From: an uncultured bacterium
GTDB taxonomy: Bacteria > Patescibacteriota > Patescibacteriia > Patescibacteriales > UBA12465
Direction: 5' to 3'
Length of the DNA: 64,000 bases
Assembly (NCBI GenBank): GCA_903945435.1
Contig: CAJAVM010000026.1
Span: forward strand, 8,311-72,310
How positions within the stretch are numbered: position 1 is the stretch's first letter; the number at the start of each line of letters is the position of its first letter. The position numbers and the translations under genes were made by a program. Shown here piece by piece: positions 1-64,000 of this stretch. The notes beneath the pieces are model-generated. The model made no database searches. It saw only the letters and a list, made by a program, of their open reading frames with translations, and had not been told where the DNA came from.

Positions 1-354
1 TCTAGTTTGAGGCATAGGGCCATCAGTTGCAGAAACTACTAAAATAGCACCGTCCATTTGAGCAGCACCAGTAATCATGTTCTTAACATAATCAGCATGG
101 CCCGGACAATCAACGTGAGCGTAATGACGCTTATCTGATTCGTATTCTACGTGAGCAGTTGCAATAGTAATACCTCTTTCTCTTTCTTCCGGAGCGGCAT
201 CAATTTCTCCAACCCCCTTGTGAGACGCTTTCATTCCTTTAGCGGAGAAAACGGCTAACATCGCGGCGGTTAAAGTTGTTTTTCCATGATCAACGTGGCC
301 GATAGTACCTACGTTAACATGGGGCTTATTTCGTTCAAATTTTTCTGTTGCCAT
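1..354 (-). CDS. tuf: Elongation factor Tu, N-terminal 118 codons (gene runs off window start)
   Basis: Absent from the ORF track because no stop lies in the window. From ATG 354..352 the reverse strand reads [31 protein letters not shown]...[26 protein letters not shown], giving the G1 and G3 motifs of EF-Tu. It lies downstream of fusA as in str operons. Confidence 0.97.
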
Positions 355-360
355 GTTTTT

Positions 361-418
361 GTTGTACGGCCCCCGTTTTTCACGGGGTTTCTTTCCCTCA
401 AAGGAAACCAGCCGAACT
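361..418 (-). promoter_or_regulatory. GC-rich structured 5' leader of tuf
   Basis: The minus strand reads AGUUCGGCUGGUUUCCUUUGAGGGAAAGAAACCCCGUGAAAAACGGGGGCCGUAC. An outer CGGC/GCCG stem encloses two hairpins, UUUCC/GGAAA and CCCCG/CGGGG. The surrounding spacer is AT-rich. Confidence 0.4.
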
Positions 419-458
419 AAATTAATTAATTATATTTTTTAAATTTTTTAATAAAAAA

Positions 459-794
459 TTACTCGATATTATGCGCGTTGTTTTTTACTGCCGGAGGGAT
501 ACGCCAATTATTTTTAGCCTTATCTTCCTCTGACAATACAGGCGCATTTTCTTGATTCTTCCACATCGAGATTTCGCGATTAATTTTATCAGTTAAATCT
601 TCACCTGTCAAATTTTCGCTTATCTCTTTTTTAACAATAGATTCAGGCTTTTTCTCGGGTTCGTCTATAGTTTTAACATAACGGTCAAAGTCCATTACCA
701 CATAAGAGCTATCGGGATTATTTGCATCGAAAACGATTACCTTATCTCCAGTTTTTTTTATTAATTCAATAATTTTTTTAAATTGCTCTGACAT
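459..794 (-). CDS. Hypothetical 111-aa protein between fusA and tuf
   Basis: ATG-initiated ORF, co-oriented and tightly spaced within fusA-tuf. No family recognised. The N-terminal KVIVFDANNPDSSYVVMDFDRYVKTI only loosely recalls Phd/YefM-type N-domains, and the tail is charged. Confidence 0.6.
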   Translation of the reverse strand: MSEQFKKIIELIKKTGDKVIVFDANNPDSSYVVMDFDRYVKTIDEPEKKPESIVKKEISENLTGEDLTDKINREISMWKNQENAPVLSEEDKAKNNWRIPPAVKNNAHNIE

Positions 795-856
795 ATTTTT
801 ATTGATTAATTTTGCAATTATTTTTTACACTTCTTAAACTAACAATCTTTTACAAT

Positions 857-2935
857 TTACTTACCGTTTTTTTCTTTTAAAGTTTCAAGAATATTTTTTG
901 GTACCTCAGCATAGTTAGCAAATTCCATAACGTAGTTAGCACGACCTTGGCTCATAGATCTTAAGGAAGTCGAGTAACCAAACATTTCTGCAAGTGGGAC
1001 TTTAGCCTTAACAACTTTGATATTAGCACGGTCGGACATTTCTTCGATTTGACCACGTTTACTGCTTAAGTCGCCAATAATATTACCCATGTATTCTTCT
1101 GGAGTAGTAACTTCGACTTTCATCATCGGTTCAAGTAAAACTGGACCTGCTTTTTGACAAGCATCTTTAAAAGCAAAGATAGCTGCCATTTTGAAGGCAA
1201 TTTCTGAAGAGTCGACTTCATGATATGAACCGTAAAAAACTGCAGTTTTAACATCAACCATTGGATAACCAGCTAAAACACCGCTATTTAAAGCTTCCTT
1301 AACACCCTTTTCAATCGCTGGAATATATTCTTTAGGAATAACACCACCTTTAACTTCATCATTGAATTCATACCCCTTACCTGTTTCTTGAGGTTCAACA
1401 CGTAATGAACAGTGACCATATTGACCACGACCACCGGATTGTTTTACATACTTATGTTCAGCCTCAGCCATTCTAGTAATGGTTTCACGATATGATACTT
1501 GTGGTTTACCAACATTAGCTTCAACCCCGAATTCACGTTTCATACGATCAACAATGATTTCCAAGTGTAATTCACCCATACCAGCAATTAAAATCTGATT
1601 AGTTTCTTCATCAGTAGCAACTCTAAAAGTTGGGTCCTCTTCAGCTAAACGAGCTAAAGCAACACCCATCTTTTCTTGGTCAGCTTTAGTTTTAGGTTCA
1701 ACTGCAATCTTAATAACTGGTTCCGGGAAAACAATAGATTCAAGTAAAACTGGTTCCTCTTCAGCACATAAAGTATTACCAGTTGTAGTATTTTTTAAAC
1801 CAATAACGGCCGCGATATCACCAGCATAAATTTCTTTAATTTCTTCACGGTGATTAGCATGCATACGAACTAAACGGCTAATTCTTTCCTTGTTTCCAGT
1901 TGAAGAATTAACGATATATGAACCGGATGTTAAAACACCCTGATAAACACGAACAAAACAAAGCTTACCAACAAAAGGGTCAGTAGCAATCTTGAAAGCT
2001 AAGCCAATAAAAGGTTTATTATCATCAGCATTAACTGAAACTTTCTTTTCAATATCACGCACATCAGCTGCTTCAACTTGAGGAACGTCTAATGGAGATG
2101 GTAAATAATCGTTAACAGCATCAAGTGCTAATTGAACACCAATATTTTGTAAAGCCGTACCACATAAAACTGGATAAATTGCATTAGCAATTACACCCTT
2201 ACGAATAGCGGATTTAACTTCTTCAGGAGTTACTTCTTGACCATTCAAATATTTTTCCATGGTTACTTCATCGCACTCAACTGCTTTTTCAATAAGCTCT
2301 GCATGGAATTCATCAACCTTAGCTTTCATATCTTCAGGAACTGGAATTTCTTCAATATTAACACCAAAATGACCAGAAAACTGATAAGCCTTCTTAGTTA
2401 ATAAATCAATCACACCCTTTAAATTATCTTCAGCGCCAATCGGTAATTGGATAGCAACTGCTTTCTGATTTAATCTAGTCTTAATAGAATCAAGACTCAT
2501 ATAAAAATCAGCTCCCATCTTATCCATTTTATTTACAAAACAAAGACGAGGAACATTATATTTATCAGCTTGGCGCCAAACAGTTTCAGATTGTGGCTCA
2601 ACGCCAGCCTGACCATCAAAAACAGCGATTGCACCGTCTAAAACGCGAAGTGAACGTTCAACTTCAACTGTGAAGTCAACGTGACCTGGAGTATCGATAA
2701 TATTAATTTTGTTATTCTTCCAGAAACAAGTAGTCGCGGCCGAAGTAATTGTAATACCTCTTTCCTTTTCTTGTTCCATCCAGTCCATTTCAGCAGCACC
2801 TTCATGAACTTCACCAATTTTATGTTTTTTACCAGTATAAAACAAAACACGCTCAGTGAAAGTAGTTTTTCCAGCATCAATGTGAGCCATGATACCAATA
2901 TTTCTAATATTATCTAACGCGTAATCTCGGGCCAT
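857..2935 (-). CDS. fusA: Elongation factor G
   Basis: 692-aa ORF with the G1 motif [14 protein letters not shown] and G3 motif DTPGHVDF. Full EF-G length, and it follows rpsG. Confidence 0.98.
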
Positions 2936-2981
2936 ATTTTAAATTTATTTAATTTTTTATTTATGTTAGTAAGGAGCGAGC

Positions 2982-3449
2982 TTATCTTGAGAAGTGAGCG
3001 AAAGCTTTATTAGCCTCAGCCATCTTATGAACAGCTTCTCTCTTCTTAACAGCAGTTCCTTCGCCATTAGAAGCATCTAGAATCTCAGTAGCAAGCTTTT
3101 CAGCAGTAGAACGACCCTTACGGTCATTAGCAGCCTTGATAATCCAGTTACAGCCTAAGAAATATCTTCTTTCACCACGAACCTGGAAAGGAACCTGATA
3201 GTTAGCACCACCGACTCTTTTACCTCTAACTTCAACAAGTGGAGAAACTTTCTTGATTGCCTTGTTAAAAATATGACGTGGATCTTGCTTAGTCTTATCT
3301 TTTAAAATATCAAAAGAGCGGTAAACGATACTTTCGGCTACACTCTTCTTTCCTCTTTCCATGACGTAATTAATAAATTTAGCGATATTCTTATCGTTAT
3401 ATTTAGAATCACCTTCGATTGTTCTCTTTGGAGCTGGTTTTCCTCTCAT
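2982..3449 (-). CDS. rpsG: 30S ribosomal protein S7
   Basis: 155-aa ORF with the S7 core KRVGGANYQVPFQVRGERR. It sits between rpsL and fusA. Confidence 0.97.
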   Translation of the reverse strand: MRGKPAPKRTIEGDSKYNDKNIAKFINYVMERGKKSVAESIVYRSFDILKDKTKQDPRHIFNKAIKKVSPLVEVRGKRVGGANYQVPFQVRGERRYFLGCNWIIKAANDRKGRSTAEKLATEILDASNGEGTAVKKREAVHKMAEANKAFAHFSR

Positions 3450-3529
3450 ATTTGTATGGCCGCGAACTTTTAGCAGCTATCTAAAATCGCGTCTTATTTT
3501 AACTTATTTATTAAAATGATTTATTTAAA

Positions 3530-3955
3530 TTATTTAGCAGCCTTGGGTTTCTTAGCGCCATAAGAACTGCGGCTCTTACGTCTAGCCTCAACACCAGAAG
3601 CATCGTATACACCACGAACAACTTTATAGCGAACACCAGGAAGATCTTTAGTTTTTCCACCCTTTACTAAAACGATGGAATGCTCTTGTAAGTTATGACC
3701 CATACCTGGGATATAAGCAGTTACTTCCATTCCGTTAGATAAACGAACACGGCAAATTTTACGCAACGCTGAGTTAGGTTTTTTGGGAGTAGTAGTAGTC
3801 ACCTTTAAACAAACGCCTTGCTTAAATGGAGCGCCTTTTGCAGTTTCTTTCTTTTTGCGGTGCAAAGAATCAAGACTAAGATGAAGAGCGATTGCGTTCT
3901 TGCGGACCTTTGTTTTTTGTCTTCCCTGCTTAACCAATTGATTTATAGTTGGCAT
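3530..3955 (-). CDS. rpsL: 30S ribosomal protein S12
   Basis: 141-aa ORF with [20 protein letters not shown] and KDLPGVRY motifs. It carries an extra ~17-aa segment ([21 protein letters not shown]) relative to the E. coli protein as I recall it. Confidence 0.97.
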
Positions 3956-4073
3956 AATTTTCAGTTATGGTCCGCCTTCTAGACGGATGCCTGGCGAACT
4001 TTGCTTATTACTAAATTTTAAATATTAAAATAATCCTGGATATTCAGGACGTGTGATTTTTTTATACTAATTC

Positions 4074-4102
4074 AATTTAACAAAATATAAAACATAAGTC
4101 AA
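4074..4102 (-). promoter_or_regulatory. Candidate sigma70-type promoter of rpsL operon
   Basis: Minus strand TTGACT (4102..4097), a 17-nt spacer, then TGtTAAATT (extended -10, hexamer 4079..4074). This leaves a ~110-nt leader to the rpsL ATG. Confidence 0.5.
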
Positions 4103-4173
4103 GAAGGATTAATGCAAATTTAGTCTATTTATGGATGTGCTAAACCACCCTCTTAACGTCACGGTTTTTCATG

Positions 4174-4202
4174 TTGACATAAATATATATTTATGATATT
4201 AT
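4174..4202 (+). promoter_or_regulatory. Candidate promoter of small lipoprotein gene
   Basis: TTGACA (4174..4179), a 17-nt spacer, then TGaTATTAT (extended -10, hexamer 4197..4202). Confidence 0.5.
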
Positions 4203-4258
4203 GAATACAAAAAAATCGTACGTTTAAAAAACTATATAAACAAAAAAAATCATTAACA

Positions 4259-4435
4259 ATGAAAACACCAATTAAAATTTCTCAATTAAAATTTGTATGG
4301 ATTCTTATTAAAATTGGAATAATCGTCGCTCTTTTAGCAGCAATAATGTCTTGCACAAAGGAAAAGGAATACGACATTCCAACTCCGGTTGAAAAAGTAA
4401 AGGTCTTTGTTTCTACTTCCTCTTCTCAAAATTGA
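4259..4435 (+). CDS. Small putative lipoprotein (58 aa), below the ORF-track cutoff
   Basis: ATG 4259 to TGA 4433..4435 encodes MKTPIKISQLKFVWILIKIGIIVALLAAIMSCTKEKEYDIPTPVEKVKVFVSTSSSQN. It has a basic n-region, a hydrophobic core and a lipobox-like AIMS|C. It is flanked by its own promoter and terminator. Confidence 0.5.
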   Translation: MKTPIKISQLKFVWILIKIGIIVALLAAIMSCTKEKEYDIPTPVEKVKVFVSTSSSQN

Positions 4436-4458
4436 ATTTGCCGTGCAATAATCAAAAG

Positions 4459-4492
4459 AGACCCGATTCTGCCAAGATTCGGGTTTTATTAT
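4459..4492 (+). terminator. Rho-independent terminator
   Basis: ACCCGAUUCU-GCCA-AGAUUCGGGU forms a 10-bp stem with one mismatch, followed by UUUUAUUAUU. Confidence 0.7.
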
Positions 4493-4520
4493 TGACAAAA
4501 GTAAATATTTGTGATATAAT
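4493..4520 (+). promoter_or_regulatory. Candidate promoter of membrane/coiled-coil gene
   Basis: TTGACA (4493..4498), a 16-nt spacer, then TGaTATAAT (extended -10, hexamer 4515..4520). Confidence 0.6.
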
Positions 4521-4617
4521 ATCGTCATAGTGCGCTAAGCGATTGGCACTCAAAAGCCGTACAAGGCTATGCTCCATTACAGGAGCTAAAAAAATCGGTT
4601 CTTTAAAAATTAATGTT

Positions 4618-5826
4618 ATGAGTAATTTAAAAGAAAAAATCCTAAATGGATTTATGAATGTGACTTTTATTGGGCTCCCTATCGCCCTAGTGTTAATCTT
4701 CGGAGCAAAATTTTCGCTCTGGCTGAATCTTTTGACGCTAATCTGCGTTATGTTCTTATCGGCCGCTTTCGCCATGATTGGAGATGAGTATGAAAGTCCA
4801 AAAAGAATTATGCTAGCCTTAATTGGTGCTTCTGTCGCTGCTAATATCAAAGTCCTGGTCTATCCCGGACACACAGCAGCAATTATTCTAACAACGATCC
4901 TAATTATCTCCACCTTTGACCTCATTGACCGAGGTCAAATCATTTGGTTGGAATTTACCAGACGTTCAAGATTGCGTTTCTTGGGAAAATTTATTATCCT
5001 AATAACTTTTCTCGGCAATATTGGTTTAATTGTTGCTAATTTCGGAAGCCAAGCGATTTGGATTCCAATAACAACAGCTTTACTACTGCTAACTCTGCTG
5101 TTTAACCACGATGCGTTCCTGCAAAACGATTCCTCGGAAAAAGAAAAAACATTCTTCATTTCCGCAGGAGCATTAATTCTCACCGGCGCAATTAGCACCA
5201 TCGTTCAATTTTGGACAACAGAACTTTTCTGGGGAATAAAACTCTGGCAACTGTTAGCCGGATTAGTAATTCTAATTATCATTATTGCGACAGTAATCTT
5301 TATCTGGATAATTAGACAAAACAGAATTGAACGACTTGAAAATCAAGAGAAAGAACGCGTTGAGCGAGAAGAACAACGGAAGACGGAGGCCGAAAAAAAA
5401 GAAAAAAAAGAAGAAGCGCTAGCTAAAAGACAAGCTAAGGTTGATACAATCATGGCTAAAAATTTAGAAGACTGGGTAGCTGATGATTTCGTTATCATCC
5501 ACGATCTAGATGCACAGACAGCCACAAAGGCTTTCTTGATGAATTCAAGTATTGACGGCGAATACATCGCCAACCTGATTACTGTTTCTATTTATAAGCA
5601 ACAGATTGTTTGGGGACACGGCTTAAGCACCTTCCTGCAAATATTTGAGCTTATTGCTCAAAAAAGTTTTTCAGACAAAGAATTAGCTCGAGTAATCACT
5701 ATTACTCTAGCTTTGAGCAAAAGAGTCGCCGATTTAAAGAGAGATGGTGATGAGGTTTACAAAGGAGAAAAAGAACTCCTAAACATGCTTACGCGAATTG
5801 AAGAATTCGCAAATAAAAAAGATTAG
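4618..5826 (+). CDS. Hypothetical polytopic membrane protein with charged coiled-coil segment and soluble C-terminal domain
   Basis: The track frame opens at TTG 4543, and the first in-frame ATG is 4618 (MSNLKEKILNG). Several hydrophobic segments are followed by RIERLENQEKERVEREEQRKTEAEKKEKKEEALAKRQAK and a ~130-aa C-terminal domain. No family recognised. Confidence 0.7.
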   Translation: MSNLKEKILNGFMNVTFIGLPIALVLIFGAKFSLWLNLLTLICVMFLSAAFAMIGDEYESPKRIMLALIGASVAANIKVLVYPGHTAAIILTTILIISTFDLIDRGQIIWLEFTRRSRLRFLGKFIILITFLGNIGLIVANFGSQAIWIPITTALLLLTLLFNHDAFLQNDSSEKEKTFFISAGALILTGAISTIVQFWTTELFWGIKLWQLLAGLVILIIIIATVIFIWIIRQNRIERLENQEKERVEREEQRKTEAEKKEKKEEALAKRQAKVDTIMAKNLEDWVADDFVIIHDLDAQTATKAFLMNSSIDGEYIANLITVSIYKQQIVWGHGLSTFLQIFELIAQKSFSDKELARVITITLALSKRVADLKRDGDEVYKGEKELLNMLTRIEEFANKKD

Positions 5827-5853
5827 CAATAAAACAAACAAGCTCACGCACAC

Positions 5854-5892
5854 AAAAAGACCCGAGTCTAAACAGCCCGGGTCTCTTTTTAT
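5854..5892. terminator. Bidirectional terminator between convergent genes
   Basis: AGACCCG (5858..5864) pairs with CGGGUCU (5878..5884). An A-run lies upstream and a T-run downstream. Confidence 0.6.
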
Positions 5893-5925
5893 TTAAAATA
5901 TATTTTAATTTTCAAGAACAACTTA

Positions 5926-6540
5926 CTATCCCGCTATCAACTTAAAAAGAAAATTAACTGGACCGCTGATTACCTGGCCAAATAACATTACTACTAAGAT
6001 TACTATCACAAATCCAAATCTTTCCATACTTAAATATCTCTCACGCAAATGGGCCGGTAAAAAAGTCGCCAATATCTTAGAACCATCAAGCGGCGGTAAA
6101 GGCAAAAGATTAAAGACGGCTAACAATAAATTTATATAAATAATCATTCCCAACAAACCAGAAAATGTTAAACTAAAAAATGGAATAAATTTTAATATCA
6201 AACCAAACACAACCGCAATCACTAAATTACCTAATGGGCCCGCGAAAGCAACTTTAGCTTCCCCATACTTTTTGTCAGTCAAATTATTTGGATTATATGG
6301 AACCGGTTTTGCCCAAGCAATTAAAAAAGGAGTTCCTGAAACCACCATCATTAGCGGTAAGAAAAAAGACCCAAACCATTCAAGGTGAGCAAGTGGATTT
6401 ATAGTTAATCTACCGGCATCTTTAGCGGTATCATCGCCTAAACGATGAGCCATAAAACCATGCAAGTATTCATGCACAACGGCCGAAAAGATTAACACTA
6501 TAATTTGAAATATTTGTATCATATGGAAATATTGTAACAT
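5926..6540 (-). CDS. Site-2 protease family zinc metalloprotease (peptidase M50)
   Basis: 204-aa multi-pass membrane ORF with HEYLHGF (HExxH) and the downstream NLLPLPPLDGSK motif typical of M50. Confidence 0.8.
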   Translation of the reverse strand: MLQYFHMIQIFQIIVLIFSAVVHEYLHGFMAHRLGDDTAKDAGRLTINPLAHLEWFGSFFLPLMMVVSGTPFLIAWAKPVPYNPNNLTDKKYGEAKVAFAGPLGNLVIAVVFGLILKFIPFFSLTFSGLLGMIIYINLLLAVFNLLPLPPLDGSKILATFLPAHLRERYLSMERFGFVIVILVVMLFGQVISGPVNFLFKLIAG

Positions 6541-6602
6541 AACTTGATTAATTTTAAAAATGCTGTTAGAATAAAACCATTAAAATAAGCAAATAAACCA
6601 AT

Positions 6603-6875
6603 ATGGCAAAAAAGTGTGATTTATGCGGACGTAGTTCAACAAAAGGGGCTAGTCGTTCTCATTCTAAAATTAAAACCTTAAAGAGACAGAATATCAACTT
6701 ACAAAGTAAGGTTATTGAAGGTGTTAAGGCTAAAGTTTGTACTTCTTGTATGAGAACTATGGAAAAGCCTAAAAGAGTTAAAACTCCTAGAAAACCGGCC
6801 CTAAAGGTAGGTGAATCAGCAACCATCAAAAAAACTGGAAAAAAAGTTGTTAAAGTAGCTAAAGCAAAAAAATAA
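6603..6875 (+). CDS. rpmB: 50S ribosomal protein L28 (4-Cys zinc form, Lys-rich C-terminal tail)
   Basis: MAKKCDLCGRSSTKGASRSHSKIKTLKRQNINLQ matches the L28 core. A second CxxC (CTSC) is present, and the tail KKTGKKVVKVAKAKK is lysine-rich. Confidence 0.9.
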   Translation: MAKKCDLCGRSSTKGASRSHSKIKTLKRQNINLQSKVIEGVKAKVCTSCMRTMEKPKRVKTPRKPALKVGESATIKKTGKKVVKVAKAKK

Positions 6876-6896
6876 TCTTCTCAAATTTTTAAACAT

Positions 6897-6926
6897 AAAA
6901 ACTCGCTAACGGCGAGTTTTTTGTTT
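6897..6926 (+). terminator. Rho-independent terminator of rpmB (overlaps comEC 3' end)
   Basis: AAAAACUCGC-UAACG-GCGAGUUUUUU. The last comEC codons (QKQKTRR) are encoded on the opposite strand of this hairpin. Confidence 0.7.
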
Positions 6927-8252
6927 TTGAAATAACCAAACTAAAATAATAAGTAAAATATAATAAACCGTCGCATCTAGATTTCCGAAATTATTTATTT
7001 CTATTGCCGCCCAATTTGGTTTTGCTAATAATCTTGCGGCTACAAAAATAAACTTTAGCATTAAGTAGGCGGGAAAAAATAACCACACTCCTAAACTCGG
7101 AAAAATCGCAGCGGGAATAAGCGGGATAATAAGAGCCGCTAATAAAAACGGAAATATCCAAATCACAATTGGGTTAGCAATAAATGAAATAATGGAAAAT
7201 TGGTGAAAGTTAATTAACATAATCGGCGTTACCGCTAACTGACAAGCGATAGTTAAGCTAAATATATCCCAAAGCGCAAGCCAAAAAGTTCGCCAACCAG
7301 CATGAAGTTTATTTTTTATTTTACTTCTTAAAGACTCAAAACAAGGATAAACATAAATGATTCCGCCTACCGCCGCAAAAGAAAGCTGAAAACCAATATC
7401 ATCTCTAAGTAGACGTGGATTAATTACAAGCATCAAGGCCGCCGAGAATACTAAAGCTTTAACTATTGTTGCTAAACGACCATAATATGAAGCTAAAAAG
7501 ACTAGCCCTCCCATCACCGCGGAACGTACTGCTGACGCGCTCAAGCCGGTCATTATTGGGTAAATGAAAAGAAACATAAAAATAATTTGCAAAGCGCGCT
7601 GACGTTTAAATCCTAAAAACAACATTAAGCCTAAAATCATGGCGCTCAAAATTGTAATATGAGAGCCAGAAATTGCAATTAAATGACTTAAACCAGTCCG
7701 AGAAAAAGCTAGCCCATCTTCATCACTAACTGTACGACGATAACCTAGGAGCAAAGCATCGGCTAAGCCAGCCTCCGGCTCGGGCAATGATTTATCAAGA
7801 ATTAATTTTATTTTCCATTTTAGTTTTAAGAGGGCTAAATAAATTTCTTGCTGATTAGAAAGAGTGCCTGATTCTTTATTAATTTTTGGATAATACATTA
7901 CTGAATAAATATCATATCGAGCTAAATAGCGTCCGTAATCAAAACCATTAAATTTTTCTGGCGTTTTTACTAAACCAGTAACTCTTAAATAATCGCCAAA
8001 GTTATACTCGGGATATAAAGCCGTCGTTACCAATACTCGACCATCAGCGCAAATTGTTAAGCGTCGACTTTTATAATCAATATCCGCTTCTTCGCAAACC
8101 TGACCAATAAATTCAATTTTTTGATTATTATATTTAGCTACTCCAACATTACTTTTCCCTACTAAAAAAGCCTCATCATCAAGGCTCCTACAAAATACAA
8201 ATCCGATAAATATTAAGTTTAAATAAAAAAATATCTTAGCTGGGGATAACAT
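6906..8252 (-). CDS. comEC: ComEC/Rec2 family DNA internalisation channel, core only
   Basis: 448-aa polytopic ORF with the competence-domain motif GLSHLIAISGSHITIL and an N-terminal OB-like region. No C-terminal metallo-beta-lactamase domain. Confidence 0.85.
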   Translation of the reverse strand: MLSPAKIFFYLNLIFIGFVFCRSLDDEAFLVGKSNVGVAKYNNQKIEFIGQVCEEADIDYKSRRLTICADGRVLVTTALYPEYNFGDYLRVTGLVKTPEKFNGFDYGRYLARYDIYSVMYYPKINKESGTLSNQQEIYLALLKLKWKIKLILDKSLPEPEAGLADALLLGYRRTVSDEDGLAFSRTGLSHLIAISGSHITILSAMILGLMLFLGFKRQRALQIIFMFLFIYPIMTGLSASAVRSAVMGGLVFLASYYGRLATIVKALVFSAALMLVINPRLLRDDIGFQLSFAAVGGIIYVYPCFESLRSKIKNKLHAGWRTFWLALWDIFSLTIACQLAVTPIMLINFHQFSIISFIANPIVIWIFPFLLAALIIPLIPAAIFPSLGVWLFFPAYLMLKFIFVAARLLAKPNWAAIEINNFGNLDATVYYILLIILVWLFQKQKTRR

Positions 8253-8278
8253 AAAAATGCCGTTAATTATAACGACAT
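8253..8278 (-). terminator. Hairpin plus T-run after prfB, abutting the comEC start
   Basis: Minus strand UGUCGUUA-UAAU-UAACGGCA (one mismatch) followed by UUUUU. It ends immediately upstream of the comEC ATG at 8252. Confidence 0.45.
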
Positions 8279-8309
8279 TTTACAAATAACCTAATAAACT
8301 AAGGATAAA

Positions 8310-9404
8310 CTATTTCTTTAAAAATCTTAAATAAGCTTCTATGAATTCTTCTAAATCACCATCTAAAACATTCTCAACATTAGAAGTTTCATATTCACTG
8401 CGATGATCTTTAACTAATTTATTTCCGTATAAAAAATATGATCTAATTTGTTTGCCCCATTCTGCTTTTTGAACATCACCTTTTAATTTTCTCTCCCGCA
8501 TTTCCCTTTCTTCTAGAAGGCGCTGATTTAATTTTGCCCGAAGTATTTGAAAAGCATTTTCTTTATTTTGATGTTGGGAGCGCTCTGTTTGGCAAGTAAC
8601 AGTTATATTAGTCGGTAAATGAACAATGCGCACGGCTGAATCCGTCGTATTGACACTCTGGCCACCAGGCCCGCTAGAGCGATAAACATCGATTCTAATA
8701 TCTTCATCTTTAATAACTACTCCGCCTTCATCAGGAATTTCTGGAATTACTTCGACTAAAGCAAATGAGGTTTGGCGTAAACCATCGGCATTAAAAGGTG
8801 AATTACGAAGCAAGCGATGAACACCGTTCTCGCTCTTTAAATACCCATAAGCATACGCACCAGTAATTCTTAAGTCTACACTCTTGAGACCAGCTTCATT
8901 ACCATAGCTCTTATCTAAAATCTCTGCTTTAAATCCTTTACGCTCACAAAAGCGAAAATACATTCTTTCGAGCATTTGCGCCCAATCCTGAGCATCAACC
9001 CCGCCCGTTCCCGCATGAATAGAAATAATTACATTACTTTTATCATACTTACCGGAGAATAAAGAAACAAACTCTAAGCGAGAAAATTCTTTTTCTAAAT
9101 CAACAGCTTTTTTTTCTAACTCCTGAATTAACTCTTCATTTGCTTCTTGCTGGACGAAAACTGCCATTTCTTCGGCTTCTTTAATTTCCTGTTCCATGTT
9201 AAGCCATTTAGCGGTTTCGGCTATTAACTCTTCCGCCTCTTGACCAATACTAACAGCGGCTTCTCTATTATCCCAAAAATTTGGCTCAGACATTTGTAGG
9301 CGTAAATCATTTGCTCTAACGAGTTTTTGGTCAATATTTAAAAGCACCTTTACTTTTAAAAGACGCGCTTGAAGTTCTTTTAATTTTTCAATAATATTTT
9401 CCAT
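8310..9404 (-). CDS. prfB: Peptide chain release factor 2
   Basis: GGQ motif (SGPGGQSVNTTDSAVRIVHLPT) and the RF2-specific SPF tripeptide (NSPFNADG). The track ORF opens at 9452, but ATG 9404 (MENIIEKLKEL) fits an RF2 N-terminus. The frame is uninterrupted, so no +1 frameshift is needed. Confidence 0.95.
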   Translation of the reverse strand: MENIIEKLKELQARLLKVKVLLNIDQKLVRANDLRLQMSEPNFWDNREAAVSIGQEAEELIAETAKWLNMEQEIKEAEEMAVFVQQEANEELIQELEKKAVDLEKEFSRLEFVSLFSGKYDKSNVIISIHAGTGGVDAQDWAQMLERMYFRFCERKGFKAEILDKSYGNEAGLKSVDLRITGAYAYGYLKSENGVHRLLRNSPFNADGLRQTSFALVEVIPEIPDEGGVVIKDEDIRIDVYRSSGPGGQSVNTTDSAVRIVHLPTNITVTCQTERSQHQNKENAFQILRAKLNQRLLEEREMRERKLKGDVQKAEWGKQIRSYFLYGNKLVKDHRSEYETSNVENVLDGDLEEFIEAYLRFLKK

Positions 9405-9440
9405 ATCTAGATTATAACAGACAAATAAGAAATAACTCAA

Positions 9441-9472
9441 ACAAAAAGCCATCCCGGAAGGATGACTTTTTT
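9441..9472 (-). terminator. Terminator after rpsI
   Basis: CAUCC-(5-nt loop)-GGAUG core extended by flanking A/U pairs, with T-runs on both strands. Confidence 0.6.
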
Positions 9473-9506
9473 ATGTTCAAATCTTTGTGTAAAAATTCTA
9501 TAAAGA

Positions 9507-10004
9507 TTAACGCTTGCTCCATTGAGGGGCTTTTCTAGCTTTTCTCAAACCTGGTTTCTTTCTTTCTACTTGTCTTGGATCACGAGTTAAGAAGCCATTA
9601 GCTTTCAAAGCATCTTTGGTTGCTGGATCAAGAGCAAAAATAGCACGACTGATACCTAATTTAACAGCATCAACTTGGCCAAATTTACCACCTCCATGAA
9701 CAATAATAGAGAAATTGTAATCACGATGATGACCAGTAACTTTCAATGGTTGAACAATAATATTTAAACCTTCACCTGGAAAATATTCGGCCGCTCTTTT
9801 ACCATTAATCATGATAACGCCTTTTCCGCCCTCATATAAACGAACCTGGGCAGAAGCTTGTTTGCGACGTCCAACAGCCTTAATATATTTACCAGTGAAC
9901 TCAGCGATTTCATTCTTAGCCCATTCTTTATCATCTTCAATGATATCTTCAGTAGCGGCCTCGAATTCATCTTCTCTGACTTCTTTTATCTTTTTGTCTG
10001 CCAT
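9507..10004 (-). CDS. rpsI: 30S ribosomal protein S9 (N-terminally extended)
   Basis: C-terminal RKKPGLRKARKAPQWSKR S9 signature. An acidic N-terminal extension of ~35 aa is present. Confidence 0.95.
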   Translation of the reverse strand: MADKKIKEVREDEFEAATEDIIEDDKEWAKNEIAEFTGKYIKAVGRRKQASAQVRLYEGGKGVIMINGKRAAEYFPGEGLNIIVQPLKVTGHHRDYNFSIIVHGGGKFGQVDAVKLGISRAIFALDPATKDALKANGFLTRDPRQVERKKPGLRKARKAPQWSKR

Positions 10005-10005
10005 A

Positions 10006-10362
10006 TTATTTTATAATTAATCTTTTGAGCATACCGACACGTAATTTAGTCGGAGGAAGCATCTCTTTAACAGCTCTTTGTAAAACTTCTCCAGGATTAA
10101 GGGCATAAATAGAAGACATCTTCTTTGTTTTTAAACCGCCGATATATCCTGAAAAATGATAATATTCTTTCTGGTCAAACTTTTTGCCAGTGAATTTCAT
10201 TTTTGAAATATTTTTAACTTCAACAATATCTCCCAAATCCATATGAGGTTGATATTCTGGTTTATTTTTACCATGTAAGATGTTTGCAATCTTAGTAGCT
10301 AAACGGCCGACAGTTTGGTCTTCAGCATCAATCTGATGCAACTTTCTTTCAATATTTTTCAT
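10006..10362 (-). CDS. rplM: 50S ribosomal protein L13
   Basis: MKNIERKLHQIDAEDQTVGRLATKIANILHGKNKPEYQPH matches the L13 N-terminus. It lies directly upstream of rpsI. Confidence 0.95.
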   Translation of the reverse strand: MKNIERKLHQIDAEDQTVGRLATKIANILHGKNKPEYQPHMDLGDIVEVKNISKMKFTGKKFDQKEYYHFSGYIGGLKTKKMSSIYALNPGEVLQRAVKEMLPPTKLRVGMLKRLIIK

Positions 10363-10366
10363 ATTT

Positions 10367-10717
10367 TTATACTAATTCAATTTGAACCATTTCAGCACCA
10401 TCGCCCTGTCTGGTCCCTAACTTAACGACACGAGTATATCCTCCTGGACGTTCTTTATAGCGAACACCTAAAACTTCGATCGTTTTTTTAATGGCATTCT
10501 TTTGTAGTAAAACCTTGATTAAACCACGACGGGCAGCTAAATCACCAGCTTTAGAAGCAGTAATCATTCTTTCTACAAGTGGGCGAACTGCTTGAGCCTT
10601 AGCTTTAGTAGTTGTAACCTTCTCATATAAAAGAATACTGGATGCCATATTTCTTAACATCAGCTCGCGTGGACCTTTCTCTCGGTCTAAAATTTTATTT
10701 TTATTTCTGTGACGCAT
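10367..10717 (-). CDS. rplQ: 50S ribosomal protein L17
   Basis: 116-aa ORF with MRHRNKNKILDREKGPRELMLRNMASS and GGYTRVVKLGTRQGDGAEM. It follows rpoA. Confidence 0.95.
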   Translation of the reverse strand: MRHRNKNKILDREKGPRELMLRNMASSILLYEKVTTTKAKAQAVRPLVERMITASKAGDLAARRGLIKVLLQKNAIKKTIEVLGVRYKERPGGYTRVVKLGTRQGDGAEMVQIELV

Positions 10718-10767
10718 AAACTCTTATCGATCAGCTTTCCGCTTTCGGCGAAATAGCGTGCAAATTA

Positions 10768-11598
10768 TTATTTCTTGGATTTTTTAGCTTTTTCTTTCTT
10801 CTCTTTTTTTGGCTCTTCAATTTCTTCAGTTTCTGCTTCAACTACTTCTACATTTTCTACTACTTCTTCAGCATCATTTTTAGCTGCTTCCTCCGCCATT
10901 TCTTTACCAATGTTTTCTGGTAACAAAGCGTTGAATTGTTCAACTAAAATTTTAACTGCTTCATTGAAGGCTTCTTCAGGGCTAACAGTTCCATCAGTCT
11001 TAACATCAAGAATAAGCTTGTCCCAGTTGGTCATTTTACCAACACGAGCATTGTCTACTTTAATGCTAACAAGAGTAACTGGAGAAAAAATAGAATCGAT
11101 TTCAATGAAACCAATTTCCTTATTTTCTTTCTTACTACCCTCAGCCATCTTATAGCCACGGCCACCTTTTACTAATATTTCGGCATCGAGGCTGCCGGCT
11201 TCATCAGTAATATTGGCTAAAACCAATTCAGGATTTTTTATTTCAACTTGGCTATTTTTTGTAATCTCGGAAGCAGTAACAATTTTCTTACCCTTTACTT
11301 TTAATTCTAGACGAACTTCTTCTTCAGTAAAAACTTTAAATCTCAACTGTTTCAAATTTAGAATTAATTCCAAAACATCCTCCTTAATATGAGGTAAGGC
11401 CATAAATTCATGACTTGCGCCTTTGATTTTTACACCAATAACCGCAGCTCCTGGTAAAGATGATAATAAGACACGGCGTAAAGAATTACCTAGTGTCATA
11501 CCATAACCCGGAAACAAAGGTTCGATGGTGATAACCCCTTCGTTGGAGTTCCCAACCATTTTAAAATCAATTTTTTTAGGGTTAGCAATGTTTTGCAT
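10768..11598 (-). CDS. rpoA: DNA-directed RNA polymerase alpha subunit, N-terminal domain only
   Basis: 276 aa with the NTD motif GYGMTLGNSLRRVLLSSLPGAAV and the NTD end ...SPEEAFNEAVKILVEQFNALL. A 46-aa acidic/Lys-rich tail follows, and no HhH alpha-CTD is present. Confidence 0.93.
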   Translation of the reverse strand: MQNIANPKKIDFKMVGNSNEGVITIEPLFPGYGMTLGNSLRRVLLSSLPGAAVIGVKIKGASHEFMALPHIKEDVLELILNLKQLRFKVFTEEEVRLELKVKGKKIVTASEITKNSQVEIKNPELVLANITDEAGSLDAEILVKGGRGYKMAEGSKKENKEIGFIEIDSIFSPVTLVSIKVDNARVGKMTNWDKLILDVKTDGTVSPEEAFNEAVKILVEQFNALLPENIGKEMAEEAAKNDAEEVVENVEVVEAETEEIEEPKKEKKEKAKKSKK

Positions 11599-11607
11599 AT
11601 TATTTTT

Positions 11608-12237
11608 TTATTTTGAATAATACTCAATGATCATTTGAACGTTGATGCTCTGAGGAAGATCTAAATCCTTAGGCTCATGTAAAATTTTACCAGCCTTATC
11701 AGTAGCGTTGAAATCTAACCAGCTAGGTCTTTCGGCCTTAGCTAATCTATCATTAACATTTCTGAAATAAGGACTATTTTGACTACTTTTTCTAATTTTA
11801 ATGACTTGACCTAATTTTACAGAGAATGAAGCAATATCAGTCTTTCTATCGTTAACAGTAAAATGGCCATGATTTACTAATTGTCTAGCTTGAGCGCGAG
11901 AAGCAGCAAAACCTAAGCGGAAAACAACATTATCTAAACGAGATTCCAATAATCTTAAGAAGTTCTTTCCAGCGTCACCTTGCTTTTTAGCAGCTTTTTC
12001 AAAAGTTAAACGGAATTGCTTTTCAGCTAAACCATAATACTTTTTCGCCTTTTGTTTCTCAGCTAACTGAGTACCGAAGTCGCTTAAGCGCTTGCGTCCT
12101 TTTTGACCATGAACACCAGGACCATAATTACGCTTAACCATAGCACATTTAGGACCTAAGCATCTTTCGCCTTTTAGAAACAATTTTTCACCGATACGAC
12201 GACATTGTTTACATTTATTATCAATATTTCTTCCCAT
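11608..12237 (-). CDS. rpsD: 30S ribosomal protein S4
   Basis: Zinc-finger N-terminus CKQCRRIGEKLFLKGERCLGPKCA and S4 domain RLDNVVFRLGFAASRAQARQLVNHGH. Confidence 0.96.
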   Translation of the reverse strand: MGRNIDNKCKQCRRIGEKLFLKGERCLGPKCAMVKRNYGPGVHGQKGRKRLSDFGTQLAEKQKAKKYYGLAEKQFRLTFEKAAKKQGDAGKNFLRLLESRLDNVVFRLGFAASRAQARQLVNHGHFTVNDRKTDIASFSVKLGQVIKIRKSSQNSPYFRNVNDRLAKAERPSWLDFNATDKAGKILHEPKDLDLPQSINVQMIIEYYSK

Positions 12238-12254
12238 ATTATATTTTGATTATT

Positions 12255-12836
12255 TTAAACTCTTCTTGGTTTCTTTGGGCGACAACCATTATGAGGAACT
12301 GGAGTTGTATCTTTAATTGAAGATACATCAAGACCATTAGCGTTTAAAGCACGGATAGCCGCTTCACGACCAGTTCCGACACCAGAAACAAATACACTAA
12401 CTTCTTGCAAACCATATTCTTCTTTAGCTTTCTGAGCAGCAATCTTGGTAATAATTTGAGCAGCATAAGGAGTAGCTTTTTTTGCCCCCTTAAACCCAGC
12501 TAAACCAGCACTAGCCCAAGAAATTACGTCACCATTAGTATCGGTAAGCGTAATCATTGTATTATTATAAGTCGCTTGAACATAAGCACGGCCAACTTTT
12601 ACAACTCTGGCAGTCTTTTTCTTCTTCTTTTTTACCAGCTTTTTCTTGGCTCTTGCAGCTTTATTCTTTTCAAGCTTTTGCTTGATTTCTTCAGGCAGTT
12701 CTTCATCAGATGAATCAAAAGAGAAAGCAGCCATTTCATCGCGCTCTTCTTTTTCTTCGCTCTTAGCTGGTTTTAATTCAGCTTCTAGAGCAACATCTTC
12801 TTTTTTTACTGCGTCTTTTTTTACTTCTTCAGACAT
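12255..12836 (-). CDS. rpsK: 30S ribosomal protein S11 (about 70-aa E/K-rich N-terminal extension)
   Basis: The C-terminal ~120 aa is S11 ([22 protein letters not shown] ... [18 protein letters not shown]). The N-terminus is low-complexity E/K-rich. Confidence 0.95.
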
Positions 12837-12859
12837 ATTTTAAGCTCTTAGAATTATAA

Positions 12860-13255
12860 TTAGGTCTTCTGCAAACCGGCCTTGCTCTTGCCGCTAACTG
12901 CAGTTACACGTTTATTACCTCTTACGGTACGGCTATTAGTCTTAGTTCTCTGGCCTCTTACCGGTAGATGTTTAGTGTGTCGTAGACCACGGTAGCAACC
13001 AATTTCACGTAAACGTTTGATATTACTTTGAACTTCACGACGCAAATCACCTTCAACCGTAAATTTCTTTTCGACGATTTCTCTTAAAAGATTAACATCT
13101 GCTTCTTTCAAATCTTTAACTCTAATATTCTTATCAACACTTGCGGTTTCTAAAATCTTGTTAGATCTAGTTTTACCGATTCCGTAGATATAAGTTAAAG
13201 CAATCTCTATTCTTTTTTCATTCGGGATATTTACCCCTGCGATTCTTACTGCCAT
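12860..13255 (-). CDS. rpsM: 30S ribosomal protein S13
   Basis: [35 protein letters not shown] matches the S13 N-terminus. Confidence 0.96.
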
Positions 13256-13272
13256 ATTTTAGATATTAAAAA

Positions 13273-13386
13273 TTACCCTTGTCTTTGTTTGTGTTTAGGG
13301 TTCTTACAGATAACGTGGACCCGACCTTTGCGTCGCACGACTTTACAATCTTTACAAATTTTCTTAGCACTAGCTCTAACTTTCAT
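13273..13386 (-). CDS. rpmJ: 50S ribosomal protein L36 (below the ORF-track cutoff)
   Basis: ATG 13386..13384 to TAA 13275..13273 encodes [37 protein letters not shown] (37 aa, CxxC...C....H zinc form). It sits between infA and rpsM. Confidence 0.9.
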
Positions 13387-13486
13387 ATGGTATTTAATAC
13401 TTTCTATGAATTAAACTGCGAGGTTTATTTTATACAAAGCAATTCTCAATCTTACTAAATAATACTTGGCTTCATTTTTTAAACAA

Positions 13487-13744
13487 TTACATACGATAGG
13501 TAATTCGGCCCTTGGTTAAATCATAAGGGCTAATTTGTAGTTTTACTTTATCTCCAGGAAGTAGTCGAATACGATTCATTCGCATCTTTCCCGATAAATG
13601 AGCTAAAACTTCATGACCGTTTTCTAGAGCAACTCTAAAACTAGCGGCCGGCATTAATTCCAACACTTCGCCCTGCATTTCGATAAAATCTTTGGCGTTT
13701 AAATTGCTGGAAGTTTCGTTGTTGTTTCCCATGTCTTTTGACAT
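13487..13744 (-). CDS. infA: Translation initiation factor IF-1
   Basis: S1-like core [64 protein letters not shown]. The start is ambiguous: ATG 13744 or 13732, while the track ORF opens at TTG 13771. Confidence 0.92.
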
Positions 13745-13836
13745 TAACACAAAAAAATTTGATAAAGACAAGTTTGCCTTATCAAAGTTTTTTAAAAATA
13801 TTTTCGCTTATTTAATATAATATTCTTAATAAAAAC

Positions 13837-13865
13837 ATTATAGATATAAGTTTGAAAGTTGTCAA
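13837..13865 (-). promoter_or_regulatory. Consensus sigma70-type promoter upstream of infA operon
   Basis: Minus strand TTGACA (13865..13860), a 17-nt spacer, then TATAAT (13842..13837). Both hexamers are perfect. Confidence 0.65.
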
Positions 13866-13889
13866 TAGTTAAGCTGCTTTATACCAGGA

Positions 13890-15722
13890 TTATTCCAGAA
13901 TGGCCTTTATCCTTCTTACCCCGGAGCTAGATGACTCCTCCTTTTGTATCTTAAATTTACCCAAGATTCCCGTATTGTTAACATGGGGGCCACCACATAT
14001 CTCCTGAGAAAAAGCATTATTTGTATCCGGGCTACCATCCGCTAATAATTTACTGGCGGTATAAACCTTAACTCTTTCTCCATATTTAGAGTCAAAAACA
14101 CCCATCGCTCCTCTATTCTTAGCCTCTTCTAATGATAATTCCTCACAAATAACAGGAAAATCCGCAGCAATCGCTCCATTTACTAAATCCTCCGTTTCTT
14201 TTATTTGTTCGGCAGTCATTTTTTCAGAATAAGAAAAATCGAAGCGTAATCTTTCTGCTGTAATGTTACTTCCCTTTTGAGTTACGCCGTCTCCCAGAAC
14301 TTTACGTAAAGCGGCTAAAAGTAAATGAGCAGCAGTATGCAATTTTGTAGTTTCTTCACTAGCATCAGCCAACCCACCCTTAAACTTACCGGCTGAAGCA
14401 GTCCTGGATAAATCTTGATGCTTCTTAAATTCTATTTCAAAAGCCGTAACGTCAACTTCTTTTCCATATTCCTTAGCCATTTCAATTGTCATTTCCAAGG
14501 GGTATCCATAAGATTGAAATAAATTGAAAGCTACTTCTCCTGGAATAAGTCCAGCAGACTCACTGCCTGTTATTGCCCATTTCATAAATTCTTTTTCTCC
14601 CTGAACTAAAGTACGACTAAACTTTTCTTCTTCTTTATCTAAAGTTTCTAAAATTAAATTTTTATTTTTTTCTAATTCACTATAAATATTTTGATAAATG
14701 AAAATTGCTTCTTGAGCGATTTGTTTAGTCCAAAGTACTTCCTCTATCCCCAATTGGCGACCATAACGAATAGCACGACGAATTAAACGTCTTAACACAT
14801 AACCCTGGTCTGTATTAGAAGGAGTAATTCCTCTATCATCGCCAATAATAAAAGTAGCGGCTTTAATATGATCAGCAGTAATACGCATCGCTTTATCAAC
14901 CTCAGGGCTTTCTCCGTATTTTTTATGACTCAAAGCTTCAATCTTGTTTATCAATCCCCGGAAAAGTTCTGTTTGATAATTATCACTTTTACCATTAATA
15001 ATAGCTAAAACTCTTTCTAGCCCCAACCCTGTATCCACATTCGGTTTCTTCAGTAATTCAAAAACGCCTTCAGCATTCTTGTTATACTGCATAAAAACAT
15101 TATTCCAAATCTCTACCCATAAATCATTATCGTCATTAAAGCTCTCTGGAACTTTATCTACATCACCAACCCAATAAAAAATTTCTGTATCCGGGCCGCA
15201 AGGACCGGTCGTTCCAGCCGGACCCCACCAATTATTTTTTTTCGGTAATTTAGCAATTCTAGCTTCTGGAATATTATTTTGAGAAAAAATTTCTTGCCAA
15301 ATTTTATATGCCTCTTCATCATAAAGAGCGTCTTCGTCTCCTTGAAATACTGAAACTGCTAAACGATTTTTATTAAGATTAAGCCACTCAGAAGAAGTTA
15401 GAAACTCCCAGCTAAAATTGATTGAATCCTTTTTAAAATAATCTCCCAGAGACCAATTCCCCATCATCTCAAAAAAAGTATGATGAGTAGCATCGCCAAC
15501 CTCATCAATATCGCCCGTTCTAATACATTTCTGAGAATTAGTTAAACGATTCCCAGCCGGATGTTTCTCTCCTAAAAGATATGGAACTAGCGGATGCATA
15601 CCGGCGGTCGTGAATAAAACTGTCGGGTCATTTTCAGGAATTAAAGAAGCGCTAGAAATCATGGCATGATTTTTGCTCTTGAAAAAATCTAAATATTTTT
15701 GGCGCAATTCATTAGCGGTCAT
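13890..15722 (-). CDS. alaS: Alanine--tRNA ligase, short form without C-Ala domain
   Basis: 610 aa with the class II core (FTTAGMHPLVPYLLG, FFEMMGNWSLGDYFK) and editing-domain motifs HTAAHLL and CGGPHV. The protein stops right after the editing domain. Confidence 0.95.
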   Translation of the reverse strand: MTANELRQKYLDFFKSKNHAMISSASLIPENDPTVLFTTAGMHPLVPYLLGEKHPAGNRLTNSQKCIRTGDIDEVGDATHHTFFEMMGNWSLGDYFKKDSINFSWEFLTSSEWLNLNKNRLAVSVFQGDEDALYDEEAYKIWQEIFSQNNIPEARIAKLPKKNNWWGPAGTTGPCGPDTEIFYWVGDVDKVPESFNDDNDLWVEIWNNVFMQYNKNAEGVFELLKKPNVDTGLGLERVLAIINGKSDNYQTELFRGLINKIEALSHKKYGESPEVDKAMRITADHIKAATFIIGDDRGITPSNTDQGYVLRRLIRRAIRYGRQLGIEEVLWTKQIAQEAIFIYQNIYSELEKNKNLILETLDKEEEKFSRTLVQGEKEFMKWAITGSESAGLIPGEVAFNLFQSYGYPLEMTIEMAKEYGKEVDVTAFEIEFKKHQDLSRTASAGKFKGGLADASEETTKLHTAAHLLLAALRKVLGDGVTQKGSNITAERLRFDFSYSEKMTAEQIKETEDLVNGAIAADFPVICEELSLEEAKNRGAMGVFDSKYGERVKVYTASKLLADGSPDTNNAFSQEICGGPHVNNTGILGKFKIQKEESSSSGVRRIKAILE

Positions 15723-15777
15723 ATATTTACAAACTTATTTTTTATTGATTTTTTTATAATAGCTTTTTGTAGCTTCT

Positions 15778-16806
15778 CTATATTATATTAACTTCTTCGC
15801 TTAAATCAAGGCCAAATTTCTTTTTAACAGCCAATTTCACTTTAGCTACTAAATTTAAAACTTGTTTAGAACTAGCACCGCCTTCATTCACTAAGATTAA
15901 GGCTTGTTTTTCATACATTCTCACTGGACCAAACTTCTTACCTTTCAAGCCCGCTTGCTCTATAAGCCAACCGGCCGGAATCTTAAACTTAGAGCGATTA
16001 ATCTGAAAAGATGGCATGTCTGGATATTTTACAAACAAATTTTTAAATGTTTGCAAATTAACTTCCGGATTTTTAAAGAAAGAACCGGCATTAGGCAAGA
16101 TAAAAGGGTTTGGTAATTTACTATTTCTAATTTCCTCAATCGTTTTAATAACATCATAAGCCGTAGGCTTTTTTATCCCCTTCAATTTTAAGGCCTCCCC
16201 AATAGAGCCATAGCCTAATTTAAAATCTGGCTTACGTAACAAGGCAACCGTAACTGAATAAATAAAATATCTGCCTTTTAATTTATTTTTAAAAATACTA
16301 TCTCGATAACCAAATCGACAATCATTGGCTGAAAATATTTTCTCATTTCCAGTCTTTAAATCAATCGCGCTTAAATGATGAAAACAATCCTTTAATTCAA
16401 CGCCATAAGCTCCAATATTTTGCACAGGAGCGGCACCAACTGTACCATAAATTAAAAATAGATTTTCGAGACCATAAAATTTATTTTCTACCGTATAAGA
16501 AACAAATTTAGACCATATTTCACCAGACGAAGCTTCTACTAAAACTAAACTTTTATTTTTTTCTACAACCTTAATACCCTGCATCTCATTTTTAATAACT
16601 AGCCCTTTAATTGTTTTAGAAAGAAGGACATTGGACCCACCTCCTAAGATAAATATCAGCTGTTTTTTTGCTCGAGCAAATGCAATCGCCTCTAAAAGTT
16701 CATTTTTATTTTTTACAATCGCAAAATAATCAGCCGTTGAGCTAACCTTTAAAGTTGTATATTTAGTTAAAGAATGTTTTTTTTCTATTTTTAACATATG
16801 AATCAT
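15778..16806 (-). CDS. murB: UDP-N-acetylenolpyruvoylglucosamine reductase
   Basis: 342-aa ORF with the FAD-binding N-terminal pattern (TTLKVSSTADYF...ILGGGSNVLL) and a MurB C-terminal domain. It lies in a dcw context. Confidence 0.9.
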   Translation of the reverse strand: MIHMLKIEKKHSLTKYTTLKVSSTADYFAIVKNKNELLEAIAFARAKKQLIFILGGGSNVLLSKTIKGLVIKNEMQGIKVVEKNKSLVLVEASSGEIWSKFVSYTVENKFYGLENLFLIYGTVGAAPVQNIGAYGVELKDCFHHLSAIDLKTGNEKIFSANDCRFGYRDSIFKNKLKGRYFIYSVTVALLRKPDFKLGYGSIGEALKLKGIKKPTAYDVIKTIEEIRNSKLPNPFILPNAGSFFKNPEVNLQTFKNLFVKYPDMPSFQINRSKFKIPAGWLIEQAGLKGKKFGPVRMYEKQALILVNEGGASSKQVLNLVAKVKLAVKKKFGLDLSEEVNII

Positions 16807-16839
16807 TATAAGGCCGGAACGATGCCAAATCTTTTGAGA

Positions 16840-18660
16840 CTATTCTTCTACATCTCCAACTTCCTGCAACTTCAATAATTTAGCATACAATCCCTTAGAA
16901 ACTCGAGAGAGCTCGACGTGACTTCCCTGTTCCGCAACTCTACCTTTCTCTAAAACCACTATTTTATCAGCATTTTTAATAGTACTTAAACGATGAGCAA
17001 TAATTATCATAGTTCGGCCTTGGCTAATTTTTTTCATCGCATCAGAAATCAGACGTTCACTTTCACTATCCAAATTTGAAGTTGCTTCATCAAAAATTAA
17101 AATACGGGGATTAGCTAAAATAGCTCGAGCAATACCAAGTCGCTGTCTTTGACCACCAGAAAGCTTTATTCCACGTTCTCCAACCATAGAATCGTATCCC
17201 TTATCAAGCTTTAAAATAAATTCTTCCGCATTCGCAATTTTCGCCGCTGCTTCAATTTCTTTACGACTAGCATCTGGTTTTGCATAAGCAATATTTTCGG
17301 AAACACTCAAATCAAAAATTTCAACTTCCTGAGGAACAATTGCTAAAAACTTTCTAAACGATTTTAAATCATAATCTTTTATATCGCGTCCATCAATTAG
17401 AACCCGCCCTTTTTGAGGGTCGTAATGACGATATACTAAACGAGCAGCCGTAGTCTTCCCTCCACCCGAAGGCCCAACTAAAGCGGTTACACACCCGGAA
17501 TTAATTTTGAAATTCAAATTAGCAACTGCTGTTCGTTTATTATCAGAGTAAGCGAAGGAAACATCTTTAAATTCAACCTCACCAGTAATTTTTTTAGGCT
17601 TATATCCCCCCGATTTATTATTTATATAATCTTCCGCGTTAAATAGTAGCAATAAACGGTTTACACCCTCTTTTCCTTCTTCCATCTTATCGTAGAATCT
17701 AGTTAAACGATATAAAGAAGCATAAGCAGTTTCACTTAAAGTAAAGATAAAAATTAAACTACCAACCGTAATGGAATTAGTAGCAACCATGTAAACCCCC
17801 AACAGTAAGACTGAGGCGCGACCAATATCGGCAATTGAATTTCTAACTAGACCGACCTTCATCATCCATCCCCATTGTCTATCTTCGTTTTCTCTTAAAT
17901 TATTTTTAATCTTCCCAAATTCTTTTAATTCTCTATCCTCCTGAACAAATGATTGGACTGCATTAATGTTAATAATTGCTTGAGTCATCTTACCGGAAGC
18001 GTTCTCATAATCACGATATATCTGTTTTCTAATGGGATACATGCGTCTATTAGACCAGAAAACAATCGCAATAAACAAGCCGGCAAAAACTAAGAATGAT
18101 AAACCAATCCGCCAATCAGACCAAAATAAAGCGACCAAGGTAAAAGTTAACTGCACCGTAGTTGGTAATACTTCCCAAAAAATATTATTTAAAAACTCGG
18201 AAATTTTATCAACTCCTTTTTCTATTTTAATAATTTTAGCTCCAGTATTTTGCTTCTCATGATATCCAAGACTTAAAGAAACTAGTTTTTCCTGAGCTTG
18301 CATGCCCAAGCTATATTCAACCTCAACTAACAAACGTAAAATTTTTCTATCGCTAAAATAATGAATAAAAGAACGAACTTCTTCAGTCATTAAATAAAGA
18401 GCAATTAATTTTAATAAAAAAATTATTTTATCTTTATCAAAATTAGATAAGTTATCAATAACTACCTTTAACAGATACGGCTTAAGTAGATCCAATACGC
18501 CTATTCCTAAAGCAATGACTGCAATTTTCCAAAAGAAACGACGAAATGGTTTAAGTAGAGCCCAAAATTCAGACCAAAAATTAGCCCGAATACGATTATC
18601 AGGCCTAGCCTCTGATTGAGTCTTTTGTTCCGCTACTTTAATTTTTTCTTTTTTAGACAT
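16840..18660 (-). CDS. ABC exporter, fused permease/ATPase (MsbA-like family)
   Basis: 606 aa with a six-TM exporter domain and an NBD carrying GPSGGGKTT, LSGGQRQR and ILIFDEATS. Its start overlaps the murC 3' end by 28 nt. Confidence 0.9.
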   Translation of the reverse strand: MSKKEKIKVAEQKTQSEARPDNRIRANFWSEFWALLKPFRRFFWKIAVIALGIGVLDLLKPYLLKVVIDNLSNFDKDKIIFLLKLIALYLMTEEVRSFIHYFSDRKILRLLVEVEYSLGMQAQEKLVSLSLGYHEKQNTGAKIIKIEKGVDKISEFLNNIFWEVLPTTVQLTFTLVALFWSDWRIGLSFLVFAGLFIAIVFWSNRRMYPIRKQIYRDYENASGKMTQAIININAVQSFVQEDRELKEFGKIKNNLRENEDRQWGWMMKVGLVRNSIADIGRASVLLLGVYMVATNSITVGSLIFIFTLSETAYASLYRLTRFYDKMEEGKEGVNRLLLLFNAEDYINNKSGGYKPKKITGEVEFKDVSFAYSDNKRTAVANLNFKINSGCVTALVGPSGGGKTTAARLVYRHYDPQKGRVLIDGRDIKDYDLKSFRKFLAIVPQEVEIFDLSVSENIAYAKPDASRKEIEAAAKIANAEEFILKLDKGYDSMVGERGIKLSGGQRQRLGIARAILANPRILIFDEATSNLDSESERLISDAMKKISQGRTMIIIAHRLSTIKNADKIVVLEKGRVAEQGSHVELSRVSKGLYAKLLKLQEVGDVEE

Positions 18661-20060
18661 AATAATTCTTCGCCGACACGAAACACGTCGCCAGCTCCCA
18701 TTAATAAAATAACCTCATCATCTTTAATACTGGACCGCAAATAACTAACAGCAGCTGCAATATCTTTAACATTTAAAACTTGTTGCTTAATTTTATTCTT
18801 GTTATTAAAACTTTCTATTGCTTTTACTAACTGAGAGCTAGAAACACCTCCCTGTTTCTCTCTAGCCGAACCATATATATCTAATACGATAAGCTCATGA
18901 GCCTTTGGAAAACTAGTAGCAAAGTCTTTAAATAACGCTTTAGTCCGAGTAAAAGTATGAGGATGAAAAACTACACGCAAACGCTTACCAGGATAATGAG
19001 CGCGCACTCCCTCGATAGTTGTTTGAATTTCTGTTGGATGATGAGCATAATCATCAATTAAAATTGCATCCTGATATTTTCCTAAAACCTGCCCCCTTCT
19101 TTCAGTCCCCGTAAAACTTAACAAATATTTTTTAATATCAGAAATTGAAACTTTTAATTCTCTGGCGGCCGCAATAACTGCTAAGGCATTAAAAATATTA
19201 TGTTTCCCCCACAACTTAATTTTAAATTCCCCTAAATTATTAACCGAGAAAATCTGGATACCGTTTTCTATTTTTAAGTTATAAGCTAAATAATTAACCG
19301 TCTCATTACTATAATCTTCATCAGCAATATCATAACTTGCAATTCGACCATGACAATATTTTTTAATTTTACGAGTTGCCTGATCACGATTATTAATGAC
19401 TAAAAATCCAGTTTCAGGAAGTCGCTTAATAAAATCTGTAAATACTTTTACATAATCCGCTTCAGTCTTAAAAAAATCAGGATGGTCATAATCAATATTA
19501 TTTAAAACGATGCCTTGTGCTTGAAGATACTTTAGCTTATTACCATACTCATCAGCCTCAGCAATAAATAATTTAGATTTACCTTGTAGGCCGCTACCCT
19601 TGAATTGAGGAACGCTCGAGCCGACTAAAACATTAGGCTTTTTACCAGATTTCCATAAAACATAACCGAGCCAGGCCGAAGTAGTTGTTTTACCGTGACT
19701 GCCACAAACAGCAACCCCCTGATGAGCACTAAAAACCTCTCCTAGAGCCTCAGAATAAGAAACCAATCTAGTTTTATTTAAGCTAACGTCCTTGCCAGCT
19801 AAAGCCTTCATTTCCGAATTATTCTCTGCCGTATATGCAATTGAATGAATAATTAAATCTGCATCCGTCGGCAAATTATTTTTATCAAAAGGCGAATTAA
19901 TTTTTATCCTCAAACTCTTCAAAACTTTATCAGTCATGAAAGTTTCTGAAATATCAGAACCAGAAACAAAATCTCCAGCCGCTGTTAAAAACTGAGCCAG
20001 AGTAGTCATCCCGACCCCCTTAATACCAATCATGTATATTTTACGTCCATTTTTTTTCAT
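18633..20060 (-). CDS. murC: UDP-N-acetylmuramate--L-alanine ligase
   Basis: 475 aa with GIKGVGMTTLAQFL and the GSHGKTTTSA P-loop, in a Mur ligase architecture. Confidence 0.92.
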   Translation of the reverse strand: MKKNGRKIYMIGIKGVGMTTLAQFLTAAGDFVSGSDISETFMTDKVLKSLRIKINSPFDKNNLPTDADLIIHSIAYTAENNSEMKALAGKDVSLNKTRLVSYSEALGEVFSAHQGVAVCGSHGKTTTSAWLGYVLWKSGKKPNVLVGSSVPQFKGSGLQGKSKLFIAEADEYGNKLKYLQAQGIVLNNIDYDHPDFFKTEADYVKVFTDFIKRLPETGFLVINNRDQATRKIKKYCHGRIASYDIADEDYSNETVNYLAYNLKIENGIQIFSVNNLGEFKIKLWGKHNIFNALAVIAAARELKVSISDIKKYLLSFTGTERRGQVLGKYQDAILIDDYAHHPTEIQTTIEGVRAHYPGKRLRVVFHPHTFTRTKALFKDFATSFPKAHELIVLDIYGSAREKQGGVSSSQLVKAIESFNNKNKIKQQVLNVKDIAAAVSYLRSSIKDDEVILLMGAGDVFRVGEELLCLKKKKLK

Positions 20061-21172
20061 TTTTTTGATGCTAAAATTTCCAAAATTAAATCAACCATCG
20101 TTTCGGCAGCATTCTTTTTAATAACTCTTCCAATATTTGATGATAATAATTTTTGATTCTCGCTATTAGAAATAACTTCTCTAATCTGCTTAATTAGCTC
20201 TTCAGCAGATAAGCTTTTTTGATTTAAAACTATTGCGGCCTTAGCTTTCTGAAAAACGTGTGCATTATCTTCTTGATGAGAATCTGGCATTGGTATAAGA
20301 ATAGCTGGTTTTTCAAGCTCACATAACTCAGTTAATGTTGCTAGTCCGCAACGAGAAATTACTAAATTAGCAACGGACATTAAATAAAAAACTTCATCAT
20401 TACTTACAAGCTCAAATGCTTGATATTTAAAATTATGATTATCGACCATTGCTTCTGTTAATTTACCCTTTCCAGTTAAATGAATTATTTGAAAATCATT
20501 AATCAACTCTGGTAAAGACTGGACTATTAAACTATTCATTGCGACTGAGCCAGTCCCTCCACCAGTTACTAGAATTAAGGGCTTATCAATAATTAAATGG
20601 TATTTCTCTTTAATACTATTAATTACAGACTCATTAAAACCTAATCTATTTGAAGGATTCCCTACCCAAACAGCTTTAGGGCCATAATCACGTAATGATT
20701 TTTCAAAAGTAACCGTAATTAAATGAGCAAAAGGAGCCATTAAGCGATTTGCTAACCCCGGTCTCACATCTTGTTGATGAATAAAAATGGGAATTTTTTT
20801 TAAATAAGCCGCCCACACTAAAGGAACGCTCACAAAACCACCAGCACTGATTATCAAATCCGGCTTTTCTCGATTAAGAATTGGAAAGGAAAGAATAAAA
20901 GCAAAAAATATTTTAAAACAATCTAAAAAATTAGCTAAAGAAAAGTAACGACGTAATTTACCTGATGGCAGGGTAATAAATTTTATTTTTTCTCTCCTAA
21001 TTTCAAAGGCATCAACGATTGTTTTTTCTGGACCATTGTTTGTACCAACAAAAACAAAATCTAAATCTGATTTATCTTTAACCAACTCTCTAATCACGGC
21101 CAAAAGAGTAGTTACTGGCCCACCAGAACCACCGCCACTTAAAAGAATGGTTTTACGACTACCTATGTTCAT
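20057..21172 (-). CDS. murG: Undecaprenyl-PP-MurNAc-pentapeptide GlcNAc transferase
   Basis: 371 aa with the N-terminal G-loop LLSGGGSGGPV and a GT28-type C-terminal half. It has a 4-nt overlap with murC. Confidence 0.9.
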   Translation of the reverse strand: MNIGSRKTILLSGGGSGGPVTTLLAVIRELVKDKSDLDFVFVGTNNGPEKTIVDAFEIRREKIKFITLPSGKLRRYFSLANFLDCFKIFFAFILSFPILNREKPDLIISAGGFVSVPLVWAAYLKKIPIFIHQQDVRPGLANRLMAPFAHLITVTFEKSLRDYGPKAVWVGNPSNRLGFNESVINSIKEKYHLIIDKPLILVTGGGTGSVAMNSLIVQSLPELINDFQIIHLTGKGKLTEAMVDNHNFKYQAFELVSNDEVFYLMSVANLVISRCGLATLTELCELEKPAILIPMPDSHQEDNAHVFQKAKAAIVLNQKSLSAEELIKQIREVISNSENQKLLSSNIGRVIKKNAAETMVDLILEILASKK

Positions 21173-21182
21173 ATGGGATTAA

Positions 21183-22337
21183 TTAACGCTTAAGGTAACT
21201 TATTTTAGCTTGTTTGCTAATATTAGTCAATATACCCATGGCAATTAAAGCTGATAAAATAGCTGAACCTCCAGCTGAAACAAATGGTAAAGGTACGCCA
21301 GTCATGGGGATTAAATTTATCATGCCGCCAATATTTAAAAAGGTTTGCACGGCCAACCAAACGATAATTCCAGTAGCTAATGTCCGACCATACAAATCAG
21401 GAGCGGCTCGAGCAATTATCAAACCGCGATAGAAAATGAATAAAAAGAGGAGTATTAATAAGGAGCTAAATACAAAACCAATTTCTTCAGCGGCAATCGG
21501 GAAAATTGAATCACCCCAGACTTCAGGTAAATACATAAATTTCTGACGGCTCTGGCCTAGACCGCGACCAAACCACCCCCCAGAACCAACAGCAATTAAG
21601 GACTGATTAATCTGATAGCATTTATCTTGGGCACTATAACTTGGATCTTTTAAACATTTAAACCGATCGCTTTGATATGAAGATTTAATATTCAACATTA
21701 CAAACAAAAGTAAACCTGCAAAAACCACCACTAAGAATATATGCCTCACTTTTCCTCCACCTACAAAAAAAACTAACATGGAGGTAAAGGCAATAATAAA
21801 TAAAGTTCCTAAATCTGGTTGTGCTAACATTAAAACACTAATAATTCCTAAAATGGATAAAAAAGGAACTATCCCGCCAGAAAAACTCCCTAAATCTCCT
21901 TTTTTTGCCTCTAACCAAGTCGCTAAATAAATTAAAAAGGATAATTTTACTAATTCAGCCGGCTGAAATGAATAACCAAAAACATTAATCCAACTTTTAG
22001 CAGTACCGTAATCAGCACCAATCCCCGGGATAAATACCAAAGTCAACAAGACAATAGAAAAAATAAGAAAGAAAAAGGCGTATCGCTTCCAAACACGATA
22101 ATTTATTTTAGAAGCAATAAAAAAGGCTACTAAGCCTATCCCAACTGCAATTAATTGATGAGTAAAATAATAGTAAGTGTTACCGTATCTGGCATAAGAG
22201 ACAACTGAGGAAGCACTAAATAACAAAACAAGCCCAAAACACAATAAAGTAAAAATAGCAGTTACAAAACTCCTATCGGGTTCGTGCTCTCCGGTATTAG
22301 GTGAAAATAACTTTTTTTTTAAGAGGCTAAACCTCAT
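21183..22337 (-). CDS. ftsW: SEDS-family peptidoglycan polymerase (FtsW/RodA)
   Basis: 384-aa ten-TM protein with C-terminal PLPFVSAGGSA. It sits between mraY and murG. Confidence 0.88.
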   Translation of the reverse strand: MRFSLLKKKLFSPNTGEHEPDRSFVTAIFTLLCFGLVLLFSASSVVSYARYGNTYYYFTHQLIAVGIGLVAFFIASKINYRVWKRYAFFFLIFSIVLLTLVFIPGIGADYGTAKSWINVFGYSFQPAELVKLSFLIYLATWLEAKKGDLGSFSGGIVPFLSILGIISVLMLAQPDLGTLFIIAFTSMLVFFVGGGKVRHIFLVVVFAGLLLFVMLNIKSSYQSDRFKCLKDPSYSAQDKCYQINQSLIAVGSGGWFGRGLGQSRQKFMYLPEVWGDSIFPIAAEEIGFVFSSLLILLFLFIFYRGLIIARAAPDLYGRTLATGIIVWLAVQTFLNIGGMINLIPMTGVPLPFVSAGGSAILSALIAMGILTNISKQAKISYLKR

Positions 22338-23380
22338 ATTCGTTTATCTAACAAAAAAATAATCATACCAATCGTCGCCCCAATACCAGCAATCACCCAA
22401 AAACGCATAACCACTTTAGCCTCCGGCCAGCCAATAGCCTGAAAATGATGATGAATAGGGCTAGATAAAAAAATCTTTTTTCCTCTTATTCTCTTTGATA
22501 AAGTCTGTAAAATAACTGAAAGTGATTCTACTAAAAACACTGAACCAATGGGAATAAGCAGTAAAGCATTATTAGTTAACATGGCAATAATACCCAGAGT
22601 TACTCCGAGACTCATTGCCCCGGTATCGCCCATATAGAATCTAGCCGGGGGGATATTAAACCATAAAAAAGCTAATAACGCTCCAATAATAACCGCACAA
22701 AAAGTTGCCAAATCATAACGCCCCATTGTAAAAGCAATTACTCCATAAGAAGCGAAGGCTATTAGCAGAGTTCCACCAGCAAGTCCATCTAAACCGTCTG
22801 TTTCATTAACTGAAAAAGAAGTCGCAACAATAATAAAAATAAAAATAGGAATATACCATGCACCAATCTCAAAGTTACCGAAGAAAGGAATATGAAGCAG
22901 AGTCCAATCAAGTTTAAAATAAAACCACAAAGCACCAACAATCGCGATTAAAGTATAAATCAAAAGACGATGACGTAATTTTAGACCGCCACCGCCAAAA
23001 ACCCCTTTTCCTCGAACATCCAACCAATCATCAACCAAACCAATTAACGCAGTAACAACCAAGGCGCCTAAAGGCAAAAGAGTTTCCCCTCGAGATAAAA
23101 AATTAAAATATTCAAAAATACTACCAGAAAAAAATTCAGCTAAAAAGTAAAATATCAATATCAGAATTAGAACCGTCCCCCAAATTAAGATACCACCCAT
23201 AGTTGGCGTTCCCGCTTTATGAGCATGTAATTCACTAAAAATAGGTGTCACTCCGTTATTTCTAATTTTTTTACCCAATTTATATTTATACAAAAAGTGA
23301 GTCAATAATGGCGTCGCAACAATAGCAAATATAAAAGCAAGGGTTGAAAAGAATAAAATTCTGATAATTTGGAATTCCAT
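22334..23380 (-). CDS. mraY: Phospho-N-acetylmuramoyl-pentapeptide transferase
   Basis: Motifs LVDDWLDVRGKG, NETDGLDGLAGG and MGDTGAMSLG. Confidence 0.95.
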   Translation of the reverse strand: MEFQIIRILFFSTLAFIFAIVATPLLTHFLYKYKLGKKIRNNGVTPIFSELHAHKAGTPTMGGILIWGTVLILILIFYFLAEFFSGSIFEYFNFLSRGETLLPLGALVVTALIGLVDDWLDVRGKGVFGGGGLKLRHRLLIYTLIAIVGALWFYFKLDWTLLHIPFFGNFEIGAWYIPIFIFIIVATSFSVNETDGLDGLAGGTLLIAFASYGVIAFTMGRYDLATFCAVIIGALLAFLWFNIPPARFYMGDTGAMSLGVTLGIIAMLTNNALLLIPIGSVFLVESLSVILQTLSKRIRGKKIFLSSPIHHHFQAIGWPEAKVVMRFWVIAGIGATIGMIIFLLDKRI

Positions 23381-23390
23381 AGTATCTTGA

Positions 23391-23804
23391 TTATCTAAAA
23401 TTGATTAAAAAAATAGCTAACAAAGCTAAGCTTAAAAATATCCCGAATACAACAGCTGAACCGAAGAATAAATGAGTAATGAATTGAGATTCTTTACGTC
23501 TGGCAAAAGTAGAAACTAAAAAAATATTAACAACGGCAACAACCAAGCCAATTAGTGGATAAAAAAATATTTTATCTGGACTCCCAACTAAATCTACCCC
23601 AAAATCAATATTATAATGTAAAATAAGAAAATCACCGCTTAAACGGCGACGTATAAATAAAGCCTGAACCCAGGAAGCTATTTGCAACAATAAAATTGCT
23701 ACTAGATATAGCTTAGCAGGGTAGAACCTTAGGATAGACTTGATAGCTTCTCCCGCCTTCTGAAAAGATGTATAAAAACGAGCGTAAAAATTTAAATAGG
23801 TCAT
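23391..23804 (-). CDS. Hypothetical membrane protein heading the mraY block
   Basis: 137-aa ORF with several hydrophobic segments, lying 10 nt upstream of mraY. No family recognised. Confidence 0.55.
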   Translation of the reverse strand: MTYLNFYARFYTSFQKAGEAIKSILRFYPAKLYLVAILLLQIASWVQALFIRRRLSGDFLILHYNIDFGVDLVGSPDKIFFYPLIGLVVAVVNIFLVSTFARRKESQFITHLFFGSAVVFGIFLSLALLAIFLINFR

Positions 23805-23885
23805 AAAAAAAACAAGATATAGTATCCTAAATACAAGCTTATCATATTTTTAAAATAATATAAAACGTGCTAAAATAATAATATT

Positions 23886-24896
23886 ATGACAAATAAAACT
23901 CTACATAGCCTTTTTGGCTTTGCCTATCATGAAAATGCAAAAAAAGTAGTGATTTCTGGCTCTGAAACAGGTCTTTCTTTTAACTGTCATCTACCGGATG
24001 GCGAGGAGGCAATTTTTAACCTACCAAAGAGGCTGGAAACAGAATTAGCCGCTAACCTACGTCATCTTCTAGAAATAGCCCCAGGAGAGCTTGCCGCAGG
24101 AAAATATTGCAAACTAAGCGATAAAAACTATCACTTAAGCTTCAGACTGAGTATTATCCCAGATAAATTTGGAGAAAAAATAATTATTAATATAATTGAC
24201 GAAGAAAAAAATTTCATGAATCTTAGTAACCTAGGGTTACAAAAAAAAGATTTAGACATTATCAAACACAAAATTAATACTAAAGCTGGATTGATAGTTA
24301 TCAGCTCTCCCGAAACTCAAGGACGAAGCTCTACCCTATATTCCCTATTATCCGAACTGAACCAAGAAAATAAAAATATTTATTTTATTCATGATAAAGC
24401 GGAAACACAATTAAACGGGATAAATTACCTTCCTAATACACCAGAAAACTGGGATAGAATTTTGCATCAAGACTCAGATATTATAGCTATTGATACAAAA
24501 CATAGCGGTAAACATTTAGCTCAAGCTATCACCGCCGCTTCTACGGGGAGGCTTGTACTTATTACGACGGAAGCAGTTAATACTTTAGAAGCGCTCTACC
24601 AATTATTAAAAACCGATTTGCCCTTGAAATTAGTATTAGATAGCCTTAAGATGATAATCAGTCAAGAATTAACAAACTTAAAAAGAGTCAACATTAAAAA
24701 TATTAAAGGAAGAAAAAAAATTGGATTATTTGAAATAATGGTTCCCGACAAGAAAATAGCTGATTTTATTTTAAAAAATGAAACAAATATTAAAACAAAA
24801 GAGTTTTGGCAGAAACTACTACAACTCTTAATAGATAACGGATATAGACCAATATCTAATGATATTAAACAAAAAGAGCTTGATGGCTTAATATGA
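23886..24896 (+). CDS. GspE/PilB-family (type II/IV secretion ATPase-like) protein with degenerate catalytic motifs
   Basis: 336 aa with a GspE-like N2/CTD pattern (FRLSIIPDKFGEKIIINIID...LSNLGL...GLIVISSPETQGRSSTLYSLL...). The Walker A, Asp box, Walker B and His box residues are all replaced. It has a 4-nt overlap with the GT2 gene. Confidence 0.75.
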   Translation: MTNKTLHSLFGFAYHENAKKVVISGSETGLSFNCHLPDGEEAIFNLPKRLETELAANLRHLLEIAPGELAAGKYCKLSDKNYHLSFRLSIIPDKFGEKIIINIIDEEKNFMNLSNLGLQKKDLDIIKHKINTKAGLIVISSPETQGRSSTLYSLLSELNQENKNIYFIHDKAETQLNGINYLPNTPENWDRILHQDSDIIAIDTKHSGKHLAQAITAASTGRLVLITTEAVNTLEALYQLLKTDLPLKLVLDSLKMIISQELTNLKRVNIKNIKGRKKIGLFEIMVPDKKIADFILKNETNIKTKEFWQKLLQLLIDNGYRPISNDIKQKELDGLI

Positions 24897-25555
24897 AGAA
24901 AATCTGTGTAATACCAGCATATAACGAAGAAAAAGACATTGCCGAAGTCGTAAATCGAGTCCGGCCTTTTGTTGATGAAATTGTGATAGTTGATGATTGT
25001 TCAAAAGATAATACCGTTAACATTGCCAGACAAACTGGCGCCACAGTACTACTTCATCCCATAAACCGCGGCCAAGGCGCTGCTCTACAAACTGGAAATG
25101 ATTATGCCCTAAAAAATCAAGCTGATATAATAGTCCACTTTGATGCCGATAATCAATTTCAAGCCGAGGAAATACCAGATTTAGTAGGACCAATAGAACG
25201 AGGTGATGCTGAAGCCGTGCTTGGATCAAGATTTATGTCTAAAAAATCCGATCTACCGATGTTTAAAAAAAATGTCATCATGCCTCTAGCTCGCTTGTTC
25301 AATCGTCTTTTTTTTAATATTACTTTAAGTGATCCTCAAAGTGGTTTTAGAGCTTTAAGTCGCAAGGCGGTAGAACAAATAAAAATTAAAAACGACGGCA
25401 TGGCTCATTGCAGTGAAATCTTACATCAATTATTTAGCAAAAAAATAAAAACCATCGAAGTCCCAATTACTGTGATATATCACGAATACGGCCAAAAATT
25501 TTCTGGAGGATTAAAAATTATAACCGATATTGCAATTAAAAAAATTATCAAATAA
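24893..25555 (+). CDS. Glycosyltransferase family 2 (Dpm1/GtrB-like)
   Basis: CVIPAYNEEKDI, IVIVDDCSKDNT and a DADNQF DxD motif, in a 220-aa GT-A fold. Confidence 0.88.
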   Translation: MKKICVIPAYNEEKDIAEVVNRVRPFVDEIVIVDDCSKDNTVNIARQTGATVLLHPINRGQGAALQTGNDYALKNQADIIVHFDADNQFQAEEIPDLVGPIERGDAEAVLGSRFMSKKSDLPMFKKNVIMPLARLFNRLFFNITLSDPQSGFRALSRKAVEQIKIKNDGMAHCSEILHQLFSKKIKTIEVPITVIYHEYGQKFSGGLKIITDIAIKKIIK

Positions 25556-25556
25556 A

Positions 25557-25580
25557 AAGGAGACTCCGCGGAGACTCCTT
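25557..25580. terminator. Bidirectional hairpin between convergent genes
   Basis: AAGGAG-A-CUC-CGCG-GAG-A-CUCCUU forms a strong stem, with an A-run upstream and a U-rich tract downstream. Confidence 0.6.
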
Positions 25581-25598
25581 ATTATAAACGCCTTATGT

Positions 25599-26096
25599 TT
25601 AGGCAACAACCAGCGGGACTAAGATGCGTTCTATAATTATAAAAAGCAGTAAAAAGACTATAATTTTTTCCCAAATTTCATGAGTAAAAAAATAATGTAT
25701 CTCCAACTTTTCTTTACACACCTCCCAGTCTGAATTTCCAGATTTAAAAAGATATACAACCTTAATAATAGCTATTAGAATAAAAATAAAAATTACTATC
25801 ATTAATAAAAATAATATATCACTTTCTCGCCCGTTTAGCCCCCAGCAAAAAATACCACCGCCAAGCAACATAAATACGTCCCAATTAAATGAAAGCCAAG
25901 CTTTCAGCTTGTCTAACAAATAAACCAGTAAAGACCAAATCAACAATGCGATTGATAGGACTATAGCAATAACCCCATTGTCCGAACGTATATTAGGTCT
26001 TTCACCAATTAAAACCAGGCGCCCGGCACAAAAAATTGTTATGAAAAAGATGGTCGCTGCGACCTCTCTCCACCATTTTGCTTTCTTATTTTTCAT
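25599..26096 (-). CDS. Hypothetical membrane protein
   Basis: 165-aa ORF with about 5 hydrophobic segments. No family recognised. Confidence 0.55.
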   Translation of the reverse strand: MKNKKAKWWREVAATIFFITIFCAGRLVLIGERPNIRSDNGVIAIVLSIALLIWSLLVYLLDKLKAWLSFNWDVFMLLGGGIFCWGLNGRESDILFLLMIVIFIFILIAIIKVVYLFKSGNSDWEVCKEKLEIHYFFTHEIWEKIIVFLLLFIIIERILVPLVVA

Positions 26097-26203
26097 TACT
26101 ATATTTTTTAAATGAACTATTCAAATTTCCAACCAATAAACCAGAATCAACAAAATTTAACATAAAAAAATACTAGTGTCAATTATTAATTAGCCTTAAA
26201 TAT

Positions 26204-26536
26204 ATGCTACAACAAATAATCGCTATTACCTTTATCGCCATTTTTATCTGGCGCTTAAATGAACAAAGAAGAAAGAAAAAAATAGGTAACAATGAATTTA
26301 TTTTTTGGTTAGTATTTTGGTTGCTAGGAATCATAGCTATAATTCTTATTCGACAAATTGATCGTTTAGTTGGAATGCTGGGATTCTCTGGGTCTGGGAT
26401 TAATTTCTTATTATATATTACTGTCCTGATTCTTTTTTATATGGTTTTCAAGTTGAGACTGGCTATCGCAAAAATGGATGCCAATCTGACAGAAATCGCA
26501 AGAAAAATTGCTTTAACAGAACATACTGAAAAATAA
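26204..26536 (+). CDS. Small membrane protein, DUF2304-like
   Basis: 110 aa with 3-4 TM segments. The pattern ...RQIDRLVGMLGFSGSGINFLLY... and the C-terminal amphipathic helix resemble the DUF2304 family, which commonly accompanies GT2 genes (recalled from memory). Confidence 0.55.
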   Translation: MLQQIIAITFIAIFIWRLNEQRRKKKIGNNEFIFWLVFWLLGIIAIILIRQIDRLVGMLGFSGSGINFLLYITVLILFYMVFKLRLAIAKMDANLTEIARKIALTEHTEK

Positions 26537-26539
26537 TTT

Positions 26540-27679
26540 ATGAAAATTGCTCAAATAGTTTGCGCATCCCCCCCCTACTCTGGCGGAATCGGCAATAGTG
26601 CTTTTCATTTATATGAACTGCTATCCGATAAACACGAAATTATAAATTTTACTCCGGATACTCTTAGTCCTGTTTTGCGTCGTGGTCACGGAGCTTTTTT
26701 ACCTCAGCTTTTATGGAAATTAAGAGAATTTGATGTTATATACTTGCATTATCCTTTTTTTGGAACCGCCGAAGTTGTTTGGCTATTTAAAATTTTCTTT
26801 AAAAAACAAAAGCTGATTATCCATTATCACATGGATGTAAAAAATTTATCTACTCTTACTAAAATTTTAAGTTTCCCCAGCTTATTAATAAGAACATCCT
26901 TATTAAAACAAGCTGATACAATTATTACGGCTAGCCTGGATTATATAAAGCATAGCCAGATACAAAAATTCTATCATACTCATCCTGATAAATTTAAAGA
27001 AATACCTTTCGGCATCAATCTCGATATTTTTAAGCCCAAGGATTTAAATCAACCAAGCGAAACTAAAATTGTCGCTAAAACAAAAAGTTTCATCAGACGC
27101 ATCAACGAATTATTTATTAAACGAAATTGTCTTAATATAATCTTCGTCGGCGGATTAGATAAAGCTCATTATTTTAAAGGGGTTAATATTTTATTGAATG
27201 CCCTTCCCAGCCTTAATTCTCGTCGCTGGAGCTTAAAAATAGTCGGTACCGGTGATTTAAAATCAGAATATGAAAACCTAGCCGCTAGATTAAACTTGAG
27301 CTCAAGAGTAGAATTTACCGGCAAACTAAATGATGGAGATTTAATTCGTGCCTTACAAAATTCGGATTTATTAGTACTCCCTTCTACTAATAGTAATGAG
27401 GCCTTTGGCATAGTCTTAATTGAAGCATTAGCTTGTGGAGTTCCAGTTATAGCCTCAGATTTGCCCGGAGTCAGAAGTGTTTTTGAAAATCACCGCGAAG
27501 GACTACTAATAGAGCCCGGGAGTATCGAGGACTTAAACAGAAAACTAGAATTTATTTTGAAAAATGAAAGCCTACGTTTAGATATGGCTAAAGCGGCCAG
27601 AAGATTAGCTGAGAGAAAATATAACGAAAGATTGATGAAACAAAAATATGAAGATTTGCTTGCTGAACAATCTCTATAA
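26540..27679 (+). CDS. Glycosyltransferase family 4 (GT-B)
   Basis: 379 aa with the C-terminal E-x7-E region SNEAFGIVLIEALACGVPVIASDLPG. Confidence 0.85.
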   Translation: MKIAQIVCASPPYSGGIGNSAFHLYELLSDKHEIINFTPDTLSPVLRRGHGAFLPQLLWKLREFDVIYLHYPFFGTAEVVWLFKIFFKKQKLIIHYHMDVKNLSTLTKILSFPSLLIRTSLLKQADTIITASLDYIKHSQIQKFYHTHPDKFKEIPFGINLDIFKPKDLNQPSETKIVAKTKSFIRRINELFIKRNCLNIIFVGGLDKAHYFKGVNILLNALPSLNSRRWSLKIVGTGDLKSEYENLAARLNLSSRVEFTGKLNDGDLIRALQNSDLLVLPSTNSNEAFGIVLIEALACGVPVIASDLPGVRSVFENHREGLLIEPGSIEDLNRKLEFILKNESLRLDMAKAARRLAERKYNERLMKQKYEDLLAEQSL

Positions 27680-28700
27680 GCCATACAACCGAGGCGGTGC
27701 CGAAAAAGTGTTAGAAGCAATTATTGCCAAGCAACAAAAAGCGGGCAATGAGATTATTTTAATTACCACAAAGCCACAAATCCCAGCCTTAGAAGAAAAT
27801 AATGATTGTAAAACTTTCTATATAAAATCAGACTTTTATAACCTCAACCAAAAATCACTTATTACTAAACTTTTTTGGCATTTTGGTGATTTAGTTTCTT
27901 GTAAAAAATATCAAACAATATCTAAGATATTAAAAGCCGAACAGCCGGACGTGGTTGTAACTCATAATCTTATGGGTCTCGGCCTAAGAGTGGCTAAAAT
28001 AATTAAAAAATATAAGATTAAACATCACCATTTTTTGCATGATATTCAATTGCTCCATCCTTCCGGATTAATGATAAGCGGGCATGAGAAAAAAATAGAC
28101 TCTATTTTTGCTAAAATATACCAAGCAATAACCAGCTCTCTTATTGGTTCTCCGGCGTTAATTATTTCTCCTTCTAACTGGTTACTAAAGGAACACTTAA
28201 AACGTGGATTTTTCAAGACTTCAAAACAAGAAATAAAAAGACTAGAAGATGTCTTACCCCTAAATTCACCAAAAACAATAAGCCTAAATAAAAATAATAA
28301 AAATTTATTATTTATCGGTCAAATAGAAAAGCATAAAGGTATATTGTTTTTAATTACTGCCTTTAAAAAATATGCTCAACCCAATACCAAATTAAATATT
28401 GCCGGAGACGGAAGCCAACTCGAGGAAGCTAAACTACTGGCAAGTAGCGATAACCGTATTAATATTTTAGGCAGACTAGGCAAAGCAGAATTAGAAAAAC
28501 TAATGTCAGAATCAAATATATTAATTATGCCATCGTTATGCTATGAAAATTATCCCATGGTAATTGTCGAAGCAAAAAATGCTAGCCTATCAGTTATTGC
28601 ATCAAATATCGGCGGCGTACCAGAAATGACTGATTCTCGCGATTTACTTTTCGCTCCTGGAGATGCTAAGGATTTATTTAAACAAATAAACAAAGTTTAA
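27648..28700 (+). CDS. Glycosyltransferase family 4 (GT-B)
   Basis: 350 aa with N-terminal MKICLLNNLYKPYNRGGAEKV and C-terminal CYENYPMVIVEAKNASLSVIASNIGG. It has a 32-nt overlap with the upstream GT4. Confidence 0.85.
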   Translation: MKICLLNNLYKPYNRGGAEKVLEAIIAKQQKAGNEIILITTKPQIPALEENNDCKTFYIKSDFYNLNQKSLITKLFWHFGDLVSCKKYQTISKILKAEQPDVVVTHNLMGLGLRVAKIIKKYKIKHHHFLHDIQLLHPSGLMISGHEKKIDSIFAKIYQAITSSLIGSPALIISPSNWLLKEHLKRGFFKTSKQEIKRLEDVLPLNSPKTISLNKNNKNLLFIGQIEKHKGILFLITAFKKYAQPNTKLNIAGDGSQLEEAKLLASSDNRINILGRLGKAELEKLMSESNILIMPSLCYENYPMVIVEAKNASLSVIASNIGGVPEMTDSRDLLFAPGDAKDLFKQINKV

Positions 28701-28718
28701 AATACCAAAATTCCACAT

Positions 28719-28746
28719 AAAAAATCGGGTTTAAACCCGATTTTTT
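28719..28746. terminator. Perfect palindromic bidirectional terminator
   Basis: AAAAAAUCGGGUUU|AAACCCGAUUUUUU lies between convergent GT4 and SDR genes. Confidence 0.75.
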
Positions 28747-28748
28747 AA

Positions 28749-29774
28749 TTAATATGAGCTAAACTGTTGTAATTTTTTCTGAGCCTTGATATCAAAGATA
28801 GTTTTGCGCAAACCATTCTCTAAAGTAACAACTGGCATCCAGCTTAATTCATTACGAGCCAAATGAATATCCGGCAATATCAACTCCGTCATAAAAATAT
28901 GATTATCAGTATGAACTATTGTTGATTTAGAACCGATCTCTTTTACAATAACATCAACTAAATCAACCATTTTGCAATCAACATCCGACCCAATATTAAT
29001 TGGACCTACAAGCTCAGAATTCATTACCTTAAAAATTGCATCTAAAACATCTTCAATGTAACAAAAAGATGAAGAGAAGTTTTCATCACCGCTTACAACT
29101 ATTTCTTTATCCTCTAAAGCATTATTGATAAAATCTGGTATCATTTGACCATCATCTGATTGCATTCTAGGACCATAAACTCTAAACAGTCTAATTATTT
29201 TAGCATCTAAATTATAAATAGATCGATAAGTAGTAACTATTGTTTCAGCAAAACGTTTCCCTTCGTCATAAGCGGCCCTATCCGTAGTATGGTCAACTAA
29301 ACCCAAATCCGTCTCTCTCGCTTTAAAACTAACATTATCAACACGGCGAGGACCATAAACAACTGAAGAAGAAATGTGTAAAAATTTCGCATTATAACCA
29401 ACAGCTAAATCTAACAAATTTTTAACCACCGAGGAATTAGCTTCTAAAATAGCAATGCGATTATCTAAAAAATTACGAGGAGACATCGGACAAGCTAAAT
29501 TAAATATTTCTTGTATCCCTTGAAATTCTAATTTAAATTTCTTTAATTCTGGTAAAGTAGCCAAGTCAATAACTTTAGAAAAATCATGATTAATAAACAC
29601 AAAATCAGGATTAGCTAATAAATGATCAATATTTCTTTCGTTCCCAGAAATGAAATTATCAACACAAATGACTTTACATGTTTTAATTAGCTCATCACAT
29701 AAATGCGAGCCGATAAACCCTGCGCCACCAGCAACTAAAACATTTTTTTTATCAAAAATTACTTTCTTTGGCAT
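28749..29774 (-). CDS. NAD-dependent sugar-nucleotide SDR, UDP-glucuronate decarboxylase (UDP-xylose synthase)-like
   Basis: GGAGFIGSHL Rossmann motif, VDNFISGNERNI, and YDEGKR (catalytic YxxxK). Confidence 0.8.
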   Translation of the reverse strand: MPKKVIFDKKNVLVAGGAGFIGSHLCDELIKTCKVICVDNFISGNERNIDHLLANPDFVFINHDFSKVIDLATLPELKKFKLEFQGIQEIFNLACPMSPRNFLDNRIAILEANSSVVKNLLDLAVGYNAKFLHISSSVVYGPRRVDNVSFKARETDLGLVDHTTDRAAYDEGKRFAETIVTTYRSIYNLDAKIIRLFRVYGPRMQSDDGQMIPDFINNALEDKEIVVSGDENFSSSFCYIEDVLDAIFKVMNSELVGPINIGSDVDCKMVDLVDVIVKEIGSKSTIVHTDNHIFMTELILPDIHLARNELSWMPVVTLENGLRKTIFDIKAQKKLQQFSSY

Positions 29775-29778
29775 ATAA

Positions 29779-31803
29779 TTAATTATTTATTTTTATTATA
29801 CCGGCATTAACACCTCCATTAAAGTTTTCCGCAAAAGCATAAAAAGACTCTAATATCATGCCGGCCATATCAAAAATTCTTACATGAGGAGCCGCACCCC
29901 GATAAGCACTTAAAACAATTTCCGATATTCCATCACTATTAATATCTCCGGCAGATAATTGAACTCCGCCCTGCCAATTTCTACCATAACCTAAAAACTG
30001 ATTTTTTAACTTAGCGCGATTATTAAAAATCTTAATCATTGGTTCGCGCCCCGTTCCTGGGGCCACAATAATTTCTGCTTTATTATGATCTTTACGGCCA
30101 TCTAAGTTAGCAACAGCGACATTAACGCCACCACGGAATTTCTTTTCATAGGCTAAAAATACACCAATCAATTTACCATCCGTATTATATATTCTTACTT
30201 GAGGCTCACTTCCTGGGCCGTAACCAACAATAATTTCAGAACCACTCTTGCCATCAATATTACCAGAGGCAACATTTAATCCTCCACGCCATTCCTTAGA
30301 ACCAGCTAAAAATTTATTTTTTAAAACTCCCTTATTATTAAAAATTTGAATTTGTGCACTACCAGCAGAAGCCGAAGATACAATAATATCTTTTGCACCG
30401 TTATTGTCTGAGTCCAACAAAGCAACATTTAATCCTCCACGAAATTTTTTATCGCCTACTATAAAACTGTTTAGCAATCTCCCCTTATTACTAATTATTT
30501 TTATTCTTGGCTCATCACCTTGCACCGCACCGATAATTATTTCTTCGTCACCATCATCATTAATATCTCCAGCAACAAAACTAGCTCCGCTTTTCATAAT
30601 TCCGGCCGGTAAATTATAAACTTCATCACCATTAGCAGCAACAATCTTTATTTTATTTTCTAAAGTAGCCGGAATAATGATTAATCTTCCAGAATTATTA
30701 TATAATTTTTCTTTTGCCATCTCAACGGCTCGATCAACATTTAAGCGCCCATTACCAAGTTGGCCCAGATAATCAGGATTTAAACGACTAATATTATCAG
30801 ATGATGCAAATAAAATATTAACTGTTTCTCGACGACTAAGCTCTGGATTAGCTTGTTGAATCAAGGCTAGCGTTGCTGAGACTAAGGGAGCGGCCATCGA
30901 AGTTCCAGACCAATAGCCATCATATTCTATATTCAAACCATTTTGCGAATTATTAGTAACTGTATTAAAAAAACTAATTCCCGGAGCGGCTATATCTACG
31001 CAACTAAAGCCATAACTAGAGAATCTTGATTTTTGATCAAGAGCATCAGTAGCCGCGACGCCAATAACCATATTTTCGCCAATCATTTTTCCATCATAAC
31101 AAGCTGGATAAATTTTATTTTTATCAATATTATAACCTTCGCCACCCGCTTGCTCATTTCCAGCAGCCGCAACTATCATTACTCCCGCAGAATGAGCACG
31201 ATAAATAGCCTCTTGCAAACCCTCACTATAGTTAAAACTTACAAAACTTAAATTTATAATATCAGCACCATTATTAATAGCATAATCAATCGCCCTAATC
31301 ACATCGCTAACTTTTCCCTCGCCTTTATCATTAAGCGCTTTAAGAGCCATAATTCTAGCTCTCCAAGTTACACCAGAGACTCCTTTGCCATTATTACCAC
31401 GGGCAGCAATAATACCCGCCACCATAGTCCCATGAGAAATTCCTGCCTCAGTCCAATCTGGAGAAAATTTCGGTGACGGGTCGGGGGTATTATTAGCAAA
31501 ATCCCAGCCATTTGCATCATCAACAAAACCATTTTGGTCGTTATCTATTCCATCTTTAGGTATTTCTTCAATATTTTTCCAAATATTATCAACTAAATCT
31601 GAATGATTGATTTGGATTCCTGAATCAATAACTGCAATCACAGAATCTGGACTTTCGGAAACCTTTTCCCAGGCAATATCCGCTTTAATCTTAGACAAAT
31701 ACCATTGATTACCAAATAAAGGATCATTGGGTGTTATGCTAGCCGAAACCGGCCCAGCCAAGGCAAAAAATAATATAAAAAAAGATGTTACTATTTTATT
31801 CAT
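29779..31803 (-). CDS. Secreted subtilisin-family (S8) peptidase with C-terminal FG-GAP-like repeat domain
   Basis: The signal peptide MNKIVTSFFILFFALAGPVSA starts at ATG 31803. The catalytic triad contexts are AVIDSGI, HGTMVAGII and GTSMAAPLV. About 5 C-terminal repeats of ~50 aa follow (GDINDDG..EII...P.I.IF...G....F........GG.NVA). Confidence 0.88.
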   Translation of the reverse strand: MNKIVTSFFILFFALAGPVSASITPNDPLFGNQWYLSKIKADIAWEKVSESPDSVIAVIDSGIQINHSDLVDNIWKNIEEIPKDGIDNDQNGFVDDANGWDFANNTPDPSPKFSPDWTEAGISHGTMVAGIIAARGNNGKGVSGVTWRARIMALKALNDKGEGKVSDVIRAIDYAINNGADIINLSFVSFNYSEGLQEAIYRAHSAGVMIVAAAGNEQAGGEGYNIDKNKIYPACYDGKMIGENMVIGVAATDALDQKSRFSSYGFSCVDIAAPGISFFNTVTNNSQNGLNIEYDGYWSGTSMAAPLVSATLALIQQANPELSRRETVNILFASSDNISRLNPDYLGQLGNGRLNVDRAVEMAKEKLYNNSGRLIIIPATLENKIKIVAANGDEVYNLPAGIMKSGASFVAGDINDDGDEEIIIGAVQGDEPRIKIISNKGRLLNSFIVGDKKFRGGLNVALLDSDNNGAKDIIVSSASAGSAQIQIFNNKGVLKNKFLAGSKEWRGGLNVASGNIDGKSGSEIIVGYGPGSEPQVRIYNTDGKLIGVFLAYEKKFRGGVNVAVANLDGRKDHNKAEIIVAPGTGREPMIKIFNNRAKLKNQFLGYGRNWQGGVQLSAGDINSDGISEIVLSAYRGAAPHVRIFDMAGMILESFYAFAENFNGGVNAGIIKINN

Positions 31804-31859
31804 ATAACATCTATATAGTACCACAAAATATCCTTTTTACAAACCACGAAAAAGTTATT

Positions 31860-33071
31860 CTATGTATCTAATATTTCTTTTAAAGTTTCGCGGGCACACT
31901 TTTCCCAATTGAAATCCTGGACCCTATTTAAACCATTATTTACTAATTCTGTTCGCAAATCTTTATTTAAAATAATCCTCGCCATAGCCTCGGAAATAGA
32001 TTTTTTATCATTTTGGTTAAAATATAAAACAGCATCACCAGCAACTTCTTTAAAAACAGGAATATCAGAAACAGCCGTTGGTACACCACAAGCTAGAGCC
32101 TGTAAAATTGGAATACCAAAACCTTCATGTTTAGAAGGAAAAATAAAAGCACTGGCACTATTAAAAATAAAAGGCATATCTTCCTCCGCTACCCAGCCAG
32201 GCATAATTACCTCATTGTTAAGATTAAACTCCTCGATAACATATTTAACCTCATCATATCCAAAGCTAGCATCACCAATAAGCACCATCTTTTCTTTTAT
32301 TTCTGGATAGCTCTCTTTTAACATTGCTAAAGCTTCAATCAAGGCGGGAGTATTTTTCTTTTTCTCTAAACGTCCTACGTAAAGAAAATAAGGAGCTTCT
32401 AAACCATATTTTTCTAAAACCTCATTAATTTTATCTTGACGACGATCTAATTTATAAAGCTCAGAATTATAGCCATTATGTACAACAGAAATCCTATCCT
32501 GTTTCGTTTTAGGATAAAAAGTTAATATTTCTTGTTTAGTAAAATTAGAAACTGTAATAATTTTTCTTGCTTTACGCAAAGCAAAATCAGTTGACCAATA
32601 TAAATAATCCAAAGACTCGGAATGATATTTGCCAAGTGTAAATATTCTAATAAGAAATTCAATAATTTTTTTAGAAAGTGCTCTATCAGTTTTTACGCTT
32701 TCAGAGCGATATAAATTACGATCGCAAGTAAAAGCAATATCGTGAATAGTATTTATTGTTCTCTTGGGGTAACAAAGAGGCATGGTGTGTGCCGGAATAA
32801 ACAGAATATCCGGCTTATTAAAAATCATTTCTAAAGTTAAACGACCTAAAGTCCAAAAAGAATAAAATGGCCAATTTAAAATCTTCAACGAAAAATTAAC
32901 GTTTTTCTCAATTGCTGACTGTAATTCAGCTGATGGCAGTTTATTTAAATAAAGAATATATTTATTTTCTTTATCAATATCAGCTAAATTTTTTATTAAG
33001 TAAAAAGAGTACCATTCGGTACCAGTCTTTCTTCTTAAATTAGCCCTTGAGGCGTCTATACCTATTATCAT
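31860..33071 (-). CDS. Glycosyltransferase family 4 (GT-B)
   Basis: 403 aa with the E-x7-E region PSKHEGFGIPILQALACGVPTAVSDIP. Confidence 0.85.
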   Translation of the reverse strand: MIIGIDASRANLRRKTGTEWYSFYLIKNLADIDKENKYILYLNKLPSAELQSAIEKNVNFSLKILNWPFYSFWTLGRLTLEMIFNKPDILFIPAHTMPLCYPKRTINTIHDIAFTCDRNLYRSESVKTDRALSKKIIEFLIRIFTLGKYHSESLDYLYWSTDFALRKARKIITVSNFTKQEILTFYPKTKQDRISVVHNGYNSELYKLDRRQDKINEVLEKYGLEAPYFLYVGRLEKKKNTPALIEALAMLKESYPEIKEKMVLIGDASFGYDEVKYVIEEFNLNNEVIMPGWVAEEDMPFIFNSASAFIFPSKHEGFGIPILQALACGVPTAVSDIPVFKEVAGDAVLYFNQNDKKSISEAMARIILNKDLRTELVNNGLNRVQDFNWEKCARETLKEILDT

Positions 33072-33080
33072 AAATAAACA

Positions 33081-33105
33081 ACAGCTAACTATAATAGTTA
33101 GCTGT
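33081..33105 (-). terminator. Hairpin directly after the mreB paralogue stop and 9 nt before the GT4 start
   Basis: ACAGCUAACUA-(3 nt)-UAGUUAGCUGU forms an 11-bp stem, followed on the minus strand by a U-rich tract. Confidence 0.5.
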
Positions 33106-34113
33106 TTATTTTGTCGCTAAGATACTTCTCTTATATGAATCTAAGTTATCTAATGCTATACCAGTTCCCTTGGCCACACAAAGCATGGCGTCGTCAGCAA
33201 CATAAGCCGGAACCCCAGTAGTACGAGCTATGAGTTGGTCCATATTGCGTAACAGCGAGCTCCCTCCAGTCAAAACTATCCCCTTATCCATGATATCAGC
33301 TGATAATTCTGGGGGAGTTTTTTGTAATACTTTTTTAGCAGCCGACATGATTGCTTCAAGCTCATGTTGAATTGCTTCGGTCACGTCATCACTAGAAACA
33401 GTAATGCTTCGTGGTAATCCAGTAACTATATCACGACCACGAACTTCCATATGCAATTTATCTTCCATATAGAGCGCTGAGCCAATATTGATTTTTATTT
33501 CTTCAGCCGTTCTTTCGCCAATTGCTAAATTATATTTTTTTCTAACATATTCTAAAACTGCCGCATCAAATTTATTCCCTCCAACTCTTACTGAGGTAGA
33601 GGCGACAACACCGCCTAAAGATATAACCGCCATTTCCGCAGTTCCTCCGCCAATATCAATTACCATGTGACCAGTTGCTGAACCAATTGGGATATCCGCT
33701 CCAATTGCTGCAGCGACTGGCTCTTTAATAATATAAGCTGCTTTAGCGCCAGCAGCGATAGTTGCTTCAATAACAGCTCGTCTTTCAGTAGAAGATATGC
33801 CAGCAGGAACAGCAACCATAACCTCAGGCCTAAACAAGCGTATTCCACCCAAAGTTTTATTTATAAAGTATCTAATCATCGCTTCAGTTGCACGATAATC
33901 AGCAATAACCCCATCTTTTAGGGGTTTAACCGCCATAATTGTATCAGGTGTTCGGCCCAACATATCCTTTGCCTCATTACCAACAGCTAGAATTTTTTTA
34001 TCGGCAATAGAAACCGCGACCACACTTGGTTCATTAACAACAATCCCGCGCCTTGGCAGATAAACTAAAGTATAGGTTGTTCCTAAATCGATACCGATTT
34101 GTTTTATAAACAT
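33106..34113 (-). CDS. MreB-family actin-like protein (second paralogue)
   Basis: 335 aa with IGIDLGTTYTLVY, DIGGGTAEMAVISLGG and GIVLTGGSSLLRN. By eye, about half of the positions are identical to the mreBCD-linked copy. Confidence 0.9.
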   Translation of the reverse strand: MFIKQIGIDLGTTYTLVYLPRRGIVVNEPSVVAVSIADKKILAVGNEAKDMLGRTPDTIMAVKPLKDGVIADYRATEAMIRYFINKTLGGIRLFRPEVMVAVPAGISSTERRAVIEATIAAGAKAAYIIKEPVAAAIGADIPIGSATGHMVIDIGGGTAEMAVISLGGVVASTSVRVGGNKFDAAVLEYVRKKYNLAIGERTAEEIKINIGSALYMEDKLHMEVRGRDIVTGLPRSITVSSDDVTEAIQHELEAIMSAAKKVLQKTPPELSADIMDKGIVLTGGSSLLRNMDQLIARTTGVPAYVADDAMLCVAKGTGIALDNLDSYKRSILATK

Positions 34114-34171
34114 AAGATGTATTACAAGTAGCTATTTTAGACCTTGGCAACCGTTAAGTCAATCCGTAAAA

Positions 34172-34606
34172 TTAGTCAATTGACTGCTCATCATCGTCAT
34201 CATCCTCATCTCTTGATTTTTCTTGATTACTAATTATCTTAATTACCTTCTCGGCAAATTGAAAAGTATCAAAATCATCTTTAAAGAAAACATAATCTGC
34301 CCCCATTTCCAAACTGCGATGGCGACTATCCTCATCACTTAAGTCAGTAAAAATAAAAATTTCTTTATCACTTAACTCATCGTCTGATTTAATTTTTTTA
34401 ACAATTTCAAAGCCATCAATCTTCGGTAAAATAATATCTAAAACGATATAGTCTGGCTGAAACTCTCTTAAATTATCAAGTAATTCTTCTGCGTCTTCTT
34501 CCGCCTCGCTAACTTCTACCTCTAAACCGGCCGCAGAGAATTGAGCCTCTAACCCGTAGAGAATATTAGCATCGTCTTCGATAATGAATATTTTTTTGTC
34601 AGTCAT
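34172..34606 (-). CDS. Stand-alone response-regulator receiver domain with poly-acidic tail
   Basis: 144 aa with IFIIEDD, the phospho-acceptor context YIVLDIILPKIDG, IFIFTD and FFKDD. The tail is SRDEDDDDDEQSID, and there is no output domain. Confidence 0.85.
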   Translation of the reverse strand: MTDKKIFIIEDDANILYGLEAQFSAAGLEVEVSEAEEDAEELLDNLREFQPDYIVLDIILPKIDGFEIVKKIKSDDELSDKEIFIFTDLSDEDSRHRSLEMGADYVFFKDDFDTFQFAEKVIKIISNQEKSRDEDDDDDEQSID

Positions 34607-34616
34607 ATTATTTTAA

Positions 34617-35585
34617 TTATTTAGTTTTTATTTTTTTCCACCAATCCTGATTATTTTTATACCACTCAACTGTGGCAATGATACCGCTTTCAAAAGTATA
34701 ACGAGGATTAAAACCTAGTTCATTTTTAGTTTTTGAAAAATCGATAGCATATCTTAAATCATGGCCAAGTCTATCGGCAACATATTCAACCATAGACTTA
34801 TCTTCGCCCATTAATTCTAAGATCTTCTCCGTAATTTCTAAATTATTTTTTTCACTATTTCCACCCAAACAATATGTTTCCCCAATACGACCACTTTTGA
34901 TAATTAAATCAACTCCATAATTATGATCATCAACATGTATCCAGTCGCGAACATTAAGACCGCTGCCATAAAGAGGGACTTTCTTCCCTTCTATTAAATT
35001 AGTAATAAAAAGCGGAATAATTTTTTCTGGATATTGATATGGACCATAATTATTGGAGCAATTAGAAATTGTGATTGGTAATTTATAAGTATGAAAATAA
35101 GCTCGGACAAGATGATCGCTAGCAGCTTTAGAAGCACTATAAGGAGACCGCGGATCGTATGGAGTCCTTTCGTTAAACTTACCACCATTTAATTCTAGGG
35201 CACCAAAAACCTCATCAGTAGAGATATGATGGAATCTTATACCGCCATTATTTTTAGCAGCTTCTAGTAAGACGCGAGTTCCCTCAACATTAGTCTTAAT
35301 AAAATCAGCACTATTTTTAATTGATCTATCGACATGACTCTCAGCAGCAAAATGAACAATTAAATCCACATCGCTTACTACTTTTTCAACCAAAACTGAA
35401 TCGCAGATATCCCCCTGAATAAATTCGTAATTATTATTTTCAGATATATCTTTTAAATTATCTAAATTCCCAGCATAAGTTAAAAGATCAAGATTTTTAA
35501 TCTTATCTTCTGGATATTTTTCCAACCAATATCTAATAAAATTGGAGCCGATAAAACCAGCACCACCAGTAACAAGTAACTTCAT
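34617..35585 (-). CDS. rfbB: dTDP-glucose 4,6-dehydratase
   Basis: MKLLVTGGAGFIGSNF, HFAAESHVDRS and YSASKAASDHLVRAY. Confidence 0.92.
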   Translation of the reverse strand: MKLLVTGGAGFIGSNFIRYWLEKYPEDKIKNLDLLTYAGNLDNLKDISENNNYEFIQGDICDSVLVEKVVSDVDLIVHFAAESHVDRSIKNSADFIKTNVEGTRVLLEAAKNNGGIRFHHISTDEVFGALELNGGKFNERTPYDPRSPYSASKAASDHLVRAYFHTYKLPITISNCSNNYGPYQYPEKIIPLFITNLIEGKKVPLYGSGLNVRDWIHVDDHNYGVDLIIKSGRIGETYCLGGNSEKNNLEITEKILELMGEDKSMVEYVADRLGHDLRYAIDFSKTKNELGFNPRYTFESGIIATVEWYKNNQDWWKKIKTK

Positions 35586-35603
35586 AATAACTATATAAAT
35601 TTT

Positions 35604-36056
35604 TTATTTTATCTGATAAGGACTTTCCGGATCTTTTTCCCATCGAATCTCATCCACTTCTTCTTGTTTACCAACTCCTTTATACAATTTATCTGGAAAG
35701 TTTAAACTTAAAGCCGGGATATCAGAGATACATTTATAACCATGAACTACACCAGGAGGAACAATTACTAAAAGTGGACATTTATCACCTACTTCAATTT
35801 CCATTTTTTCACCTTTAGTTTCCGAGTTATCACGTCTATCCCAAAGATAAAGCATAAAACTGCCTGGTCCAAAAAACACGAAACAGTCGCTCTGATAGAC
35901 ATGTTCATGGGGGCCACGAATCACGCCCGGATTCGTAAAACTAGCATAAGCCATAACGCCCTTAAAATCAAGCTCATCATCGCGAAACAATTCAGCTAAA
36001 AACCCCCTATCGTCATGGTTTTTAACTATTTCTCTTATTATTACGTCTTTAATCAT
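35604..36056 (-). CDS. RmlC-like cupin (dTDP-4-dehydrorhamnose 3,5-epimerase family, short form)
   Basis: 150 aa with DDRGFLAELF, VIRGPHEH and VPPGVVHGY. It lies next to rfbB. Confidence 0.7.
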   Translation of the reverse strand: MIKDVIIREIVKNHDDRGFLAELFRDDELDFKGVMAYASFTNPGVIRGPHEHVYQSDCFVFFGPGSFMLYLWDRRDNSETKGEKMEIEVGDKCPLLVIVPPGVVHGYKCISDIPALSLNFPDKLYKGVGKQEEVDEIRWEKDPESPYQIK

Positions 36057-37045
36057 AATTTTATTTTTATTAAACCATTTTGAGCGCCTAAACTAGCAAT
36101 TTTTGAAGCAGTGTTTTTAGCGCTTAGAAACAAAGCTTTTTTAATATCGCCTCGATATAGCTCTAGGCCAGCAACAAAAGTAGAATTAAAAATATCCCCC
36201 ACTCCAGTAACATCAATTCTTTTTTTCTCTTTAAATATTGGTTGGTAGTAAAAATTAAGACCATCATAAGCATAGGCTCCCTGACTACCAGAAGTAATAA
36301 CTACTATTTCCGGACCAAACTCTTTGATGATTTTCAATAAATTTTTTTCATCATTAAAAAATGCATGACCCAATCTTTGCCCGCCAGAACCAGAAGAAAC
36401 TAAGGCTAATTCAATCGCCTCATCTTTATTAACAGAAAATACAAAAGTATCTTTTAAAAATGGTGCTAGCTTATCAAGTCCGGCAGAATATTGTGCCTCG
36501 CTTGGATTCCAGGTAATTCTAACTCCATATTTTTTCACTAACGGAAATATTTTTGCTAAAATCGCCAACCAATCACCAGACAAAGAAGATATGTAAATAT
36601 TTTTTGCATTTTTTAATACTGAGAGATCTTTATTATTAATTTTTAAAAATCCATTAGCCCCTCTTTCTGTAAAAATTATTCTTTCTCCGGTTTTAGAAAT
36701 TAAAATAAAAGAAAATCCGCTATTTTTATCAGGATGTTTTCTGACTAAGTTTTTATTAACTCCACGAGTTTTTAAATTATCAATAATCATTCTTCCATTA
36801 TCATCATTTCCAATCGTAGCCAAGCAAGACGCCTTAAAACCAAAATTAGCAAAATTAACAGCCGCATTAGCTGCACCGCCTCCGTAAGTATAATTAAAAT
36901 TATCTATTCTAATTTTAGCTCCATATTCGAAAGCTAAAAGTTTTTGGCGCAAAATATCACGAGGATTTTCTATTAAAACCCCCTGATCCGTAAAAAAACT
37001 AATATCACGCGTTGCTCCACCAACAGAAATAAAATCGTATATCAT
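36053..37045 (-). CDS. PfkB-family carbohydrate kinase
   Basis: 330 aa with YGGGAANAAVNFANFG and the C-terminal DVTGVGDIFNSTFVAGL. Confidence 0.8.
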   Translation of the reverse strand: MIYDFISVGGATRDISFFTDQGVLIENPRDILRQKLLAFEYGAKIRIDNFNYTYGGGAANAAVNFANFGFKASCLATIGNDDNGRMIIDNLKTRGVNKNLVRKHPDKNSGFSFILISKTGERIIFTERGANGFLKINNKDLSVLKNAKNIYISSLSGDWLAILAKIFPLVKKYGVRITWNPSEAQYSAGLDKLAPFLKDTFVFSVNKDEAIELALVSSGSGGQRLGHAFFNDEKNLLKIIKEFGPEIVVITSGSQGAYAYDGLNFYYQPIFKEKKRIDVTGVGDIFNSTFVAGLELYRGDIKKALFLSAKNTASKIASLGAQNGLIKIKL

Positions 37046-37071
37046 AAATTTAAAATAATATTACTATCATA

Positions 37072-37626
37072 TCATATCACGCCCTTCTTTTCCAGAAAAA
37101 ATGGCTTGAATCTTTTAGCTAGAGAAACAAATATATTAAAAAATAAAGAAGCAACCAGTAAGAGCCAGAGCGATTGATACAATAAAGACTGCCAGAAATA
37201 CAAACTAAAAATACTAAATCCCCCCCCTAGTCCTGAAAACACGAATAATAAAATAGAAGATATAAAACCATAAGTAACCGAAGCAATTAAACAAAGAACC
37301 CAAAAAGAATACAAAGACTTATTCGTTAACCAATTCTCTAGAATCAAATAAACTACCAGGGATACGGTTGCTAAGACAAGTAAATGAAAACTAAAAAATT
37401 GAAAAGAAAAAATATCCATGAAGGACCCAAAGAAAAATATAAATAATATAGCCGATTTTATTCCAAAGAAAAATAAAATAAAAACCATGGCAATCAGTCC
37501 GATATTAATTTGATTAAAAGCTCCGGGGAAAGAACTAATGAAAGAAAATTGCAAAATAGCTATCGCTAAACAACTAAGCGCTAAAAAAAATAATTGTCCG
37601 ATAGATTTTATCATATTAAGGAACAA
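37072..37626 (-). CDS. mreD: Putative rod-shape protein MreD (called by position only)
   Basis: 184-aa polytopic membrane ORF that overlaps the mreC stop by 11 nt. No diagnostic motif. Confidence 0.45.
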   Translation of the reverse strand: MFLNMIKSIGQLFFLALSCLAIAILQFSFISSFPGAFNQINIGLIAMVFILFFFGIKSAILFIFFFGSFMDIFSFQFFSFHLLVLATVSLVVYLILENWLTNKSLYSFWVLCLIASVTYGFISSILLFVFSGLGGGFSIFSLYFWQSLLYQSLWLLLVASLFFNIFVSLAKRFKPFFLEKKGVI

Positions 37627-38428
37627 TTATAGAAACTACGGTTAAGTCATTAAAGTCTACCAGTGGCTCTATAATTGCTGACTGCCAAACTTCATTGCTT
37701 TCACTCTTAACATTAGATACTCTCCCAATCACTAAACCACGAGGGATGCTCCCCCCTAAACCAGAGGTGATTACCGTATCATTAAGTGAAATTTTTTCTA
37801 ACTGCGGAATATAACTCATTTCAATAGTTAATCCCAAATTACCATCGGTAACACCCTTAGTTTTATCTTCGTTTTGCAAGGAAGCAGCTAGCTGACAACC
37901 AGGCGTAGTAATTAAACAAATTCTAGAAGTTGATTTATTTACTTCTATAACTTTACCAACAATAACTCCGTCATCACTGAGAACCCCTAAATCAACTCGT
38001 AATCCGTCGCCTTCTCCTTTATCAATGATCACGTCACGACTACCATCAGAAACTGAAAAGGATGCTTCTTTGGCCATAATATTAGCGACGACGGCCTTAA
38101 AATTATTATTGGAAATAAAATTTAATTGGTTACGTAATTTTTTATTTTCATCTTCTATCTCTAACCAACGAGAATTATTAATAACATTATATGCTACTTC
38201 TTTTTTTAAGCGGTCTATTTCCATCAACAATGCATCTCTTTCCCTGCGTTCACCATAAGCTGAACCAAAACCAGACCCCCATTTATATAAACTCCCGGAC
38301 ATTGGTTTAACTAAAAATAATAAAGTATTTTCTAGAGGACGAGTAGCGCCAACCAAATGTAAAAAAACCAGTAGCCCAAGAACTACCGTAAAAATTAAAA
38401 ATAAATTATTTTTTTTGATTCTAATCAT
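37616..38428 (-). CDS. mreC: Rod shape-determining protein MreC
   Basis: 270 aa with an N-terminal TM segment, a coiled coil (LLMEIDRLKKEV...ENKKLRNQL) and C-terminal SGLGGSIPRGLVIGRV. Confidence 0.85.
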   Translation of the reverse strand: MIRIKKNNLFLIFTVVLGLLVFLHLVGATRPLENTLLFLVKPMSGSLYKWGSGFGSAYGERRERDALLMEIDRLKKEVAYNVINNSRWLEIEDENKKLRNQLNFISNNNFKAVVANIMAKEASFSVSDGSRDVIIDKGEGDGLRVDLGVLSDDGVIVGKVIEVNKSTSRICLITTPGCQLAASLQNEDKTKGVTDGNLGLTIEMSYIPQLEKISLNDTVITSGLGGSIPRGLVIGRVSNVKSESNEVWQSAIIEPLVDFNDLTVVSIIVP

Positions 38429-38453
38429 AAAGATTAAAATGCCTAATTATACA

Positions 38454-39494
38454 TTAATCAGAGCTAGTCGGAAGAACTACTTTCTCTAATAGTTCTTTAT
38501 TATTCAACAAAAGACCAGTACCACGAGCAACGCAAGTTAAAGGGTCATCAACAATTTTCACAGGAATCTTAGAGGCGACTGAAATAGCTTTATCAAGCCC
38601 ACGCAGTAAGGCGCCGCCGCCAGAAAGATATAAGCCTCTTTCATAAATATCAGAAACTAATTCTGGGGGAGTTGTTTCTAAAATAGTTTTAATTGTTTCA
38701 ATAATTTTAGAAACTGTGCGACTAATAGCCTCCCTAATCTGTTTATCATTAATCATAATCGCTTTTGGTAATCCAGTTAACAAATCACGACCACGAACTT
38801 CCATTTCTTTTGGCTCTTCCAAAGGAACAGCGGAGCCAATTCCAATTTTAATACTTTCAGCTAATTGTTCTCCGATTAAAATATTAAATTCTTCTCGAAT
38901 ATAATCAATAATATTACTATCGAATTCATTACCAGCTGCCTTAAGAGATTTCCAGGTTACAACTCCTCCTAAAGATATAACTGCAATTTCAGTAGTCCCG
39001 CCTCCAATATCAACAATCATGGTTGCTGTCGCATCAATAACTGGTAACCGAGCACCAATCGCCGCCGCCATCGCTTCTTCAATTAAATATACTTTACGGG
39101 CGCCAGCTGATTTAGCCGCATCTTCAACCGCCTTTTTTTCTACTTCGGTTAAATCAAGGGGGATACCAATTACCACGCGTGGACGAGAAATTAAAGCAAA
39201 ATTATCATTATGGACTTTACCAATAAAATATTTAAGCATTTTTTCCGTAACCTCAAAATCAGAAATAACACCATCAACCAAAGGCTTAATCGCTTCAATA
39301 TGACCAGGTGTTTTACCTACCATTTTTTTAGCTGCCTCACCAACTTCTAAGATTTCATTAGTTCTCTTATTGATTGCAACAACACTAGGCTCGTTTATAA
39401 CCAGCCCCTTATCACTAAGATAAACCAGGGTATTTCTGGTACCCAAGTCTATTCCTAAGTCATGACTAAATCTTCCTAGAAATTTATTGAACAT
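38454..39494 (-). CDS. mreB: Rod shape-determining protein MreB
   Basis: 346 aa with FSHDLGIDLGTRNTLVY, DIGGGTTEIAVISLGG and GLYLSGGGALLRGL. It heads mreC and mreD. Confidence 0.95.
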   Translation of the reverse strand: MFNKFLGRFSHDLGIDLGTRNTLVYLSDKGLVINEPSVVAINKRTNEILEVGEAAKKMVGKTPGHIEAIKPLVDGVISDFEVTEKMLKYFIGKVHNDNFALISRPRVVIGIPLDLTEVEKKAVEDAAKSAGARKVYLIEEAMAAAIGARLPVIDATATMIVDIGGGTTEIAVISLGGVVTWKSLKAAGNEFDSNIIDYIREEFNILIGEQLAESIKIGIGSAVPLEEPKEMEVRGRDLLTGLPKAIMINDKQIREAISRTVSKIIETIKTILETTPPELVSDIYERGLYLSGGGALLRGLDKAISVASKIPVKIVDDPLTCVARGTGLLLNNKELLEKVVLPTSSD

Positions 39495-39505
39495 AGCTTA
39501 AATTA

Positions 39506-40939
39506 TTAATAACACTTAGCGAACAGCCAATCGTGTTTAGATGGTTTACCGGTAATAAAACACTTTTTATTTTTAGGCTCGATCCCTTCTTTTTCAGATA
39601 ATAAAACACGAGAAACTATACCAAACTTTTCCTTCAATTGTTTTTCACTTTCAGAATCTTCACTCCAGCTAGCTTCAAACCATCCAACCTGACCTCCTAT
39701 TTCATCCCAACTCTCAATTCTATTAATATTAGCGACAGCAAAATCAGTCGCTTGTTTATATAAACTATTATGAATATCAATCATTATAGTCTTCAAAGAA
39801 TTTTTTAATTCTGTAACTATTATAACCTCTTTAGCTCCATTATCACGACGGAATAAAGTAACCTTCCCTTCCGCTACTTCTTTCAACCCGATCTCCAAAC
39901 GAACCGGTACACCACGGACCTCCCAATAATTAAATTTGAAACCTGGAGTTTGACCTTCGCGCTCATCAACTTTAATTCTGTAATCAACTTTTAAATCATC
40001 TTTTATTTTATTACAAAAAGATAGAACTTGATCATGCGACTCATCTTTATAAATTGGTACTATTATTATTTGAATAGGGGCGATGTTTGGTGGTAAGCGC
40101 AACCCATTATCATCACCATGAACCATTACGACCGCACCCACAGAACGCCAAGATAAACCCCAGCTATTTTGATGTACTAAATGTGAAACACCATCAGCAC
40201 CAAGATAATTAACGCCAAATACTTCCGCAAAATTTGTACCTAAATAGTGACTGGTAGCGCCTTGAATAGCTTTCCCGTCTTTAGCCATCACTTCGGCCGT
40301 TGTTGTCATAACAGCGCCAGCAAATTTTTCATTTTCAGATTTTCTCCCAGTGAAAGTTGGGATAGCCATAAAACTATATACGTCTTGATATATACCGAGC
40401 ATTTTCATGACTTCTGCTCTCGCCTCTTCTTCAGTCGCAAAAGCTGTATGACCTTCTTGCCACAAAAATTCACTCCAACGTAAAAAAGCACGCGGTCTTT
40501 TCTCCCAGCGGACAACGTTAGCCCATTGATTAAGACGAAGTGGCAAATCTTTATAACTCTGTATCCATTTAGCGTAAGTTTTATACATCGCAGCTTCGCT
40601 AGTAGGACGAATAGCTAATTTATTTGTTAATTCTTCGCCACCAGCATGAGTCACTATAGCCAACTCAGGAGCAAAGCCTTCCACGTGATCCTTTTCAGCT
40701 TCTAAATTTTCCAAAGGCACAAAAATTGGAAAGTATACATTTTCAACACCGTCATCTTCAAGGCGACGACTTAACTCAGCTTTAATGAGTTCCCAAATTT
40801 TTAAGCCATAGGGCCTAACGATTCCGCAACCCCGTACCTCAGAAGATTCGGCTAATTCAGCTTCTCTAACGACGTCTTGATACCAAGCTGGGAAGTCGAT
40901 TGATTGTTTAGTTATTGTTCTTTTTTCATTAATAGCCAT
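39506..40939 (-). CDS. proS: Proline--tRNA ligase, archaeal/eukaryote-like type
   Basis: Class II core, no bacterial INS editing insertion, and a C-terminal domain ending ...DWLFAKCY. ATG 40939 (MAINEKRT) is preferred over the TTG at 40966 used by the track. Confidence 0.92.
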   Translation of the reverse strand: MAINEKRTITKQSIDFPAWYQDVVREAELAESSEVRGCGIVRPYGLKIWELIKAELSRRLEDDGVENVYFPIFVPLENLEAEKDHVEGFAPELAIVTHAGGEELTNKLAIRPTSEAAMYKTYAKWIQSYKDLPLRLNQWANVVRWEKRPRAFLRWSEFLWQEGHTAFATEEEARAEVMKMLGIYQDVYSFMAIPTFTGRKSENEKFAGAVMTTTAEVMAKDGKAIQGATSHYLGTNFAEVFGVNYLGADGVSHLVHQNSWGLSWRSVGAVVMVHGDDNGLRLPPNIAPIQIIIVPIYKDESHDQVLSFCNKIKDDLKVDYRIKVDEREGQTPGFKFNYWEVRGVPVRLEIGLKEVAEGKVTLFRRDNGAKEVIIVTELKNSLKTIMIDIHNSLYKQATDFAVANINRIESWDEIGGQVGWFEASWSEDSESEKQLKEKFGIVSRVLLSEKEGIEPKNKKCFITGKPSKHDWLFAKCY

Positions 40940-40987
40940 ATAGTTCTTTTCTTTTATCCTATCCAAAAAATAACTGCTTGTAAAGCA

Positions 40988-41566
40988 TCATTTTTTCATT
41001 ATTTTTAAGGCTTGTTTTACTCTTTCGCCAGTATCTTTAATACTAGAATCAACCGCAGATAAAGCTCCTCGAGCTTCACTCAAGGAATATCCCAAAGAGA
41101 TGAGTGCATCCAACTCATCAGAAGATGCTAAAGATGAGCCCGCACTAATATCTGAAGCAGATGATATTTTAATAATTTTTGTTTTCAGTTCTAAGACTAG
41201 ACGTTCAGCTGTTTTTTTACCAATCCCAGAAACCTTCGTTAACAAATCAGCATCACCCCTAATAATTGATTCCTTAATATCATTTGCAGAGGCAATCGCT
41301 AAAACACCTAAGGCGGATTTTGGACCAACACCAGAAACGCTTATTAATAATTCAAATAAATCTAATTCATCAATATTTTTAAATCCATACAAGTCAGAAG
41401 ACTCTTCTCTAACATGATGATGAGTAAATACTTCAAGCGATGATCCCACAATAATTTCATTCAAAAAGCTCTCGCCCGCAAAAATAGAATAACCAACATC
41501 GCGCACATCGATAATAAAATAATTTAACGATTTAGCGATGATTGTTCCGCGTAAGTATGAAATCAT
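40988..41566 (-). CDS. ruvA: Holliday junction DNA helicase subunit RuvA
   Basis: 192 aa with MISYLRGTI and HhH motifs SVSGVGPKSALGVL and VSGIGKKTAERLVLEL. No ruvB is adjacent. Confidence 0.9.
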   Translation of the reverse strand: MISYLRGTIIAKSLNYFIIDVRDVGYSIFAGESFLNEIIVGSSLEVFTHHHVREESSDLYGFKNIDELDLFELLISVSGVGPKSALGVLAIASANDIKESIIRGDADLLTKVSGIGKKTAERLVLELKTKIIKISSASDISAGSSLASSDELDALISLGYSLSEARGALSAVDSSIKDTGERVKQALKIMKK

Positions 41567-41577
41567 AAATTAATATT

Positions 41578-42858
41578 TTAATTGACTAACTTTCTTCTTA
41601 AAACAGCAAACTCCGGTAACACTACTTTCTCATCAAGTTCAATAAAACATTTTTGACCACCGCCACCCCCATGAGCTTCAAGAATCTCTTCACCAGTCTT
41701 AACGTCAAACAATTTTTCCAGTTTCAAGCTTATTATATCATAATTTTGACCGATAATCTCGATTTCGTCGTTCAATTTAATAGTATTATGAACTTGGAAA
41801 GTAAGTCTTATTTTATTATTGGCTAAGATTTCTGTTTTTAAAGCTTGGCCGCAAAACTCCCAATCACTTTTATTATGAGAATCAGCGACATTCTGATTCG
41901 CCTTTCCGCCCAACAAAAATCCCGAAGTATAACCTCGATGAACTAATTTCGTCTCTAGTTCTGTATACAAATAATCTAATTCTTTTTTCAATTTAACAGT
42001 TGGCGTTTTCTTAATAATTAAATTAAGAGCACGACGGTATGCGCCACAAACAGTTGCTTGATAATACACACTCTTAGCCCGACCTTCAATTTTAAAACTA
42101 GTAACTCCCGCTTTAATTAAATCTGCTAAATTTTTTATTAAACATAAATCTTGCGAGTTCAATAAATAAGCACCATGTTTTTCTTCAACTAATTCTAACT
42201 CTTCGTCATGGCCCTTGGCTTTGAGCGTATAACGATTTACATCATATTGCCAACGACAAGGTTGGGCACAATCTCCTAAATTACCGCTTCTATCAACAAA
42301 TAATTTGGATAAAAAACATCTTCCAGAATAGGCCATGCACATCGCTCCGTGAATAAAATATTCTAATTCAACTCTTGGAAGAGCTAAGTGGATTTCTTTA
42401 ATTTCTTTTAAAGTCACTTCTCTTCCTAAAACAATGCGAGCAACTCCTTGTTTAGCCCAAAATCTAGCTGATTCTAAATTAGTACAGTTAGCTTGAGTAG
42501 AGAGATGAATTTCCGCTTTAGACCAATTATCTTTTATAAGACTCATAATTCCTGGGTCAGAAACAATAAATGCATCTATCTGAATCTCTTTCAATTTTTT
42601 TACATAAGCAACAAAGCTCTTTAAATGTGCATTATGAGCAAAAATATTAGCAGTTACATAAACCTTCTTTCCGCGTGCATGCGCATACAAAACCGCGTCC
42701 TTAATGCCTTTTAAATCAAATTCATTAATTCTTACCCTCAAAGAAAAATCCGGGATACCCAAATAAACCGCATCTGCCCCATAGGCGAAAGCGGTCTTCA
42801 TCTTTAAAGTATTACCAGCAGGTGCTAATAATTCTAGATTTTTCATAAAATTAGCCAT
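41578..42858 (-). CDS. Peptidase U32 family protein
   Basis: 426 aa with LELLAPAGN...AFAYGADAVYLG and a C-terminal beta-barrel region typical of U32. Confidence 0.85.
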   Translation of the reverse strand: MANFMKNLELLAPAGNTLKMKTAFAYGADAVYLGIPDFSLRVRINEFDLKGIKDAVLYAHARGKKVYVTANIFAHNAHLKSFVAYVKKLKEIQIDAFIVSDPGIMSLIKDNWSKAEIHLSTQANCTNLESARFWAKQGVARIVLGREVTLKEIKEIHLALPRVELEYFIHGAMCMAYSGRCFLSKLFVDRSGNLGDCAQPCRWQYDVNRYTLKAKGHDEELELVEEKHGAYLLNSQDLCLIKNLADLIKAGVTSFKIEGRAKSVYYQATVCGAYRRALNLIIKKTPTVKLKKELDYLYTELETKLVHRGYTSGFLLGGKANQNVADSHNKSDWEFCGQALKTEILANNKIRLTFQVHNTIKLNDEIEIIGQNYDIISLKLEKLFDVKTGEEILEAHGGGGGQKCFIELDEKVVLPEFAVLRRKLVN

Positions 42859-42900
42859 TTATTTAAATATTATAACTTAAACTTAAATTAAAATAAAGTA

Positions 42901-42940
42901 TTGACAAAATATTGTAAAAGTTTTAAAGTGCTTTGATAAT
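42901..42940 (+). promoter_or_regulatory. Candidate promoter(s) for the 255-aa orphan
   Basis: Two readings fit: TTGACA (42901..42906), 17 nt, TAAAGT; or TTGTAA (42912..42917), 17 nt, GATAAT (42935..42940). Confidence 0.45.
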
Positions 42941-42972
42941 TGTACATTTAAAACCACCAAAACACAGAAAAG

Positions 42973-43740
42973 ATGAACGAAGCATTGAAGCAACTCGCCA
43001 TGGACTACAAACGTAGTTCGGACCAAAAAAAGAAAAACGAAATTCTAGACAAAATACGTTTTTCAGAAAAAACAAAAAGAGATTTTCCAGATTTACTGGA
43101 CCTAGCTAAAGAAAAAAACCTGGACTTAGAGTTCTACAAGATGGTAATCGATTGTTTCTTCGAAACTCCATTTGACCGTTTTCCGCTAGCATCAATCCAC
43201 AGACGTCTTGAAGGTCGAGTTTTTGAGAACTATTTCATTGGCTGTCTTCAGCGTAAAAATATGGGATTCAAATTTTTAGAAAGCCTGTATTCTGATTTAG
43301 TAGAAGATTCTGGATTATCTAAAATTATCATGAACATCATGGTAACTACAGCTTGCAGTTTAGATAATTTTCTTTTCTTGCTTATCCAGGAAAAACTTAG
43401 CAAAGAGCAAGAAACTAAGCTACTGGTAGAAATGAAGCGACACAACGGTTGTCTAAATTTCTGGATTAGAGCCCTGGAAAGAGCTAAGGTAAATAGTAGT
43501 TTACAGATTTACTCAGAAAATTTACTAAGACAAAAACTAACCAGACGAAATTTTTATGGTGTCTATGAACTATACATGGACAATCCGAATACTAAAGCCG
43601 CATCGCTCATACTGGAAATTATGGCTGATATGGCCAAAACAGAATCCGAGGTAGATAAAGTACTTTATTTGTCCGCTAAAGATCATGTGGCATTTGATAC
43701 TGCTATGAAGAAAAAGGGGAAATTTATTGCCGAAGACTAA
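42973..43740 (+). CDS. Hypothetical cytoplasmic all-alpha-looking protein (255 aa)
   Basis: ATG ORF with its own promoter-like hexamers and terminator. It is the only plus-strand gene in a >20-kb minus-strand run. No family recognised. Confidence 0.65.
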   Translation: MNEALKQLAMDYKRSSDQKKKNEILDKIRFSEKTKRDFPDLLDLAKEKNLDLEFYKMVIDCFFETPFDRFPLASIHRRLEGRVFENYFIGCLQRKNMGFKFLESLYSDLVEDSGLSKIIMNIMVTTACSLDNFLFLLIQEKLSKEQETKLLVEMKRHNGCLNFWIRALERAKVNSSLQIYSENLLRQKLTRRNFYGVYELYMDNPNTKAASLILEIMADMAKTESEVDKVLYLSAKDHVAFDTAMKKKGKFIAED

Positions 43741-43772
43741 AATATGGTATCGCGGCATAACAAGAACTTTTT

Positions 43773-43811
43773 AAAAAAAGCGTCCAAAAAAATGGGGCGC
43801 TTCTTTTTTTT
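43773..43811. terminator. Bidirectional terminator
   Basis: AGCGUCC-(9 nt)-GGGCGCU (one G-U pair) is flanked by A7 upstream and U-rich CUUUUUUUU downstream. Confidence 0.7.
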
Positions 43812-43837
43812 AAAAAATTATTAGATATGGGCTACCC

Positions 43838-44791
43838 CTAAGACCTCTTTACTCTAGTAAGTCCACTGATAGCAACAATTTCTATTCCCTGCTTCTCTAT
43901 TTCATCTAAAAGCAAATTCATACCTAAAGAATCAGAAGCCATATGGCCAGCAATAACCACATTGATATGATTTTTCTCTGCTTCCTTCCTATGCTCCTCA
44001 GACATATGCATTCCAATTACAGTTCCGATTCCGTATTGAGACATTTTTTCGTATATATCTTTAGAGCCCGATGTTCCTCCTGTAAATTCAGTTACAACAA
44101 TTTTCCCACAAGAATTTTCTTCAGAACCAGAAAAAATCATCGGACCAGTTTTTTTCTTTTTAGCGATAGAATATTCTGGAATAGTTTCCAGGAGTTCCAT
44201 AATATCGCCAACAGTTTCTAATTCTTTTTCTTTCTGTTTGAATAAATCAACTAAAAAACTAGCTCCTAAATTATCAGCTGGGGTATGAATACACATGAAA
44301 TTTAAATCCAAAACTCTAGCCGCATCAACCGCTCTATCATGATTTATTGGTGATATGCCACGATGCACTTCACTAATACGAGATTTAATAACCGATTCAG
44401 CAATGTTTATCGGTACTCCATAATTAGCTAAAACCTGCGCTTGCAGCTTCATAACGTCAGACAAATCAGCCAAAGCGACTCCCTCGGGATGATGAGCTAA
44501 AACTAAATCAATATCACCCGAATGTTTAGCGAGTAATAATTCTGAAGTCTCAATATCAATTCCCACCATTATTTTTTTAACTTCTTTACCATTATTAAAT
44601 AATGTGCGAGCATCGGAATAAGGATTAGTAAGTTTCTCTAAATCAAAAGCTTCTTTTTCTTTATCTGATAACGCTTCATATTTTTTATTAATACGAGCTA
44701 AATATTTCTTTACTTCTTCAGCTCCTCGTAAATCAGAATCCATTCCTAGCTGAATAGCTAATTTATATATTTCTTCAACCTTCATAAGCAT
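43838..44791 (-). CDS. NIF3 (DUF34)-like metal-binding protein
   Basis: 317 aa with DLVLAHHPEG, CIHTPADN and VIAGHMASDSLG spaced as in NIF3-family proteins (pattern recalled from memory). Confidence 0.55.
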   Translation of the reverse strand: MLMKVEEIYKLAIQLGMDSDLRGAEEVKKYLARINKKYEALSDKEKEAFDLEKLTNPYSDARTLFNNGKEVKKIMVGIDIETSELLLAKHSGDIDLVLAHHPEGVALADLSDVMKLQAQVLANYGVPINIAESVIKSRISEVHRGISPINHDRAVDAARVLDLNFMCIHTPADNLGASFLVDLFKQKEKELETVGDIMELLETIPEYSIAKKKKTGPMIFSGSEENSCGKIVVTEFTGGTSGSKDIYEKMSQYGIGTVIGMHMSEEHRKEAEKNHINVVIAGHMASDSLGMNLLLDEIEKQGIEIVAISGLTRVKRS

Positions 44792-44804
44792 TTATTTAAA
44801 TTTG

Positions 44805-45557
44805 TTAGATTTGTTTTTTTCCAAAACCTTCAAAGGCTTTTAATATTTCAACTGGAGTCATAAACACTACTGTGTTTGATTGATCTGAGGAAATATCATT
44901 AATTGCTTGTAAGGTTCTTAAATGTAAAGCGCCGTTTGAAGCAGCTAAAATAGAGGCTGCTTGAGCAATATTAGCGGCGGCCGCTAATTCTCCTTCGGAA
45001 TTAATAATTACCGCTCTCTTTTCACGTTCAGCTTCTGCTTGTTTCGCAATTGTTCTTTCCATTGATTCTGGTAAAGAAACATCTTTTAACTCAACATTAT
45101 TAACTTTAATCCCCCATTCATCTGTTTCCTTGTCAACAATCTCTTTAATTCTATCAGCAATCTCATCACGCTTCGAAAGTAACTCATCTAAAGTAACGGA
45201 ACCAACAATATTACGCATTGTTGTTTGAGCGTATTGAGAAATAGCATAGAAAAAATTTTCAACTTCAATCACTGCTTTTTCAGCGAAGGCTACCTTATAA
45301 TAAATAACTGCATTTACAGTAACGGAAACATTATCGCGAGTAATGGCTTTTTGGTCCGGAACATCAACTGCTTTTACGCGAATATCAACTTTCTTAAAAG
45401 TTTGAAAAATCGGAATAAGTAATCTCCATCCCGGTTCCATAATTCCCGAATACTTTCCCATTGTAAATCTAACTCCTCTTTCATACTGATTGATTTGTTT
45501 TAAACTAGATAATATTAAAACCGCTAAGATAACCACGATGTAAATAAATAATCCCAT
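44805..45557 (-). CDS. SPFH/Band 7 (stomatin/prohibitin-like) membrane protein
   Basis: 250 aa with an N-terminal TM segment, then QYERGVRFTMGKY...VDVPDQKAITRDNVSVTVNAVIYYKV. Confidence 0.88.
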   Translation of the reverse strand: MGLFIYIVVILAVLILSSLKQINQYERGVRFTMGKYSGIMEPGWRLLIPIFQTFKKVDIRVKAVDVPDQKAITRDNVSVTVNAVIYYKVAFAEKAVIEVENFFYAISQYAQTTMRNIVGSVTLDELLSKRDEIADRIKEIVDKETDEWGIKVNNVELKDVSLPESMERTIAKQAEAEREKRAVIINSEGELAAAANIAQAASILAASNGALHLRTLQAINDISSDQSNTVVFMTPVEILKAFEGFGKKQI

Positions 45558-45583
45558 ACGTTTAATAATTAAATTAATTAATT

Positions 45584-48574
45584 TTATTTTTTTAAACTAA
45601 TAATTATTTTTTCGCCATTAATATTAACCTCTTTTTGTAATTCTCCCTCAGAAATTGTATCTACTAATTTTATGGATTCACTTAAAGTTTCACGTCCAAT
45701 TTCAGTTTCCATTTTATCAAGTGTTTCCTTAATATCTAAACTTGCCTGAGTAATATAAACTTGTGCCTTATCTCCTAAACTTAGCCCTGAATCCTTACGA
45801 AGCATGTTAATAAAGCGAATTAGCTCTCTCTTAATACCTTCTAATTTTAATTCCTGAGTAATTTCTGTATCAAGTTCAAGCTCTAAATTTTCTGAACCCG
45901 CTACAAATTCTAAACTTTGAATATTAAGTTCATCAGTAATGATAGAAATATACTTTTCATCTACAGCAACTCCGCCCTTAACTACTGCTTTGGAAAGCAT
46001 TTGTCTGATTTTTATTCCTGCTTCATCACGTTTTGCTAGTCCAAGTTCAACTATTTTACGAGCGACTTCCATTTTTATTAAAACATCTTCATCTTCAAGC
46101 GCGAGTTTGGTTGGCCAAGTTTCTAAATGAATAGAGTTATTTTCATTTTTAAAATCATAACCAGTTAATTTTTGCCATAGATTTTCAGCCATAAAAGGCA
46201 TAAACGGAGCCATTACTTTAGCCAACTCTAGAAGAATTAGTTTGGTAGTAATAAGAGCAATTTTTTTATCAACTTCATCATCTGATTTAAATCTATCACG
46301 ACTTCTTCTCAAATACCAAGTTGAAAATTCATCAATAAACTCAGTAATTGGACGAACTGCTTTAGGTAAATTATAAGCCGACATAGCACTAGAGACTTCT
46401 TTCAAAAGAACATTAAATTTACTTACAATCCATTTATCTAAAACATTTTCACTCTTCACAGACTCAAGCTTTAGATTCTCTTCACTCAAGCCATTTAGAA
46501 CGTCTATATTTTCTGTTGCATATAGTTCATAGAATTTATAAACATTAAATAGCAACATTATATTTTTACGCAAAGATTCTTCAACGCCTTTTTCTGAAAA
46601 ATTTAGATTCTCAGCTTGCATTACTGGAGACGATAATAAGTAGGCGCGCAAAGCATCGGAGCCATACTTATCCATTACTAGGCTCGGGTCCGGATAATTT
46701 TTTAATTTCTTAGACATCTTCTTCCCATCTTCAGCGAGCACGATGCCATTAGCAATAACGTTGCTAAAGGCATGCTTTTGTAAAAGTCCTCCAGAAACGA
46801 CATGCAAATAATAAAACCAGGTACGAGTTTGATCAACCCCCTCAGCAATGAATTGAGCTGGAAAAATTTTTTCAAATTTATCTTTATTTTCAAAAGGATA
46901 ATGAAGTTGAGCATAAGGCATGGAACCTGACTCAAACCAACAATCAACAACATCAGAAATACGCTTCATAGTTCCGCTACATTTTTCACAAGGGATAGTA
47001 ATCGGATCAACTTTATCTTTATGAATATCAGTAATATTTTTTTCACCAGATAATTGTTCTAATTCGGCAACACTACCAATCATTTTTTGATAACCACAAG
47101 AACATTCCCAAATTGGGATAGCACTCGCCCAAAAACGTTGGCGAGAGATGGACCAATCACGCGCCCCTTCTAACCAATTTCCAAAACGACCTTCTTTTAA
47201 ATAATCCGGGGACCAATTTATTTCTTTAGCACTTTCTAATAATTGAGGCTTTAGCTTAGTTACATTAATAAACCAAGAAGAAGTCGCATAATTAATTAAC
47301 GGCGTATCACAACGCCAACAATGCGGATAACTATGTTCATATTTTTCTTTATGAAAAAGCGTCCCGTGGCTAGCTAAATATTTAATAATTTCAATATCGG
47401 TTGTCATATGGTCTTCAACTGGCTTAACATGTAAGCCCTGAAAATCAGTAACTTCCGATTTGAACATTCCATCCATTCCGACATGTTGAATAAATGGTAA
47501 ATTATTAGCTTTACCAAGATTCATATCGTCCTCACCAAAAGCAGGGGCAATATGAACAATACCAACACCATCAGTCGTTGTTACAAAATCAGCCGCATAA
47601 ACTTTCCAGCCGTTAGCTCTATTTTCTAATTTTTCATCTTTAGAATAATAATCGAAGAGTGGTTCATATTCTAAATCGACTAAGTCGGAACCCTTGATAT
47701 CATCATGAACTATTTCGATTTCTTTATCTTTTAAAATATCTTTAATGCGGTCGTGAGCTAAAATTATAAGCTCAGGGACATCTTTAACTCTTAAGGCGGT
47801 ATAAATAATATCCTTACCAACCGCTAAAGCGACATTACCAATTAAAGTCCAAGGGGTTGTTGTCCAAGCTAAAATATAAGCCGACTCTTTAGTTTCATAT
47901 TTTCCATTTCCCCATTTTTGGCCAGCTTTAAGATGAAATTTAGCAATCACGCTTAAATCTTTGATATCCTTATAACCTTCACTTACTTCTGATTGCGATA
48001 AAGTTGTCTCGCAACGTGGGCAAATATGCATGGAGCGATGAGCTTTATAAATCAACTCTTTATCCCAGAGCTGTTTTAGCTCCCACCAAATCGTCTCCAT
48101 GTAATTTAAATCCATAGTGCGATAAGAATTTTCCATATCAGCCCAACGACCTAAACGATTGATTACTATTTTCCATTCATCAATATAAGTTGAAACACGC
48201 GCACGGCATAAATCATTAAATTTAGCGACACCCAAAGTTTCAATCTCCTTTTTTGTTTTAGTCCCTAATTCTTTTTCAACAATATTTTCAATCGGTAAGC
48301 CATGACAATCCCAACCCCACTTTCTTTCCACGCGATAACCATTCATCGTTTGATAACGAGGAATAACATCTTTCATAATACTGCCAACTAAATGACCATA
48401 ATGAGGAGTTCCGGTTGCAAATGGCGGTCCATCATAAAAAACATAATCGCCTTTTGGAGCTTCTTTAGAAATTGATTTTTCAAAAATATTAGATTTATTC
48501 CAAAAAGAAAGAGCCTCTTCTTCCATCACAACATAGGCGCTTTTTGGTTTTTCATTTTCAGATTGCTTATTCAT
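45584..48574 (-). CDS. ileS: Isoleucine--tRNA ligase (long, eukaryote-like type 2 architecture)
   Basis: 996 aa with PPFATGTPHYGHL (HIGH variant), KMSKKLKN (KMSKS) and a CP1 editing region. Confidence 0.96.
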   Translation of the reverse strand: MNKQSENEKPKSAYVVMEEEALSFWNKSNIFEKSISKEAPKGDYVFYDGPPFATGTPHYGHLVGSIMKDVIPRYQTMNGYRVERKWGWDCHGLPIENIVEKELGTKTKKEIETLGVAKFNDLCRARVSTYIDEWKIVINRLGRWADMENSYRTMDLNYMETIWWELKQLWDKELIYKAHRSMHICPRCETTLSQSEVSEGYKDIKDLSVIAKFHLKAGQKWGNGKYETKESAYILAWTTTPWTLIGNVALAVGKDIIYTALRVKDVPELIILAHDRIKDILKDKEIEIVHDDIKGSDLVDLEYEPLFDYYSKDEKLENRANGWKVYAADFVTTTDGVGIVHIAPAFGEDDMNLGKANNLPFIQHVGMDGMFKSEVTDFQGLHVKPVEDHMTTDIEIIKYLASHGTLFHKEKYEHSYPHCWRCDTPLINYATSSWFINVTKLKPQLLESAKEINWSPDYLKEGRFGNWLEGARDWSISRQRFWASAIPIWECSCGYQKMIGSVAELEQLSGEKNITDIHKDKVDPITIPCEKCSGTMKRISDVVDCWFESGSMPYAQLHYPFENKDKFEKIFPAQFIAEGVDQTRTWFYYLHVVSGGLLQKHAFSNVIANGIVLAEDGKKMSKKLKNYPDPSLVMDKYGSDALRAYLLSSPVMQAENLNFSEKGVEESLRKNIMLLFNVYKFYELYATENIDVLNGLSEENLKLESVKSENVLDKWIVSKFNVLLKEVSSAMSAYNLPKAVRPITEFIDEFSTWYLRRSRDRFKSDDEVDKKIALITTKLILLELAKVMAPFMPFMAENLWQKLTGYDFKNENNSIHLETWPTKLALEDEDVLIKMEVARKIVELGLAKRDEAGIKIRQMLSKAVVKGGVAVDEKYISIITDELNIQSLEFVAGSENLELELDTEITQELKLEGIKRELIRFINMLRKDSGLSLGDKAQVYITQASLDIKETLDKMETEIGRETLSESIKLVDTISEGELQKEVNINGEKIIISLKK

Positions 48575-48586
48575 ATATAATATAAT

Positions 48587-48994
48587 TTATTTTAAATAGG
48601 CGATTAAATCTTCTGGATTTTTTACAATTCCACTAAACACAACTCGACGACAAGGCTCTGTATCTTCAGCGGACTGTCCATAAATTGGCTTGTTAAGTGC
48701 AACTGCATAACCAATTTCCATATTTGTACTAACCCCAGCATAACCATCTTTATTATAAATATAAATAACATCAGCCATTCTCATTTTGTAAAAATGATCA
48801 TGAGTTAATCCAAGAGCTACATATTTTCTATCTGATTCTTTAATTTCATTCCAAACTCCACCAGAAGCACGATAAAGATGTGGTTCATAGACAATTACAC
48901 CAAGCTCTTTAAGTTTGTTAGCGAATTCTCTCATTTCTGGAGCGAAGCTTGAGCTTCCGCAAATTACCACTGATTTCATAAATTTATATTGCAC
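48587..48994 (-). CDS. Nucleoside 2-deoxyribosyltransferase-like superfamily protein
   Basis: 135 aa with VVICGSSSF ... ADVIYIYNKDGYAGVSTNMEIGYAVALNKPIY, following the Rcl/NDT-like G-x-x-x-E-hydrophobic-G-x-A pattern. The call is weak. Confidence 0.45.
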   Translation of the reverse strand: MQYKFMKSVVICGSSSFAPEMREFANKLKELGVIVYEPHLYRASGGVWNEIKESDRKYVALGLTHDHFYKMRMADVIYIYNKDGYAGVSTNMEIGYAVALNKPIYGQSAEDTEPCRRVVFSGIVKNPEDLIAYLK

Positions 48995-48995
48995 A

Positions 48996-49439
48996 TTAAT
49001 TTCTCAAACCACAATCTTCTAAATATTTTTTAGTAACTTCAAAATTTTCTATTGATGTTATTTTATGATGATAACTAAAAAAACTTTCGATTAATTCCCG
49101 TTCCTCTTTTTTCACATCATTCCAATACTTAATTAAACTTGTAGTATCATCTATGGCAACAACTTTATCATCTCCGTCCGCCCTTTTAATAAGCGCTATC
49201 GGATTAACATTTATTTCTTCTCCAACGGCATATGATTTTTCTGATAAAACTAAAACATCAATTTCATCTCCTTCTTTCGCATTTAAAGTTCCGGGAATAT
49301 AGCCATAATGAATTGGCATAATTCCGTCATTAATCGGAATCACATCTTTAGTCGGGCCAAGATCAATAAATCCAGACTTATCATATTTCATATGACGCCT
49401 TCTATCATCACCCCTAGGAATTTCGATAATTACTTTCAT
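48996..49439 (-). CDS. Family I inorganic pyrophosphatase-like protein (short, divergent)
   Basis: 147 aa with IEIPRG..., HYGYIPGT, EGDEIDVLV (compare DGDPLDVLV) and DDKVVAIDD. Confidence 0.6.
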   Translation of the reverse strand: MKVIIEIPRGDDRRRHMKYDKSGFIDLGPTKDVIPINDGIMPIHYGYIPGTLNAKEGDEIDVLVLSEKSYAVGEEINVNPIALIKRADGDDKVVAIDDTTSLIKYWNDVKKEERELIESFFSYHHKITSIENFEVTKKYLEDCGLRN

Positions 49440-49440
49440 T

Positions 49441-50184
49441 TTATAAAAGTTTAAAATCTATCATTTTAACAATTGTATCCCAATTAACTTTATCACCATA
49501 GAATGACTGATAACTTTTTAGCATTGCCTCCCTGCTTTCAAATGTTTCATGCCCAATAAAATCAGCCTCAACAATATCTCCCAATTTTTTCTCTTTTACA
49601 TTTGCAATTTCAGCATCAGCAAATTTTTCCTTTGTTTCCCAGATAAGAAGTTCTACTTTATCATCAACACTTAAATTCTTATCATCAAATAATCTCCAGG
49701 TCGCCGTCTTTCTTCCGGATAAAACTTCCTCGGCTAAATTTTGTCTAAATTTAAGGGTTTTCATATTTTTACCAACCAACATATTTAAGAAAAATTTTAA
49801 ATCTCTTGTTGTCTTATCGGTTAAATCATATTCAAAAACTTTATCAAGTTTTATCCACTCAAAATCCGCTCCCTCTCCTAAACACATTTGTGATTTTTCT
49901 AAATCACTTTCAACAAAAAATATATTTCTCTGTGTTTGTCTTTCATTGTTAAAATAACTGCATAATGGATTAACTTTATCTTCTGGAATATTAATATTCA
50001 GCTCCTCTTTCATTTCTCTAATAAATGCTTGTGTCTCCGTTTCGTTTCCTTCAGCTAATCCTCCAAAAAATGCCCATTGATGTGGATTATATTCTGTATT
50101 TCCGTCTCGTTTATGTAACAATACTACTTTCTTTTCAGAATTATATAAAAATCCTCCGGAGTATGTCTTGTCTTTATTTCCCAT
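49441..50184 (-). CDS. NUDIX hydrolase fused to a C-terminal ASCH domain
   Basis: Nudix box GLAEGNETETQAFIREMKEELNI, with an ASCH-like C-terminal half (TLKFRQNLAEEVLSGRKTATWRLFDDK...). ATG 50184 is preferred and overlaps the secA stop by 11 nt; the track ORF opens at 50238. Confidence 0.75.
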   Translation of the reverse strand: MGNKDKTYSGGFLYNSEKKVVLLHKRDGNTEYNPHQWAFFGGLAEGNETETQAFIREMKEELNINIPEDKVNPLCSYFNNERQTQRNIFFVESDLEKSQMCLGEGADFEWIKLDKVFEYDLTDKTTRDLKFFLNMLVGKNMKTLKFRQNLAEEVLSGRKTATWRLFDDKNLSVDDKVELLIWETKEKFADAEIANVKEKKLGDIVEADFIGHETFESREAMLKSYQSFYGDKVNWDTIVKMIDFKLL

Positions 50185-52906
50185 GACAGTGTTTATATTT
50201 CTTTCCGCTACCGCAAGGGCAAACATCATTTCTACCAACCTTTACTCCACTTTCATCCTTAACTTTTTCTGTAATTAAATCAGCGGTATTTCTTGCTTCA
50301 GCTTGCTTATGCATTTCTTTTTGCGCTCCAGTAAATTCTAATTTTTTCTCGGGCTGATTAGCAAATAATTTTATTGCCTCGCTCTCCATAGTTTTTTCAG
50401 CCGCCATAGCAAAAGCCTCACCAGTCTTAAAGATAGAATACGCAACATTCTTATTAATAAGACCGTTTAATTCTTGAAACATTAAAAATGCTTCTTTTTT
50501 GTATTCAACTAGCGGGTCTCTCTGGCCGTAACCGCGCAAACCAATTCCACGACGTAAATAATCAATTGTTTCTAAATGCTCAACCCAAAGCTCATCAATA
50601 GTTCTAATTAAGATACCTTTTTCAACACTCTTAAAATCAATACCAGCAACTTCAAAACCAGAAACCATTTTCCTATATCTTGTTTCTATTTCACTTTCTA
50701 AATATTTAGTAATCTCTTCTCTAATCACCTCAACTCTTCCGCCAACTGCCACTAAACTAGAAAGCTTTTCTTTTAGCTCTTCCCCGGCAGTAATTATTGT
50801 TTTAATTGTTTCGTAGATTTCCTGAATATTCCAATCAGCAGTTTGTTCTGAAGCAGTATGAAAAACAATCGTATTTTTTACTTCTTCTTGTATCATCGGA
50901 ATAATGATATCTGTTAAAGATTTAGCGGCGTCTTCTTCCTTACTTACCCCTTCGCTAATATCAATAATTTCACGACGACGTTTATAAATTGAGGTTCGAT
51001 GTTTATTGATAACATCATCATATTCAACTAAATGTTTTCTCATATCAAAATTGTTTCCCTCAACTTTTTTCTGAGCACTTTCAATTGAGCTAGAAATCAT
51101 TTTGTTTTCTATTGGCATATCAGCCGGAACATTCAAAGTTTTCATTAAACCCTTCATTCTATCGCCACCAAAAATTCTCATTAAATCATCATCAGTTGAA
51201 ACATAAAATTGTGAAGAACCTGGGTCACCCTGGCGTCCAGCACGACCGCGCAATTGATTATCAATACGACGAGATTCATGGCGTTCAGTACCAATAACAT
51301 GAAGACCGCCTAAATTTCTTACTTCTTCTTGCTCTTCTTTTACCGGAGGATTACCGCCTAAAATAATATCAACCCCACGACCCGCCATATTAGTTGCTAA
51401 AGTAATAGCCCCCTTACGTCCCGCTTGAGCAACTACTTCCGCTTCCTTTTGATGATTTTTAGCATTTAACATTTGCGGTCTAAGCCCCTCACGCTCCATT
51501 AACTCAGTTAAGATTTCATTTTTTTCAATTGAAATTGTACCAATTAAAATTGGCTGACCCTTTTCATTGCGTTCTTTCACATCACGAATAACCGCGTGAA
51601 ACTTATCCATTTCTGTGCGATATATCAAATCATTTAAATCTTTTCTAACATTTGCTTTATTAGTTGGAATAACAATCGTTTCTAAATTATAAATTTTATG
51701 GAATTCTTCCGCTTCAGTCGCCGCTGTTCCAGTCATACCAGAAAGTTTTTGATACATTCTAAATAAATTCTGGAAAGTAATAGTCGCCATCGTTTGTGAT
51801 TCTTTTTGGACTTTTACTCCTTCTTTAGCTTCAATTGCTTGATGCAAACCTTCACTATAACGACGACCAGGCATCATACGCCCGGTAAATTCATCAACAA
51901 TAATTATTTCCCCATCTTTAATCACATAATCTCTATCACGTTTAAATAGAACCCGGGCCTTTAAAGCCTGTTCTAAGTGATGGACTTCTTTTACTCCACC
52001 TTCAACATAAATATTTCCCAAACCTAATATTTTTTCGACTTTCATTATTCCGCCTTCCGTTAAAGTAGCGGCCCGTAATTTTTCATCAACATTATAATCT
52101 TCATTTTCATCTAAACGTTCAACTATCTGTGCAAAGCGAGCATACTTATCACCGGACTCTTCAGCGGGAGCAGAAATAATCAAAGGAGTTCTGGCTTCAT
52201 CAATTAAAATAGAATCGATTTCATCAACAATCGCGTAGTGAAGTGTACGCTGAACAGTTTGGTTTAAAGTATAAACCATGTTATCTCTTAAATAATCAAA
52301 ACCAAATTCGTTATTTGTTCCGTAAGTAATATCACAATAATAAGCTTCACGACGTGGGATGCGACGAAAATGTTGTAAGCGCTCATCAAATTGGCTTTCA
52401 TCAATATAGGAAGGATCATAAATATAAGCATTATCATGAATAATAACGCCCGTGTTTAGTCCTAAAGCATAATAAACTGGAGCCATCCAACCAGCGCCAA
52501 CACGAGCTAAATAATCATTAACAGTAATTAAGTGGACACCTTTCCCTTCAAGAGCATTTAAATATATAGGTAAAGTAGCAACCAAAGTTTTTCCTTCTCC
52601 AGTTCTCATTTCCGCAATTTGACCACGATGAAGAACAATGCCACCAACAAGCTGAACATCGTAATGTCTTTGACCTAAAATTCTACTTGCAGATTCACGA
52701 ACAGCCGCAAAAGCTTCTGGAAGAATATCATCTAAAACAGCGCCATTTTCAAGACGAGATTTAAAATCACGAGTCTTATCTTTAAGCTCATCATTACTCA
52801 GTTTTTTATATTCATCTTCAAAACCATTAATCGTATCGATTATTGGTTGCATGTTTTTAATTACCTTATCGTTCGCGTCTGGGAACAATTTACTGAAAAT
52901 GCTCAT
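50174..52906 (-). CDS. secA: Preprotein translocase ATPase SecA
   Basis: MRTGEGKTLVATLP, a DEAD-like VDEIDSILIDEARTPLIIS segment, and the C-terminal zinc finger CPCGSGKKYKHCHG. ATG 52906 (MSIFSKLF) is preferred. Confidence 0.96.
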   Translation of the reverse strand: MSIFSKLFPDANDKVIKNMQPIIDTINGFEDEYKKLSNDELKDKTRDFKSRLENGAVLDDILPEAFAAVRESASRILGQRHYDVQLVGGIVLHRGQIAEMRTGEGKTLVATLPIYLNALEGKGVHLITVNDYLARVGAGWMAPVYYALGLNTGVIIHDNAYIYDPSYIDESQFDERLQHFRRIPRREAYYCDITYGTNNEFGFDYLRDNMVYTLNQTVQRTLHYAIVDEIDSILIDEARTPLIISAPAEESGDKYARFAQIVERLDENEDYNVDEKLRAATLTEGGIMKVEKILGLGNIYVEGGVKEVHHLEQALKARVLFKRDRDYVIKDGEIIIVDEFTGRMMPGRRYSEGLHQAIEAKEGVKVQKESQTMATITFQNLFRMYQKLSGMTGTAATEAEEFHKIYNLETIVIPTNKANVRKDLNDLIYRTEMDKFHAVIRDVKERNEKGQPILIGTISIEKNEILTELMEREGLRPQMLNAKNHQKEAEVVAQAGRKGAITLATNMAGRGVDIILGGNPPVKEEQEEVRNLGGLHVIGTERHESRRIDNQLRGRAGRQGDPGSSQFYVSTDDDLMRIFGGDRMKGLMKTLNVPADMPIENKMISSSIESAQKKVEGNNFDMRKHLVEYDDVINKHRTSIYKRRREIIDISEGVSKEEDAAKSLTDIIIPMIQEEVKNTIVFHTASEQTADWNIQEIYETIKTIITAGEELKEKLSSLVAVGGRVEVIREEITKYLESEIETRYRKMVSGFEVAGIDFKSVEKGILIRTIDELWVEHLETIDYLRRGIGLRGYGQRDPLVEYKKEAFLMFQELNGLINKNVAYSIFKTGEAFAMAAEKTMESEAIKLFANQPEKKLEFTGAQKEMHKQAEARNTADLITEKVKDESGVKVGRNDVCPCGSGKKYKHCHGK

Positions 52907-53068
52907 ATTTTTTCTATTAATACCTAAAAAATGCCGAATCAAACGGCTTTTATTCTAGATTCAGTATAATACGAATATCTAATAAAATAAATATTGACAG
53001 AATACTGATAAAATTATAATAAGCCCCTCGTTATGAGAAGCTTATTTTTCTTAATTTCTGGGTAAATT

Positions 53069-54049
53069 TTACTTATGGGCTCTGTTATCAACTTCGTATT
53101 TAGTATTTTGGGCTTCAAAGAAATTAACGAGCTCTAAAGTATCAGTTTCTGTTGCCATCCATTGCGCTGGATTAACAGTCTTAAAATGAGGCTCAAAGCC
53201 TAACTCTTCTAAGCGTCTATCGGCAATATATTCAACATACTGATTAACATAATCAGCATTTATTCCCAGGATTCCGCGTGGGAACATGTCGCGATTATAA
53301 GCTGTCTCTAAATTTACACCATCAATAATAATATTTTTTATTTCTTCAGCAAACTCTGAAGTAGCTAACTCTGGATTTTCTTCTAAAATTGTAAGTATTA
53401 AATTAATACCAAATTTCAAATGTAAACTTTCATCGCGAACTACCCAGTCAATCATCGAACCAAAATTCTTTAATTTTTGCTTTTGACGAAAACTTAAAGC
53501 AACCATAAATCCAGAATAGAACCAAGTTCCCTCCATCACAATATTATAAGCAACTAAATTACGAACAAACTCCCTCTTCCCTTCAATAGATTCGATATCT
53601 AAACTTGTATCGTTCATGCGATTTAAAAATTTCGCAATAAAATCTTCTTTAGCTTTAATAGAAGGAATTTCTAAATGTTGAGCAAAAATCTTTTCCTTAT
53701 CAAGCGGGAAAGTTTCTAAAACATATTCAAAGGCAACGCAATGATTTGCTTCTTCCCACATTTGCTTCGCTAAATATAAATGTGCTTCCGGTGCTTTTAA
53801 ATATGGATAAACACCAAGCGCTAAAGTTCGATTAACAATTAATTCACCAGGATTAAAAAAGCTCATTAAAAAACTAACCGCGCCTTTTTCGTCTTCAGTC
53901 ATCTTGCGCCAATCATCTAAATCTTCACCAAGAGCTATTTCATGTGGGAACCAGGTATTAGCGACTGCTTGATTATATAAATCGTAGGCCCACTGGTATT
54001 TAATGGGGCGAAGATTCATATCTTCATTTAAAGGTTTTCCTAATATCAT
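53069..54049 (-). CDS. nrdB: Ribonucleotide reductase small subunit, class Ic-like signature
   Basis: 326 aa with ferritin-like ligand motifs FFNPGE, EEANHCVAF, MEGTWFYSGF and RDESLH. Phe sits at the radical-Tyr column and Glu at the first-ligand column. A C-terminal tail Tyr (TKYEVD) is present. Confidence 0.92.
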   Translation of the reverse strand: MILGKPLNEDMNLRPIKYQWAYDLYNQAVANTWFPHEIALGEDLDDWRKMTEDEKGAVSFLMSFFNPGELIVNRTLALGVYPYLKAPEAHLYLAKQMWEEANHCVAFEYVLETFPLDKEKIFAQHLEIPSIKAKEDFIAKFLNRMNDTSLDIESIEGKREFVRNLVAYNIVMEGTWFYSGFMVALSFRQKQKLKNFGSMIDWVVRDESLHLKFGINLILTILEENPELATSEFAEEIKNIIIDGVNLETAYNRDMFPRGILGINADYVNQYVEYIADRRLEELGFEPHFKTVNPAQWMATETDTLELVNFFEAQNTKYEVDNRAHK

Positions 54050-54073
54050 ATTTGTAAAATATTAATAAATAAA

Positions 54074-56614
54074 TTATTGACAGCTATCACACTGTGCTCT
54101 TTCTTGAGGGTCAATAGGGCAAGCTTTATAATCATTGGTAGTTTCTTTTTGTTGAACTGGCGATTCAGTCAACTCAGCAACTTCAGCCTGAGCCGCAATC
54201 ACAGTCGCGCCAAATCCTTTTCTACTAACTGCCGCCCCAAAACCAGTTTTTCCAATTGCCGTTGATTTATTAACAGTAACTGTACTTTGTTCAGCACTAT
54301 GACGCGGTTTCATGTGTAAATAATAAGTAGTTTTTAAGCCCTTATCCCAGGCATCGATATAAACTTGCATTACCTCTTCTATATCTCTAGTTGCTAAGTA
54401 CATGTTGCGACTAATTGCTTGGTCAACCCATTTCTGCGCTCGAGAAGCAACTTCGACAAAAGCTTGAGGGTCAACTGAAAAAGAATCTTTATAAACAACT
54501 TTTATTTCCTCAGGAATATAATCAAGACCACTAATATCTCCGTAGGATGCTAAAATATCATCTTTGGCTCTTTCCCATAGTCCCAATGCTTTTAGCTTGG
54601 TTACTAAATTAACATTTAGTTCCATATGTTTTCCTCCCAAGGTATTGCGACTAAAAATTTGAGCAAAGCGCGGATCAATTCCAGTTGAAGTTCCAGCAAC
54701 TAATCCGATATTAGCCGTTGGAGCAATAGCAAGCAGTGTTGAGTTACGCATTCCATTTTTTACCTTTGAACGTAAAGACTCCCAATCAAGGCTAGAAGAT
54801 TTATTAATTACCGCTACGCCATCATTACTCGCTCCCGCCTTACGATTTGCTTCCAAGATTTTAATGGTATCGAGTGGAACCAAACCCTTGGACCATGAGG
54901 AGCCAGGAAAGTTATCATACATTCCCCTTTCTTTAGCTAAATCTGCACTCTCATCAATTGCTTGATAACTAATAAATTCCATCACCTTATCAGTTAATTC
55001 ATAAGCGGCTTCAGAATCATAAGCAATATCAAATCTTTCAAATAAATCAGCAAGCCCCATGACACCAAGTCCGACGGCTCGATTATGACTATCAAAATTT
55101 CTCGCTTCCTCAATTGGCGGTTCATTAATATCAACTAAATTATCAAGTTGACGAACGGCTAAACGAACACTCTTTTTAAGCTCCTCCCAATCGATTTCTG
55201 CTATTGCATCGGCTTTTAGATGACGAACTAAATTAATTGAAGCCAAATTACAAACTGCAACATTATCTTTATTGGTTGGCAAAGTTATTTCGGTACATAA
55301 ATTAGAACCATAAATAGTCCCCGTATTATTATTTAAAGCACGAACATTAATTGCATCTTTGAAAGTAATCCAAGGGTGAGCCGAGGCTTGAAGAGAAACT
55401 ATAATTTGACGGAACTGATCCAAGGCTTTAATTTTTTTAAAAACTTTTAATTCCCCGGATTCTGCCTGTACACAATATTCTTGATAACGATGACTAAAGG
55501 CTTCACCATATAAATCTACTAAATCCGCTGTATCTCGAGGGTCAAACAAATACCAATAATCATCCGCCTTAACACGTTTCATAAATTCATCAGAAATATA
55601 AACAGCAATATTTGCGGTTCTGGTACGACGATAATCATCACCGGCATTTTGTTTTAAATCCATATACTCCTGAAAATCGTAATGCCAATTTTCCATATAA
55701 AAACAAAGAGCGCCCATTTTCTTCCCCGCTCGAGAAATGGCTCGAATCGCGGAATCAATAATATGCAAAAATGGAATTGGCCCTGAAGAAAAAGTATTGT
55801 TAGTTGAAATCGGTGAACCACTCGCTCTTAGCTTGGTAACCGCTAAACCAATCCCGCCAGTTGCTTTTGATAATTTTAAAACATCCGAAACAGTCTTTCC
55901 GATATGGTCTACGCTATCTTCCATCTCCATAATAAAACAATTGCTGAGACGGGACTTTAAAGCGCCAGCATTTACATTAGTTGAACCTCCGGGGATGTAA
56001 TATAGCTTAGACATGCGTTCATAAAATTCTTCCGCAATCTTGTCTTTATTTTTCTCATTCCAAGATAAGCCCATCGATAAACGTAACCAAAAATATTGAG
56101 GGGTTTCCATCAATTTTTGCTTATCATCACGCATTAAATATCTGCGTGCTAAAGTTCCTAAACCAGCGTAAGTAAATAAGCTATCTCTTTCTGGATTAAT
56201 AATATTAACTAACGCATCTAAATCAAAGGTTTCTAGATTAGGCGAAAGCCAACCATTTTCAATTCCCTTTTTAAGCTCTTCCTTCCAAGTCTTTTGATAA
56301 ATTTCCGTAAAGTCAGCGTGAGAAGAATCAACACCTAAAGCCTCGCGATAAATTGATTCCAAAAATAATCCAGCCGCCAATTTATCATACTCTGGATCAT
56401 CTTTAATATGTTGAGCGGAAGATTGCATAAGTGCTTGATCTACTTCAGACTCCGGCATATTTTCGTAAAGAGTTGCGAATGCTTCAGCGGCGATGGTTTT
56501 AATTTTATCTTCTGAAAGATTTGTTTTTTTACCAACAGTAATTAATTTATTTTCTAAATTAGAAACAGGAATCTCTTGGATTTCACCACCATAAAGAGTA
56601 ATTTTTTTGTGCAT
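54074..56614 (-). CDS. nrdA: Ribonucleotide reductase large subunit (class I)
   Basis: 846 aa with the active-site region NLCTEITLP, and C-terminal CDSC redox cysteines. I could not recognise an obvious ATP-cone motif at the N-terminus. Confidence 0.95.
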   Translation of the reverse strand: MHKKITLYGGEIQEIPVSNLENKLITVGKKTNLSEDKIKTIAAEAFATLYENMPESEVDQALMQSSAQHIKDDPEYDKLAAGLFLESIYREALGVDSSHADFTEIYQKTWKEELKKGIENGWLSPNLETFDLDALVNIINPERDSLFTYAGLGTLARRYLMRDDKQKLMETPQYFWLRLSMGLSWNEKNKDKIAEEFYERMSKLYYIPGGSTNVNAGALKSRLSNCFIMEMEDSVDHIGKTVSDVLKLSKATGGIGLAVTKLRASGSPISTNNTFSSGPIPFLHIIDSAIRAISRAGKKMGALCFYMENWHYDFQEYMDLKQNAGDDYRRTRTANIAVYISDEFMKRVKADDYWYLFDPRDTADLVDLYGEAFSHRYQEYCVQAESGELKVFKKIKALDQFRQIIVSLQASAHPWITFKDAINVRALNNNTGTIYGSNLCTEITLPTNKDNVAVCNLASINLVRHLKADAIAEIDWEELKKSVRLAVRQLDNLVDINEPPIEEARNFDSHNRAVGLGVMGLADLFERFDIAYDSEAAYELTDKVMEFISYQAIDESADLAKERGMYDNFPGSSWSKGLVPLDTIKILEANRKAGASNDGVAVINKSSSLDWESLRSKVKNGMRNSTLLAIAPTANIGLVAGTSTGIDPRFAQIFSRNTLGGKHMELNVNLVTKLKALGLWERAKDDILASYGDISGLDYIPEEIKVVYKDSFSVDPQAFVEVASRAQKWVDQAISRNMYLATRDIEEVMQVYIDAWDKGLKTTYYLHMKPRHSAEQSTVTVNKSTAIGKTGFGAAVSRKGFGATVIAAQAEVAELTESPVQQKETTNDYKACPIDPQERAQCDSCQ

Positions 56615-56640
56615 ATTTTTTAAAAGCCTTAATTTATTAG

Positions 56641-56711
56641 TGTTCCGCAGTTTAGCTTATGTAGTGGTCGGAACACTATCTATTATACTACATATGGTGT
56701 ATGCCTACAAT
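56641..56711 (-). promoter_or_regulatory. Candidate nrdA promoter, NrdR-like operator half-matches and 5'-terminal hairpin
   Basis: Minus strand TTGTAG (56711..56706), a 17-nt spacer, then TATAAT (56688..56683). ACACCATATGTAGTAT (56701..56686) resembles the NrdR box consensus, and a weaker box lies 31 bp downstream. An 8-bp stem GUGUUCCG/CGGAACAC (56677..56641) starts near the predicted +1. Confidence 0.35.
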
Positions 56712-56725
56712 ACCCAAAAACACTA

Positions 56726-56756
56726 ATAAAAAAGCCTCTTCGCTAAAAGAGGCTTC
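56726..56756 (-). terminator. Rho-independent terminator after the PurM-like gene
   Basis: Minus strand AGCCUCUU-UUAGCG-AAGAGGCU followed by UUUUUUAUU. Confidence 0.75.
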
Positions 56757-56776
56757 TCATCAGACACATAAAATGT

Positions 56777-57961
56777 CTAATAGAGGAATTCGCCATAAGG
56801 CGTTTTTAGATTTACTTCATTCCCTGGTTTAATTCCAGAGGCAGCAATTACTTTCCCTAAACGAGCAAAAGCGATGCCACAACTGTGAGCAGCTGTTTGT
56901 ACGGCATATGCTAATTCTGGTTTATTTTCTCCCACGATATCGATACCGATACCACAATTGAAATTTACAAACATATTCTCCCAGGTTTCTTTTGACTCTT
57001 GCTGAATCAGTTGAAAAATTGGCGAAGGGGTAGGCATTTCTTTGACGTAGCATACTCCATTACCCACATGAGCAATTTTAGTTGCTCCGCCTCCAGTATT
57101 CATGGAAATCCCATGAAGAAGATGCAGCGCCTTAATGGATTTTAATTCAATCAGAATTTCCCGAATCACGAATGCCCAGTGTCTTGTAGGTGAAAGGATA
57201 GCGTCGCCAACCGACATACCTCTTAAAACTTTAGGCTTGTCATTAGGCTTAAACCGTCCCTTATAAAAAATACCATCCCGTTTTAAAGTAGGGTACTTTT
57301 CGTTATAAGACGTATCCATTAAACAACTGCGCGCGAGAGTCAATCCGTTCGACATTATTCCAGAGTTTCTTTCTTGTTCCCAAACTGCACAAGCATCGCT
57401 ATGCAGACCCAAAATTACATCACCGGGTTTAACATTCCCAGTAACTACTTCAAACTTTTTAGCCCAAGCAGTAACCGCAATATCAAATACTCCGGAACGA
57501 ACCTGATCTTTTAGGTCGGCAGTTTCTCCACCAAGAAACTTAATATCGAAACCGCGACGATAATATAAATCAGCTAACACTGAGAAACGACGAGCTACCG
57601 CTTTCATTACAATTTCCTTAAGCTCGGGATTGAGATTAAGGTTGAGGACGTCAGTCATGAGCCAGGGACCGAACACAAATCCAGAAGCGGCGATATCGCC
57701 AGTGTTCATAGAAACGGCGTCATCCACCATTCCCTCAAAGATAGTATCGTCTCCAAATTCATAATAATGCAACAACCGCTGCACAAATTTTGAACCATCA
57801 CCATCCTGGTGCTGGGTTATGACTCGCCTTTTGTTCGTTGGGTCCGTCACAATATTAACGAACGCCCCTGGATACTCATTGTCAATGATATCCTTAAAAC
57901 TTTGTCGGACAATTGTCTTATTAGGATCAACTCCGAGATTTTCATACATACTTTTTGGCAT
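56777..57961 (-). CDS. AIR synthetase-like protein (PurM family, divergent)
   Basis: 394 aa matching the PurM pattern: YENLGVDPNK (compare Y.dAGVD), QDGDGSKF (compare tDGVGTK), VDDAVSMNTGDIAASG, GGETADL, SNGLTLAR, LSPTR, NTGGG, FNCGIGIDIV. Confidence 0.75.
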   Translation of the reverse strand: MPKSMYENLGVDPNKTIVRQSFKDIIDNEYPGAFVNIVTDPTNKRRVITQHQDGDGSKFVQRLLHYYEFGDDTIFEGMVDDAVSMNTGDIAASGFVFGPWLMTDVLNLNLNPELKEIVMKAVARRFSVLADLYYRRGFDIKFLGGETADLKDQVRSGVFDIAVTAWAKKFEVVTGNVKPGDVILGLHSDACAVWEQERNSGIMSNGLTLARSCLMDTSYNEKYPTLKRDGIFYKGRFKPNDKPKVLRGMSVGDAILSPTRHWAFVIREILIELKSIKALHLLHGISMNTGGGATKIAHVGNGVCYVKEMPTPSPIFQLIQQESKETWENMFVNFNCGIGIDIVGENKPELAYAVQTAAHSCGIAFARLGKVIAASGIKPGNEVNLKTPYGEFLY

Positions 57962-58009
57962 GCTTTGCGATTTTTTGGTTTTACAATAAAAACTTATTCA
58001 TCCAGATTT

Positions 58010-59326
58010 TTAATCCAATTGTTCAATTGCGTACTGTCTCAACATATACAAATACGGATTTTTTTGCGCCAAAATATTTAACGCTGCTAAAACCGCATTT
58101 TTACGAGACATAATAGTTAACAACGGAACCTGACTCGGAACATTGAGACTACTAAAAACATCAACTGCGTTTTCATCTGCAGTTAAAGGAACGGTAATCA
58201 CTGGCCAGCTAGTACGAGCGGCAAGCATCGGGCCTAAGCCATTGCTCATTCCAACCATAGCAATGATAACACCACCTTCGGGAGATTCGCCCAGAGTTAC
58301 TTCTAAAATATCGAGGCAAGCGCTAGGCGATTTATGACCGGAAACAATGATTTCACTAAAAGCAACCGAACGATGCGAAGGCAAGCCGCAGCCCTCAAGA
58401 TTCAGATCATTTTTCGAGCCTTTCCAGGTTACAATTCTTTGTTGAGGTAAAAGGAAAGCATCAGTCAACTTAGCAACCATGGCATACTTGCTACCGATTT
58501 CTTCCATGCCAGCATTATCACGGAAACATTGTTTGGAAACTTCTTCCCAAGCATTGGTCCGCAAACGCCAAGAATCATTATCGATTACATCAGCAATTAC
58601 TAATTCGCCGTTGGTCGTGATTCCAAATTCGATTTTAAAATCAATCAACCTGAAACCCAGCTGAGCCCAAGCTCCTTCCAAAATAAGGAAGGTTTTTCTG
58701 GTAATCTCCTCAATTGCAGTTAACACATCTTTTACATTTGATTCCAACTCCTTCACGGGTAAAAAATCTTCGGGATGAACTGAAAGCTTCAAAGAAGCAT
58801 TTTCATCCCAAGCCGGAAGTTTTGGATCCTGTAAATTCCAGGCCTCCATATCTTCATCATAATGAATGAATGGATCTTCAATTGGTGTTTGGCCAACTTC
58901 TTCTCCAGCCATCGTTTTAATGCTTTTCCCTGTTGTTTTCAAAAATAATTCAAACACTAAGGAATGAAACCGGAATGGCACCTTTTTTGATGTCGTTGCC
59001 AAGTTAGGAAACCGTTTTAAATAACTACCGACGGCATACCGACGAGCAATTACTTCTAACGGAACCATTTGACATTTTTCAGCTATGAATTCTGTAGTTG
59101 ATAACTGCTTAAAAAATGCTACCGGGATACCGGCGTCTTTTAAAAGCCTAAACACATTGCAGGTTGTTTGCGTTGCAAACACCGCCTTGTTTTACATCTG
59201 AGCAGTAAGCTCGGGAGTATCAAACTTCGTTAAAGCATCGAAGTTTTGCAGAATCACTGCATTTTCATCACTAGTCGCAAAAACCGCCTTGGTTTTTCCG
59301 CGATACAACTCTTGTCTTCTTTCCAT
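58010..59326 (-). pseudogene. PAICS-type bifunctional SAICAR synthetase (PurC) / AIR carboxylase (PurE) fusion, interrupted by one in-frame TAA (59194..59192)
   Basis: ATG 59326 opens [44 protein letters not shown], followed by TAA. The same frame then continues [23 protein letters not shown]... and is the 390-aa track ORF from GTG 59182. The PurC core contains ADVIDNDSWRL, and the PurE-like C-terminal half contains GSKNDL, SGHKSP and GMSNGLGPMLAARTSWPVITVP. Pseudogene status is uncertain. Confidence 0.8.
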
Positions 59327-59381
59327 TTGTACGGATTTTATTGGTGAATACTAAAAAATAATAATTGTTAAAGAATGTTTT

Positions 59382-59410
59382 ATCTTAATAAAAAAGTCCT
59401 ATTTTGTCAA
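59382..59410 (-). promoter_or_regulatory. Candidate promoter of the PurC-PurE gene
   Basis: Minus strand TTGACA (59410..59405), a 17-nt spacer, then TAAGAT (59387..59382). It is positioned for the ATG at 59326, not for the internal GTG. Confidence 0.45.
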
Positions 59411-59421
59411 ATTATTTAAAC

Positions 59422-59452
59422 AAAAAGAGTTGCCTTGAAAGCAACTCTTTTT
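59422..59452. terminator. Bidirectional terminator after the giant surface-protein gene
   Basis: AGAGUUGC-CUUGAAA-GCAACUCU forms an 8-bp stem, flanked by an A-run and a T-run. Confidence 0.75.
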
Positions 59453-59477
59453 CAATATATTATTCCATTTTAGATCT

Positions 59478-62400
59478 TTATTTCTGTTTATTTTTCCTTT
59501 CTTCTAACATTTGAGTAATCTTTTGCACTTGTGCTGTTGTAAACTGAGCAACTGGAATCTTATTCAAGTCAGCATTAGTAATACCAAGACCAAATTGTCT
59601 CATAATTGCATATGCTTCGGTTGGACGACCAAGGTAATAACGTTTTTTAGAAACAGGCTCAACATACCAAGCCTCACCATTAGTTTCAACTTGAATATAC
59701 ATACGACCAAGGGCGAGTTTTAATAACTTAGGATCGGTAACTAATTTACCTGGCCCGTAGGAGTTATAGCCATTTATTATTTCCTCATAATCATTATAAC
59801 TATCGCCGTCTGAATCAATTTTATTCTTATCAGAACCAATACCTTCTTCTAAACGATCAGTTAAACGATCGCCATCAGTATCCCTGTCTTCATTTAAAGA
59901 ATCCTTAACCAAGCCGATAGGAATTTTCCTTAAATTTTTATTACTAATACCTTGACCAATCAGACTCATAACTGAAAAAGCATTTTGAGCTGAACCAAGA
60001 TAATATCTCTTTCTATCTACTGGATTAACATACCAAGCTCGACCCTTATCTTCGACTTGAATTAAAATTCTTCCCATTAAATTTCCAACTAATTTTGGAT
60101 CTTCTTTTACAAGTAGAGCTCTAGCAGCCTCCATGATATCTAAAGCGTCAAGATCAAATGGCCCGTCTCCGCCACTAGAACAAGCTTTATTTTTATTAGT
60201 ATTTTGCTCTGTCGTTAAAGTACAGGTAGCTGGGTATTTAGTACTAACCTCACGATGCTGATAACCGCCAGAACAATCACCCCAAGCGCCATATATTACT
60301 TCAGTGCAATATTCTGCGTTAGCGCAAGACTGACTTTGGCTAGCTTGTTGAGCAGTAGTTGGGCTACATTGATTAGGCGTGCTACTCACGATACTTCTAT
60401 ATTGAATTCCGTTAAAACAAGCACCCCAATCTCCATAAACAACTGCCGTACAAGGAGTAACGCTACCACCTCCGCCGCCACCACCTCCGCCACCTCCGCC
60501 GCCACCGCCAGCAGCAACATTGCGTGTGAAGGAAACGGTGCTTGATGAAGTATTCCCAGCTAAATCAGAAACCGACAACAAAGCCGTATAGTTACCATTA
60601 ACATTCCCCGAAAGAGTAGGGTTAAGAATATTAGCGCCACCCCCAAAACTAATATTTCCTCCAGCCGGCACTATCTGTTGAGTCCAAGTATAGGTCATTT
60701 GATTAGCCACATTAAAATTATCAATAGCAGTTGCTCCGGGAGCAGTAGCACTATTTACATCACCGCTGAAAGATCCAGCCGAAACAGTTGGCGCCGTAGA
60801 ATCTATACTAAATAGAAAGCTAGTGCCAGTTGCGATATCACCCAAAGTATCGACCGCTAATATTCTGACTAAACTACTAGTAGAATTTATTCCAGCTGAA
60901 ATTGGCCAGCTGACTAACAAACTGGAGCTAGCAATAGCATCATTTATTACATTCCAACTAGAACCATTATTAATAGAATATTCGGCTTCCATATGATCTA
61001 AATCACCAGGATCAACAATTGTCCAAGTAATGGTCGAGGTACTATTTCCAGGCAAGTTAGTACCAAGAATAGGATAAGTAACTAATGGGTCGTATTGGCT
61101 AAGCCAAGAAAAGGATAAAGTACTGGTTCCGACGTTGCCACTTCTATCTGTTGCAGATAATAAAACTTGATATGCACCAGAAATGTCACCTGAGAATAAT
61201 GTGCTGGTAGCAGTTGGGCTTGAAATAACTAAATTTGCACCACTAGGCTTAGAAATTTCTGTCCATAAAAAAGTTAAATTAGATTCAGTGTCATAATTAT
61301 CACTCGCCGAAACTCCGACCGAAGAAGTCGCTGTATTAATAGCAGTAGCTATAGTTCCCGCATTAACAATCGGCTTTGTAGAATCAATAGTGAAATTTAC
61401 TGAAGTTCCAGTAGACTGATTCCCGTAGTTATCATAAGCAGCAACTCTCACTAAACTACTTGTTGAGTTTAAAGCAGCCGGAACTGTCCAGGCATAAGTT
61501 CTAATCCCAGCAGAAAGACCGGCTACAATTACATTCCAAGTCGAGCCATTATTAATAGAATAACTTAAAGAAAAATCACGTAAATCTGGCAGAGCTGGAA
61601 TAGACCAGCTAATAGTTTGTACAGCTCCTCCCCTTACGGCGCTAGTACTAGTAGGAGCGGTGATAGTAGGAACGTCAGGTTCGCCTTCCCAATAAAAAGT
61701 TAATGGACTCGTTGAAATATTACCTGCTCTATCTTCAACATATAAATTAGCAGTATAAGAACCAGAGACTGTTCCGGAGAACGTTGGGTTAATAGCAGTT
61801 GCTGAAGATAGAACTAAGGCTCCTCCACCCGGCGTAATTACCGAACTCCAAAGATAATTTAAATCACTAGAGCCATCAATATTATCAGTAGCAGTTGTTC
61901 CCGAATTAGTCTCTACTCTTATTCGACCAAGACTACCAATATTAATTACTGGAACAGTTGAATCTATAGTAAAATTAGCTGAAGTTCCAGTTGATTTTAC
62001 GCCGTGAGTATCGTAAGCATCAATCTTTATTAAACTACTAGTTGAATTAACTGCACTAGGAACAGTCCAGGCATAGGTGCGACTAGCCGCAGTTGTAGTC
62101 GCAATCGAATTCCAAGAAACACCATTATTAATAGAATAACTTAAGTCAAAATAATCTAAGTCAACAGCATCAATAAACCAATTTATATTTTGAATAGTTC
62201 CCGCTTTTACAAAAGTAGCATCTGTTGGATTAGAAATCGTTGGAATACCAGGCTCTGCCTGCCAATAGAAAGTTAAGGCTCTAGTTGAGCTATTCCCCGC
62301 TCTATCAGTAACTGTTAACTGGGCTGTATAGTTTCCAGTTACTGTCCCAGCCATAGCGGGGTTTACAACGGAACTTGATGGAGTAAACACCAAAGATCCG

Positions 62401-64000
62401 CCGCCAGGAACAACTGCAGCACTCCAAGCATAAGTTAAATCGCTAGAACCATCGATATTATCAGTTACTGTTGTTCCTGAAGTTGTCGCAACCGTAGCTG
62501 TAACAATACTTCCAATATTAATTACCGGATTAACAGAGTCGATTGTAAATTTAGAAGAAGTTCCGACTGAATAATTATCATAAATATCGTAAGCATCAAT
62601 CTTTATTAAACTACTAGTTGAATTAACTGCACCAGGAACAGTCCAAGCATATGCCCTACTAGTTGAAGCGACAGATGAAGTTGCTAAAGTCCAAGAAACA
62701 CCATTATTAAGAGAGTATCTAATATCAAAATAATCCAAATCACTAGTCGCCGGGATTGTCCAATTAATATTCTGTACTACGCCACCCTTAACAAAAGTAG
62801 AAGCATTCGGTGTTGTTATGACTGGGATTTCCGGTTCACCTTGCCAATAGAAAGTTAACAAACTTGTAACAACATGTCCCGCTCTATCAGTAACTGATAA
62901 CTGCGTTGTATAATTTCCAGAAACCGTACCTGACATAACTGGATTCATCACAGTATTAGAAGATAAAACTAAAATTCCGCCAACAGGCGTACTTATAGAA
63001 CTCCAGGCATAAGTTAAATCACTAGGCCCGTCGATATTATCAGTTACTGTTGTTCCGGAAGTTGTAGCAACGGTCGTTGTTCCAATATTTCCAATATTAA
63101 TTACTGGATTAACTGAATCAATTATAAAATTAGGGGAGATGCCGGAAGACCAACTATTATATATATCATAAGCATCAATTTTAACTAAACTGCTCGTTGA
63201 ATTTAAACCTCCAGGCACCAACCAATTGTAAGTTCTGCTACTAGTAGCAATTGCAGACGTAACTAAAATCCAATTTAAGCCATTATCAATCGAATAACTC
63301 ATGTTAAAATGATCTAAATCAACCACGTCAGTAAGGAACCAATCAATTCTTTGATTCGCTCCCCCGGAAGCATAAGTAGTATCAGTTGGATTAGTTACGG
63401 TCGGTGTACCGGGTTCTGCTTGCCAATAAAATACTAAAATTCTATTTGTAGAATGACCCGCTCTATCAGTAACAGTTAATTTCGCAGTATAAAATCCAGT
63501 TACTGTTCCTGCCATTGCTGGGTCCATAACTGAACCAGAAGGTGTGAATACTAAAGTTCCGCCACTAGGAACATTATCAGCCGTCCAAACATAAGTTAAA
63601 TCATTAGGGCCATCAATATTATCAGTTACGGTTGTTCCTGAAGTTGTAGCTACAGTTGCAGCTGAAATACTTCCAATATTAATTACTGGGGCAATCGAAT
63701 CAATTGTAAAATTAGATGAAACGCCACTTGATTGATTATCATAAATATCAAGAGCATCAATCTTAATTAAACTACTAGTTGAATTTAAACCACCAGGGAT
63801 AGACCATGCATAAAGTCGGCTACTAGGACTAGTCGTTGCAATCACATTCCAAGAACTCCCATTATTAAGTGAGTAACTTAAAGTAAAATAATCTAAATCA
63901 CTTGTTACCGGTAAGGTCCAATCAATATTTTGGATATTTCCTCCTTGTGCAAACACTGAAGTATTGGGGTTTGTTATTACTGGAACATCAGGCTCTCCCT
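59478..64000 (-). CDS. Giant repeat-containing surface/adhesin-like protein, C-terminal >1500 aa (5' end outside window)
   Basis: The frame is open to the window edge; the track's M at 63956 is an internal GTG (context ...GEPDVPVITNPNTSVFAQGG). It holds six ~193-aa bi-domain repeats, Gly15, two 4-Cys motifs, Asp-rich Ca-binding-like repeats and two ~60-aa ...AWYV.P...KRYYLG... modules. Confidence 0.85.
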   Translation of the reverse strand, partial: GEPDVPVITNPNTSVFAQGGNIQNIDWTLPVTSDLDYFTLSYSLNNGSSWNVIATTSPSSRLYAWSIPGGLNSTSSLIKIDALDIYDNQSSGVSSNFTIDSIAPVINIGSISAATVATTSGTTVTDNIDGPNDLTYVWTADNVPSGGTLVFTPSGSVMDPAMAGTVTGFYTAKLTVTDRAGHSTNRILVFYWQAEPGTPTVTNPTDTTYASGGANQRIDWFLTDVVDLDHFNMSYSIDNGLNWILVTSAIATSSRTYNWLVPGGLNSTSSLVKIDAYDIYNSWSSGISPNFIIDSVNPVINIGNIGTTTVATTSGTTVTDNIDGPSDLTYAWSSISTPVGGILVLSSNTVMNPVMSGTVSGNYTTQLSVTDRAGHVVTSLLTFYWQGEPEIPVITTPNASTFVKGGVVQNINWTIPATSDLDYFDIRYSLNNGVSWTLATSSVASTSRAYAWTVPGAVNSTSSLIKIDAYDIYDNYSVGTSSKFTIDSVNPVINIGSIVTATVATTSGTTVTDNIDGSSDLTYAWSAAVVPGGGSLVFTPSSSVVNPAMAGTVTGNYTAQLTVTDRAGNSSTRALTFYWQAEPGIPTISNPTDATFVKAGTIQNINWFIDAVDLDYFDLSYSINNGVSWNSIATTTAASRTYAWTVPSAVNSTSSLIKIDAYDTHGVKSTGTSANFTIDSTVPVINIGSLGRIRVETNSGTTATDNIDGSSDLNYLWSSVITPGGGALVLSSATAINPTFSGTVSGSYTANLYVEDRAGNISTSPLTFYWEGEPDVPTITAPTSTSAVRGGAVQTISWSIPALPDLRDFSLSYSINNGSTWNVIVAGLSAGIRTYAWTVPAALNSTSSLVRVAAYDNYGNQSTGTSVNFTIDSTKPIVNAGTIATAINTATSSVGVSASDNYDTESNLTFLWTEISKPSGANLVISSPTATSTLFSGDISGAYQVLLSATDRSGNVGTSTLSFSWLSQYDPLVTYPILGTNLPGNSTSTITWTIVDPGDLDHMEAEYSINNGSSWNVINDAIASSSLLVSWPISAGINSTSSLVRILAVDTLGDIATGTSFLFSIDSTAPTVSAGSFSGDVNSATAPGATAIDNFNVANQMTYTWTQQIVPAGGNISFGGGANILNPTLSGNVNGNYTALLSVSDLAGNTSSSTVSFTRNVAAGGGGGGGGGGGGGGGSVTPCTAVVYGDWGACFNGIQYRSIVSSTPNQCSPTTAQQASQSQSCANAEYCTEVIYGAWGDCSGGYQHREVSTKYPATCTLTTEQNTNKNKACSSGGDGPFDLDALDIMEAARALLVKEDPKLVGNLMGRILIQVEDKGRAWYVNPVDRKRYYLGSAQNAFSVMSLIGQGISNKNLRKIPIGLVKDSLNEDRDTDGDRLTDRLEEGIGSDKNKIDSDGDSYNDYEEIINGYNSYGPGKLVTDPKLLKLALGRMYIQVETNGEAWYVEPVSKKRYYLGRPTEAYAIMRQFGLGITNADLNKIPVAQFTTAQVQKITQMLEERKNKQK
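60465..60509 (-). repeat. Fifteen consecutive Gly codons (GGN) forming a poly-Gly linker
   Basis: Minus strand GGC GGT GGC GGC GGA GGT GGC GGA GGT GGT GGC GGC GGA GGT GGT. This is the most GC-rich tract in the window. Confidence 0.95.
60510..64000 (-). repeat. Tandem coding repeats, period about 579 bp (192-194 aa), at least 6 units
   Basis: Units end (..F[TIS]IDS) at 63696, 63114, 62535, 61959, 61380 and 60798. Each unit is an Ig-like module (..DLDYF.LSYS.NNG.SW...R.YAWTVP..NSTSSL.KI.AYD...) plus a PKD-like module (PVINIG...TVTDNIDG.SDLTY.W...L.VTDRAGN...F.W). Confidence 0.85.

Follow-up and report, generated by a model that had tools for sequence, protein, structure and literature searches.

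The RNA polymerase alpha subunit encoded in the 64,000-nucleotide stretch of patescibacterial DNA analysed here (the window) lacks the C-terminal domain (alpha-CTD), the part that contacts UP elements and class I activators. Its gene, rpoA, lies on the minus strand at 10768..11598, including the TAA stop, and specifies a protein of 276 residues whose CTD-less character is apparent from Pfam, NCBIfam and PDB alignments. The same architecture recurs in part of the Patescibacteria, and beyond its N-terminal domain (alpha-NTD) the protein continues as a charged tail that ends in a short, conserved basic motif. On balance, we lean towards the reading that the loss of the domain is real and clade-wide and that the tethered basic peptide, or the AT-hook found in its place in related lineages, provides a minimal contact to upstream DNA, a DNA binding that we infer from the sequences.

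The alpha-NTD, the assembly platform for beta and beta', is complete. Residues 1-228 (10915..11598, minus strand) comprise the dimerisation and insert domains, as delimited with Pfam, AlphaFold2 and Foldseek: the Rpb3/Rpb11-type dimerisation domain PF01193 is matched over its entire model (1-74 of 74, residues 26-222, E 2.5e-22), as is the RpoA insert domain PF01000 (1-119 of 119, residues 56-172, E 2.6e-27), and the helix-hairpin-helix family of the alpha-CTD, PF03118, has no match in the 276 residues even at E<=10. The protein passes the bacterial RpoA equivalog model TIGR02027 with 250.7 bits against a cut-off of 227.8 (model positions 2-242 of 298) and scores under the cut-offs of the PRK05182 sub-models; its alignments to the NCBIfam rpoA models stop at about position 242-257 of 298-338, covering the NTD and the linker, and those to solved alpha subunits (PDB chains) include only residues 5-227/248. 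AlphaFold2, run on an alignment of 55 sequences, predicts the NTD with pLDDT values of at least 93 over most of residues ~10-220 (one 10-residue block is at 77). Beyond the NTD come a single low-confidence helix (228-248) and coil, pLDDT drops to 48-57 by the end, and no folded domain appears after residue ~248. In a Foldseek search against solved RNA polymerase structures, the model aligned over 218-230 NTD columns only, with an rmsd of ~2 Å to alpha-NTDs. The preliminary description of this locus had thus correctly diagnosed a 276-residue RpoA without alpha-CTD, and its by-eye alignment to the end of the E. coli alpha-NTD was reproduced by tblastn with the E. coli and B. subtilis sequences; the charged low-complexity tail that it placed before the stop is also there, but measures 50 residues past ...FNALL, not 46. 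Given the intact NTD, we would expect an alpha dimer to assemble with beta and beta' into an active RNA polymerase.

Compared with canonical RpoA (329 residues in E. coli, 314 in B. subtilis), the window protein shares an orthologous, TIGR02027-passing NTD with 42-46% identity, the position in the operon and a flexible segment after the NTD, but carries an acidic spacer and a 14-residue basic motif instead of the ~65-85-residue helix-hairpin-helix CTD (PF03118). Archaeal RpoD and eukaryotic Rpb3-type subunits are likewise alpha-NTD homologues that naturally have no alpha-CTD. The window protein, however, is clearly of the bacterial RpoA type, as its TIGR02027 score of 250.7 bits attests, and it reaches only 26.1 bits with the archaeal RpoD model NF001988, for which the cut-off is 153.

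The gene is embedded in the canonical array infA-rpmJ-rpsM-rpsK-rpsD-rpoA-rplQ-rplM-rpsI and thereby occupies the alpha-operon position (rpsM-rpsK-rpsD-rpoA-rplQ). Upstream of it on the minus strand lie infA (13487..13771), the first gene of the operon, whose true start is probably internal to the listed TTG reading frame, rpmJ (13273-13386), rpsM (12860-13255), rpsK (12255-12836) and rpsD (11608-12237). The rpoA frame closes with tandem in-frame stops, TAA TAA (10765..10770, minus strand; gene stop at 10768-10770, second stop at 10765-10767), after which a spacer of 50 nucleotides (10718..10767, minus strand), too short for a CTD of ~65 residues, leads to rplQ (L17; 10367..10717, minus strand, start at 10717), the canonical gene after rpoA. 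To search for a CTD in the DNA, we built an HMM of this domain from 87 CTD-bearing homologues, which detects it in 76 of 80 GTDB loci. Applied with --max to all 1,098 six-frame segments of the 64-kb window, it found no CTD in RpoA or elsewhere (best E 0.3), and tblastn with the E. coli and B. subtilis CTDs returned noise only (best E 0.69); the earlier statement that the 50-nucleotide gap holds no alternative frame for the domain is borne out by this search, which detected nothing there in any frame. The best match of the HMM in the window is the helix-hairpin-helix of RuvA and was rejected as an alpha-CTD.

Four independent assemblies from different samples agree over the rpoA region at 100% DNA identity, and the same 276-residue protein was called on contigs of at least four samples or assemblies. 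Its best 120 homologues (71-100% identity, 266-295 aa, on contigs of up to 979 kb), named Patescibacteria, Candidatus Falkowbacteria and in one case Saccharimonadales, have the NTD Pfam families only, with no match to the CTD HMM in any of the 120. Nor is there a CTD in any of the best 120 homologues of a distant CTD-less relative, P0133 (48-100% identity to it), whose names include Komeilibacteria, Kerfeldbacteria, Veblenbacteria and Parcubacteria CG1_02_37_51. All 240 listed homologues are accordingly short (238-316 aa) and without CTD; because of this, and of the identical DNA in four assemblies, sequence comparison argues that the CTD-less rpoA is a genuine truncation, conserved across hundreds of independent assemblies.

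For a wider view, we took the best 150 matches from a HMMER scan of 1.84 billion 50%-identity representatives, of which 87 have a CTD and 63, some of them frameshifted junk, do not; long "CTD-less" representatives such as P0215, P0226 and P0257 are frameshifted junk of this kind from high-GC organisms and were excluded. A scan of GTDB species genomes, in which the matches listed are mostly non-CPR at <=50% identity and include at least 14 CPR loci, yielded CTD-less alphas in Veblenbacteria (L005), Patescibacteria H51 (L042), Parcubacteria SI034 (L063) and L040. Among the same matches listed, the CTD is kept in six Saccharibacteria loci, Microgenomates L018, Peribacteria L048, Parcubacteria GW2011_GWF1_45_5 (L015) and Patescibacteria C14-28 (L006), and it is also present in the NCBI "Patescibacteria" proteins P0130, P0134 and P0136. 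Since Saccharibacteria, Microgenomates, Peribacteria and some Parcubacteria retain the domain, these sequences indicate a clade-level loss that affects part of the Patescibacteria only; the named CTD-less lineages correspond largely to what we take to be GTDB class ABY1. A neighbour-joining tree of the NTDs, although poorly resolved, contains two clades that are purely CTD-less (21 and 10 tips) besides scattered tips; the 16 changes obtained with Fitch parsimony come from a tree too unresolved for counting independent losses.

The tail that follows the NTD consists of two parts. Residues 229-262 (10813..10914, minus strand) form an acidic spacer of 34 residues with 14 D/E against 2 K and a net charge of -12, predicted by AlphaFold2 to be a single helix and then disordered, and residues 263-276 (10771..10812, minus strand) form the conserved basic motif PKKEKKEKAKKSKK, with a net charge of +7. 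In 118 close homologues whose tails are 40 residues or longer, the spacer has a mean pairwise identity of only 0.22-0.25 and frequent indels, with a composition that is always acidic (mean net charge -12). In the last 14 residues of the same homologues, mean pairwise identity is 0.60 and mean net charge +6.4; the positions of the final KKxKK are K/R in 91-99%, and KKEKK itself is present in 98 of 120 tails. Five genomes for which DNA was available gave 0.11 non-synonymous differences per codon in the last 14 codons versus 0.10 in the NTD, which argues that the terminal motif is constrained as strongly as the folded domain; the spacer, with indels and an identity of 0.48, is not. Synonymous differences are also low in these 14 codons (0.14 versus 0.37 per codon), for which AAA codon bias or a constraint at the RNA or DNA level could be responsible rather than protein function. 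The tail had been described as low-complexity sequence; a charged stretch of about 50 residues it certainly is, but with a terminus constrained like the NTD it is no mere filler.

Whether the basic end accompanies the loss of the CTD was examined in a roughly independent set, the 50%-identity representatives together with the GTDB loci, with a basic cluster defined as at least six K/R in 12 residues. Such a cluster occurs in 34 of 43 CTD-less tails, in 31 of them inside the last 20 residues, compared with 8 of 157 CTD-bearing proteins outside the CTD and 1-2 of the 13 named CPR proteins with a CTD (Fisher p 1e-22 and 6e-6 to 6e-5, respectively, values that overstate independence because of kinship). 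About 9 of the 43 CTD-less clusters, roughly a fifth, lack a basic cluster, their tails being short or purely acidic, so that, as far as these sequences go, the basic end is not obligatory for a CTD-less alpha. The acidic part precedes the basic part in 170 of 182 tails. Among the 57 reading frames of the window, an acidic-plus-basic C-terminal tail was found in RpoA only; the other basic C-termini belong to ribosomal proteins, and S11, from the same operon, has a similar acidic/basic extension. Part of the tail signal could therefore be compositional, as A/T-rich genomes favour lysine-rich low complexity and S11 looks similar. A few CTD-bearing CPR proteins (P0134, L006) have lysine-rich linkers; the co-occurrence of such linkers with a CTD would fit a DNA-philic linker that preceded the loss of the domain.

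In sister lineages, the position of the basic motif is taken by an AT-hook. KKRGRPKK stands at the extreme C-terminus in the divergent 50% clusters P0122, P0132, P0133, P0141 and L005, near-variants of the core occur in P0219 and P0166, and each of the two large CTD-less clades in the NTD tree includes AT-hooks. In 78 of the 120 listed homologues of P0133 (48-100% identity), RGRP or [KR]GRP[KR] lies 3-8 residues before the C-terminus; degenerate versions, KKRGRK and KKGRTKK for example, are found in many of the rest. The Pfam AT_hook model (PF02178) matches exactly at the tip of P0133, P0141 and L005 with 11.9-13.1 bits against a gathering score of 17.4, a sub-threshold score being expected from a model of 13 residues. 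The window tail has a K/E-rich motif, PKKEKKEKAKKSKK, at the same position as KKRGRPKK of its Komeilibacteria-type relatives, and no GRP core with basic flanks. AT-hooks recognise A/T-rich DNA by insertion into its minor groove, and the alpha-CTD uses this groove and shares this base preference on UP elements.

As to the promoters, the alaS-infA intergenic region contains a perfect sigma70-type site (TTGACA-17-TATAAT, 12/12; 13837..13865, minus strand), which likely drives the operon containing rpoA, as judged from its placement, and a second intergenic site is equally perfect and has an extended -10 TG (TTGACA-17-TATAAT, 12/12; 4492-4520, plus strand). Two such sites compare with 0.0175 expected in 4.2 kb of non-coding DNA (P(>=2) ~1.5e-4). 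The preliminary description had reported several near-perfect promoters: the two perfect ones substantiate this, but promoter-like sites as a whole, 51 in 3000-16000 versus 39 +- 6.3 in shuffled sequences, are in modest excess only. It had further seen in them a promoter recognition independent of alpha-CTD contacts. In keeping with this, a perfect promoter does head the operon, and TTGACA is perfect at the alaS-infA promoter of all CTD-less loci; the CTD-bearing Saccharibacteria locus L031, however, has an equally perfect promoter (12/12) at the same position, and for this reason the link between perfect promoters and CTD loss is a conjecture. An A/T-rich, UP-like tract is absent upstream of the infA promoter of the window (AT content 0.59-0.61 versus 0.715 in non-coding DNA), and the -60..-37 region of the infA promoter in the AT-hook lineages is not A/T-rich either (0.30-0.65). 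Upstream A/T enrichment was not significant for the few promoters available, three strong intergenic ones in the window and six in 146 kb of CTD-less loci.

Based on the results above, we envisage an alpha subunit reduced to the NTD, which would dimerise and scaffold beta and beta', and a disordered tail of ~50 residues with two modules: an acidic spacer, apparently constrained in composition only, and a short basic tip, apparently under purifying selection, that is lysine-rich in the window protein and an AT-hook in sister lineages. Tethered by the spacer, the tip could touch (A/T-rich) DNA upstream of -35 electrostatically or in the minor groove, and such a contact would be a minimal stand-in for that of the alpha-CTD with UP elements and upstream DNA, comparable to the AT-hook of WhiB7. 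The acidic spacer may hold the tail extended by shielding itself and may damp non-specific binding. Canonical class I activation, in which an activator docks on the alpha-CTD, could not operate in such an enzyme, and sigma contacts would be the main basis of promoter strength, in agreement with the perfect -35/-10 promoter before the operon. Taken in full, as a swap, throughout a class-level clade, of the alpha-CTD for a minimal tethered peptide, an AT-hook or its lysine-rich derivative, that gives RNA polymerase its upstream-DNA contact, this scheme is put forward tentatively, at somewhat under even confidence.

Several other explanations have to be weighed against a replaced domain. An assembly or sequencing artefact, in which a frameshift or premature stop would have cut a normal rpoA, has next to no probability and is ruled out by the four identical assemblies and by the length and architecture kept in the 240 listed homologues; the tandem stops, the adjoining rplQ and the lack of CTD-coding DNA in any frame speak against it as well. 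It is also very improbable that a split gene or a fusion elsewhere in the genome supplies an alpha-CTD that works in trans. While the search covered 64 kb of a genome of probably ~1 Mb, no CTD emerged from the six-frame translation of this window, rplQ directly follows rpoA in all relatives, and an untethered CTD would lose its normal mode of action. The conserved motif at the end of the tail speaks for substitution and not for relocation, and a loss in Parcubacteria is already in the literature (PMC8321222).

More serious, yet in our view unlikely, is a purely reductive loss, in which a lineage poor in regulators simply discarded the CTD, sigma contacts alone remained and the tail is a functionless linker remnant subject to low-complexity drift. 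Small genomes, the hypervariable spacer, the CTD-less clusters with only acidic or very short tails and the occurrence of perfect consensus promoters with no UP-like tract seen would all agree with this, and there are precedents in Hodgkinia and Tremblaya and in Euglena plastids (PMC8321222). A mere remnant is, however, difficult to reconcile with 14 terminal residues constrained like the NTD next to a spacer that changes about five times faster, with a canonical AT-hook kept in 78 of 120 listed proteins over 48-100% identity, and with the strong association between basic tails and CTD loss. Similarly improbable, to our mind, is a tail that is functional in some way other than promoter-DNA contact: RNA or the ribosome could be its target (coupling), it could recruit lineage-specific factors or associate with the nucleoid, or it could mimic nucleic acid or serve as an auto-inhibitory polyampholyte, in the manner of region 1.1 of sigma70 or the acidic tail of B. 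subtilis delta. The conserved composition of the spacer, with its net charge of -12, the analogous extension of S11 in the same operon and the lack of a visible A/T-rich tract upstream of the conserved operon promoter would be compatible with such roles, but AT-hooks are established as specific minor-groove binders of A/T DNA, the motif ends a linker of a reach similar to that of the alpha-CTD tether, and no partner for another role is in evidence.

Loss of the alpha-CTD has been described for Hodgkinia and Tremblaya, and one sentence of the same 2021 paper extends it to Parcubacteria, in which it "is also present", and to microalgal chloroplasts (PMC8321222). The main text of the reference given there for Parcubacteria has no mention of RNA polymerase. 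As Falkowbacteria are filed under the Parcubacteria group in NCBI taxonomy, the remark very probably refers to the same CTD-less clade, so that the CTD-less RpoA of this clade is already noted once, in passing (PMC8321222). This sentence was all that a full-text literature search, outside which most subscription journals fall, found on the status of the alpha-CTD in Patescibacteria, and within the same scope it found no AT-hook or lysine tails of alpha; a 2025 preprint describes the alpha-CTD as "ubiquitously present across all Bacteria". What appears to be new is the clade-level distribution, together with a basic tip under selection and an AT-hook in the equivalent place. Like the alphas of Hodgkinia, Tremblaya and the Euglena chloroplast, the proteins described here keep the NTD and have lost the CTD in reduced genomes; unlike them, they belong to a large, diverse and environmentally abundant clade and have a conserved basic or AT-hook tip. 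A CTD-less enzyme is viable in principle, since B. subtilis with a CTD-less alpha grows, at a doubling time of 1.9 h versus 1.0 h (PMC4495994).

A short AT-hook peptide on the transcription machinery, as in WhiB7, offers a mechanistic model for the alpha tail, whose own contact with DNA we infer. The DNA contacted by the WhiB7 AT-hook is A/T-rich and lies upstream of -35. Contact of this AT-hook with promoter DNA has been reported in mycobacteria (PMC8786299). While WhiB7 is a separate Fe-S regulator on sigma region 4, the motif considered here is part of core alpha, is present in two copies per enzyme and would be constitutive; in the window protein, moreover, it is lysine-rich and has no RGRP core.

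The alpha-CTD, the docking site for UP elements and many activators, is generally regarded as a universal component of bacterial RNA polymerase. A large and abundant clade without it would need other ways to recognise and regulate its promoters, and the AT-hook or lysine-rich tip suggests a minimal substitute for a DNA-binding domain of 65-85 residues. The clade distribution, the selected basic tip and the AT-hook together make domain replacement a testable hypothesis. If it is true, canonical class I activation would be missing from these bacteria, and their alpha tail would represent a new, and the simplest known, answer to the function of UP elements. The loss of the domain affects promoter and regulon prediction in CPR genomes and also limits the choice of model organisms: because the cultivable Saccharibacteria retain the CTD (six loci among the GTDB matches listed), they are not representative of the CTD-less state. 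More generally, the clade bears on the limits to which the core transcription machinery can be pared down.

The N-terminal extension of ribosomal protein S11 (12255-12836, minus strand) and the C-terminal tail of RpoA in the window share a similar charge pattern, the extension of S11 comprising about 60 residues that are first acidic and then poly-lysine. At 193 aa, S11 of the window is longer than its counterparts in Komeilibacteria-type relatives that share this operon, which measure 133-137 aa. Ribosomal protein S9 (9507-10004, minus strand; 165 aa) likewise carries an N-terminal extension, of about 35 residues and acidic.

The rpoA-rplQ spacer (10718-10767) spans 50 nt in the window and in L090 and L091, with the conserved sequence gcggaaagctgatcg… common to all three, and is just 12 nt long in the two close relatives L088 and L089. 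Between rpsK and rpsD, the independent assembly L001 contains about 155 nt more (9190-9361 of L001) than either the window (approximately 12224-12278) or L002. Part of this extra DNA duplicates the flanking 55 nt, and the difference is due either to heterogeneity between strains or to a variant of the assembly.

Nearly all genes of the window lie on the minus strand, and GC skew is negative over its full length (1-64000); within these 64 kb, we found neither tRNA genes nor Rfam families at the gathering threshold. On the plus strand, the promoter at 4492-4520 matches TTGACA-17-TATAAT perfectly and has the TG of an extended -10 element; it is directly preceded by a terminator-like hairpin and followed after 23 nt by an ORF (4543-5826; 427 aa) for which a Pfam search returned no match. 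Another plus-strand promoter (4174-4202), with an 11/12 match and the TG, is located 300 nt upstream.

Among the annotated ORFs of at least 90 aa in the window, we found neither a sigma factor nor a DNA-binding regulator. A stand-alone response-regulator receiver domain (34172-34606), which ends in a poly-Asp tail (…RDEDDDDDEQSID), is encoded on the minus strand together with two MreB paralogues (33106-34113 and 38454-39494) and MreC (37616-38428). The same strand carries a single 390-aa ORF (58010-59182) with PurC (SAICAR synthetase) and PurE (AIR carboxylase) domains, an apparent PurC-PurE fusion, as well as a 1492-aa protein with PKD/Ig-like repeats (59478-63956), which is probably a large surface protein.

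Among the database homologues of RpoA, P0121 consists of an exact tandem duplication, which is likely an assembly artefact. The domains of P0144 follow the order NTD-CTD-NTD-CTD. P0123 (526 aa) is organized as NTD-NTD-CTD and combines two diverged alpha-NTDs on one chain; it is possible that this protein constitutes a single-chain alpha dimer.
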